Part shown: one piece after another, positions 1 to 30,459 of the stretch
Numbering within the stretch: the stretch's first letter is position 1
Layout of the letters: each line of letters starts with the position of its first letter
NCBI GenBank assembly: GCA_046318155.1
Contig: JBKCUU010000055.1
Coordinates: 1 to 30,459, forward strand
DNA: 30,459 nucleotides
DNA from: Bdellovibrio sp.
GTDB taxonomy: Bacteria > Bdellovibrionota > Bdellovibrionia > Bdellovibrionales > Bdellovibrionaceae
Reading direction: 5' to 3'
Notes under the pieces: generated by a model
What the model saw: only the letters and a program-made list of their open reading frames with translations
Told to the model about the DNA's origin: nothing
Databases searched by the model: none
Made by a program: the position numbers and the translations under genes

Positions 1-2
1 CA

Positions 3-209
3 AGAAAAGTGATTTTACATCGAGACAAGCATTGCCAGTACGTCGATCAAAAATCAGGTCGCCAATGTCAGAGCACCTTCGGCCTCGAAGTGGATCATGA
101 GTAACCGCGCTTTGCGGGCGGGGATCACCAGCTGAATAATCGTCGAGCACTTTGCAAGAAGCACAACCTGCATCGGTACCGTCAACAGGCGCAGAGACGG
201 TTTTTCTAG
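3..209 (+). pseudogene. 3' end of an HNH endonuclease gene with an in-frame stop in the active-site region (gene begins before the window)
   Basis: Manual translation of frame +3: RKVILHRDKHCQYVDQKSGRQCQSTFGLEVDHE*PRFAGGDHQLNNRRALCKKHNLHRYRQQAQRRFF*. It has the HNH pattern RD..C...C....EVDH..P...GG.....N...LC..HN. Internal TAA at 102-104, terminal TAG at 207-209. Not in the ORF track. Confidence 0.75.
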
Positions 210-612
210 CTGGGTCGGAGTCTTGATCCAAGGAGACGGTCCGACAACGATGACCCTCCATGGAGCAGACCACTAAGGACCACAAGAGTCCGCTCTAACC
301 ATAGAAAACCAAGGAGTCTTATGATGAGCTCTCTACGTTTACGTCAGACCAAGTTAGTCAGGCCGGCGAGTTTATTGCCGATTGGTCAGGCGATGCTTTG
401 CGGGCTCCGCTGGAGGGAATGCGGGATCCTAGGTCTGCCGAGGCAAAACGCTACCTCCTCATGTCATAATGAACCAAAAAAAGTGACCTCCTTGAGTCAC
501 TGTCAAAATCTTAGACGCCCAAATCCCGTTCTTATTTTACAGGCTGATTTCAGGGGTGGCATCTTTTTCGTAAGGGCGGTCGGTAGGTGCCGAGCCATCG
601 AAAGGGATTTAT

Positions 613-1530
613 ATGCGCTTGAATTTCAATTCTCTGATCGCATTCTCGCTGCTTCTCGTTTCAACGTCCGCGTTCGCCCAAAGCGTGCAGACCGGGAACT
701 GGTACACGGCCGAAAAAGAATTTTCCCTGAAACCCTCGGATGCGATCGGTATCGATGGCCACGCCTTAAGCGAGCTGATTGGTCGCGACTACAAAGTCCT
801 CCGCGGAACTGATATCAACATTGTGAATATCGATGAACAAAACAAGAAAGTTGAAATCGCCTTCAATAACGAGGGACAAGATCCTTTGAATAAAGAAAAA
901 CTCCCCTTCTCGTTGACCGTTGATATGCGCGACTTGGATCCCGCGATCTTAAGTCAAATCCATTTCGATGAATCCGATGCGTTTCCAGATGACGACGAAG
1001 AGCAGCTCTCGGGAGTTGATGAAATCCTTGAAGTCGCGCGCAACGGACGCCGAGGTGCTCGGGTTGGGGTCCGAAATGGTGTCACTCGACCTCGCACTTC
1101 GGTGAGCCGCGCCAGCGGGAAAGCGGCTGGACGCGTGATCCGTGTTTTTGGCCGAGGTGGCATGACAATGTGCTTAGCTGAAGTGCGCGTCAACGCAAAA
1201 TCGATCTGCGGACAAACCATGCCGACAATCTCTCGCGCAGCCCTCGGTTACGAAGCCTACCAGGCGGCTGGATGGAGACGCGTTTCGTACAGCCCCGATA
1301 CAAACCCTGTTTGCACCGCTTGCTTTTGGGGCGGTGGACGAACAGATTGTGGTGGTCAAGCTTGCGGTCACGCCGCTTTAAAGATCCGCGATGGTGCTTG
1401 GATTGGCGCTGGCATCCGAACGCCTCCTGAACTTCCAGATCAGAGCGGTTGCACACGCAGCGTTCGCGGCAAAAAAGTCTGTCGTGTTCCCTACGTGAGA
1501 CACGGTTGCTTGGTCGCCCCCGGTCACTAA
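613..1530 (+). CDS. Secreted protein with a C-terminal Cys-rich, putative CHAP/NlpC-P60-like (Cys-His) amidase domain
   Basis: Sec signal peptide (MRLNFNSLIAFSLLLVSTSAFA) and AAGGGA RBS. The C-terminal part has MCLAEVR ... CFW ... CGHAAL, a Cys ... GH spacing like papain-fold peptidoglycan amidases. The CDS is well supported; the function is inferred. Confidence 0.6.
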   Translation: MRLNFNSLIAFSLLLVSTSAFAQSVQTGNWYTAEKEFSLKPSDAIGIDGHALSELIGRDYKVLRGTDINIVNIDEQNKKVEIAFNNEGQDPLNKEKLPFSLTVDMRDLDPAILSQIHFDESDAFPDDDEEQLSGVDEILEVARNGRRGARVGVRNGVTRPRTSVSRASGKAAGRVIRVFGRGGMTMCLAEVRVNAKSICGQTMPTISRAALGYEAYQAAGWRRVSYSPDTNPVCTACFWGGGRTDCGGQACGHAALKIRDGAWIGAGIRTPPELPDQSGCTRSVRGKKVCRVPYVRHGCLVAPGH

Positions 1531-1537
1531 ATCAGAA

Positions 1538-2029
1538 TTACATTGATTGCAAAAGGTCCAAAATCTCGGGGGCCTTTTTTAGATTGTGTTTCGCGGCGAA
1601 GATCATTTCGATCGCTTTCTTTTGTGTCAACTTACCTTCGCCCATCCGCTGACAAGCGAGGCCTTCAATTGGATCTGTGATTTTGTAAATGGACTCATGC
1701 TGAGGCCAGAGATTATCTGCCTGATTGCTGCCCCCGGCGCAAAGCGGGATCAGGTGGTCGATCTTAAACTGCGGGCGCTGCTTCTTTTCAATGCGAAAAC
1801 CCAGTTTGTCATTGTAGTCCTGGATGATCTGCATTTTTTCTGATGTTTCAACATCACGCTTACAATAAGGAATGTGCTCTTTGTAGCGATAGCTATCGGG
1901 AGTCGTACAATACGACCCGGGAGTCAAAGTGCGGTCGGGACCAATTGGAAAACGGCCGCCTTCTGCTTGTGCAAAAACTTGAACCGAAGAGACCAGGACG
2001 GCGAAGACCATCAAGACGTACGATTTCAT
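1538..2029 (-). CDS. Secreted HNH-like (His-Me finger) nuclease
   Basis: Likely start ATG 2029 after AGGGGA. Signal peptide MKSYVLMVFAVLVSSVQVFA; motif KIDHLIPLCAGGSNQADNLWPQ matches the HNH beta-beta-alpha core. Confidence 0.75.
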   Translation of the reverse strand: MKSYVLMVFAVLVSSVQVFAQAEGGRFPIGPDRTLTPGSYCTTPDSYRYKEHIPYCKRDVETSEKMQIIQDYNDKLGFRIEKKQRPQFKIDHLIPLCAGGSNQADNLWPQHESIYKITDPIEGLACQRMGEGKLTQKKAIEMIFAAKHNLKKAPEILDLLQSM

Positions 2030-2033
2030 AATT

Positions 2034-2102
2034 CCCCTATTAGTCACCCATTTACGGCAGGTGGTAGAAACGCCAGACCCTATTTCCGGCTTATAACTGG
2101 AG
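2034..2102 (-). promoter_or_regulatory. Purine-family riboswitch aptamer (guanine-type, C74), copy 1; probable translational OFF switch
   Basis: Minus strand reads CUCCAGUUA UAA GCCGGA AAUAGGG UCUGGC GUUUCUAC CACCUG CCGUAAA UGGGUG AC UAAUAGGGG. J1/2 UAA, J2/3 GUUUCUAC, L3 CCGUAAA, the L2 GG kissing partner and paired P1/P2/P3 are all present. C74 equivalent at 2043. The 3' strand of P1 contains the RBS of the 2029 start. Confidence 0.93.
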
Positions 2103-2216
2103 CACGCCTTGGTGATACGAAAGAGCTCCCCCCTCCGGCAACAAAAATAAAATTTGCCAGGGATGTCGAAGTTCGGGCCTTGCGCTTAAGAGGCTTTCGG
2201 CCTAGCGTTTGAGTCC

Positions 2217-4262
2217 ATGGTTAAGTTGCTGATTCCTCTTCTTTATTTCGTGTTTTCGCTCCCCCTTGCGGCGCTGGCGAAAGACAAAATCGAGGACCTC
2301 ACACGGCTCGATGTTTTGCAAGAATCTCAGTCCCTTCACCCCGGGCAGCTCACCCACATCGGATTTCAGGTCCATCTGCTCAAGAAGGGTTGGCACACCT
2401 ACTGGAAGAACCCCGGCGATGCCGGCGCTCCGCCTAAACTCAAAGTCAGTGCAAATCTTGCCGGGATTGAGGTCGGCGAAATTTTGTTTCCGACTCCGCT
2501 TCGCATCGAAACAAAGACACTCGTGTCATTTGCCTACAAAGATGAGGTTTTGTATTTAGCGCCCCTTCGGATCCCAAAGTCCGTTTCTCCAGGTCAACGT
2601 TTGAACATCACGGTTGATTTCGAATGGCTGATTTGCCTTGAAGTTTGCATCCCCGCGCATGAAAAGCATGAGCTTAGCTGGGAGATCAGGAGCGAAGCTC
2701 GCATCGTGCCCGGCCCAAATGCAGGCCTGTTAAAACATGCGATCTCGGCTCTTCCTGTTCGCCGCGGGGAGCAGGGCGAGCTGGATGAAAAATTGGTCGG
2801 ACGCTTTCAAGGACTGCCGGGCAAGGTTCAATTTGTCGATTTTTTTGCGGCCCCTGACTCCGCACTTCTTCTGAATAAACCCAAAGGTGTTATTCGCGGC
2901 CCCGAGGCCGAAATCCAATTCGTCAAAGCTGAGTTTGCCGAGGGCGCGCCCAAAGCTCGCGGCCTTCTGGTGGTCGAAAATACTCAAAAGCAACGATCAA
3001 GTTTTGAATGGTCACCTGAACCACGTTGGTTCGAAGCCAGCGTTCTCAAGGCAAAGCCTGGATTTCAAATTTGGATGCTGATCCTCGCCTTTGCCGGCGG
3101 TTTAATCCTGAACCTCATGCCTTGTGTGCTTCCAGTCCTTTCACTGAAGCTGCTTTCACTCAGCAAACAGACCAACTTAAACCGCTCGCAAATTCGCTTC
3201 GATAACTTGAGTTATACGGCAGGCGTCGTCCTGAGCTTTGTCTTGATGGGCCTCACCTTGCTCGTGCTCCGCGAAACGGGAGAAAAACTGGGCTGGGGCT
3301 TCCAACTCCAGTCGCCGTTGTTCTTAGCTCTCATGGCCGTTCTCTTTTTTGTGATCGCACTTAATCTCATCGGTGTTTACGAATTTGATCTCGTCAATCC
3401 CAATTGGGGTTCAAGACATCTCAAGCACCCCGCGCTGTCGTCGTTCTTTACAGGCGTGCTCGCCGTCATCGTGGCGTCGCCTTGCACCGCTCCTTTTATG
3501 GGCGCGGCCCTCGGGTACGCCCTCTCGCAACCAGGACCCGTGTTCATTTTAGTTTTTGTCTGTCTCGGTCTTGGGCTCTCGTTTCCGTATTTGTTGTTTG
3601 CTCTTCAGCCCGGCTTTGTTCGGTTTTTGCCCAAGCCGGGAGCCTGGATGAAAACCTTGAAAGAACTCATGGCGTTTCCGATGCTGCTGACGGCACTATG
3701 GGTCTTGTGGGTCCTGGCTCAGGTGGGCGACTCCTTCGCCGTCACGCTCACGCTTGCGTTGATGGTCGGACTGGCCTTTTGCTTTTGGCTCCCCTCCCGG
3801 CGTCTGGCCTGGATCCTGGCGGCTTTGCAAGTTTTGAGCTTTATCGCTTTTTTTGATTTCTCAAAACTAGGGACCCAATCGGCAGCACGTGATGCCGCGG
3901 ACAAAAGCCGTCTTTGGCAAACTTTCGATTCCCGTCAACTTGAAGCCGAACGCTCGCAAATTTATTTTGTGAACTTTACGGCGGACTGGTGCCTCACGTG
4001 CAAAATCAACGAACGCACCATTTTTCAAGCGACAAGCCTACAAGAATTTTTTCGCGATCAGAATGTGGCTTTGATGCAAGCCGATTGGACTCAGCGAAAT
4101 CCCGAAATTAGTGATTTCTTGGCCCGCTATGATCGCATCGGTGTCCCACTCTACCTTGTTTTCCCCAAAGGTAAGGGTGCACCGATCATCTTGCCTGAAC
4201 TCATCACCGAAAATTTAGTTCGAGACGCAATCAAATCCATTCAACAAGGAGAAACCCGATGA
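2217..4262 (+). CDS. dsbD: Thiol:disulfide interchange protein DsbD (ScsB-like subfamily)
   Basis: N-terminal GWHTYWKNPGDAG and CLEVC; membrane domain with LNLMPCVLP and ASPCTAPF; C-terminal thioredoxin domain ADWCLTC. Confidence 0.92.
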   Translation: MVKLLIPLLYFVFSLPLAALAKDKIEDLTRLDVLQESQSLHPGQLTHIGFQVHLLKKGWHTYWKNPGDAGAPPKLKVSANLAGIEVGEILFPTPLRIETKTLVSFAYKDEVLYLAPLRIPKSVSPGQRLNITVDFEWLICLEVCIPAHEKHELSWEIRSEARIVPGPNAGLLKHAISALPVRRGEQGELDEKLVGRFQGLPGKVQFVDFFAAPDSALLLNKPKGVIRGPEAEIQFVKAEFAEGAPKARGLLVVENTQKQRSSFEWSPEPRWFEASVLKAKPGFQIWMLILAFAGGLILNLMPCVLPVLSLKLLSLSKQTNLNRSQIRFDNLSYTAGVVLSFVLMGLTLLVLRETGEKLGWGFQLQSPLFLALMAVLFFVIALNLIGVYEFDLVNPNWGSRHLKHPALSSFFTGVLAVIVASPCTAPFMGAALGYALSQPGPVFILVFVCLGLGLSFPYLLFALQPGFVRFLPKPGAWMKTLKELMAFPMLLTALWVLWVLAQVGDSFAVTLTLALMVGLAFCFWLPSRRLAWILAALQVLSFIAFFDFSKLGTQSAARDAADKSRLWQTFDSRQLEAERSQIYFVNFTADWCLTCKINERTIFQATSLQEFFRDQNVALMQADWTQRNPEISDFLARYDRIGVPLYLVFPKGKGAPIILPELITENLVRDAIKSIQQGETR

Positions 4263-4870
4263 AACGTATCGCAATCTTAATGAGCCTCTTCATGATAACA
4301 GGCTTAGCGACTCCCAGCTTTGCCGCGACGGCCGAAATTGGAAAAGCCGCCCCTGGCTTTAAACTCACCGGCGCCGATGGTAAAGAACACTCGCTCTCAC
4401 AGTACAAGGGCAAAACAGTTGTCCTCGAATGGTTCAACAACGAGTGCCCCTACGTAAAGAAGCATTACGACGTCGGCAACATGCAAAAGCTGCAAACCGA
4501 AGCGGCCGCAAAAGGCACCGTTTGGCTAACGATCAATTCTTCGGCTCCAGGCAAGCAAGGCCACCTCACGACAGACGCTGCGGCCAAACTTCGCACCGAA
4601 CGCAAAATGGCAAACACCAGTCTCTTGCTTGACCCTAAGGGCACTGTCGGCAGTCTGTACGGGGCTAAAACAACGCCGCACATGTACGTTATTGATCCCA
4701 AAGGGGTTTTGGCTTATGCCGGCGCCATTGACAGCGATTCTTCGGCAGATCCTAAAACCATCGCGGGCGCAAACAACTATGTGAGTGAGGCATTGGCCGC
4801 TGTAGCGGAAGGTAAAGCCGTCAAAACGACGACGACAAAACCCTACGGCTGCTCTGTCAAATATGAATAA
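4259..4870 (+). CDS. Exported redoxin / AhpC-TSA (PrxL-like) thioredoxin-fold protein
   Basis: Signal peptide, APGFKL...VVLEWFNNECPYV...KTTPHMYV...YAGAID...PYGCSVKY. ATGA overlap with dsbD suggests translational coupling. Confidence 0.88.
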   Translation: MKRIAILMSLFMITGLATPSFAATAEIGKAAPGFKLTGADGKEHSLSQYKGKTVVLEWFNNECPYVKKHYDVGNMQKLQTEAAAKGTVWLTINSSAPGKQGHLTTDAAAKLRTERKMANTSLLLDPKGTVGSLYGAKTTPHMYVIDPKGVLAYAGAIDSDSSADPKTIAGANNYVSEALAAVAEGKAVKTTTTKPYGCSVKYE

Positions 4871-4889
4871 TCAGATCTGATTAAAAGTT

Positions 4890-5576
4890 TCATCCGAAGA
4901 CATCAGTCAGGACCGCTTTAATTTTAGACCATGAGGTGATTTCGGCGCTCTTATCCGAGCGTCCGAAGTCTTCAATCTGAGAGTCCATCGCTCCGTAGCG
5001 CATCGAAACAACATTCACACTCGAAATTGACTCATGAGACTTTAAAACACGGTCAACGTGTTTTTCTCAACGACGGATTTCACTGCGAAGCAAACCTGCT
5101 TGCTTTGCATCCCGCGAGAGACGATCGGTCGGTGCGTAATATCGAAAGTCCGTCGTGAGCGGCTTTGAACTTCCAATCGTCAAAGTGGACTCGGCTTTGA
5201 CTAGCAAGGCCAGCGCATCCCACTCAAAATTACCTTGATGCTTTTGTTGATCTTCCTCGCCCATGTTCTTAACATTACTCGCGTATTCAACGTACTGGCG
5301 AAGCTCGACCGACCAAGCTTTATTCACATTGTAGACCAACCCAATGGCGTTCAATGAGGTGAGCGGGGCCTCGTATTTGAGCTGCTGTTAGTCTTGAATC
5401 AACATCAAATTTTCAGAATGAAGGTTTACTTTCCAACGTTTGGGGGAGGCTCCGACCAGATCCATCGTGTCTCGCATTTGCGCGGCACCGGCAGGATTTG
5501 AATCTTGGGCGACCTGAGCGAAGGCGAGAGTTGAGCAAGACATGATCAACGCAAGACTGACGGCAAACACTTTCAA
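4890..5576 (-). pseudogene. Broken gene: signal-peptide protein (outer-membrane beta-barrel-like) with internal stops, probably joined to the 3' remnant of another gene
   Basis: AAGGAG RBS and TTG at 5576. One frame runs 5576->4890 with stops at 5388-5390 (TAA, ...IQD*QQLKY...) and 5067-5069 (TGA), then EKHVDRVLKSH...KAVLTDVFG* ending at TGA 4890-4892. Confidence 0.65.
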
Positions 5577-5720
5577 ACAGAAGCTCCTTGAGAGCGGCGA
5601 TCTTTTCGCTCTGAAAAGCCTAAGTCAACCAAATTGCCGGCTTTGCAAAATTTTAAGAGTTCTGCTGGTTCAAATAGCCTATCATATCTGAATAACGGCC
5701 TCATCACTTTAGGATTACTT

Positions 5721-6215
5721 ATGCGGATTTTCATCCTCTTGTTTCTGGGATTAGCAGCCTGCTCGTCAATGCCGCTGGTGCCACTCCCAATCTCGTCGGA
5801 GAATCAAAGTTTTTTGAGCTCCTTTGACAAAATCAATGCTCAGGCCTTTAAAGACCTGAGCCGCGGGCAAGACCTCGAACAGGTTTCGATTTCATCCTAC
5901 ATGTTTGTCGTCGGTCGCTACAAATCCAAGCTGGCCAATCAGTTTCAAATTGCTTTCGAAGATTTTGAATACAAAGACCTGACTCCCTATCCCGGGACCT
6001 TTGTCGTTTGCGCCTATTCAACCCGCCGTAATCTGGTGATGTGTGACAACGTGGCCTGCGAGGGGATCGAAAATGCCGCAACCATCGTGGGGACCCGAGA
6101 TGAACCCTCAGTCGGCGCCCAATCTTTGGCTCAGATCAGCAGCTGGCGCGGCTCCTTTAAACCCAAACCTTGCAGTCCAAGCCGCAGCCGTTCGAGCACA
6201 AGCCCCGGGACCTGA
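5721..6215 (+). CDS. Hypothetical lipoprotein
   Basis: ATG 5721 gives MRIFILLFLGLAAC (lipobox); further Cys residues downstream. Confidence 0.7.
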   Translation: MRIFILLFLGLAACSSMPLVPLPISSENQSFLSSFDKINAQAFKDLSRGQDLEQVSISSYMFVVGRYKSKLANQFQIAFEDFEYKDLTPYPGTFVVCAYSTRRNLVMCDNVACEGIENAATIVGTRDEPSVGAQSLAQISSWRGSFKPKPCSPSRSRSSTSPGT

Positions 6216-6297
6216 CGAACTTCTGATCACCCTTGCATTGATTTCTGAAGGACCAATCGCGGCGGGCTGACTTTTTAGGATTGTGTTAAAAAGTCCT

Positions 6298-7116
6298 ATG
6301 CTTAAACACCTTCTGTTTTCTTTTTTGGCCCTAGCCTTCCTCGCTTCGTGCGCGAAGAGCGAAAAGAGTGAGGGGGCTGAAGCCCGCACGTCTCAGGCCA
6401 TCTCGCATATGGAACGCGGTGAGTACGATCTAGCCATCGAGATCTTGTCAGAGCTTCGAGTTGCCCACCCCGAAGATTCAAACCTATCATTGCATTTAGC
6501 TTCAGCTTTTGCCGGCCGAGCCGGACTCAAAGTCGAAAATTACTGGGGCTTTGTTGTTGGCTACAAAGGCGTTTTCAAAAAAAATACCGAAGGGCTGACC
6601 CCGCAGAGCTTGCCGCAAATTGATCTCAAAGGCTTTGAAAGTCAGGCTGGCCCCGAAGTCCGCGGGGCCGTCAAAAATTTTAATCAGAATCTCAAAGAGT
6701 TTTTCAAAATCAAACAAAGACTCGATCAAGTCCCCTACCTTAATGCTCAGAAGCGAAAAGATCTCTACCGGGGCCTGGACGTCATCAAAGAACATCCAAC
6801 GCCGGGGGGACGCCTGTACCGCGCTGTTCTCGGCGTGGTCATCGCACGCTCGACCATCATCGACACCTCACGCTCCTTGGAGGTTTGGTCAAAAAGTGGC
6901 CGCCGCCTCTGCGGCCCTGAGTTTCGCTTGCTCGCGGACTGGGTGGGCTTTTCAGTTCAAATCTTAGCAGAACTCGCGGGCGATCTTGCCCATGCATTTC
7001 CCAAAGATAAAACCCAGCTTTTGAAGGCCGAAGTCGAACTCAGCAGGGCGGCGAAAGTCACTCGTGAACTCATGGGCCAAACACGGCAAGGAGCTGCCCT
7101 GTGCGCGCGGCCCTAA
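6298..7116 (+). CDS. TPR-like helical lipoprotein
   Basis: Lipobox FLASC; TPR-like segment AISHMERGEYDLAIEILSEL...LHLASAFAGRAG. Confidence 0.72.
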   Translation: MLKHLLFSFLALAFLASCAKSEKSEGAEARTSQAISHMERGEYDLAIEILSELRVAHPEDSNLSLHLASAFAGRAGLKVENYWGFVVGYKGVFKKNTEGLTPQSLPQIDLKGFESQAGPEVRGAVKNFNQNLKEFFKIKQRLDQVPYLNAQKRKDLYRGLDVIKEHPTPGGRLYRAVLGVVIARSTIIDTSRSLEVWSKSGRRLCGPEFRLLADWVGFSVQILAELAGDLAHAFPKDKTQLLKAEVELSRAAKVTRELMGQTRQGAALCARP

Positions 7117-8147
7117 TTCTGACTTCAGTTCTCATGAGCACTCACCTTTCTGCGCTCGGGTTTGAGGCTCCCCGGGCAATGGCGACGGGCGGCTCCAGCT
7201 TTCTAATGCAGAACTTAGGCCTCATGTGTTTTGGTTTTGATCTGGCGGCCGACACGCTCCCTTGCAACCCCTCGTTTATCGCGATGAAGCGCGAAGGACG
7301 ACTCAAAGCCAGCATTTTTCTAGGCAACAATGTCAGCTACACCCAAGAAGCCTCAGATTTGCTCAATGAGCGCGCCAGCGAAGAGACCATCCGCCATTTA
7401 TTTTCAGAGCAAGACCGCTCTGAATTTGAAACAAATCTCGAGGCCGGCTACTGGGGCCAAACCTGGGGGGCGGCAATCTCTCCCGTGCGACTCAATTACA
7501 TGACAACCTTTCGCAACCCCGCTCTACCTGAGATCACTTTATTTGCGAGCCAAGAAGAATCCGCACGCCTGCAGTTTGGGACCTATCTTGGTAACGACCT
7601 TTTTACTGGCGTTCAGCTGCGCGCCGTTCACCGTAAATTTATCTCCAAACAATTTTTTTTGACAGATGCTCTCGCCAACGATGGTGATCGCTTCTTTGAG
7701 ACCGACAACCAGAGCATTCTTTATATCGAACCTGGTTTGCTCTACGCTCCCGAAAATCACAAATGGAACCCGCTGCTCTTTTTTAACATCGTGAACTTTG
7801 GCCTTGTCGACAAAACTCAAGATGCTTTTCCGATGCGCCCACAATACCACATCGGATCCTCGGTCGCGCTTGATGTTGGATTGGGGCGATGGGGCGTTGG
7901 GATCGACCTGGCTTGGGACAACAATGTGACCAGCGCCCTCGAGCCCCTAACGGCCGCGAGCTTTTACGAATTCGGAATTCTAAGACTCTTGGGACACATC
8001 AGTGAGCGGTCAAACAGCGTGGGCTTTCAGGTCTCATCGGTGTTTTTTAATATCGGCTTAGCTTCGCAAGCCAAAACCGTCGATGATGGCTGGGACAACA
8101 AGATCACGGACCGACGCCTGTACTTGCTCTTGGGGGCCGAAATATGA
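7101..8147 (+). CDS. Outer-membrane beta-barrel protein (FadL/PorV/TraF_2-like)
   Basis: Signal peptide; N-terminal PRAMATGG ... NPSFIA plug-like motif; amphipathic beta strands; C-terminal strand RLYLLLGAEI. The family assignment is an inference. Confidence 0.6.
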   Translation: MRAALILTSVLMSTHLSALGFEAPRAMATGGSSFLMQNLGLMCFGFDLAADTLPCNPSFIAMKREGRLKASIFLGNNVSYTQEASDLLNERASEETIRHLFSEQDRSEFETNLEAGYWGQTWGAAISPVRLNYMTTFRNPALPEITLFASQEESARLQFGTYLGNDLFTGVQLRAVHRKFISKQFFLTDALANDGDRFFETDNQSILYIEPGLLYAPENHKWNPLLFFNIVNFGLVDKTQDAFPMRPQYHIGSSVALDVGLGRWGVGIDLAWDNNVTSALEPLTAASFYEFGILRLLGHISERSNSVGFQVSSVFFNIGLASQAKTVDDGWDNKITDRRLYLLLGAEI

Positions 8148-8695
8148 AGTTCATCTTGATCGTTTTCTTGTCGCTGTCTGGCCTTCAAGCCTTGGCGAAG
8201 CCTCGAAAAAGCCTTCAAGCCTCGGATTGGGACTCGTTTCAATCGGCCATCCTGGAGAGCGAACTTGAAGATCGCAAAATCGGTTGGAGCTACATCGCTT
8301 CGGGCGTGCTGGTCACCTTGGGCGGCATCGTGGGAGCAAGCTCAAGTGGCGACTCTTCAAGCAAGCTTATTTATGGGTTGTCACAAGGTTTTGGTGTGGC
8401 GGCGACTGGTTACGGAACGGCCCGTCTGTCGATCGGCAATGACTACAATTCTTTTTACGATTCTATCGAAGGCTCGTCGTTGTCAAAAGATCAGAAAAAT
8501 TCCTTGGTCCGAATCTTTATCGAGAGCGAACGTGAAAAACGCGAAGCGATTCGCAAAATTAGCATTGCGACTCACTCAGCGATTGGAGTCTTAAATCTTT
8601 ACTCGGCATCGCGAGAACAAGACAAAGATGCAAAAACCGCTTTGCAATTTTTGGCTGTTGTGAACTTTGCCTTTGCCATCGGGTACGCATTCTAA
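8144..8695 (+). CDS. Exported protein with Gly/Ala-rich hydrophobic helices
   Basis: Signal peptide, ATGA overlap with the upstream gene, hydrophobic segments, ends in F. Confidence 0.7.
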   Translation: MKFILIVFLSLSGLQALAKPRKSLQASDWDSFQSAILESELEDRKIGWSYIASGVLVTLGGIVGASSSGDSSSKLIYGLSQGFGVAATGYGTARLSIGNDYNSFYDSIEGSSLSKDQKNSLVRIFIESEREKREAIRKISIATHSAIGVLNLYSASREQDKDAKTALQFLAVVNFAFAIGYAF

Positions 8696-8710
8696 ATTCA
8701 AACAAGGCTG

Positions 8711-8980
8711 TTAATACGATTGCTTACCTGTGTTCAAAGCTGGTCGCCGAGTTTTTGCAGCTTCTTGGACTTCGATGAGAACGCTCGTAATCTGATCTTG
8801 CACACCCAAGATTTCGGCAATTTTAGAGAGCCAGTAAACAGGCACTTTTGAAGGAGACTTGAGCAACTCATCAATCACAATGTCGGGAACCAAATGCCCG
8901 AGCAACAGGGGTCTGAGGTCCCGGTTCACCGGACTGGCTTGCAAAATTTGGCTGATTTTTTCGTCAAGGTGTCCAGACAT
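8711..8980 (-). CDS. Small hypothetical protein, possibly a degenerate XRE-type HTH
   Basis: ATG 8980 (MSGHLDEK...). The segment IDELLKSPSKVPVYWLSKIAEILGV resembles the C-terminal half of XRE domains. Confidence 0.45.
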   Translation of the reverse strand: MSGHLDEKISQILQASPVNRDLRPLLLGHLVPDIVIDELLKSPSKVPVYWLSKIAEILGVQDQITSVLIEVQEAAKTRRPALNTGKQSY

Positions 8981-9132
8981 CTTGAGGCCCCACTTATAAC
9001 TCAAAATTCTAGTCAGCTTATGGTTTGGAGTCAAGCTTCATGCCAACATGACAACTCGGGGCCTGATCCAAAGATTACAGAAAACGGGGCTGCCTCTTGT
9101 GGAAAAACAGCTCGCGTGAGACTTAACTCCCT

Positions 9133-10053
9133 ATGAAAAACATCTTATTTGCCTTGGTTCTTTTGTCGTCGGTGATGGCCAACTCCCAATCCACGGAGCG
9201 CGATTTTAGAGCCGAAATCAGTACCGCCTTGTTGATCCAAGACCTCGATCTGTCGCAACCAGCTCGTCTGACCCGAGTTGACCTCAGCTCAGACTCAGAT
9301 GCCGACTACGTTTCGATTCGGCTCGAGCACCCACGTGCAGGTCAAATCAATTTGCTGCTTAGAGGTCCGACCGGCTTTATGAGTGCAAATCACCGTTCGC
9401 TCAGATCACTGCTTCTTGTCTCTGGTTTTTTTACCGGTAAAGAAAGCGTGCGACTCTTGGAAGCGATTCCTCGCACCGTGATTGTTGGGTATCAATATCC
9501 TTACAAAGCCGACGATTTTGCTCGAGATCCTGCCTTGATCGCGCAGTTCCTACGTCAGACTCCCGGGCAAATAGCCCTCGCCTTGCAGTGGATCTCGGGA
9601 CAACCCTGGGCCGCGCCCAAAGGTTTAATCACAGCTGGTGTGAGCCTCGGCGGACTTATTCTTCCCACGGCTTTGCACATGGCTCAAAAAATGAACGTGC
9701 AGATCCCTCGCACCGTTTTTGTTTGCACGGGCGCCCACCTCACTCCCATTTTGGAATCGTTGCTGCGCCCCTCTCTCGGAAACGCCAAGGCCCGCCAAAT
9801 CGCCATGGGTGTTGCCAACCTCACCGCCTTGCACGATCCCAAGCTGCATTTGCCCTATCTCAAAGGCTCATTTTTGAGTATTCGGACCGACCGAGACCAA
9901 GTCATTCCCGAGAGTTCGACGCTTTTGCTTGAAGATCTCTTACCCGTCGTGACCAGCGTCGTGCTGCCAGGGCCCCACATCAACCCCGACCAAACAGAAG
10001 TCATTCGCCAAACGCGCGAAACAATTCTGCGTTGGCTAAACCCAGCACCTTGA
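9133..10053 (+). CDS. Secreted alpha/beta hydrolase
   Basis: Signal peptide; nucleophile elbow GVSLGG; DQVIP (Asp) and GPHI (His) in canonical order. Confidence 0.82.
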   Translation: MKNILFALVLLSSVMANSQSTERDFRAEISTALLIQDLDLSQPARLTRVDLSSDSDADYVSIRLEHPRAGQINLLLRGPTGFMSANHRSLRSLLLVSGFFTGKESVRLLEAIPRTVIVGYQYPYKADDFARDPALIAQFLRQTPGQIALALQWISGQPWAAPKGLITAGVSLGGLILPTALHMAQKMNVQIPRTVFVCTGAHLTPILESLLRPSLGNAKARQIAMGVANLTALHDPKLHLPYLKGSFLSIRTDRDQVIPESSTLLLEDLLPVVTSVVLPGPHINPDQTEVIRQTRETILRWLNPAP

Positions 10054-10064
10054 AGGAGCACAAA

Positions 10065-10280
10065 ATGCAAAAATCCGAATCCACAAATAGCAATCAGACC
10101 GTCAGCACAAACGTGGGCATAAAAGGCGTGATTCTTTCCGCGACGTCGCGAGAGAACCTCTGCGAGCGTTTTGGCTGCTCATGGACAAGGCTGATCGAAT
10201 TCCTTGAGACCGAAGAACTACTTTCGGACAAAGACGTCAGCCTCAAACTTCTTCAACTCCAACGCGAACGCATTCACTAG
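10065..10280 (+). CDS. Small hypothetical protein
   Basis: AAGGAG RBS before ATG 10065; 71 aa. Confidence 0.55.
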   Translation: MQKSESTNSNQTVSTNVGIKGVILSATSRENLCERFGCSWTRLIEFLETEELLSDKDVSLKLLQLQRERIH

Positions 10281-10293
10281 GGTACAGCCGTCC

Positions 10294-10326
10294 GGCCGGC
10301 ACCTCAAAACCCGTGCCGCCATTTTG
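10294..10326 (+). terminator. Possible intrinsic terminator
   Basis: CGGCAC (10297-10302) pairs with GTGCCG (10313-10318), followed by CCATTTTG; long loop and weak U tract. Confidence 0.3.
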
Positions 10327-10352
10327 CAAAGTCCTTGACCCAGAGGCGCAAA

Positions 10353-11321
10353 ATGACCGGCGAGAACCTTCAAATTCAACCTAACGCAAAAGGACTGCTC
10401 GTTTGGGCAGCATTTGCCGTTTTGACTCTTTCAGCATGCGCGAAAAATGGCTACAACACGAAAAGTTTACCAAACGAAACTCCCGCGATCCCTGCACCGG
10501 TTGGCCCTGGAGAAAAACCCCTTGTTACAGCTCCCCCCGAGGCTTCAAGACGAACGGAGAAAATAGAGCCGCCGGCGCCGGAAAAAGCTGAACGAAATGC
10601 GCCGCCGCCGCCGGCACCACCGCCGCAGGCAAGCCTTGAACGAAATGCGCGTCCTCCCAATTCGGCTCGGCTTGACACCAACCCTGAACCTGAATTTGAT
10701 CCCCCTTATCGCCCTCGCGAGCCGGCTCCTCCGCCTGCGCCGAATTACCGACATGAACCCCTGTCGTGGGAGTCGGTTTCAAAACCTGAGCGCAAAGGAT
10801 GGTCGAATTTTGTGCACCAAGAGGTTGAAAAAAATTTCGAAATTTTGGACAAGGCACGAGACACCGAAAGATTTTGCCGACGCTATGAATCTTTAAGTCG
10901 CCCGGCGCGGATTAACTTTTGGGGGATGCTGATTTCTCAAATGGCTTTGCACGAGAGCAGTTGGAATCCAACCTTGAGCGTTCTTGAAACGACGATGGGA
11001 CTGGACAAGACCACCGGCAAGCGCGTCTTTAGTGAGGGTCTTCTTCAACTGTCGTATCAGGACATGACTTGGACCAGGCGCTGTAAGTTTGACTGGGAAG
11101 CCGATAAAATTTTAGGTCAACGAGATCCCAGAAAAACGATTCTTGATCCCTACCGCAATCTCGAGTGCGGCATCGAGATTATGACACGGCAAGTTCGCAG
11201 ACACCGCCGCATCGTGATGGAGAACAATGTCTACTGGGCTGTTTTACGTGAAGGCGGAAAATACAATAAAATTCCGGCCATCGCGATGGCAGTTGCGATA
11301 CACCTGAAGGCCTGCAATTAA
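10353..11321 (+). CDS. Lipoprotein with a Pro-rich linker and a lytic transglycosylase (SLT) domain
   Basis: Lipobox LSAC; Pro-rich linker; SLT motifs ALHESSWNP (catalytic Glu), SEGLLQL, LDPYRNLECG. Start uncertain (10335 TTG or 10353 ATG). Confidence 0.85.
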   Translation: MTGENLQIQPNAKGLLVWAAFAVLTLSACAKNGYNTKSLPNETPAIPAPVGPGEKPLVTAPPEASRRTEKIEPPAPEKAERNAPPPPAPPPQASLERNARPPNSARLDTNPEPEFDPPYRPREPAPPPAPNYRHEPLSWESVSKPERKGWSNFVHQEVEKNFEILDKARDTERFCRRYESLSRPARINFWGMLISQMALHESSWNPTLSVLETTMGLDKTTGKRVFSEGLLQLSYQDMTWTRRCKFDWEADKILGQRDPRKTILDPYRNLECGIEIMTRQVRRHRRIVMENNVYWAVLREGGKYNKIPAIAMAVAIHLKACN

Positions 11322-11340
11322 GCCAGGCCTTCGGGACTTC

Positions 11341-11682
11341 TTAGCAGCCCGAACCTTCCATGACAATTTCATGCATCACGCGGTTTTGCGTGTCGATGAT
11401 CATGAGTGATGGAAAAATCACTCCGCACTGAACCGCACCCTTAGGGCTTACGCCGTAACGAACAGACTTGATCGAGCGCAGGACTTGAAAAGCCCGTTTA
11501 GTTTTGAGCATGCCCTCAGCAAATTTAATTTTATCGGCATCGGTCTGGTCGCCCTCTTCAAGAGCCGTTTCAAGCGCGCCTTCGATGTAGCTCTCACGCA
11601 GAGCAAATTCACGGAGCATGTCTTTGGCCTCACCAGGAGTCACTGTGTGAGTACTCGAACCCTCCGCAATCGAGGCGATCAA
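11341..11682 (-). CDS. Hypothetical protein, probably 5'-truncated
   Basis: Protein-like frame ending ...EGSGC*. The frame stays open upstream of the TTG to an in-frame TGA, with no good RBS or ATG. Confidence 0.45.
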   Translation of the reverse strand: MIASIAEGSSTHTVTPGEAKDMLREFALRESYIEGALETALEEGDQTDADKIKFAEGMLKTKRAFQVLRSIKSVRYGVSPKGAVQCGVIFPSLMIIDTQNRVMHEIVMEGSGC

Positions 11683-11906
11683 ATCAGCCGCTGCGGCAAT
11701 ACGCTCAGCAATTGCAGGGGCTTTCGCCCTTGTTTGTTCCAGGCATCAGTAATGCCTTCGCTCAAAAAAGAGAAAGACATAATGAAATATTATAGATGCG
11801 TATTACGCATGATTACGGAGGGACGGACCAGACCCGGATCACGCGAAACTCGAACTTAAAATATATTTTGAATTAGAATAAATGCACGTTGAGCTTCGCC
11901 CCGCTT

Positions 11907-12473
11907 TTAATGACGAGGGCAGCGGCCTTGGCTCTGGCACTTCATCAACAGGCCACGAAGATCCATCAGCTCACCCAACGTGTTTTCGAGCTCGATATCA
12001 AAGCCGTTGGCCTTGGCACCTTTTTGCGCGATCGCAACATATCTTTGAACGTTGCGAAATTGACGGGTGTCGTATTGGTGGTTGTCACCATCTTGCATCG
12101 AGATTTTACGACCCAAGTTTTTTTGAAAACGTTGACGCTGATCGTGAGCCTTGGCGCGAGCGCCCGAGAAGCTCTTCCAGCATTTCACTTCGCCCACCAA
12201 GACGGCGTCTTGAGAACGCTTGTCAAAGATGACAACATCAAGCTCACCAATCGTGCGGCTGCTATCTCCATAAACGATTCCATTGACGATGTCGTAATCT
12301 TTTGCGGGGTAGATTTTTTCAAGCTCGATCACGGCTACTTTTTCGCAAACCATACCGATGATGTCGTAATTCGCACCTGACTCTTTGAGCTCTTCAAAAA
12401 GCTCAGAAACAGGAGCCGCTGACACGAGGTTTGAAAACGAAAATACCAAGAGAAAAAGCGACATGCTTTTCAT
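11907..12473 (-). CDS. Secreted PD-(D/E)XK-fold putative nuclease
   Basis: GGAGGA RBS; signal peptide MKSMSLFLLVFSFSNLVSA; GMVCEKVA ... IGELDVVIFD ... LVGEVKCW gives the E / D / ExK active-site pattern. Confidence 0.75.
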   Translation of the reverse strand: MKSMSLFLLVFSFSNLVSAAPVSELFEELKESGANYDIIGMVCEKVAVIELEKIYPAKDYDIVNGIVYGDSSRTIGELDVVIFDKRSQDAVLVGEVKCWKSFSGARAKAHDQRQRFQKNLGRKISMQDGDNHQYDTRQFRNVQRYVAIAQKGAKANGFDIELENTLGELMDLRGLLMKCQSQGRCPRH

Positions 12474-12481
12474 AAAAAACG

Positions 12482-12550
12482 TCCTCCGTAGACACTCATT
12501 TACGGCGAGTGGTAGAAACGCCAGGCCCTATCCCCGGCTTATACTTAGAA
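12482..12550 (-). promoter_or_regulatory. Purine-family riboswitch aptamer (guanine-type, C74), copy 2; probable translational OFF switch
   Basis: Minus strand reads UUCUAAGUA UAA GCCGGG GAUAGGG CCUGGC GUUUCUAC CACUCG CCGUAAA UGAGUG UC UACGGAGGA. C74 equivalent at 12491. The 3' strand of P1 contains GGAGGA (12487-12482), 8 nt before ATG 12473. Confidence 0.93.
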
Positions 12551-12744
12551 ACCTGGCCCACGAGATAAACGAGATCTTAACAAGAGGCTAGCGACTTTTG
12601 TGCGTTGTGCGTCAAGACAGGCGCGCCCGAATCCACGAAACCACGGGGGCTCTCGGTGATAATGCTTGCCTCTCACAATCATGATATCATTTTGATCAAA
12701 GATTTTGCCGGTATCAACACTCGACCCCACCCGTTGGATCAACC

Positions 12745-13932
12745 ATGAAAATCCGTGTCCCGTTAAAGCAAGAAATTAAGCGCCTCAGTTATTTGTTTGT
12801 CTTACTCTATCTTGCAACGATCGCTCTTCTTGCAGGCCTTTTTGTCTTGGGTCATCACAACGATCAGGTCCGGCTTGCCAGCTCTTATTCGAGGGCCTCG
12901 AAAGACAGTCTTATTACTCTCGATTTGCGCCAGGCAATTGTGATCCTCAATCCAGCCTTGCAAGATGGCTTTACGGCCATCGCAATTCGCGACCACCGCG
13001 AGACGTTAAGAGCGGGTCTTCCCAAAGAATCGGCGCTGGAAGACTCGGGTGATCCCTTTGACGTCAGAATCCGCATGAACATTCAAGTGGGTAATTCCGG
13101 CACCGCTGCAGAAACGATTGCGATTTTGGATTTTCACTACTCGATTTTGACCCAGCTCTTGTTCGCCGCGATCGCCTCGCTGCTGATGTCAGGGGTTGTT
13201 TTTTTCTTTTTTAGGCGCGGTATCCGCAACCTTGAACGCAAACATTTTGATGATCTTGAAGCCCAAAAAACAGAACTCCTGGCGTGGGTCGCTCTGCAGG
13301 TCTCGCATGACATGAAGAGTCCCTTGGGAGTTTTAACGACGCTGGCCCAAACGGCAGGACCCGGGCTTCCCGAACCGGACCGGCAGAAGATCATCGAGGC
13401 CTCGAAGCGAATCTCTGACATTACTGGTGATCTCCTGAGTAAAGCACGCGGCCTGAGTCAGCCTTTGGCCGCGCCTGTGGCCAGGTCGCACATGCGTGAG
13501 CTTCACATCTCAGATTCGATGAACCGCATTACGGCCGAAAAAATTGCCGAGTACAAAGGCCGAGCCGGCCTTGAAATCGAAGCCTACATCCCAACTGACA
13601 TTACAGTTTTGTCACGACTGAGTGAGAAAGAGCTGGGCCGAATTATTTCAAACATGGTGAACAATAGCGCCGAAGCCTTGCCTGAGGGTGGTTTGATCAA
13701 AGTCGTTCTTCGCGAAAACAAAACCAATGTGAGCGTTCAAGTTTCTGATGACGGCAAGGGGATGACGTCCGAGATTTTAGAAAAGGTGGCAACGGGCGGT
13801 TTTTCGAATGGCAGCGGGCATGGACTGGGACTCAGTCATGCGCGCGCCGCGATCGAAGAAGCGGGCGGAAAGCTCGACATTATTTCAACCCCGGGTGCTG
13901 GAACCATCATTACGATTCAACTACCCAAGTAA
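12745..13932 (+). CDS. Membrane sensor histidine kinase (orphan)
   Basis: Two TM helices; H-box SHDMKSPL; N-box NMVNNSAEA; DDGKG; GHGLGL. Confidence 0.92.
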   Translation: MKIRVPLKQEIKRLSYLFVLLYLATIALLAGLFVLGHHNDQVRLASSYSRASKDSLITLDLRQAIVILNPALQDGFTAIAIRDHRETLRAGLPKESALEDSGDPFDVRIRMNIQVGNSGTAAETIAILDFHYSILTQLLFAAIASLLMSGVVFFFFRRGIRNLERKHFDDLEAQKTELLAWVALQVSHDMKSPLGVLTTLAQTAGPGLPEPDRQKIIEASKRISDITGDLLSKARGLSQPLAAPVARSHMRELHISDSMNRITAEKIAEYKGRAGLEIEAYIPTDITVLSRLSEKELGRIISNMVNNSAEALPEGGLIKVVLRENKTNVSVQVSDDGKGMTSEILEKVATGGFSNGSGHGLGLSHARAAIEEAGGKLDIISTPGAGTIITIQLPK

Positions 13933-14036
13933 GCAGGGGCTTTATTTTAAGAGGGCACTTCAAGTTTGTCGCGCTTGTCGCGCTGCGCAGTCTTTCTCAT
14001 GAGCCGTGATGGTGGGAGTGCCAAAGCAAATCACTC

Positions 14037-14291
14037 TTGCTAGACTTTTCAAAAGTGGGCTCGATAACTGTCGTCCTCGTCATGATGTTCATCACTCGAG
14101 TCAAGGCCCTGAAGAGCGGACAAATCCCCATGGATTATTTTCGAACCTACTCGATGACCATCGACATTCCCGCCGCCGCTCTCCAGGCCCAAAATCACTT
14201 CAAAAATCTATTCAAGGTCCCCGTCTTGTTTTATGCCGGATGCCTGACGGCGATGAGCTCTTTTTACTCTCCAAGCGCTTCGCGAACTTGA
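14037..14291 (+). pseudogene. MAPEG-family membrane protein fragment
   Basis: VVLVMMFITRVKALKSG...QNHFKNLFKVPVLFYAGCL resembles MAPEG N-x-x-NLFE-x-PVLFY, but the Glu is Lys here (AAG). The C-terminal helices are missing and the start is poor. Confidence 0.65.
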
Positions 14292-14566
14292 GAAAAAAGA
14301 ACGGCGTCGTCTGGCGCTGGGCTTGGCGCGACCTGATTCAACAAGAGCTCTGCGGGTGTTCGCATGTTATCAACGGCACGTTTCATATCCGCGAGGATCC
14401 TCGTCTTTTCATCGACAAGAATAGCTTGTTGAATTTCGCCGACAAAATCACGTCCCATGGCATACCCTTGCTGACCAACAAGTCGCCCCGCATGCTGCTC
14501 ATAATACGAATTCGTTGGCCATTCTCCCGGGTTTTTTGATAAAAGAAAGCATGAAGAACCAATCAA
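14264..14566 (-). CDS. Hypothetical protein or 3' gene remnant
   Basis: Protein-like helical composition in the last ~65 codons; no clear start. Confidence 0.3.
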   Translation of the reverse strand: MIGSSCFLLSKNPGEWPTNSYYEQHAGRLVGQQGYAMGRDFVGEIQQAILVDEKTRILADMKRAVDNMRTPAELLLNQVAPSPAPDDAVLFSQVREALGE

Positions 14567-15111
14567 TTTTTATTTTTGTGCTTCCACTTTTTTTGAGCCT
14601 TCAAGGATGTCAATCCATGCCAACAAATCTGCCTCCTCAGCCCACGGTCGAACATGTCGAAATTCCCCGCTTTATGGGAACCTGGTATGTGATTGCGACA
14701 ATCCCAACGATGTTCGAAACAGGCGCCCACAATGCCGTCGAAACCTACACGTGGAATGAATCTGAAAATCGCGTCGACGTCGATTTTAGATTTCGCAAAG
14801 ATGCTTTTGACGGAAAAGAAAAAGCCATTCCACAAAAAGGTTTTATTTACAATCAAACCACAAAAGCCGAATGGCGCATTCAACCGTTTTGGCCGTTGAG
14901 CTTTGCCTATCTGATCGTCGACCTTGCGCCGGATTACTCGGATACCATCATCGGCGTCCCCAACCGCAAATATGTTTGGATCATGGCACGGCAGCCGCAA
15001 ATGCAGGCCGACCGCTACCAGGCGCTCGTGACTAAGGTTCAAACTCTGGGGTACGACATCTCGAAGCTGATTCTAGTGCCGCAGCAACCATTATCCGAAC
15101 GGCAAAAATAA
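14551..15111 (+). CDS. blc: Bacterial lipocalin (Blc-like lipoprotein)
   Basis: Lipobox LQGC; RFMGTWYVIA, APDYS and VWIMAR lipocalin motifs. Confidence 0.9.
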   Translation: MKNQSIFIFVLPLFLSLQGCQSMPTNLPPQPTVEHVEIPRFMGTWYVIATIPTMFETGAHNAVETYTWNESENRVDVDFRFRKDAFDGKEKAIPQKGFIYNQTTKAEWRIQPFWPLSFAYLIVDLAPDYSDTIIGVPNRKYVWIMARQPQMQADRYQALVTKVQTLGYDISKLILVPQQPLSERQK

Positions 15112-15156
15112 GCGATCGAAATGAGATGGTCCCGGCCTGAAGATCTCGAGCCAGGG

Positions 15157-15798
15157 CTAGTGCGGCTGCTGAACAAAAAGAAAATAGTCTTTTTCGTTGT
15201 AGCGACGAGCAAAGAAGTAGAGCTCGTTGGGTTTTTTCATTTTTCGCTTTGATTCACGAATCGCCAAAGGAATGAGGCACTCGGTCGTTGTCAGGCGCTT
15301 GAGATTCTCGCAGGCCTCGGGCACGAGCTCCTGACCCGTAAACGGGACCCAAGTCAGCGTAAAAAAAGGCCGCCCTAGCGGACGCAGCTTTTGATCAATA
15401 AACGGATTGGCCCGAAGCTCGTGCGCCTGAGCCGAATTGACCAGGAGCCAACAAGGTGCGGGGCATTGACGAAGCTGCTCGAGTGTCAAGGCTTCGGCAT
15501 CTCGAAGGACCGTCACCGTTTTATTAAAAGTCCCCTCGTACCTGGCCCGAGTGAGCGCCATGGTTGCCGTCGCTTCACCAGACTCGGGAGTCACGCCCCA
15601 GAGAATGTAGTCGGCATTTTTGAATTCTGAGTAAAACCGAGTCACAAGTCCGTAAGCAATGTTTTGATGATCGGGACTAATCATCGACGGCGCAATCAAG
15701 GGCTCTGATCGCATACTAACGCCTCCGATGGCCAGGTAAGCCATGCACGCCGAAACAATCAGAAAGCCAAAAACAAGAAGTGCCCAGACCTTTTTCAT
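15157..15798 (-). CDS. Hypothetical exported or membrane-anchored protein
   Basis: 213-aa ORF with an N-terminal hydrophobic helix and Cys pairs. Confidence 0.75.
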   Translation of the reverse strand: MKKVWALLVFGFLIVSACMAYLAIGGVSMRSEPLIAPSMISPDHQNIAYGLVTRFYSEFKNADYILWGVTPESGEATATMALTRARYEGTFNKTVTVLRDAEALTLEQLRQCPAPCWLLVNSAQAHELRANPFIDQKLRPLGRPFFTLTWVPFTGQELVPEACENLKRLTTTECLIPLAIRESKRKMKKPNELYFFARRYNEKDYFLFVQQPH

Positions 15799-15866
15799 GG
15801 GCCGAGGTCTAACACCCGATTCGTGATTTGTGAATCAGACGGCGCGGCAAAAGTCGATGCCCCCTG

Positions 15867-16211
15867 TTAGCTGGCAATTTTATAAAGGGTTCCAGGGCCC
15901 GCACCGGTCTTCTCAAGGCGAAACTGCTGGACACCCCAAGCATCCAAGCGCTTAAAGGAGGTGACCGAGATCCCGAGCGTTTTCGACGCTTCGGCCGAAG
16001 TAAAGTATTGTCCAGGGCGATAAACTTGACCCAACTCAAGCAGCCGAACAGACTCAGCGCTCGGAGCCCCGTGGGCTAATGCAATGCGAACTCCAAAAAC
16101 TCCTGTGATCTTGATCGAGTAGTGACCCCTGTCTTCAACAATTTCGATCGGAATTTGATGAGCCTCAAGCCATTCGCGTGTTCGCCAGATGAGCTGGTGC
16201 ACCCGGGTCAC
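15867..16211 (-). pseudogene. C-terminal winged-HTH fragment of a probably larger regulator
   Basis: RVHQLIWRTREWL...GHY resembles the end of an OmpR-type wHTH, followed by FTSAEASKTLGISVTSFKRL...GAGPGTLY (second wHTH). An in-frame TGA lies just upstream of the GTG, with no RBS. Confidence 0.5.
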
Positions 16212-16506
16212 TTGCGCATTCTTTCAATGAGGGATGGGCAGCAAGGAAACGCAGCCGATTACACTCTCCCGTTAAGCTTATCAGCCTCTGCCACGGCTGC
16301 GGCACCCGAATAAATGCAATCCCTAGCTACCAGCTGCAAGCGCGGCACTGGCGACGTGATGATGACCTGCCCGCGCAGGCGTTTTCGAGCAGCAATTTGA
16401 CTGGTCGCTCTGAACGCCACTTGACTTGCCCCGGTGCGGGCTTCCATTCTGCCGGTATAAAAACATTCTTATTGGAATTTGAGTGTTCCCGAAACAAGCT
16501 CACTTC

Positions 16507-17319
16507 ATGTCAAAACTCAATCTTGAAAAAATCAATCCGTCTCAATACCCCCTCGTCAAAGATAAAGAAGAGGCACTTAAACTCACGGACGGTCTTCAAA
16601 AAGAACTTTACGACCTGCTTTATCTGATGTTTGCGCATGGTCACTACTCCTTGCTCATTATTTTTCACGGCATCGATACGGCTGGCAAAGATGGCAGCGT
16701 GCGGCATATTTTTTCGGGCGCAAACCCCCAGGGGCTTCGGGTGTTCTCATTTAAAAAACCAACAGATGAAGAGCTGCGCCACGACTTTTTGTGGCGTTGT
16801 CATCGGCATACACCCGAAAGTGGCTTGGCCACCATTTTTAACAGGTCCTACTATGAAGAGGTCACCACAGTCCAAGTTCACCCCGAACTTCTTAAACGAC
16901 AATTCATTCCAGACGAACTCTTGAAGAGACCTGATTTTTTTCAACGGCGCTATCAGCGCATTAATGATTTTGAACTGCTGCTCTCCGAAAAAGGCACGAT
17001 CGTCGTTAAGTTTTTTTTGCACATTTCAAAAGACGAACAAAAAGAGCGAATTGATGCTCGCCTTGCAGACTTGAGCAAAAACTGGAAGTTCTCGGTCGAC
17101 GACGTCAAAGAGCGTAAGCTTTGGGACAAGTACATGATGGCATTTCAAAAAATGCTCAAAGCCACATCGACAACGCATGCCCCGTGGATTGTCGTTCCGG
17201 CTGATAACAAATGGTATCGCAACTACATCATCTCGAAAACTTTGGTCGAAAACCTCAAAGAACTGAAGATGAAATTTCCTAGAGCCAAAAATTTGAGGCA
17301 ATCTGACCCATTTCCTTAA
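16507..17319 (+). CDS. ppk2: Polyphosphate kinase 2 family protein (polyP:nucleotide phosphotransferase, class III-like)
   Basis: Walker A GIDTAGKDG; SFKKP...HDFLWR; FNRSYYEEV; KFFLHISKDEQ; WKFS; APWIVVPADNKW. Confidence 0.93.
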   Translation: MSKLNLEKINPSQYPLVKDKEEALKLTDGLQKELYDLLYLMFAHGHYSLLIIFHGIDTAGKDGSVRHIFSGANPQGLRVFSFKKPTDEELRHDFLWRCHRHTPESGLATIFNRSYYEEVTTVQVHPELLKRQFIPDELLKRPDFFQRRYQRINDFELLLSEKGTIVVKFFLHISKDEQKERIDARLADLSKNWKFSVDDVKERKLWDKYMMAFQKMLKATSTTHAPWIVVPADNKWYRNYIISKTLVENLKELKMKFPRAKNLRQSDPFP

Positions 17320-17434
17320 AACGTGGGTTCTTCTGACCCTTGTTTGCCTCAGAGCGCGAACCTGTTCGACTTCGATTCGGGCCACTCTTTGCAACGTCAG
17401 CGACGCGACCTCAACTTAAACTCAATGGAGTCTC

Positions 17435-17821
17435 ATGAAAACTTACGTTGTCTGGCTCAATTCAAAGAATGCACAGATTTTTAGGCTCGATCCAGCTGGT
17501 GTCGACAAATTGACCGTCACGAAAAAGGTCAAGGAATCGAGGCATCCACAGTATGTTGAAGACAAAGATTTGGGCTCTTCCGAGTTTTATCGCGATGTGA
17601 CGACAAATCTGAAAGAGGCGGATCAAATTCTATTGATTGGCCCCGGGCTCGCGAAAAATCACTTTCAAACTTATCTAACGACTCATCAAACCCACACCTT
17701 GGCCAAAAAAGTCGTCGGTCTCGAAAAGTTTGAAAGCGATAAGCATAAATCGGACAAGCAATTGCTCGCTCGTGCCCACAAGTTTTTTAGAGCTTACGAT
17801 CTCTTTCACAATCCTATTTAA
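17435..17821 (+). CDS. eRF1-domain-2-like / host-attachment-family small protein
   Basis: GGAG RBS; VVWLNSKNAQIF ... FYRDV ... ILLIGPGLAKNHF pattern. Confidence 0.7.
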   Translation: MKTYVVWLNSKNAQIFRLDPAGVDKLTVTKKVKESRHPQYVEDKDLGSSEFYRDVTTNLKEADQILLIGPGLAKNHFQTYLTTHQTHTLAKKVVGLEKFESDKHKSDKQLLARAHKFFRAYDLFHNPI

Positions 17822-18755
17822 TGTGGCAGTGCCTCGCAGCCGGCAGCGACTCGATAAGGTCGTGAGCCGTCAGGCCGATCACTCCTCCATTTTTGGTGGC
17901 GATCAAATCACCTGCCCGGCCGTGTATGAAAACTCCACCGACAGCGCTGTGATAAGGGTCGAACCCTTGCGCGAGCAAGCCTGACAAAAGACCTGTGAGA
18001 ACATCACCCATGCCTGCGGTGGCCAAACCCGCGTGACCCGTGGGATTTTGATAACAAGAACCGTCCGCATCGGCGATTAAAGTTTGAAAACCCTTCAGCA
18101 CAACGATGCAGCCACAAGCACGTGCCAGTTTTCGCACCAGTTTCAATCGATTTTTTTGGACCTGTTCTGACTCTAAACCCATAAGGCGTCCCATTTCACC
18201 CGGGTGAGGCGTCAAGATTGTAGGCGCTTTGCGCGGCAAAAGGAGCGCGCGCCCCTGATCAGGCTCTTGCGCCAAAAAATTGAGCGCATCGGCATCAAGC
18301 ACCAAGGGTCCCGCATATCGCATCAAAAATTTTTTGAAGAACACGCAGGTCTGCGGCTCCATGCCAATCCCCGGTCCGAAAGCGACGGCCGTCGCTTTCA
18401 AGGTCAGCTTGATGGCCGCCTCAAGGGAGGACGAGCGAAAGTATCCGCTTCCACCATCCGGCAAAGTTTTGATGATCACCGAGGGGTAGAGGCGGCTCTC
18501 GACCGAGAATCGCACTTGCGCGGGAACGACAAGAGTCACGTACCCAGTCCCCGATCGCATCGCGGCGTTTGCACTCAAGATAGCCGCGCCCGCATAGTGA
18601 ATGGATCCAGCAAAAATGACGGTGTGGCCAAACGTAGCCTTATTAAAATCGGGTTCGTTGCCTCGTGGAGGAAACCACCGCTTTAAGTCGAGGTTCGATG
18701 TCACTCTTGTTTTTGTGGCGTCATAAGAAAGTTCTCGTCTTTGTTTCATCGACAC
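17814..18755 (-). CDS. nnrD: ADP-dependent NAD(P)H-hydrate dehydratase (YjeF C-terminal domain only)
   Basis: NKATFGH; AGS..YAGAAIL; GPGIG; VLDADAL; ILTPHPGEM; VVLKG; LATAGMGDVLTG. Confidence 0.93.
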   Translation of the reverse strand: MSMKQRRELSYDATKTRVTSNLDLKRWFPPRGNEPDFNKATFGHTVIFAGSIHYAGAAILSANAAMRSGTGYVTLVVPAQVRFSVESRLYPSVIIKTLPDGGSGYFRSSSLEAAIKLTLKATAVAFGPGIGMEPQTCVFFKKFLMRYAGPLVLDADALNFLAQEPDQGRALLLPRKAPTILTPHPGEMGRLMGLESEQVQKNRLKLVRKLARACGCIVVLKGFQTLIADADGSCYQNPTGHAGLATAGMGDVLTGLLSGLLAQGFDPYHSAVGGVFIHGRAGDLIATKNGGVIGLTAHDLIESLPAARHCHIK

Positions 18756-18807
18756 TCAAGCTAGCATAGAACGATCCGCCCGTCTTACTTGATTTTCTGA
18801 AGACGAG

Positions 18808-19575
18808 CTAATCTAGAATCGCATACCAAAAGAGTGCCTGCACGACTAACCCGCCCAAGATCAAAAGTCCCAGCAGACTCCACCACCATTGCTCAAAATA
18901 AAGTCCCGTGGCCAGTGTTAAAAACCCAACGAGCCCTAAACTCACCTTGCCCGCGCTGTTCATAAACGGCAAAGCCGCCCGTTTTCGAACAGCGCTGGCG
19001 ACTGAGTTCGGCATCGATACGTGGTCCAGGAATTTTCCGAGATTTGTGGCAAATTCATCAACTCGATTCCAATCCGTCAAGTCGTAATTCTTTTGAGTAT
19101 CCGTCGGACCACCGGAGAGTCGGCTTTTTCTGCGCATGATGAGCCGAAGCCACCAAGAGTACTCAAGGTAATTGATGGCACCCGCAAACGAGTCCTCGAT
19201 TTGAGGATACCATTGCGACCGATTATAAAATGAGTTTCGCAAAGCTTGGCCTGCCTCTTCGGTCTCACGCGAAGGCTCAGCCGCACTTAAGCTCACCGAA
19301 AAAAAAGCCGAGGCTGGACTTTTGATCTTGTCCTTATTGTTCAACAACCAACGCCTGAGACGAGAGCTGTAATGACCGATGTAAAGCGGGGCCCCAATGA
19401 CCACGAGGTCCCAAACCGCGGGCCACTCAGAATCATCGATGGGATCACAAATGTTTTGAACGCGAAAATAAGAGGCGTGTCCATTGAGCTTGTGCGCGAG
19501 ATGGCTCCGAATGTGACGCGCAATTTTTGCTGTTTGCCCGTGCGTCGTCGCATACAGAATGAGGATGTTTTTCAT
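18808..19575 (-). CDS. hemG: HemG-like flavodoxin (menaquinone-dependent protoporphyrinogen oxidase family) with a C-terminal membrane hairpin
   Basis: ILILYATTHGQTAKIA; GAPLYIGHY; AFFSVSLSA; FAGAINY; YDLTDWNRV. ATG 19575 overlaps the stop of the upstream kinase. Confidence 0.8.
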   Translation of the reverse strand: MKNILILYATTHGQTAKIARHIRSHLAHKLNGHASYFRVQNICDPIDDSEWPAVWDLVVIGAPLYIGHYSSRLRRWLLNNKDKIKSPASAFFSVSLSAAEPSRETEEAGQALRNSFYNRSQWYPQIEDSFAGAINYLEYSWWLRLIMRRKSRLSGGPTDTQKNYDLTDWNRVDEFATNLGKFLDHVSMPNSVASAVRKRAALPFMNSAGKVSLGLVGFLTLATGLYFEQWWWSLLGLLILGGLVVQALFWYAILD

Positions 19576-20843
19576 TGCACAGCTCTTCGTTCTAAAATGA
19601 ACCAAAAAGTAGATCCACCGCCCACAACACTCTCAAATCCCACTTGGCCCCCATGCCGCTCAACCAAATCTTTGGAGATTGCAAGTCCCAGCCCCGAACT
19701 TTGCTCGCCCAATTTAGGCAACACACTTGTGCATCCGTACTCGGTAAAGAGTTTCGCACATTCTTCTTTTGGAATTCCGGGTCCCTGATCTTTGACCGAA
19801 AACTTCACGCCATCTTGAACATTCGAAACCTCTAATTCGACTCGAGAACCTGAGGGCGAGAACTTAAATGCATTTGAAAGGTAGTTCTCAAGAACTCGGC
19901 GAATTAAATGCGAATTCATCCGAAAATTGCTCGGAAGCGACTCGGATCGAATCAATAGAAAATTCATTTTCTTTAAATGAGCCATGGCCTCGGCTTGTTC
20001 GCACACACCTCTGAGAAAGCTCGTCAAGTCAACAAATGTCCCTGGAGCCCTCGAAGCGACAACTTTGGCTTGTTGGAGCTCGCAGAGTTCCTCGACGAGG
20101 CTCATCATGTTTTCACTACTACGCGATAAGATCTCAAATATCTTATCTTTTTGCGGGTCCGAGATTTGCTTTTGGTATTGATCTTTGAGGATCTCAACAT
20201 AGCCTTTAAACACATTCAGCGGAGACTTCAAATCATGCAGGACTGTGCAATATCTTTTCTCGAAATCGCGCTGACTTTGAAGACGCTGATCTCGAAGGCC
20301 ATAGTCGATGATCATGGAGATCTCATTGGAGACCTGCGCTAACAGTTCATTATCAATGGGTTGGTACTGAAAGGGTTGCTGACTCGAAAAAAAAACAAAC
20401 CCAACGGGCCTACCGGTCGAGAAAAGCGGCAAGGTGAGATTGCTTCGGACTTGATCTAAAAGTGCCAAACGCGTCGACTCCGAGTTTGGATGATCCACGT
20501 AGTAGGCCTCCAGATCGTCGATAATTCGGGGTTGTTGATTTTCAAGTAACTGAGCTAACGAACTGCCTTCGAGAGGCGCCTCATAGTTCGCAACGAGGTT
20601 CTTGCAGTTCATTTTTGCTTTCGTCCAGATGAGTCGAACTCGGGCTCGGTCCTCGCTGAGGATGGCAATTCCGATGCGGTCAAAGGGAACGAGTGGAACC
20701 AAATGATCAAACAAGTCTTCCAAGATAAGGTCGAAGGGCACTCCGCCCACGATCTCCTGATTGAGATTTTGAAAGAGCGCATGGAGCTGGCTCTCATCCC
20801 TGAATTTAAGATTTTGACTCGATGTTGCCCGTAAATCTTCCAT
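19572..20843 (-). CDS. Cytoplasmic GAF-domain sensor histidine kinase
   Basis: GAF domain (PFDRIGIA...PRIIDDL...VRSNLTLPL); H-box LHDLKSPL; NYLSNAFKFS; DQGPGI; GLGLAI. Confidence 0.92.
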   Translation of the reverse strand: MEDLRATSSQNLKFRDESQLHALFQNLNQEIVGGVPFDLILEDLFDHLVPLVPFDRIGIAILSEDRARVRLIWTKAKMNCKNLVANYEAPLEGSSLAQLLENQQPRIIDDLEAYYVDHPNSESTRLALLDQVRSNLTLPLFSTGRPVGFVFFSSQQPFQYQPIDNELLAQVSNEISMIIDYGLRDQRLQSQRDFEKRYCTVLHDLKSPLNVFKGYVEILKDQYQKQISDPQKDKIFEILSRSSENMMSLVEELCELQQAKVVASRAPGTFVDLTSFLRGVCEQAEAMAHLKKMNFLLIRSESLPSNFRMNSHLIRRVLENYLSNAFKFSPSGSRVELEVSNVQDGVKFSVKDQGPGIPKEECAKLFTEYGCTSVLPKLGEQSSGLGLAISKDLVERHGGQVGFESVVGGGSTFWFILERRAVQ

Positions 20844-20926
20844 TTTAACCCCGCCCAGATAGGCTGAAGAGCCCTTCAATTCAGAAGCCTATTCCAAAGC
20901 GCTCCTGGAGCATTTGAGGTCTGAGG

Positions 20927-20992
20927 TGGGACATAAAGTATTTATTGTTTGATATCGTAGGGCAAAATGTCCCAGCAAGTGCCTCTGTCACA
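20927..20992. promoter_or_regulatory. Cluster of TG(G/T)GACA / TGTC(C/A)CA sites, candidate activator-binding (UAS) region
   Basis: TGGGACA 20927-20933, AGGGCAAAATGTCCCA 20959-20974 and TGTCACA 20986-20992; same half-site as the palindrome at 23591. Confidence 0.45.
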
Positions 20993-21010
20993 TCTTGCTT
21001 CTCAAGTTTT

Positions 21011-22126
21011 CTAAGAGGATAGGGGCAGCTTCAGCACAAAGCAGGTATTCGTAGAGGCGTCATCGTAGGCAAGCTCGGCACCATTGCGCTCAGCAAGAGT
21101 GCGAGAAATCGTCAGACCGAGCCCCGTGCCAATTCCGACCTGCTTGGTCGTGAAAAATGGCCGGAACAATTTTTTCTGCACCTCGGGAGCCAAACCCAAA
21201 CCCGAATCTGAAACTCGAATTTCGACGTGTGCACCAGCAATAGTGGATTCAACACGAACCCAGGGATCTGTCGTTCCGAGAACAGCATCGTGAGCATTGT
21301 TCACAAGATTGACTAAGATTTGAAAAATCTCGGTCGGCCTGCACTTGATCAACAGGTCAGGATCATGCAATTGAATTTCAAACTTAATCTTGTTGCCCTG
21401 CAATTTAGCCCGCAAGATATCAACAACTGAGTCAAGTAAATCTAGCAATGTCAGTTGTTGCGAAGACTCGGCGTCCCCACCATGGGCAAGGGACCGAACT
21501 GTGCGCATGATTTTTTCAATGCGACGACCGGTCAAACCAACCGAATCGACCATAGAACGAATCAAAGCCAAATCAGGGGACGGTCGCTGCAGCGCAGATT
21601 GAATCATCTCGGTGCGCCCGAGAATGACGGCAAGTGGGTTGTTGATTTCGTGGGTCAGTGCGGCCGAGAGCTCTCCAAGTGCTGACATTTTCGAGGATGC
21701 AACGAGCTTCGCCTGTTGATCAAAAATCGTTTGCTCCGCACGCTTGAGGGCCGTGATATCTTGCCGGATCGACAGGTATTGATAGGGTGCTCCATCGGTA
21801 TCAGAAAAAGGCACAATTGTTGTTTGAACCCAGTAAAGACGGCCCGATTTCGTGCGGTTACAAATCTCTCCCCGCCAAGATTGCCCCTTAGAAATTGTCT
21901 TCCAAAGCTCAGTAAAAAAAGTTTTGTCATGAGCCCCGGAGTTTACAATTCGGTGATTTTGCCCAAGGAGTTCCTCCCGGCCATACTCCGAAATTTCGCA
22001 AAACTTATCGTTCACGTAGGTGATTCGCCCAAGGCGGTCCGTGGCGGCAACGATCGCCGCTTGATCAAGCGCATGCTTCTGATCTTGCAGTTCCTTAAGT
22101 AAATGAAGAGGTTCTCGGGCAGCCAT
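21011..22126 (-). CDS. Cytoplasmic PAS-domain (NifL/Aer-like, probably FAD-binding) NtrB-type histidine kinase
   Basis: PAS ITYVNDKFCEISEY...QNHRIVNSG...LWKTI...WRGEICNR...YWV; H-box THEINNPL; NLVNNA; FFTTK..GTGLGL. Confidence 0.92.
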   Translation of the reverse strand: MAAREPLHLLKELQDQKHALDQAAIVAATDRLGRITYVNDKFCEISEYGREELLGQNHRIVNSGAHDKTFFTELWKTISKGQSWRGEICNRTKSGRLYWVQTTIVPFSDTDGAPYQYLSIRQDITALKRAEQTIFDQQAKLVASSKMSALGELSAALTHEINNPLAVILGRTEMIQSALQRPSPDLALIRSMVDSVGLTGRRIEKIMRTVRSLAHGGDAESSQQLTLLDLLDSVVDILRAKLQGNKIKFEIQLHDPDLLIKCRPTEIFQILVNLVNNAHDAVLGTTDPWVRVESTIAGAHVEIRVSDSGLGLAPEVQKKLFRPFFTTKQVGIGTGLGLTISRTLAERNGAELAYDDASTNTCFVLKLPLSS

Positions 22127-22156
22127 CAATTTTCTTGTATCCCCAATCCAAGCATT

Positions 22157-22172
22157 TGGCACTTGTTTCGCA
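22157..22172 (+). promoter_or_regulatory. Putative sigma54 promoter of the response regulator
   Basis: TGGCAC-TTGTT-TCGCA, with correct GG-N10-GC spacing, about 40 nt before GTG 22210. Confidence 0.6.
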
Positions 22173-22209
22173 GCGCCCGCATGGTTAAAAATATGCTCTG
22201 GAGGCTCAA

Positions 22210-23594
22210 GTGGGTGAAATCGTTGTCATTGATGATGACCGTGAAATGCGGCTCATGGTTCAGGATCATCTGAGTGCATCTGGGTACAGGATCCGCAGCT
22301 TTGAAAGTCCTCGCGAAGCCTTGAGTACCCTGCTCGCCAATGCCAGTGAGCCCATTGCAATCTTGACAGATCTGCAAATGCCCGAAATGAGCGGCCTCGA
22401 GCTGATCAAGCGGGTCAAGGGCAAGTACCCGGAGCTTCCGATCATCGTCATGACAGCCTTTGGGAGCATTGAATCAGCTGTCGATGCCATGCGAAAAGGC
22501 GCTTTTGATTACATGACGAAACCCTTTAAGCTGAACGATTTGAATTTTACGATTGAACGAGCTGTGGCAATGTCAAACCTCGCCAATGAGAACAAAGTTC
22601 TTCGAGCCGAACTTAAGAAAACCTCGGGCAAAGGACAACTCCTCGGAAAATCTAAACAAATGAGGAGTTTATTCGACCTGATCGAGCGCATTGCGCCAGC
22701 TCAATCAAGCATTCTCGTCACCGGTGAGTCTGGCACCGGTAAAGAAATGGTTGCCCGCACAGTTCATGATTTGAGTGGCCGCCCCAAAGACCGCTTTGTC
22801 GCGATCAACTGCACGGCCATTCCCGACTCCTTGCTTGAAAGTGAACTCTTTGGCCATGCCAAGGGCTCGTTCACAGGCGCAGACCGCCGAAAAAAAGGCC
22901 TCTTTGAAGAGGCCGAAGGCGGCACGCTTTTTCTCGATGAGATCGGTGACATGGATTTGAGTCTTCAAGCCAAAATCCTTCGTGTTCTGCAGGAGCGAAA
23001 AATTCGTCCCGTTGGGGAGAACAAAGATATCGATATCAATGTGCGGGTGATCGCAGCGACGCACAAAGACCTCAGAAAGGCGATCAGCGAGGGGCTGTTT
23101 CGCGAAGACCTTTACTACCGCTTAAACGTGATTCCGATCCAGATCCCCCCTTGCGCCATCGTAAAGAAGACATCCCGTTGCTGGCTCAATCGTTTCTCGA
23201 GAAATATGCAGCGCTCAATCGATCACCTGCCCGGGGCTTTTCTCCGGGTGCTTTGTACCTTTTGATGGATAATCCCTGGCCCGGGAACGTCCGCGAGCTC
23301 GAGAATATGATCGAGCGATTGGTCGTCATGGCCCGTTCGGCTCAAATCGAAGAGTCGGACCTTCCCTCCCCTGAGAGTGCCAGCACTGAAGACTTTTATG
23401 GCAAGATCACTCAAGATTTGCCGAACCTTGAGGTTCTCGAAAAACGCTACATCCAGTTTATTTTGGCAAAAGTCGGCGGTAAAAAAGACCGTGCCGCCCA
23501 GATCTTAGGAATCAACCGCCGAACACTCTACCGGAAGGAGCTCGACTACGACACCTCTTTGGCCGAGGGGAGCGCCGGCGATGGTGAAACGTGA
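22210..23594 (+). pseudogene. NtrC/ZraR-family sigma54-dependent response regulator, frameshifted at a C6 run (may be a sequencing error)
   Basis: REC domain (IDDD, TDLQMP, MTKPF); GESGTGKE; GSFTGA; FLDEIGD; FREDLYYRL. The continuation LRHRKEDIP...WPGNVRELEN...HTH is in another frame. One extra C at 23145-23150 restores IPPLRHRKEDI. Confidence 0.9.
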
Positions 23595-23636
23595 CAAATT
23601 GTCACAAGCCTCTTTGGCCTTGGGATAGATCGTCAC
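23591..23636. promoter_or_regulatory. Tandem palindromic sites, candidate enhancer (UAS) for a sigma54 activator
   Basis: GTGACA-AAT-TGTCAC (23591-23605) and a degenerate copy GGGATAGATCGTCAC (23622-23636, 11/15 match), 31 bp apart. Confidence 0.55.
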
Positions 23637-23663
23637 TTTATTGATGTTCTTGTCTAAAAGAGT

Positions 23664-23679
23664 TGGCATCTCACTTGTA
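23664..23679 (+). promoter_or_regulatory. Putative sigma54 promoter
   Basis: TGGCAT-CTCAC-TTGTA; the -12 element is GT rather than GC. Lies just downstream of the palindromic sites. Confidence 0.45.
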
Positions 23680-23688
23680 ATGACATGA

Positions 23689-24111
23689 GTGATGATCCGA
23701 CCTCAACAAAGCTTTTTTCGAAAGCTCCTCTTCTTTTTTCGGCGAAGACCACACGGGCGCAGCCCCGTCTTTGGGTGTTCACCGCTTCGCCTGCCTCAAT
23801 TTAAGGTCTCGCCAGAGACGCCGATGATTGATGCCCACTGGAAGCAAATTATTTTAAGCTTGCTGCACCTCTCACAGGACCATGTGGCAGATGCCCTGAG
23901 GTCGACCTGGGGTGAACTCCCCGTCTTACCGGTCCGCAAGTCTCAAGTCTCGGCCTCTCATGTTGACGGCTGGATTCATGAAAATTTGTTTGAGATTCAC
24001 ACTCTTGAGGATTCGCAGGGTGACGTCAAAATCGAATTTTTTCAGAACGGTCAATCAATGTGCGACTTCAAGTTGATTCGGCACCAATCCAAGTTCAAAT
24101 TAGGTTCTTAA
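23689..24111 (+). CDS. Hypothetical protein (start uncertain)
   Basis: 140-aa ORF downstream of a candidate sigma54 promoter; the C-terminal two-thirds look protein-like. Confidence 0.5.
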   Translation: MMIRPQQSFFRKLLFFFRRRPHGRSPVFGCSPLRLPQFKVSPETPMIDAHWKQIILSLLHLSQDHVADALRSTWGELPVLPVRKSQVSASHVDGWIHENLFEIHTLEDSQGDVKIEFFQNGQSMCDFKLIRHQSKFKLGS

Positions 24112-24200
24112 TCATCGACATTGCGTCATGCGACATCCCCAAAAAATGGGATTATTTGGCAGAAATTTTGATTTCGATCGACGCAGGATCAAATTAAACA

Positions 24201-24216
24201 CGGCACGAGAGTTGCG
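24201..24216 (+). promoter_or_regulatory. Putative sigma54 promoter
   Basis: CGGCAC-GAGAG-TTGCG, a near-consensus -24/-12 element about 55 nt upstream of ATG 24270. Confidence 0.65.
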
Positions 24217-24269
24217 ATAGGGCCAGGAGTGTCCATCGATAACCGATGACTCAAAACCATGGAGACTTT

Positions 24270-24662
24270 ATGAAAACGAACTTTACTTCACTTTTTGTCG
24301 CCGCCGCTTTTTTGATGGGAGCGCCAGTCGCTATGGCTGCCGAACCCGCTCGCGAAGTCATGATCGGCATTTCGGATGCTTATGTTCCTGCGGGCTTTGA
24401 TTCAAACTCGGACGCGTTTGTCGTCACGAATGGCGTATTTCCAAATGGTTGCTACCGCTACTCTCGCGCCGAAGTGACCCATCAAGATGACAGCACCCAT
24501 ATCGTCAAGAGCTACGCAACCGTGCAACCAGGCATGTGTCTGATGGTTCTTGTCCCCTTTACAAAAGAAGTTCTCATTGGAAAACTTCAGAAGGGTTCAC
24601 ACACCATTCGCTTCTTGAGCGGAGATGGCACTTACCTCGAAAAAAATCTTAAAGTTGAGTAG
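24270..24662 (+). CDS. Secreted small beta-rich protein with one Cys pair
   Basis: GGAG RBS; signal peptide MKTNFTSLFVAAAFLMGAPVAMA; NGCY ... MCLMVLVPF. Confidence 0.8.
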   Translation: MKTNFTSLFVAAAFLMGAPVAMAAEPAREVMIGISDAYVPAGFDSNSDAFVVTNGVFPNGCYRYSRAEVTHQDDSTHIVKSYATVQPGMCLMVLVPFTKEVLIGKLQKGSHTIRFLSGDGTYLEKNLKVE

Positions 24663-24685
24663 AAATTTTAATCGAAACTTAGAGA

Positions 24686-24742
24686 CGGCTGCAAATGAGC
24701 CGAGAAGGCGGATCGGGGCGTGGTCTGAAAGGCCCACGCCCG
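24686..24742. other. Two hairpins between the convergent 24270 gene and the Lys/Ala micro-ORF
   Basis: CGGCT/AGCCG (24686-24702) and GGGCGTGG/CCACGCCC (24716-24741, 8 bp perfect); no clear U tract on either strand. Confidence 0.55.
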
Positions 24743-24748
24743 AAGATA

Positions 24749-24805
24749 CTACTTCTTCTTAGTTGCAGCTTTCTTAGTCGCTTTTTTTGCAGCTTTCTTA
24801 GCCAT
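24749..24805 (-). CDS. 18-aa Lys/Ala-rich microprotein MAKKAAKKATKKAATKKK (histone H1-tail-like)
   Basis: GAGGAG RBS (24817-24812), 6-nt spacer, ATG 24805, TAG 24751-24749; below the ORF-track size cut-off. Confidence 0.75.
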   Translation of the reverse strand: MAKKAAKKATKKAATKKK

Positions 24806-24845
24806 GGATTTCTCCTCGTAATCTTCGGCATCATTGCCTGTGGAA

Positions 24846-24874
24846 ATCATGATTCGAAAAACTCACCACGTCAA
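24846..24874 (-). promoter_or_regulatory. Putative sigma70 promoter for the microprotein transcript
   Basis: TTGACG (24874-24869) - 17 nt - CATGAT (24851-24846); predicted start near 24839. Confidence 0.6.
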
Positions 24875-25066
24875 TCAGCGGGTCTAGTTCTTTGACCAAG
24901 CTGATTTTTGCAAGTATCTTGGGCTTCGATTTCATGCTTGATGTATCCACCTTTCGAACGGGTTTGGCTCCATTGCAAAAGCGAAAGCGTCGCGAGCGGA
25001 GCAGGGCAGGGCCCAGCACGACTTCCACTAGACGACAGCGAAGTGTTTGAGTTAGCATAGTGAGAT

Positions 25067-25504
25067 ATGAAAACTTCAAAGTCCTTGAAACTCATGACCA
25101 TGACAGTTCTTTTCTTGTTTCACCCCATGCTCGATGTGGGTTCTTTCGCACACGCAAGAAAAAGATCGCCGCCCAAGGCCTACAGCTTTTTGACCGAGCA
25201 AGGAAAGGCCTCGCAAGCCGAGTGCGATGGTGAGTGGAAGATTCCCCGTCGCTTGAGCAAAAATCATGAGCTGAAGAAAGCGCCTTCTTATATGGGATCC
25301 GAACTCGAGGTTCCAGTGGTGAAGTCCGAAGCCAACACCGAAATTTGGAAGCATTACTTTAGAGCGAAACCCTTATGCAACCAGGCTCTCGCAAACACGC
25401 CGTCGTCCCGAAAAATCCCTGAAAAAGAAGTTAAAGCCGAGCTCCCACCTGAAGAAGATCCAGAACAAACCGAGCCGACCGAACAGCCGGAGCCTCAGGA
25501 GTAA
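25067..25504 (+). CDS. Hypothetical, probably exported protein with an acidic Pro/Glu tail
   Basis: 145-aa ORF with a hydrophobic N-terminus ending AHA, two Cys and a PEE/EP-rich C-terminus. Confidence 0.65.
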   Translation: MKTSKSLKLMTMTVLFLFHPMLDVGSFAHARKRSPPKAYSFLTEQGKASQAECDGEWKIPRRLSKNHELKKAPSYMGSELEVPVVKSEANTEIWKHYFRAKPLCNQALANTPSSRKIPEKEVKAELPPEEDPEQTEPTEQPEPQE

Positions 25505-25508
25505 AGCC

Positions 25509-26918
25509 TTACGACTGACCATTCGGCAGTTTTTGGTGTGATCCGGCACCAAAACGCTCGGCACAGACTTTTTGCCGGTAAGAAAAAATCTCCTCAACAT
25601 CCTTAGAAACCATCCAACCCGAGGCCAACCACCCCGGCCAGCTCAGCGGAACTTTGTAGCGCACCAAATCCGTCATCAATGTCCCACCCGCGAGAGGTTC
25701 GAACGTATGTGTATGGTGCCACTTGGTATAAGGCCCTTTTAACTGTGTGTCCACAAAGCGTTGGCTTGGTGTCCACTCTTCGATCCGCGTCCGCCAGCTC
25801 ACCGGAACGCCGTGAATTTTGAGTCGATAATCAATCAAAGTCCCCTCGCCGATTTCCGGCGTCGAAACTTTTTGAATTTTGAAATTCAAAAGCGGCGGCG
25901 TGATCTCTTCTAAGTTTTTGGCATCGGCAAAAAACGGAAAAACCTGATCGGCCTTTAGGGGCAAGTACTGACGGGCTCTAAAGATCATTTCGCCATTCAC
26001 AAAAAACGACGCAACCTCGGCCAGCGCGTTTTTCAAACGTGGGTAATGAAAATGAAATCCCCATTTCTCAAGCAAAGCAGGTTGAACGCGCTGAGACGCC
26101 AACACGACATAAGACATTTCGCCAAGCGCGGCCTTAAGTCCAAATGCCGGCACGGCGGGGCCCGTTGACTTCCCGAGCGCGGCGGCCAGCTGCTTTGAAA
26201 ACTCGGCATTTGTGACCAACTCGGGTGCCGTCGCATTGATGACCCCGCGAAAACGCTCGTCTTTAACGGCCGTCGCAAAAATTTGAACCACATCTTGCAA
26301 ATGGATCCAGCTCATCCACTGCGCCCCCGAACCCATTGATCCGCCAAGCCCCAACCTGAACGGCGTCAGCATTTTTAGCAGCGCACCGCCGAAGGCCGAG
26401 AGGACAACCCCTAAACGGAGCGCACAAACGCGGACCTCGGGCTGACTTTGCGTGATCGAAAAGACCGAGTTCTCCCATTGCACACAAACATCAGACAAGA
26501 AATCAGAACCCGCCTTGGAGTCCTCGGTCATCACTTCATCACCACGATCACCATAAAATCCGACAGCAGAAGCCGAAACAAAAACACGCAAGCTTGAACT
26601 CTGAGACGGAAAACTGGCGATCAAGTTCTTGGTTCCGACGACGCGAGAATCCATGATTTTATTTTTTTGCGATTCGCTCCAGCGGCCAGCAGCGACCGAC
26701 TCCCCCATCAGATGAACAACACCCTCGATCTGCGCCAAACTGCCATCTGACAGTGGACCTTGAGTGAGGTCCCCCACAATGACCTGGGCCGGAAAAGGGA
26801 GCCCCAGAGCCGTCTCTTTTTGACGAGAAACCACCCAGATTTCGTGTCCTTGACGCACCAACTCGAGACCCAATTCTCGGCCAATAAACCCGGACGCGCC
26901 TGTCATCAGAAGCTTCAT
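25509..26918 (-). CDS. TIGR01777 (YfcH-like) NAD-dependent epimerase fused to an SRPBCC domain
   Basis: TGASGFIG; SASAVGFYG; LRLGVVL; QWMSWIH; C-terminal VFPFFADAKNLEEITPP...FVDTQLKGPY..WHHTHTF. Confidence 0.92.
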   Translation of the reverse strand: MKLLMTGASGFIGRELGLELVRQGHEIWVVSRQKETALGLPFPAQVIVGDLTQGPLSDGSLAQIEGVVHLMGESVAAGRWSESQKNKIMDSRVVGTKNLIASFPSQSSSLRVFVSASAVGFYGDRGDEVMTEDSKAGSDFLSDVCVQWENSVFSITQSQPEVRVCALRLGVVLSAFGGALLKMLTPFRLGLGGSMGSGAQWMSWIHLQDVVQIFATAVKDERFRGVINATAPELVTNAEFSKQLAAALGKSTGPAVPAFGLKAALGEMSYVVLASQRVQPALLEKWGFHFHYPRLKNALAEVASFFVNGEMIFRARQYLPLKADQVFPFFADAKNLEEITPPLLNFKIQKVSTPEIGEGTLIDYRLKIHGVPVSWRTRIEEWTPSQRFVDTQLKGPYTKWHHTHTFEPLAGGTLMTDLVRYKVPLSWPGWLASGWMVSKDVEEIFSYRQKVCAERFGAGSHQKLPNGQS

Positions 26919-26967
26919 GGAGAACCGCCTTTCTTCTAGATTTTAAGTTTATGATAAATTAAACTTT

Positions 26968-28365
26968 ATGTCTATGGGCGAAGAAAAAAAGCAAGAAAAG
27001 AAGCTCGAAAAAATCAAGTCTTCTGTCTTTTCCCGCAGTCTTGCTCTTGCGAAACTCACGATGAGTACGAGCGCCCACCTCGCTGGCCATGGCGCAAGCA
27101 CCCTTCTTTCAAGTCAAGAAGCCAAATCTGAAAAGTGGAAGTCTTTTTTAAAAGGTCGCGCCCTTGAATTCTCGGCCGAACTCGGCGAACTCAAAGGCAG
27201 TTTGATGAAGGCCGGTCAGATGCTGTCGATGTACGGCGAACATTTTCTGCCAAGCGAAGCCAACGAGCTTCTCAAAAGTCTGCAGTCTCAATCTCCGCCG
27301 CTGTCTTGGGCTGCCATCGAGCCTGTGATCAAAGCAAACTTAAGTTCCGACAAATTAGCCCAGCTGGAGATTGAGCACGAAGCCATTGGCTCTGCCTCAT
27401 TGGGTCAAGTGCACCGGGCAACAATTAAAGCAACCGGCGAACAAATTGTTCTCAAAATTCAGTACCCCGGCGTCGATAAGGCCATCGATAGCGATCTTAA
27501 AGCGATCAAATCTTTTTTAAGCCTGATCAAGGTTTTGCCTCGCGGCGTTTCGACCGATCACATTTTTGCTGAAGTTCGAGAGATGCTGGTACAAGAAACG
27601 GATTACATTCGTGAAGCCGAAGAGACCAAGCGCTACCGCGAACGCTTGCGAGATGATGACCGTTTCATTGTCCCTCGAGTTTTTGACGAGTATTGCGGGC
27701 CCCGCGTTTTAGCCACCAGCTTTGAAAAAGGCATTGCTCCCGATGACAAACTGGTCTTGTCACTGACGCAAGAGCGGCGCAATCAACTGGCCACAAGTTT
27801 CTTGGATCTTTATATGACCGAACTGTTTGACTGGGGCATCGTGCAAACAGATCCCCATCTTGGTAATTACCGAGTGAGACTCTCACCGGCCGGCAAAGAT
27901 CAACTGGTGCTCCTGGATTTTGGCGCCGTTCGCACCTACCCCGAGGACTTCTTAGTCCCCTACCGCCGCATGATCAGGGCTGCGCTCGAAAACAATCGGC
28001 CCGAACTCAATGCGGCCGCGTTGACCCTGAAGTTTTTGGACCCCAAAGACTCGGCCGCCTTGATCGAGTGCTTTGCAGAATTTTGCGTCGGAACGACCGA
28101 ACCTTTTATGACACCCGAAGACTCGCGCAACCGCGGACAAATCAGCGCGGCTGGCGAGTATGACTGGAAAAACTCGGACCTGCCACAGCGGCTCACCAAA
28201 GCGGCCTTTGAAATCCTCCAGAAGTTTCCGCTCCGCACACCGCCGCGAGAAATTCTGTTCTTAGACCGCAAAACGGGCGGCGTTTTTATCTTTTTGTCGG
28301 TGCTTGGCGCCAAGATTAACGGCCGCCCCTCCTTGGTCAATAAACTCAATAAAAAACCAAGTTAA
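26968..28365 (+). CDS. AarF/UbiB/ABC1-family atypical kinase
   Basis: LKGSLMKAGQMLS; SASLGQVH; KIQYPGV; QTDPHLGNY; LLDFG. Confidence 0.93.
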   Translation: MSMGEEKKQEKKLEKIKSSVFSRSLALAKLTMSTSAHLAGHGASTLLSSQEAKSEKWKSFLKGRALEFSAELGELKGSLMKAGQMLSMYGEHFLPSEANELLKSLQSQSPPLSWAAIEPVIKANLSSDKLAQLEIEHEAIGSASLGQVHRATIKATGEQIVLKIQYPGVDKAIDSDLKAIKSFLSLIKVLPRGVSTDHIFAEVREMLVQETDYIREAEETKRYRERLRDDDRFIVPRVFDEYCGPRVLATSFEKGIAPDDKLVLSLTQERRNQLATSFLDLYMTELFDWGIVQTDPHLGNYRVRLSPAGKDQLVLLDFGAVRTYPEDFLVPYRRMIRAALENNRPELNAAALTLKFLDPKDSAALIECFAEFCVGTTEPFMTPEDSRNRGQISAAGEYDWKNSDLPQRLTKAAFEILQKFPLRTPPREILFLDRKTGGVFIFLSVLGAKINGRPSLVNKLNKKPS

Positions 28366-29331
28366 TTAGGTCGAAGAGGTGACGTGCGTCGGATCAAAAC
28401 AAAGATTCCCCGCTTGCTCGAACTCGATCGTCACCTCGGCAATTTGAAACTTTTCGCGAAGACCTTTTTTAATCTCTTGCTTCAAAGTTTCGGCCTGAGC
28501 CCAAGTCACACTGGCATTCACCACAATGTGAGTTGTTAAAATGTGAGCCTCACCATCAAGCGACCAAACATGAGTGTGATGCACGTCTTCGACACCCGCC
28601 AATGTTTGCATCCAATTTTGTGCCTCACCCGTTTGTAAATGCTCGGGACTCGCCTGCAAAAAAACGACAAGGGTTTGCTTTAAGTGCTTAACGACATTCC
28701 ACAACACCCAGCCCGAGAGCAAAAGCGCCATCAAGGGATCAATCCAGGGCCAATCACCCAACAGCATGATCACCGAACCGACAAGCACAAGAACCCATCC
28801 CGTGAGATCTTCAATAAAGTGCCAGCTCAGCATGCGCTCATTCAGCGACGAACCTTTGGATAACCGATAAAAGGCGATCCCGTTTACGACGATGCCAAAA
28901 AAAGCCAAGCCCAACATTCCCGTGGCATTGACAGGCTCGGGATTGAAAAGGCGCGGCACCGAAGCGATGACGATCCAAATCGAACCCACGGCAAGAATGA
29001 CGCCCGTGACAAAAGCTGAAAAGACCGAGAAGCGCCGGTAACCGTAGGTATAAAACGCATCGCTTTTTTGCCGCGACTTTTTCTCGAGCCACCACGCCAT
29101 ACCGAGTGCGAGCGAATCGCCAAAATCGTGTAAGGCATCAGATAAGATTGCCATCGAGTTGGTCAGAATTCCGCCCACGAGCTCGATCACGGCAAAGCCT
29201 AGATTCAGCGCAAACGCGGTCCCAACCCGGCCAGGCGCTGCATGATGATGGTGATGCCCGTGTCCGTGCCTGTGACCATGCGCATGATCATGCTTGCAGT
29301 TCTGATGAGACGTTCCGTCGTGAGGAGTCAT
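28366..29331 (-). CDS. Cation diffusion facilitator (CzcD/ZitB-like) with a His-rich N-terminus
   Basis: HDHAHGHRHGHGHHHHH; ILSDALHDFGD; YTYGYRR; WHFIED; HHTHVWSL. Confidence 0.93.
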   Translation of the reverse strand: MTPHDGTSHQNCKHDHAHGHRHGHGHHHHHAAPGRVGTAFALNLGFAVIELVGGILTNSMAILSDALHDFGDSLALGMAWWLEKKSRQKSDAFYTYGYRRFSVFSAFVTGVILAVGSIWIVIASVPRLFNPEPVNATGMLGLAFFGIVVNGIAFYRLSKGSSLNERMLSWHFIEDLTGWVLVLVGSVIMLLGDWPWIDPLMALLLSGWVLWNVVKHLKQTLVVFLQASPEHLQTGEAQNWMQTLAGVEDVHHTHVWSLDGEAHILTTHIVVNASVTWAQAETLKQEIKKGLREKFQIAEVTIEFEQAGNLCFDPTHVTSST

Positions 29332-29396
29332 CAATCATTTGTCTCTCGCCCGGGGTTCTTTTGTCAAAGCCCGAGGTCTATGTTAGCCGTTTGCTT

Positions 29397-30323
29397 ATGA
29401 AAAAAGCGCTGTGGATCACCTTATTCTATACATTGCTCGTCATCGTTTGGGGGGCATGGGTTCGGATTTCACATTCGGGTGATGGCTGCGGCGCCTCTTG
29501 GCCCTTTTGTCACGGCGTTGTCATCCCAATGGGTCACGGCAAAAAAACGTGGATCGAATTCACTCACCGCCTGATGAGCGGCGCTTACGGGATTTTGATT
29601 TTGGGACTTACGCTCCAGATGCTTCGCAAAACGACCCAAGCTTCGGCCAAGGCTCAGCTTTGGATGAAGCTCACCCTGCTGTTTACCATCACTGAGGCTC
29701 TCCTGGGCGCCAAGCTGGTGCTCTTTGGGTTGGTCGGCAGCAACGATACTCCCCACAGGGCCTTCGTGATGAGTCTGCATTTTCTCAATTCATTGTTTCT
29801 CACCGGCAGCTTGACGCTGACCGTACTTTACTTCGAAAACAAAAATCTGCTCACGCGTGATCTCAACAAAATAAAGGGTTTGTCCGAGCGCCTGCTCAAA
29901 CGCATTCCCCCCTGGTCGATGGGACTCTTTCTTTTGATCGGAATGACGGGCACCATCGCGGCACTGTCGAACACGCTCTACCCGGCCGACTCACTCATCC
30001 AAGGCTTGATGCAAGACCTCGACAGCAGCTCGCACTACCTGGTCCGGCTGCGCGGACTTCACCCAACACTGGGGTTGCTGATTGGCATCGGAATGACGGT
30101 CTTTTTTTATTTAATTTCAGAGTATCTGGAACAAAGCGAGGCGGTGCTAAAAAAACGCAGCTTCGCTTTGAGCCTCGCCTTTGCAACGGTCGTGATTTTG
30201 GGAACGCTCACCATTTTGACGGGAGCAGTGGTTGCACTGAAGCTCACGCATTTGCTCGCCGCCCACGGTCTGTGGATCACCCTCTTGATGTTTTGGCACG
30301 CGCTGAGGTACCGGATCCACTAG
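29397..30323 (+). CDS. ctaA: Heme A synthase (COX15/CtaA family)
   Basis: GAWVR...SGDGCG..WPFCHG; IEFTHRL; further His residues in TM helices. True start probably ATG 29397, since the longer ORF overlaps the CDF gene. Confidence 0.88.
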   Translation: MKKALWITLFYTLLVIVWGAWVRISHSGDGCGASWPFCHGVVIPMGHGKKTWIEFTHRLMSGAYGILILGLTLQMLRKTTQASAKAQLWMKLTLLFTITEALLGAKLVLFGLVGSNDTPHRAFVMSLHFLNSLFLTGSLTLTVLYFENKNLLTRDLNKIKGLSERLLKRIPPWSMGLFLLIGMTGTIAALSNTLYPADSLIQGLMQDLDSSSHYLVRLRGLHPTLGLLIGIGMTVFFYLISEYLEQSEAVLKKRSFALSLAFATVVILGTLTILTGAVVALKLTHLLAAHGLWITLLMFWHALRYRIH

Positions 30324-30325
30324 CA

Positions 30326-30370
30326 GGCCGGTGAAAAATCTGGCCTACGGCCGATTTTTCTGACCGGGCC
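30326..30370 (+). terminator. Long imperfect hairpin just after ctaA
   Basis: CCGGT-GAAAAATC-T-GGCC-TAC-GGCC-GATTTTTC-TG-ACCGG; no canonical U tail. Confidence 0.45.
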
Positions 30371-30459
30371 GTCTTCCGTACGCCTTCAGCGTGCAGAATA
30401 TTTCAAAATTTTCGAATTATTTAGGATTTTATTTATATCGAACTCGAACGATCTTGAGG

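Follow-up and report, generated by a model that had tools for sequence, protein, structure and literature searches.

Guanine-class riboswitches on the ribosome-binding sites of predicted secreted nuclease genes in Bdellovibrio

Two aptamers and the genes behind them

The window examined here, a stretch of 30,459 nucleotides from an uncultured Bdellovibrio sp., carries two minus-strand genes that each follow a purine riboswitch aptamer. Aptamer 1 (2034..2102) precedes the gene for a 163-residue HNH-like protein (1538..2029), and aptamer 2 (12482..12550) that for a 188-residue PD-(D/E)XK-fold protein (11907..12473); the aptamer spans run from the 5′ end to the 3′ end of helix P1, and each protein has a predicted signal peptide. 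The original prediction had placed purine riboswitches at both sites, directly on the ribosome-binding sites, and both points hold: cmscan matches RF00167 on the minus strand at 2021–2118 (51.3 bits) and 12469–12566 (51.2 bits), against a gathering score of 37 (E ~4e-6), and the Shine-Dalgarno (SD) sequences form the 3′ strand of P1, with the open reading frames starting 3–8 nt past them. Before the HNH-like gene, sequence and folds put AGGGGA (2033..2038, minus strand) in that strand, 3 nt before the ATG at 2029; before the second gene, GGAGGA (12482..12487, minus strand) lies 8 nt before the ATG at 12473, with its outer part paired in P1 in the minimum free energy (MFE) fold. The genome (2.75 Mb) holds only these two RF00167 aptamers by the Rfam model and a lineage-specific model alike.

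Both aptamers are guanine-class purine riboswitches, a class assigned by sequence and covariation, with guanine or hypoxanthine as the presumed ligand. The MFE fold of aptamer 1 is a three-way junction with a 6-bp P2, a 6-bp P3 and the loops L2 (AAUAGGG) and L3 (CCGUAAA), and its pocket residues U22, U47, U51 and C74 lie at 2093, 2070, 2066 and 2043. In aptamer 2, U22, U51, U73 and C74 lie at 12541, 12514, 12492 and 12491, and P1 folds as 3 bp, a 2×2 loop and 4 bp. The pocket U22/U47/U51/C74 is present in both copies and in all 89 switches of the relatives, a count in which these motifs doubled as anchors and with which a separate alignment agrees. Among 78 aptamers the L2–L3 pairs G37–C61 and G38–C60 are invariant (78/78), and 88.5% of cells are paired, compared with 71% after shuffling and 35–41% after sliding; two-sided changes occur at 12/12 P2/P3 pairs and 7/9 P1 pairs, and all stems contain compensatory ones. 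The window copies have C74 rather than the U74 of adenine riboswitches; U51 without an insertion, rather than the C51 of 2′-dG-I and 2′-dG-II, the latter with a J3/1 insertion; and an 8-nt J2/3, rather than the insertions in J2/3 (and J3/1) that mark the xanthine-II and guanine-II variants.

The two aptamers had been described as near-identical, which overstates the likeness: they agree at 48/55 core positions and 53/69 over the quoted spans, their differences include compensatory stem changes, and their flanks are unrelated. They are nonetheless the most alike same-genome pair (stem identity 0.79). The idea that genomes routinely duplicate their switches finds no general support, stem identity being 0.50 in the same genome (n = 39) and 0.48 between genomes. 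The 10 kb between the window aptamers looks incidental, since the pairs in two other genomes lie 41 kb apart (G001, same genus) and more than 700 kb apart (G043).

Upstream of aptamer 1 we note a weak candidate sigma70 promoter (TTGCCG, 18 nt, TATCAC; 2112..2141, minus strand), identified from its sequence. Its TTG sits 46 nt before U20, within a family-wide TTG peak (−47 to −45 in 31/89 switches); it was missing from the output of a consensus promoter scan. The 5′ untranslated region probably extends little beyond the aptamer, with a 5′ end predicted about 10 nt before U20, and no transcriptional terminator was found after the aptamers by the start.

Two predicted exported nucleases

Both window proteins are likely to be exported nucleases, as judged from their sequences. 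A hydrophobicity-based signal-peptide heuristic is passed by 110/110 members of the HNH family and 81/83 of the PD-(D/E)XK family, compared with 385/1239 background open reading frames, and both families have conserved Cys pairs. An alignment of the two families with hhalign gave a probability of 8.8%, that is, no homology. Neither protein reached the Pfam cut-off, PDB sequence searches with both gave no significant match, NCBIfam has no family for either, and a related-locus search of the genome contigs returned no match.

In the HNH-like protein the motif D-H..P..GG.N..NL is represented by D91, H92, P95, G99, G100, N102, N106 and L107, invariant in 110/110 family members; D119 and E122, likely the later metal ligands, are also invariant, as are four Cys residues. 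Pfam HNH_5 is matched at E ≤ 0.01 by 56/110 members, the window protein itself falling under the cut-off. Its BFVD matches are HNHc proteins (E 3e-5 for the top match, and 4e-4), the top rows of a PDB fold search are HNH domains, all at E > 0.1, and VIA gives only generic helical matches and, at Z ~4, HNH domains. The last HNH His/Asn position holds a Tyr in this protein. Together, the motif and these weak profile and fold matches, none at a curated cut-off, suggest an HNH assignment.

The PD-(D/E)XK protein has the invariant residues E44, D79, E95, K97, Q112, R115, C43 and C98, of which the E...D...E-x-K catalytic set (E44, D79, E95, K97) is found in 83/83 members. VIA recovers a restriction-endonuclease-like alpha/beta core (best Z 7.9, rmsd 2.9, 100 aligned; 2okf), and nearly all 50 of its rows are restriction-endonuclease-like, HamA, Card1, Can2, NucS-type and BpuSI included. 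Foldseek gave a best E of 0.004, the Atlas neighbours are NERD/Mrr, and a NERD profile match fell under the cut-off. Because the best Z is under 8, the fold assignment draws on the consistency of the list. Thus the original picture of two dissimilar proteins with predicted signal peptides, one PD-(D/E)XK and one HNH-like, survives, the fold matches of the HNH-like protein being weak and below curated cut-off.

The switch across the phylum

We counted 124 switches in the phylum Bdellovibrionota (assigned by named relatives), 89 in 101 relatives and 35 further matches in a phylum sample; kin are among the switches and genes, so the counts are not independent. Nuclease-family genes lie downstream of 115/124 (80/89 in the relatives, 35/35 in the sample). 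These comprise the HNH family of the window (67), endonuclease I (31), the PD-(D/E)XK family of the window (9), EEP (6), S1/P1 (1) and EndoU (1); DUF3465 and EamA genes also stand behind the switch. No enzyme of purine synthesis or salvage is encoded behind any of the 124. The proposed search of this genome and phylum, with downstream genes tabulated, has thus turned a regulon conjectured from two genes into a wider one, and with nuclease-type genes behind nearly every copy of the switch, Bdellovibrio-like bacteria probably reduce their output of nucleic-acid-digesting enzymes when purines are abundant. We found no published link between a guanine switch and nuclease genes in the literature searched.

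The switch is present at 41/47 close HNH-family genes and absent from 21/22 distant HNH relatives, 14/22 PD-(D/E)XK family genes and 51/74 endonuclease I genes, the endonuclease I gene of the window genome among them. No overlooked weak switch was found before switchless genes in 41 loci scanned with the lineage model or 40 with the Rfam model, two of these loci having short upstream DNA. A tree of 22 PD-(D/E)XK proteins implies five gains or losses of the switch, and 48/500 shuffles were as low, which is no clear margin.

Purine scarcity had been put forward as the trigger. As feedback from the purine pool the idea stands; as a response to auxotrophy it falls, because the genome retains de novo purine genes: purD, purC, purE, purH, guaA and IMP dehydrogenase, along with two hpt genes. 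Among the 101 genomes, 90 have purD.

The switch also reaches a gene under study. Bdellovibrio bacteriovorus secretes the endonuclease I-type nucleases Bd3507 and Bd0934, the former into the bdelloplast (PMC7925074). We find that bd3507 carries the guanine switch, which ends at the start codon; primer E040 there is the reverse complement of the aptamer 3′ end, and the published pEBF11 plasmid, which joins the bd3507 promoter and start codon to mCherry, apparently includes the switch. Loss of bd3507 raised extracellular DNase activity, an effect left unexplained, with only slight mRNA changes; six genes were assayed (PMC7925074). Release of the HNH gene (protein CAE79935.1) from repression at translation would account for this rise. 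With its native leader, Bd3507-mCherry was produced in bdelloplasts at 2 h and also by host-independent cells in rich medium (PMC7925074), so any repression is incomplete. The main text of that paper does not mention riboswitch, purine or guanine.

Mode of control and relation to known switches

We think it probable that ligand shuts translation by closing P1 over the SD sequence. An SD-like word starts within 7 nt of C74 in 85/86 non-EamA switches, one or more SD bases are paired within P1 in 66/85, and the positions opposite the SD can pair in 167/255 cases, compared with 133 ± 6 when 5′ strands are permuted. By a rule-based count, contiguous P1 includes no SD base in 19/85, window aptamer 2 among them, whose MFE fold pairs the SD across the 2×2 loop. 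Forcing the aptamer in folding models lowers SD accessibility in 32/85 and raises it in 18/85 (median 0.28 to 0.23), so the OFF polarity suggested by the layout is weakly backed by these calculations. On this mechanism, guanine or hypoxanthine would close P1 and turn translation off; at low levels of these free purines, P1, a marginal helix, would open and let the nucleases be made and exported. The enzymes would then cut prey or environmental nucleic acid outside; uptake and salvage of the released purines would stop further synthesis, so that the product would feed back on the step with which nucleotide scavenging begins, outside the cell.

The opposite polarity, in which alternative pairing hides the SD without ligand and purines released as prey is broken down stimulate nuclease production in a feed-forward manner, seems unlikely. 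The 18 models in which the SD opens would fit it, as would a long helix that the bd3507-type leader can form from its 5′ end across the start codon, and bd3507 transcripts do increase during growth in prey. However, the 3′ strand of P1 is made of the SD itself, which covaries with the 5′ strand; with the likely promoter, only some 10 nt ahead of P1 would be available to an anti-SD; and no conserved alternative helix was seen. We give a similarly low probability to a genuine regulon in which either window protein, or each of them, serves as a nucleic-acid binder or a hydrolase of another type instead of a nuclease, or has a target other than prey DNA. The sub-cut-off HNH and NERD matches, the modest VIA scores of both proteins, the Tyr noted above and the sharing of the switch with DUF3465 and EamA genes would suit that reading; the invariant catalytic-type residues of both families, the HNHc protein at the top of the BFVD matches, the nearly uniform VIA list and the four named nuclease families in the same slot argue against it. 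Least probable is a variant aptamer for a nucleoside (2′-deoxyguanosine or guanosine), the direct nuclease product. In its favour, odd gene associations have marked altered ligands before (PMC9295807), 2′-dG-II switches lie before genes for endonuclease I, ComEC and phospholipase D (PMC8872408), every P2 has 6 bp, and many of the switches have U73 (33/89). Against it, U51 in 89/89 and the missing two-base J3/1 insertion concern the stated drivers of 2′-dG selectivity, guanine aptamers show natural variation at positions 24 and 73, and clan relatives score below RF00167.

We tentatively suggest, as a possibility somewhat short of even, that the riboswitch paces the "regulated breakdown" of prey DNA in Bdellovibrio through a phylum-wide feedback loop, in which the predator's purine pool sets nuclease translation and export and into which six nuclease families, two of them undescribed, and DUF3465 have been recruited. 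Such pacing, if true, would account for the raised DNase activity of bd3507 mutants. Two questions about a model predator become testable with reagents already available: how prey-DNA digestion is matched to the predator's own DNA synthesis, and why DNase rises on bd3507 deletion. Two unannotated families of predicted secreted proteins gain a likely function and DUF3465 a lead, and the switch is a potential native small-molecule control element for Bdellovibrio.

The switches share with Guanine-I (RF00167; the Bacillus subtilis xpt type) the three-way junction, the L2–L3 kissing pairs and the U22/U47/U51/C74 pocket. They differ in their 6-bp P2, in having the SD as the 3′ strand of a short P1, in occurring outside the Firmicutes, and in fronting nuclease-family genes rather than those of purine synthesis, salvage and transport; a textbook riboswitch here has a wholly different regulon, of predicted exported degradative enzymes. 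SAM-III and preQ1-I are translational OFF switches with the SD inside the aptamer, the ligand-stabilised helix including the ribosome-binding site; their folds and ligands are different, and the likeness would be one of mechanism only. Relative to Bd3507 and Bd0934, the window proteins belong to other, unstudied families, with bd3507 under the same switch. The closest precedent is the 2′-dG-II riboswitch of Bacteroidetes, likewise a purine-family aptamer before DNA-processing genes including endonuclease I. As PMC8872408 describes it, that class has C51 and a J3/1 insertion and binds a nucleoside, unlike the U51 aptamers without insertion described here. Twelve 2′-dG-II examples were known in 2017 (PMC5473149); the present set has 124, with six nuclease families.

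Two guanine-type riboswitches and their genes

The original prediction, that two purine riboswitches gate two unrelated secreted putative nucleases, is borne out for the RNAs. Both RF00167 matches, at 2021-2118 (51.3 bits) and 12469-12566 (51.2 bits) on the minus strand, lie well over the cmscan cut-off of 37, and they are the only ones in this genome (2.75 Mb, 95% complete). Both aptamers (2034-2102 and 12482-12550) have six pairs in P2 and carry the guanine-type pocket U22, U47, U51 and C74, with positions numbered as in the xpt aptamer of B. subtilis. By every sequence test they are guanine-I riboswitches; the adenine, 2′-dG and xanthine variants are ruled out by sequence criteria found in passages of PMC8872408, PMC6847200, PMC9295807 and PMC2018637. 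They had been called near-identical, but only 48 of 55 core bases are shared, and they are thus two diverged members of one class. Each does lie directly on a ribosome-binding site, as proposed, with the 3′ strand of P1 being the Shine-Dalgarno sequence itself: AGGGGA 3 nt upstream of the ATG at 2029, and GGAGGA 8 nt upstream of the ATG at 12473 (both minus strand). Folded to minimum energy, the short leaders each form a three-way junction with the Shine-Dalgarno sequence paired; the centroid fold of the second aptamer leaves P1 open.

The genes that follow encode a 163-aa HNH-like protein (1538-2029, minus strand) and a 188-aa PD-(D/E)XK protein (11907-12473, minus strand), which family comparison confirms to be unrelated. 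A near-length search found 806 relatives of the former, those named coming from Bdellovibrio-like bacteria, and at E<=1e-10 the family widens to 381 clusters. The 110 members aligned, out of 120 matches listed, all keep D91, H92, N102, N106, D119, E122 and four cysteines; Pfam HNH_5 is recognized at E<=0.01 in 56 of the 110, the window protein itself scoring under the cut-off. The 188-aa protein gave 88 matches, and E44, D79, E95 and K97 are invariant in 83 aligned members. Its model (pLDDT 94) matches restriction-endonuclease-like folds across the whole list (best Z 7.9, rmsd 2.9, 100 aligned). For the model of the 163-aa protein (pLDDT 93), phage HNHc proteins are found at E 3e-5, and the PDB matches are HNH domains but lack significance. 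Signal peptides, called by a simple hydrophobicity rule, occur in 110/110 and 81/83 members, respectively, versus 385/1239 background open reading frames. We infer that both proteins are exported and have nuclease activity.

The genes between the aptamers (DsbD, a peroxiredoxin, a transglycosylase and unknowns) are unrelated. Elsewhere in the window, a sigma54 response regulator (22210-23594) adjoining two histidine kinases is broken across two frames near 23151-23265, a frameshift or assembly error, and an Epimerase/DUF1731 protein (25509-26918) has a fused C-terminal SRPBCC (polyketide cyclase-like) domain.

A nuclease regulon across the phylum

The proposed RF00167 search of Bdellovibrionota, with downstream genes tabulated, places 115 of 124 switches before nuclease-family genes (kin are included, so the counts are not independent). 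Among 101 related genomes there are 89 matches in 56, and all 89 loci were retrieved and the next gene typed: 43 belong to the HNH-like family, 23 to endonuclease I, eight to the PD-(D/E)XK family, five to EEP, one to S1/P1, six to DUF3465 (three by resemblance, being under the Pfam cut-off or truncated) and three to EamA. A phylum sample of 151 genomes, with matches in 35, added 35 new switches, before 24 HNH-like genes, eight endonuclease I genes and one each of PD-(D/E)XK, EEP and EndoU; a nuclease-family gene follows all 16 switches from outside the order, HNH in 14. A purine synthesis or salvage enzyme follows none of the 124, in large genome searches whose stricter filters weak matches could escape.

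Counted in reverse, the switch precedes 41 of 47 close HNH-family genes, versus one of 22 distant ones; the PD-(D/E)XK and endonuclease I genes have it in only eight of 22 and 23 of 74 cases, respectively. Rechecking 41 switchless HNH and PD-(D/E)XK loci with a lineage model found no switch. The HNH gene is therefore likely to be the old core of the regulon, and gains or losses of the switch have occurred repeatedly among other nucleases.

Since DUF3465 genes follow the same switch (loci L005, L014, L020, L029, L054 and L072), a role for them in nucleic-acid scavenging is suggested. At L014 and L029 the Shine-Dalgarno sequence under P1 opens a short frame that begins with TTG, runs for 52 and 64 codons, respectively, and ends at or near the DUF3465 start, an arrangement that may allow translational coupling. 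A bacterial EndoU-family gene (L171:418-1224) follows a switch whose L3 carries a long insertion, so RNases are likely part of the regulon. The endonuclease I aptamers of L078 and L083 have 11-14 additional bases in the P2/L2 region. The EamA switches (L051, L085 and L089) are a separate sub-type, with C48, a divergent L3 and no Shine-Dalgarno sequence adjoining P1; these transporters are possibly purine exporters under another mechanism.

Mode of action

Covariation supports the aptamer structure. Of the 89 aptamers, 11 were set aside (near-duplicates, EamA type, forms with long loops and one poor fit); in the other 78, pairing is seen in 88.5% of cells, and every P2 and P3 pair and 7/9 P1 pairs change on both sides. 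A Shine-Dalgarno-like word starts 2-7 nt past C74 in 85 of 86 non-EamA switches. P1 has a median of six pairs and contains Shine-Dalgarno bases in 66/85, and bases opposite them pair in 167/255 cases, versus 133+/-6 with permuted partners. A TTG lies 45-47 nt upstream of U20 in 31 of 89 switches, which show no matching -10 peak; it suggests a -35 box and a transcript start about 10 nt before P1, which would leave little space for an alternative helix.

A translational OFF switch is the simplest interpretation: the bound ligand would stabilize a marginal P1 over the Shine-Dalgarno sequence and turn translation off. Thermodynamic support is weak: in 85 models, with tertiary contacts and ligand outside the calculation, the median cost of forcing the aptamer to form is 2.6 kcal/mol, and Shine-Dalgarno accessibility then falls in 32 and rises in 18. 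Purine auxotrophy was rejected for this genome, so the feedback loop would most plausibly serve economy or pacing. The genome's two hypoxanthine phosphoribosyltransferase genes (G000:C88:33660-34097 and G000:C63:13480-13908), both over the TIGR01203 cut-off, have no purine riboswitch.

Bdellovibrio bacteriovorus and precedents

The endonuclease I behind one switch (L132) is identical to CAE78299.1, a B. bacteriovorus "putative secreted nuclease." Passages of PMC7925074 place primer E040 at the start codon of bd3507, which encodes an endonuclease I-type nuclease; since E040 is the reverse complement of aptamer P3′, C74, P1′, Shine-Dalgarno sequence and GTG in L007, L131 and L132, bd3507 carries the switch. 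The terms riboswitch, purine and guanine are absent from the main text of that paper. As described in its passages, Bd3507 is secreted into the bdelloplast, and extracellular DNase rose unexpectedly in bd3507 and double mutants with slight transcript changes, one possibility offered being that another nuclease is translated more. The genome of L132 has a second switch (L165), whose downstream HNH gene matches CAE79935.1 exactly and is a ready candidate for that nuclease. The same passages report that a bd3507 fusion is expressed within prey as well as in rich medium, and that host-independent mutants did not differ, which count against a tight switch; the Discussion recalls that prey DNA digestion seems paced to predator DNA synthesis.

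We found no description of this guanine-switch regulon in a literature whose subscription papers were thinly covered and whose survey supplements could list Bdellovibrio matches; passages of PMC2258182, PMC3627812, PMC5473149, PMC3766115, PMC11209729 and bioRxiv 506055 do not describe it. A real, new regulon of a known riboswitch is well supported. The closest precedent in logic, from passages of PMC8872408, is the 2′-dG-II riboswitches found before endonuclease I.

Follow-up and report, generated by a model that had tools for sequence, protein, structure and literature searches.

Genetic context of copy 1 and structure of the aptamer

The stretch of DNA under study (the window: 30,459 nt of a Bdellovibrio sp. 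genome, contig JBKCUU010000055.1) carries two purine riboswitch aptamers of the same type, each followed by a gene for a predicted secreted nuclease (Table 1). Copy 1 lies on the minus strand, at 2102–2034; the first-pass annotation, which had described a guanine-class switch at this place, gave no strand. An Rfam scan of the window matched the segment to RF00167 (2118–2021, minus strand; 51.3 bits, E 4.4e-6, model positions 1–102; gathering score 37), and the plus strand at 2020–2120 folded no better than shuffled sequences (z 0.49). The P1 helix that had been proposed, CUCC-A-GUUA with UAAU-A-GGGG, was recovered in the minus-strand sequence as eight pairs and one A·A mismatch, with a predicted energy of −4.2 kcal/mol, a value reached by 5 of 100 shuffles of the 5′ strand. 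All four first-shell bases ascribed to the guanine class are present, U22 at 2093, U47 at 2070, U51 at 2066 and C74 at 2043. They are named by the xpt numbering, which agrees with published descriptions. The three junctions agree with the Rfam consensus and are unexpanded, and P1 closes on the pair A21–U75. P2 has 6 bp and 19 nt separate UAUAA from GUUUCUAC, both as annotated.

Table 1. Positions of the features discussed in the text
Feature	Position	Strand	Basis
Purine riboswitch aptamer, guanine-type (RF00167), copy 1	2034..2102	-	Rfam, 51.3 bits
Leader segment predicted to pair with 2020–2007 (codons 3–8), stacked on P1, AUG looped out	2103..2116	-	Predicted 9+4-bp helix
P1 5′ strand CUCCAGUUA (CUCC-A-GUUA), anti-SD half	2094..2102	-	Sequence
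J1/2: U22 (2093), A23, A24	2091..2093	-	Rfam match, position reading
P2 hairpin: 2090–2085 with 2077–2072, 6 bp, 7-nt loop ending in G37 G38	2072..2090	-	
J2/3 GUUUCUAC, 8 nt: U47 (2070), U51 (2066)	2064..2071	-	Rfam match, position reading
P3 hairpin: 2063–2058 with 2050–2045, 6 bp, loop CCGUAAA, kissing partner of L2	2045..2063	-	
J3/1: A73 and C74 (2043; guanine-discriminating base), without insertion	2043..2044	-	
P1 3′ strand UAAUAGGGG (UAAU-A-GGGG), SD inside	2034..2042	-	Sequence
Shine–Dalgarno (SD) AGGGGA, last G 4 nt ahead of ATG (2029)	2033..2038	-	Anti-SD duplex
163-aa protein, signal-peptide-like N-terminus, HNH-like motif (predicted secreted nuclease)	1538..2029	-	Pfam, homologues, fold search
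Copy 2, same switch type: 6-bp P2, SD in P1	12469..12566	-	Rfam, 51.2 bits
188-aa protein behind copy 2, signal-peptide-like N-terminus, PD-(D/E)XK (restriction-endonuclease-like) predicted fold	11907..12473	-	

The switch shares a 187-nt intergenic region with a divergent DsbD-like gene, behind which comes an AhpC/TSA redoxin (2217–4870, plus strand), and the 2102–2216 gap between aptamer and dsbD-like gene yielded no sigma-70 promoter. Elsewhere in the window, a series of ORFs of middling size occupies 5634–11859 (plus strand); a weak TPR was the one Pfam match among them.

The Shine–Dalgarno sequence lies within P1

Translation of the gene behind copy 1 starts at ATG 2029, as the first-pass annotation had it: an existing gene call gives the identical 163-aa protein (P0003), and the signal-peptide-like N-termini of 33 aligned family members start at a similar place. 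We discounted GTG 2047 as a start, since it is in frame but sits inside P3 and is not preceded by an SD. The 4-nt SD spacing was shared by 47 of 378 roughly called starts in the source genome (mode 5). The 3′ end of the 16S rRNA in this genome (contig C62) is canonical, and its duplex with AGGGG was calculated at −6.4 kcal/mol. In agreement with the claim that the ribosome-binding site (RBS) is part of the ligand-stabilised helix, the 3′ strand of P1 carries the SD, and four of the five bases that pair with the anti-SD are held in the predicted P1.

Each of 78 distinct leaders had its SD partly paired in the predicted P1, and the first G of the SD run fell at positions 78–80 in 67. The natural P1 was stronger than that formed with shuffled 5′ strands in 77/78 leaders and than that formed with swapped strands in 59/78. 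Coverage of the SD by P1 was 0.64 against 0.58 with shuffled strands, and with the natural 5′ strand it was 0.57 against 0.59 with strands swapped from relatives, a control that was set aside as having no discriminating power for coverage. Since SD coverage barely differs from that of swapped or shuffled strands, the evidence for an overlap of SD and P1 lies more in position than in specific complementarity, and the case for an SD in P1 is that the SD begins within the first few P1 pairs.

Energetics of P1 and a predicted outer helix

Without ligand, the full P1 added about 2 kcal/mol to the predicted stability of the aptamer (−15.3 vs −13.3 kcal/mol), a gain smaller than the SD–16S pairing, which suits a helix formed only with ligand. 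The element had also been described as having no separate expression platform, which stands in so far as the stretch from aptamer to start codon is too short for a terminator, but needs qualifying in copy 1, where a 9+4-bp outer helix is predicted (Table 1). This predicted pairing beats every non-cognate pairing, the minimum-energy fold of a longer copy 1 leader retains the outer helix and loses P1, and opening of the ribosome footprint in the presence of the outer helix is predicted to cost about 11 kcal/mol. If the transcript begins upstream of 2116, the outer helix could thus repress copy 1 without ligand. The aptamer might, on this evidence, bind guanine and give its output through the outer leader-coding helix, or else mainly through mRNA decay or Rho after ribosome loss. 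We consider this improbable, given that the helix is not general (7/84 switches fell below the 5% rank, with about 4 expected), that the position of the SD relative to C74 is conserved in the order (87/92 switches, see below) and that no terminator-like site was found in 1480–2300.

Covariation across relatives

We aligned 46 switches, ungapped and picked for equal length and lower redundancy. Over the P1/P2/P3 three-way junction, 87.1% of the cells were paired and 19 of the 23 pairs had changed on both sides (0/500 shuffles). P2 and P3, with 96.7% and 93% of their cells paired, showed two-sided changes in all 12 of their pairs (6/6 in P2). The L2–L3 kissing pairs G37–C61 and G38–C60 were found in 46/46 sequences; being invariant, they are without covariation support. 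Of the seven outer P1 pairs, 66.5% of cells were paired compared with 52.7% after shuffling (0/500 shuffles), with a covariation of 0.43 vs 0.24, and registers in which the outer P1 was slid gave 35–53%; two of the five measures for the outer P1 were not above shuffles, and relatedness inflates such tests.

These figures bear on whether the aptamer could be a non-functional relic upstream of a gene expressed without purine control. The score of copy 1 (51 bits) is low beside those of Bacillota switches (46–95 bits), and some homologous genes have no switch. A relic nevertheless appears very improbable, since P2 and P3 are 93–97% paired with two-sided changes throughout, the core is invariant, and the element is found ahead of several unrelated nuclease folds, often at least two of them in one genome.

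The downstream genes encode predicted secreted nucleases

The 163-aa protein behind copy 1 matched Pfam HNH_5 with 19.4 bits (E 0.001), below the cut-off of 27.5. Residues D91, H92, N102 and N106 were invariant in 33/33 homologues. We take this D-H ... N ... N arrangement to be the HNH active-site motif. Fold matches were weak (E 0.14, best Z 4.2), with HNH domains among the top ones, and the PDB, searched by sequence and by fold, yielded no clear counterpart. The protein occurs in 29 of 31 genomes of the same family, and its named homologues are mostly from Bdellovibrionota, with one labelled Calothrix. The 188-aa protein behind copy 2 had no Pfam match above the cut-off; its E-L-D and E-V-K motifs were invariant in eight homologues, and its best Foldseek matches were BstEII, BpuSI and NucC.

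When the genes behind the switches of the order were compared by BLAST, the 87 whose start codon lies 12–20 nt past C74 fell into six groups: small HNH-like proteins (50), endonuclease I (21), two groups of EEP proteins (6 and 3), PD-(D/E)XK-like proteins (5) and S1/P1 nucleases (2). Pfam was applied to 63 of the 92 downstream genes, and the PD-(D/E)XK call comes from the motifs and the fold search. By a crude test for a hydrophobic N-terminus, 86/87 of the downstream proteins passed.

Viewed from the gene side, a switch was present within 300 nt upstream of 51 of the 56 close HNH homologues and of none of the 54 distant ones. These distant homologues, the order-wide matches under 165 bits, form a subfamily without a switch, which suggests acquisition of the switch by a single clade. 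A covariance model trained on the lineage detected no switch ahead of the 5 close and 13 distant HNH homologues that were scanned with it, all without an Rfam match. In the source genome, the same model and Rfam gave no RF00167 copies beyond copies 1 and 2, and the genes for endonuclease I (contig C49, about 10777–11630, minus strand) and EEP (contig C31, about 8500–9570, plus strand) are without a switch, while relatives of both have one. The switch is therefore not obligatory for these nucleases, since 5/56 close and 54/54 distant HNH homologues do without it, as do these two genes. Searching the source genome by tblastn detected GuaB, PurC, a weak PurL and a guanine-deaminase-like gene, none of them with a purine switch; Xpt and a putative NCS2 permease, used as queries, were unmatched at E 1e-4.

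Distribution and layout of the switch in Bdellovibrio-like bacteria

Of the 151 genomes searched in the order, 57 had RF00167 matches, 94 in all; among the 57 were 30 of the 31 other genomes of the family. The counts given here use 92 of the 94 matches, the two weakest, which have the same form, being left out. U22, U47, U51 and C74 were conserved in 92/92 switches, and the start codon lay 12–20 nt after C74 in 87/92, the layout of copy 1 being shared ahead of all six nuclease groups. The other five have longer leaders, four of them ahead of EamA transporters and one cut off. As relatives are not independent, these counts of layout measure conservation and not separate events; the presence of the switch ahead of unrelated nuclease folds suggests repeated rewiring.

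Outside the order, 11 genomes in a sample of the phylum had an RF00167 match, and all nine that could be parsed preceded the HNH-like family at 13–16 nt. In a Bacillota control, none of 33 switches had a start codon 10–22 nt after C74. Among the matches listed in a pattern scan for short-P2 switches (see below), none of 57 loci from outside the Bdellovibrio-like group with a called gene had its start within 20 nt, the nearest being at 21–23 nt; the genomes with the SD-in-P1 layout among these matches were, where named, of Bdellovibrio or Pseudobdellovibrionaceae types.

Two kinds of departure were observed among the switches of the order. Enlarged L2 or L3 loops occur in L089, L091, L070, L072 and L078 (P2 segment up to 30 nt, L3 up to 19 nt), with the core and the position of the SD kept. 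The EamA subgroup (L044, L073, L077 and L092, and the truncated L081) combines a short P2 and C48 with a start codon 41–55 nt past C74, and its leader behind the aptamer forms a hairpin over the purine-rich bases ahead of the start codon, so that in the EamA-type copies a purine exporter may be under the control of an ON switch.

The short P2 and the class of ligand

In the first-pass annotation the 6-bp P2 was read as a possible sign of an altered ligand. The comparison was with the B. subtilis xpt aptamer, whose segment has 21 nt. The figure agrees with the Rfam consensus (7-bp P2) and with 17 of 26 random Bacillota switches, in which the remaining segments were of 20 nt (7), 23 nt (1) and 19 nt (1); this set is an even sample of genomes, and 26 of its 27 switches outside the centre genome were measured. 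Among the 92 switches of the order, the segment was of 19 nt in 72, 18 nt in 19, 30 nt in 1 and 21 nt in none.

To the question of how common a short P2 is, the answer is divided: ordinary switches have it too, but as a minority (1/26 random Bacillota). We scanned for segments of 18–19 nt with P3 fixed at 6 nt, a pattern that gives presence and not frequency. Among the matches listed there were at least 80 named short-P2 loci, 13 of Bdellovibrio type, 66 from other bacteria and one left unclassified, which shares the HNH layout; a further 39 with short flanks and no listed names were left out of the counts. At least five of the six P2 positions paired in 61 of the 66 non-Bdellovibrio loci. Of 30 proteins behind the non-Bdellovibrio switches among these matches, eight were Xpt, four GuaB, three PurL, two guanine deaminase and one each PurC, Fhs and an ABC permease, and ten had no NCBIfam hit. 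Since short-P2 switches precede xpt, guaB, purL, purC and guanine deaminase genes, a 6-bp P2 serves ordinary guanine regulons, and the suggestion that it signals an altered ligand was not borne out. It characterises the lineage and does not point to a new ligand.

The known variant classes (adenine, 2′-dG-I, -II and -III, xanthine-II, guanine-II and 8-oxoguanine) were rejected on their defining bases, the markers of which are absent from copy 1. What makes a variant ligand worth weighing is gene context and not stem length. The typical guanine-I switch precedes a gene for the synthesis, salvage or uptake of purines (PMC9295807), and in earlier cases variant ligands came to notice through atypical genes (PMC9295807, PMC10556655); the gene behind copy 1 is a predicted nuclease gene, a departure from a context that is typical of guanine-I and does not define it. 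2′-dG-II switches are likewise found ahead of endonuclease I and also of ComEC (PMC8872408). The OFF architecture might be kept with 2′-deoxyguanosine, guanosine, xanthine or another product of prey nucleic acids as ligand, the specificity being shifted by features of the second shell, for instance the short P2 and its closing pair G25–C45. The genes associated with the switch are almost wholly nucleases, and 18–19-nt segments in 91/92 switches of the order set the lineage apart from the random Bacillota. We nonetheless consider a variant ligand unlikely: copy 1 has U51, an uninserted J3/1 and an A–U closing pair, it has U47 and no G51, short P2 stems elsewhere precede ordinary purine genes, and the best 2-aminopurine binders were natural guanine aptamers with a P2 starting with G–C or G–U (PMC2018637).

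Proposed mechanism

We estimate at roughly 70% the probability that copy 1 is a guanine-type riboswitch whose P1 contains the RBS of a predicted secreted HNH-like nuclease and which represses translation directly. We infer both the identity of the ligand and the OFF logic of copy 1. In this model P1 would be marginal without ligand, and with about 2 kcal/mol to set against 6.4 kcal/mol the 30S subunit would prevail; binding of guanine or hypoxanthine would close the junction, P1 would hold and the nuclease would not be made. Such an arrangement would constitute a feedback loop: when short of purines, a Bdellovibrio-like predator or scavenger would make more of an enzyme that degrades nucleic acids. 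It offers a possible mechanism by which Bdellovibrio might meter how prey nucleic acids are digested. The switch also hints at a function for two families that are mostly called hypothetical in databases, and it is a natural and very compact translational switch usable for engineering Bdellovibrio.

Link to Bd3507 of B. bacteriovorus

In B. bacteriovorus, the DNase Bd3507 was shown to be secreted into prey, and mCherry was fused at the bd3507 start codon with primer E040 (Bukowska-Faniband 2020, PMC7925074). The reverse complement of E040, as given there, consists of the P3 3′ strand, J3/1, the P1 3′ strand, GGAGG and GTG, and it matched 4 of 276 loci, all of them switch–endonuclease I loci in genomes of the family of the source genome. 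As E040 reads as the 3′ half of a switch, the secreted Bd3507 has a switch leader, and a reporter for it exists. The matching loci encode endonuclease I, unlike copy 1 with its small HNH-like protein. The term riboswitch has no occurrence in the main text of PMC7925074.

The same source describes a bd0934 bd3507 double deletion in which extracellular DNase was raised in predatory cultures and the same in host-independent ones; no nuclease transcript was strongly up, and the possible explanations offered there were translation or a nuclease yet to be identified. Release of a translational OFF switch by purine shortage would fit this rise in DNase, for which the switch-controlled small HNH-like protein is a candidate. 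With a switch leader on bd3507 of B. bacteriovorus, the rise in the double deletion becomes testable. A more far-reaching proposal would be a Bdellovibrionota class with a guanine-type first shell that reads a digestion product of prey nucleic acids (for example 2′-deoxyguanosine or guanosine), has come repeatedly to control secreted nucleases of at least five unrelated folds, meters the breakdown of prey DNA by translational feedback and explains the DNase rise of the double deletion; taken as a whole, we regard it as unlikely.

Comparison with known systems

Copy 1 shares with the guanine-I class (RF00167; B. subtilis xpt-pbuX) the three-way junction, the L2–L3 G–C pairs, U22, U47, U51 and C74, and A21–U75, and its positions 24, 48 and 73 are within the consensus given in PMC2018637. 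It differs in that P2 has 6 bp and not 7, that the SD and start codon stand right behind the aptamer in place of a terminator platform, that the regulated genes encode predicted secreted nucleases and not proteins of purine synthesis, salvage or transport, and that the host lineage is Bdellovibrionota and not Bacillota.

With the purine-family variants the likeness is in gene context and the differences are at the defining bases. The 2′-dG-II switches of Bacteroidetes also place a purine-family scaffold ahead of DNA-acting genes, including endonuclease I (PMC8872408), but their markers are C51, a 2-nt insertion in J3/1 and a junction-proximal G–C pair in P1 (PMC6847200), where copy 1 has U51, a J3/1 of 2 nt in all and A21–U75. 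The marker of 2′-dG-I is C at the equivalents of 22 and 51 (PMC6847200), both U in copy 1, and 2′-dG-III departs from the guanine consensus in three joining regions, in all of which copy 1 matches it. Xanthine-II and guanine-II have insertions in J2/3 and J3/1, with G51 in xanthine-II, compared with an 8-nt J2/3, a 2-nt J3/1 and U51 in copy 1. The 8-oxoguanine riboswitch is without the U47 that copy 1 has at 2070, and adenine riboswitches have U74 in place of the C74 at 2043.

The closest mechanistic parallel is the direct translation attenuation of some SAM-I switches, in which the 3′ side of P1 incorporates the RBS and hides it when ligand stabilises that helix (Barrick and Breaker 2007, PMC2258182); aptamer and ligand are others. 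In what that source says of the mechanism, the usual users are TPP, preQ1 and SAM-I, and purine switches are not named. A literature search combining Bdellovibrio with riboswitch terms gave no paper on a nuclease riboswitch regulon; Bdellovibrio purine switches may be among the members listed in Rfam. Neither the aptamer nor the SD-in-P1 mechanism is new in itself; the new part is their use together, across a lineage of predatory bacteria, in a regulon of secreted nucleases.

Follow-up and report, generated by a model that had tools for sequence, protein, structure and literature searches.

The window, that is, the whole 30,459-nt stretch of Bdellovibrio sp. DNA that was analysed, carries a small gene with its own signals on the minus strand. 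The sequence-only reading had listed a promoter, a small 5' hairpin, an RBS, an 18-aa Lys/Ala ORF with a twofold repeat and a GC-rich 3' hairpin for this locus, and all of these were found in the letters. The promoter TTGACG-N17-CATGAT is present letter for letter at 24874-24846, with the -35 box at 24869..24874, in a position equal to that in the extra copy of a congeneric genome, and the -10 box at 24846..24851, where A2 and T6 are retained at a spacer of 17 nt. The predicted 5' UTR (24806..24840, counted from a predicted start site) contains a 4-bp hairpin at 24838-24827 with a pairing probability of 0.55-0.73 and the RBS GAGGAG at 24812..24817, 6 nt ahead of the ATG. The ORF at 24749..24805 encodes the peptide MAKKAAKKATKKAATKKK (9 K, 6 A and 2 T), and a 15-mer within it is found at 24801 and again at 24777. 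Without Met1 the peptide has a calculated mass of 1.8 kDa, a pI of 10.9 and a charge of about +9.

Two hairpins are located at the 3' end of the gene. The first is short and pairs the last Lys codons with bases 3' of the stop codon, which lies in the loop (24742..24758; probability about 0.35 in the window transcript). The second is the GC-rich 8-bp hairpin at 24716..24741 (pairing probability 0.80-1.00), which occupies the position of the family terminator and has no U-tract; terminator calling gave no terminator there. A further 3' hairpin named by the sequence-only reading corresponds to 24701-24687, where 4 bp can be formed by inspection but are missing from the predicted transcript folds. 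The next gene (24246..24662, plus strand) is convergent as described and encodes 138 aa with a signal-peptide-like start by eye, and a divergent ORF of 145 aa is found upstream at 25067..25504 on the plus strand. Both neighbours lie outside the unit, Pfam gave no match for either, and the convergent one does not adjoin the congeneric extra copy. The 3' gene is convergent both in the window and at the main locus of this genome, which agrees with the earlier statement that the peptide is not a leader peptide.

Two consensus promoter sites were found between 24400 and 25200, the window promoter among them, compared with 0.5 +/- 0.7 in shuffled sequences. A CTAGACC box at 24881..24887 on the minus strand, 6 nt 5' of the -35 box, is a possible regulator site of the extra copies of the gene. 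It occurs in four of the five known extra copies and in one of 117 main copies, a weak and post hoc contrast in which the motif was derived from the same four extra copies that it scores. A scan of 182 family genomes gave no additional locus with this box, and the form CTRGACC is not a general promoter element of this genome, in which two sites were found together with TTGAC.

A six-frame scan of the whole 2.75-Mb genome for short Lys/Ala ORFs gave two matches, the window ORF and an ORF of 23 aa on contig C58 (G000:C58:46746-46817, L002:1483-1554, minus strand) that has TTGACG, an AGGAGG RBS and a canonical terminator. The C58 copy is located between mlaE-mlaD, with mlaD being convergent to it, and a divergent pair of membrane genes (L002:1572-2851, plus strand) that lies outside the known tad cluster and is called TadB/TadC-like here because of a weak T2SSF match in one member. 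Since relatives have the peptide gene at the C58 position, this position is the main locus, which makes the window gene an extra copy. Judged from these alignments and positions, the window gene is a relocated second copy of a gene found throughout the order Bdellovibrionales.

A congeneric genome contains a main copy as well as an extra copy. Similarity between the latter and the window copy extends from about 24847, adjoining the predicted start site of the window transcript, through the stop codon, with 89% identity over 93-96 nt. The window ORF differs from the 25-aa congeneric extra copy by two silent changes, no replacement and one in-frame gap of 21 nt. The -35 box and the 3' hairpin lie at the same offsets in both copies, whereas the terminator U-tract is present in the congeneric copy and missing in the window, and the genes flanking the two are unrelated. 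Further extra copies were found at unrelated sites in two other genomes, two in G065 and one in G015. These were met incidentally, so that the five extra copies in four genomes are a minimum, and their unrelated sites point to a compact, self-contained unit in which the gene is duplicated and relocated. The congener also has a second tandem copy (L009:1687-1818, plus strand) that is seemingly interrupted just past its start. The interrupting element is repeated close by and has one further occurrence in this genome (G000:C34:13535-13638); it may be a small mobile repeat.

Conservation of the main locus was surveyed in 280 genomes of the order that are at least 90% complete, with a profile of the TadB-like neighbour serving as anchor. 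The anchor gene was found in 271 of them. A total of 130 anchor loci were examined among the best 150 matches (the 30 highest-ranked ones and 100 of the 120 that follow), a ranking that favours the window's own family, and the survey left out 19 more genomes of the well-sampled genus g10 as well as G065, in which the gene is present. The peptide gene was found in 126 of 127 informative loci spanning nine families. The 130 loci contain 117 ORFs of up to 70 aa and seven of 71-143 aa (124 complete ORFs); in two loci the ORF start is cut by the contig end, three are uninformative as the contig stops earlier, and one is an absence. In the genome with this absence (G263), a strict pattern that misses known long members found no copy elsewhere. 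Such strict sequence patterns undercount the family, detecting it in 42 of 357 genomes and, for a pattern that also catches longer proteins, in 64 of 156.

The 117 short main copies encode 22-69 aa with a median of 27, and main copies as a whole range from 22 to 143 aa (18-143 aa with the window copy), a length set by the number of repeats. The repeat units are of 4-5 aa (KK-AA, KK-AT and KKK-AT). The short members consist of 56% K, 25% A and 13.5% T without any D or E, and within the family as a whole Lys is exchanged for Arg to the extent of up to 15% R. GGAG or GAGG precedes the ATG in all 117 and a terminator-like hairpin was found in 116. TTGAC occurs within 140 nt upstream in 112 main copies (TTGACG in 109) compared with 14.5% of random windows, and an xAxxxT hexamer is present at a spacer of 16-18 in 111 of those 112. 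Between 80 close pairs of equal length, which share ancestry and are therefore not independent, codons differ by 354 silent and 96 replacing changes. Conservation of the RBS and of the K/A ORF in relatives, on which the sequence-only reading had placed weight, is thus confirmed, and these sequence patterns indicate that the family is a protein-coding gene selected for charge and composition, with repeat number left free.

In 80 of the 117 main copies (for example L024:1453-1512), AACAAC repeats were observed in the 60 nt preceding the ATG, where they are a possible translation enhancer; the window copy has none. A functional tie of the peptide to its Tad-like neighbours was also considered and found no support past synteny, as Bd3798 and Bd3799 of B. 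bacteriovorus HD100 are transcribed at about 10 RPKM compared with 6,803 for the gene beside them. The Tad preprint, in the part available, does not name the peptide-gene locus.

Similar stand-alone peptides were found at 120 or more loci in a scan of GTDB contigs. The scan pattern requires MAKK and a KK-stop end, so that this shape is not in itself a finding. Among 120 listed loci, 106 have an in-frame ORF of up to 50 aa with at least 40% Lys, 12 have a longer or different ORF and two have none. The 106 loci hold 111 ORFs, 89 of them with an RBS-like motif and 62 with a terminator-like hairpin. Going by the titles of the records, more than ten phyla are represented, with members in Bacteroidota, Alpha- and Gammaproteobacteria, Verrucomicrobiota, Planctomycetota, Acidobacteriota, Gemmatimonadota, Nitrospirota, Dormibacterota, Omnitrophota, Sumerlaeota, Methylomirabilota, Patescibacteria and Bdellovibrionota. 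Their flanking genes are unrelated to each other (71 of 120 flanking ORFs scanned). Convergence of low-complexity peptides can explain the likeness across phyla as an alternative to common descent. Tandem pairs of such genes were seen in Acidobacteriota and in a gammaproteobacterium (L082:1501-1835, L149:301-566 and L179:301-522). At one locus in a record titled Bacillota (L106:1501-1620), the leader and peptide match the loci of genus g10; this is probably a mis-binned contig, and taxon labels of single MAGs need care.

This class of genes is missing from protein collections. None of 16 family and class peptides of up to 143 aa was found in a collection of 15 billion proteins, which may filter low-complexity sequence, in agreement with the earlier expectation that standard gene callers miss the gene. 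The window peptide is below the 20-aa limit of the profile tools and longer members were used instead; 13 short and 6 long peptides gave no relevant match in Pfam and NCBIfam up to an E value of 1, a test weakened by the HMMER bias filters. One member of 40 aa had no match in the PDB up to an E value of 10. A protein homology search with a 44-aa member returned 13 weak matches among 1,668 candidates (best E value 0.09); one of the 13 is named 'hypothetical protein', and three of six inspected resemble mis-called family members. The literature searched, mostly outside subscription journals, contains no description of such a gene and does not mention motifs of the MAKK type.

The main copy does, however, probably have a locus tag in B. 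bacteriovorus HD100. Bd3800 is annotated as a hypothetical protein (NP_970506.1; NC_005363 3,670,617-3,670,748; Table S1 of PMC3627812). It has 132 nt encoding 43 aa at 30.3% GC, and 885 nt separate its low end from that of Bd3799. Across 19 loci of genus g10, the distance between the same anchor and the ATG of the peptide gene is 883-889 nt, and the genes have 102-138 nt at 28-33% GC. The 780-nt Bd3799 flanks Bd3800 on one side and the genes toward Bd3803-3807 (mla-type ABC transport) follow on the other, and the region comes after cystathionine genes, as does the main locus of the congener. Bd3800 therefore shares neighbours, offset, size class and GC content with the main-locus family and occupies the syntenic locus with 43 aa, whereas the window copy has 18 aa and lies elsewhere. 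From its position, length and GC content Bd3800 is probably the HD100 main copy of the family.

The transcript of Bd3800 was reported at 6,803 RPKM 3 h into prey and at 270 RPKM in attack phase (PMC3627812), corresponding to 887 and 118 reads; the RPKM values are reproducible from the library sizes, with one library for each condition. In the same published table, the genes flanking Bd3800 range from 10 to 218 RPKM, the histone Bd0055 has 5,041 RPKM 3 h in prey and 11 in attack phase, and HU-alpha has 768 and 14 respectively (PMC3627812). Ten of 11 rows for ribosomal protein S genes are at 1,852-21,395 RPKM in growth, with a second S1 gene at 296, and all 11 seen are at 7-59 RPKM in attack phase (PMC3627812). 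Division in prey occurs at about 3 h. Through the identity of Bd3800, the family is probably transcribed strongly late in growth inside prey. High expression, as proposed by the sequence-only reading, is accordingly probable for the main copy of the family.

No full text searched mentions the Bd3800 tag. It was not found in ten supplementary files of PMC10627809 or seven of PMC12546842 and is missing from the attack-phase promoter table, and in the supplements of PMC6561027 both Bd3800 and the control tag Bd0055 are absent. The published nucleoid proteome was obtained from a LysC/trypsin digest searched against the GenBank proteome (PMC10627809), a digest that would reduce the window peptide to pieces of 1-4 residues and could not see it. 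Absence of Bd3800 from proteome tables is expected for this reason and lends no support to any reading.

The sequence-only reading had proposed a polycationic microprotein similar to an H1 tail and made from a stand-alone gene. The gene, its composition and its own signals are borne out, and we infer that it is translated and that its product binds a polyanion non-specifically. Our preferred reading, at a probability of roughly 0.55, is that the peptide is a tail-only polycation, akin to histone H1, whose charge is predicted to let it coat DNA. The gene would give rise to a small Lys/Ala/Thr polycation without fixed structure and would be strongly transcribed late in growth inside prey. Many copies of the peptide would neutralise and bridge DNA backbones without sequence specificity as progeny nucleoids recondense, helping chromosome condensation, and the window copy, if expressed, would add dose or a different timing. 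The eightfold range in length, the exchange of Lys for Arg and the lack of acidic residues argue for a coat on a long polyanion rather than for a fixed pocket. We favour DNA as this polyanion because of the precedents of Hc2, AlgP and SWIB-4 and because the same tail is found on the SWIB protein of this genome. Two further reasons are the high transcript level at the time of division and the lack of an accepted explanation for attack-phase compaction, the cause of which is described as open in bioRxiv 10.1101/2025.09.24.678257, PMC11318664 and PMC10627809.

A close likeness in pattern is to chlamydial Hc2 (hctB) and to Hc2-like proteins such as Bordetella BpH1, which also have repeats of two basic residues with Ala/Thr/Val spacers and a length set by a free number of repeats (PMC2848022). 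Lys-rich pentamers of Hc2 condense the chlamydial nucleoid late in the cycle, and Hc2 itself is expressed late in a life cycle that has two phases and includes a condensed nucleoid (PMC2848022), to which the high transcript level of Bd3800 at 3 h in prey would be an indirect parallel. The published account also reports that Hc2 binds RNA better than Hc1 and that BpH1 knock-outs grow normally (PMC2848022). Repeats of two basic residues with Ala, Val, Thr or Pro and an even charge were found in the family, in units that are not strict pentamers. Hc2 has 165-237 aa with conserved flanking regions, whereas the Bdellovibrionales family has 18-143 aa and repeats only, so that the length of about 150-240 aa and the conserved flanks of Hc2-like proteins are absent, as is any match of the short and long peptides to a profile model. 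The resemblance of the family to Hc2 is one of pattern and no homology is claimed.

The C-terminal tail of H1 and the KPAA tails of Pseudomonas AlgP and PhaF are likewise Lys/Ala-rich polycations that are predicted to be disordered, and KPAA peptides of AlgP bind DNA in vitro (PMC9239181). Unlike these proteins, the family has no globular or N-terminal domain, and its gene is free-standing with its own promoter and terminator. The winged-helix globular domain of linker histone H1 was found in no member; Lys and Ala of the H1 tail are present, with Pro near zero in the order and at 1% in the cross-phylum class. Plastid SWIB-4, which has an H1 motif, compacts nucleoids (PMC4154389), and the 117-aa SWIB protein of this genome begins with the same N-terminal MAKK..ATKKAA tail, to which the peptide corresponds without the SWIB part. 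The histone Bd0055 is another chromatin candidate that is small and basic, and its transcript reaches a similar level in growth phase; it differs in having a histone fold with a solved structure (PMC10627809). The family acts, on our reading, like an H1 tail or Hc2 yet belongs to neither, having no globular domain, no profile match and a far smaller size.

A Lys/Ala/Thr tail of this kind was also observed at the start of three longer proteins (L003:1188-1538, minus strand; L005:1435-2088, plus strand; L007:1426-1908, plus strand). In order, these proteins of this genome are the 117-aa SWIB protein, a peroxiredoxin (AhpC-TSA) and a protein of 161 aa whose C-terminal half is acidic and for which Pfam gave no match.

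Several observations count against DNA coating. The nucleoid is most compact in attack phase, yet Bd3800 mRNA then drops 25-fold, and the protein would therefore have to persist. The growth level of Bd3800 is also within the range of ribosomal protein S genes, and the neighbours give no chromatin clue, being TadB/C-like and mla genes here and unrelated genes among the 71 ORFs elsewhere. The same tail is carried by peroxiredoxin and by ribosomal-protein-like ORFs, the latter named by eye. The stronger RNA binding of Hc2 and the normal growth of BpH1 knock-outs also speak against this reading. Phyla that are not predatory have similar genes too, and a predator-specific role is therefore not required.

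With the DNA-coating reading, the family becomes an overlooked candidate for the unexplained and extremely compact chromosome of these predators. With Bd3800 the candidate is placed in a strain that is amenable to genetics, and its transcript level exceeds that of histone Bd0055, so that an open question of Bdellovibrio chromosome biology becomes directly testable, with the mechanism being our proposal. The main copy probably has a locus tag already and is undescribed in the literature searched; new here are the syntenic denominator, the range of 22-143 aa, the recognition of the window copy as a paralog, and the probable assignment of the highly transcribed Bd3800 to the family as its main copy. 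A bolder version, which we offer tentatively as possible rather than probable, is that the family (Bd3800) would be the missing protamine-like condenser of the attack-phase nucleoid, produced in large amounts shortly before division and escaping LysC/trypsin proteomics. A class of free H1 tails spread across phyla and forming an unrecognised prokaryotic chromatin layer would then have in this family its first tractable member, with extra copies tuning dose or timing.

The peptide might instead bind RNA or ribosomes as an accessory small basic ribosomal protein, an RNA chaperone or a translation damper, which we consider rather unlikely. The near-universal occurrence of the gene in the order as a single copy would suit such a role, as would the growth-phase level of Bd3800 in the range of most ribosomal protein S genes, the K/A tails on ribosomal-protein-like ORFs of relatives (named by eye) and the reported repression of translation by Hc2 through RNA binding (PMC2848022). 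In attack phase, however, Bd3800 at 270 RPKM exceeds all 11 ribosomal protein S rows seen. Small basic ribosomal proteins have a fixed length and a solved ribosome-bound relative, whereas length varies eightfold in the family (18-143 aa), unlike what a fixed ribosomal pocket would hold, and PDB chains gave no match. Ribosomal operon context was not found in the order, and elsewhere one of the 71 flanking ORFs encodes a ribosomal protein.

A separate explanation concerns the window copy only, namely that it is a decaying duplicate which is no longer usefully expressed, the family itself being real; this is compatible with DNA coating for the family. The window copy is the shortest in the order at 18 aa against 22-143 aa, it lacks the terminator U-tract and has flanks differing from those of the congeneric copy, and extra copies, sought incidentally, are known in just four genomes, with the second copy of the congener being interrupted. 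Its promoter boxes, RBS and frame are all intact, however, the changes relative to the congeneric copy are silent with the gap in frame, and members of 18 aa also occur in other phyla. We consider decay unlikely, and the window copy matters mainly as an entry point to the family.

More doubtful still is an explanation in which the peptide has no chromatin role of its own and serves broadly as a counter-ion to polyphosphate or further cytoplasmic polyanions, or as a reserve of lysine and acetyl groups. A composition of pure charge and the spread of similar peptides over more than ten phyla beside unrelated neighbours fit this explanation, and the H1-like tail of AlgP positions polyphosphate granules (PMC9239181). 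On the other hand, AlgP is described as joining the granule to DNA through its N-terminal domain, which the peptide does not have (PMC9239181), and the 71 scanned flanking ORFs include no polyphosphate gene.

The sequence-only reading had also enclosed the RBS and ORF in an 8-bp long-range helix. The two segments, CCGAAGAT at 24828-24821 and ATCTTCGG at 24747-24740, are complementary, yet in the predicted transcript of 161 nt they pair with a probability of no more than 0.001. By chance, an 8-bp match of the two regions is expected in 3.8% of cases (20,000 shuffles of the 3' region) and a match anywhere within the 161 nt in 48% (5,000 shuffles). A comparable long-range 8-bp match was found in five of 117 family loci and ATCTTCGG is absent from the congeneric extra copy, so that the helix, unlike the RBS and ORF, was not found to be conserved in relatives. 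The overall folding of the transcript is not unusual (z = -1.71, with 12 of 200 shuffles equally stable), and Rfam gave no match up to an E value of 5. A weak hairpin at the stop codon was observed family-wide and accounts for part of ATCTTCGG better than the long helix. At main-locus ends its energy is -4.7 kcal/mol for own sequences and -4.0 for swapped ones (n = 102 distinct; 0 of 5,000 permutations), at cross-phylum ends it is -4.75 against -4.17 (n = 105; 1 of 5,000), and the effect, small in size and inflated by kinship among loci, is missing in Lys-ending control genes of this genome (110 of 119 used; 869 of 5,000). A structured or dual-function RNA whose helix would hide the RBS and ORF or sense translation of Lys codons is therefore very improbable and already largely refuted: it has in its favour the complementarity in the window letters and the stop-codon hairpin, and against it the near-zero probability and rarity of the helix, the ordinary folding, the lack of an Rfam match or conserved structure, the silent third-position variation with Arg substituting for Lys, the missing downstream operon to regulate, and the absence of the ORF from published sRNAs.

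Eight attack-phase sRNAs have been published (Figure S1 of PMC3627812) and none of the eight sequences contains the window ORF, by which identity of the transcript with one of them is rejected. In several of these published sRNAs, including APsRNA5, APsRNA2 and APsRNA7, an RBS and an ATG can be made out by eye, and they may encode small proteins.

Elsewhere in the window, a sigma-54 response regulator at 22210-23594 (plus strand) is split over two frames (22210-23265 and 23151-23594), which is a frameshift or an assembly error. Two purine-riboswitch aptamers were also found on the minus strand at 2021-2118 and 12469-12566, with a score of 51 bits, which exceeds the Rfam gathering score. Both overlap or adjoin the beginning of a small-protein gene with a signal-peptide-like start; the gene at the first aptamer (1538-2047) has a weak HNH_5 match (E value 0.001) and the gene at the second (11907-12473) is nuclease-like by eye. 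The aptamers might be of a deoxyguanosine-sensing variant.
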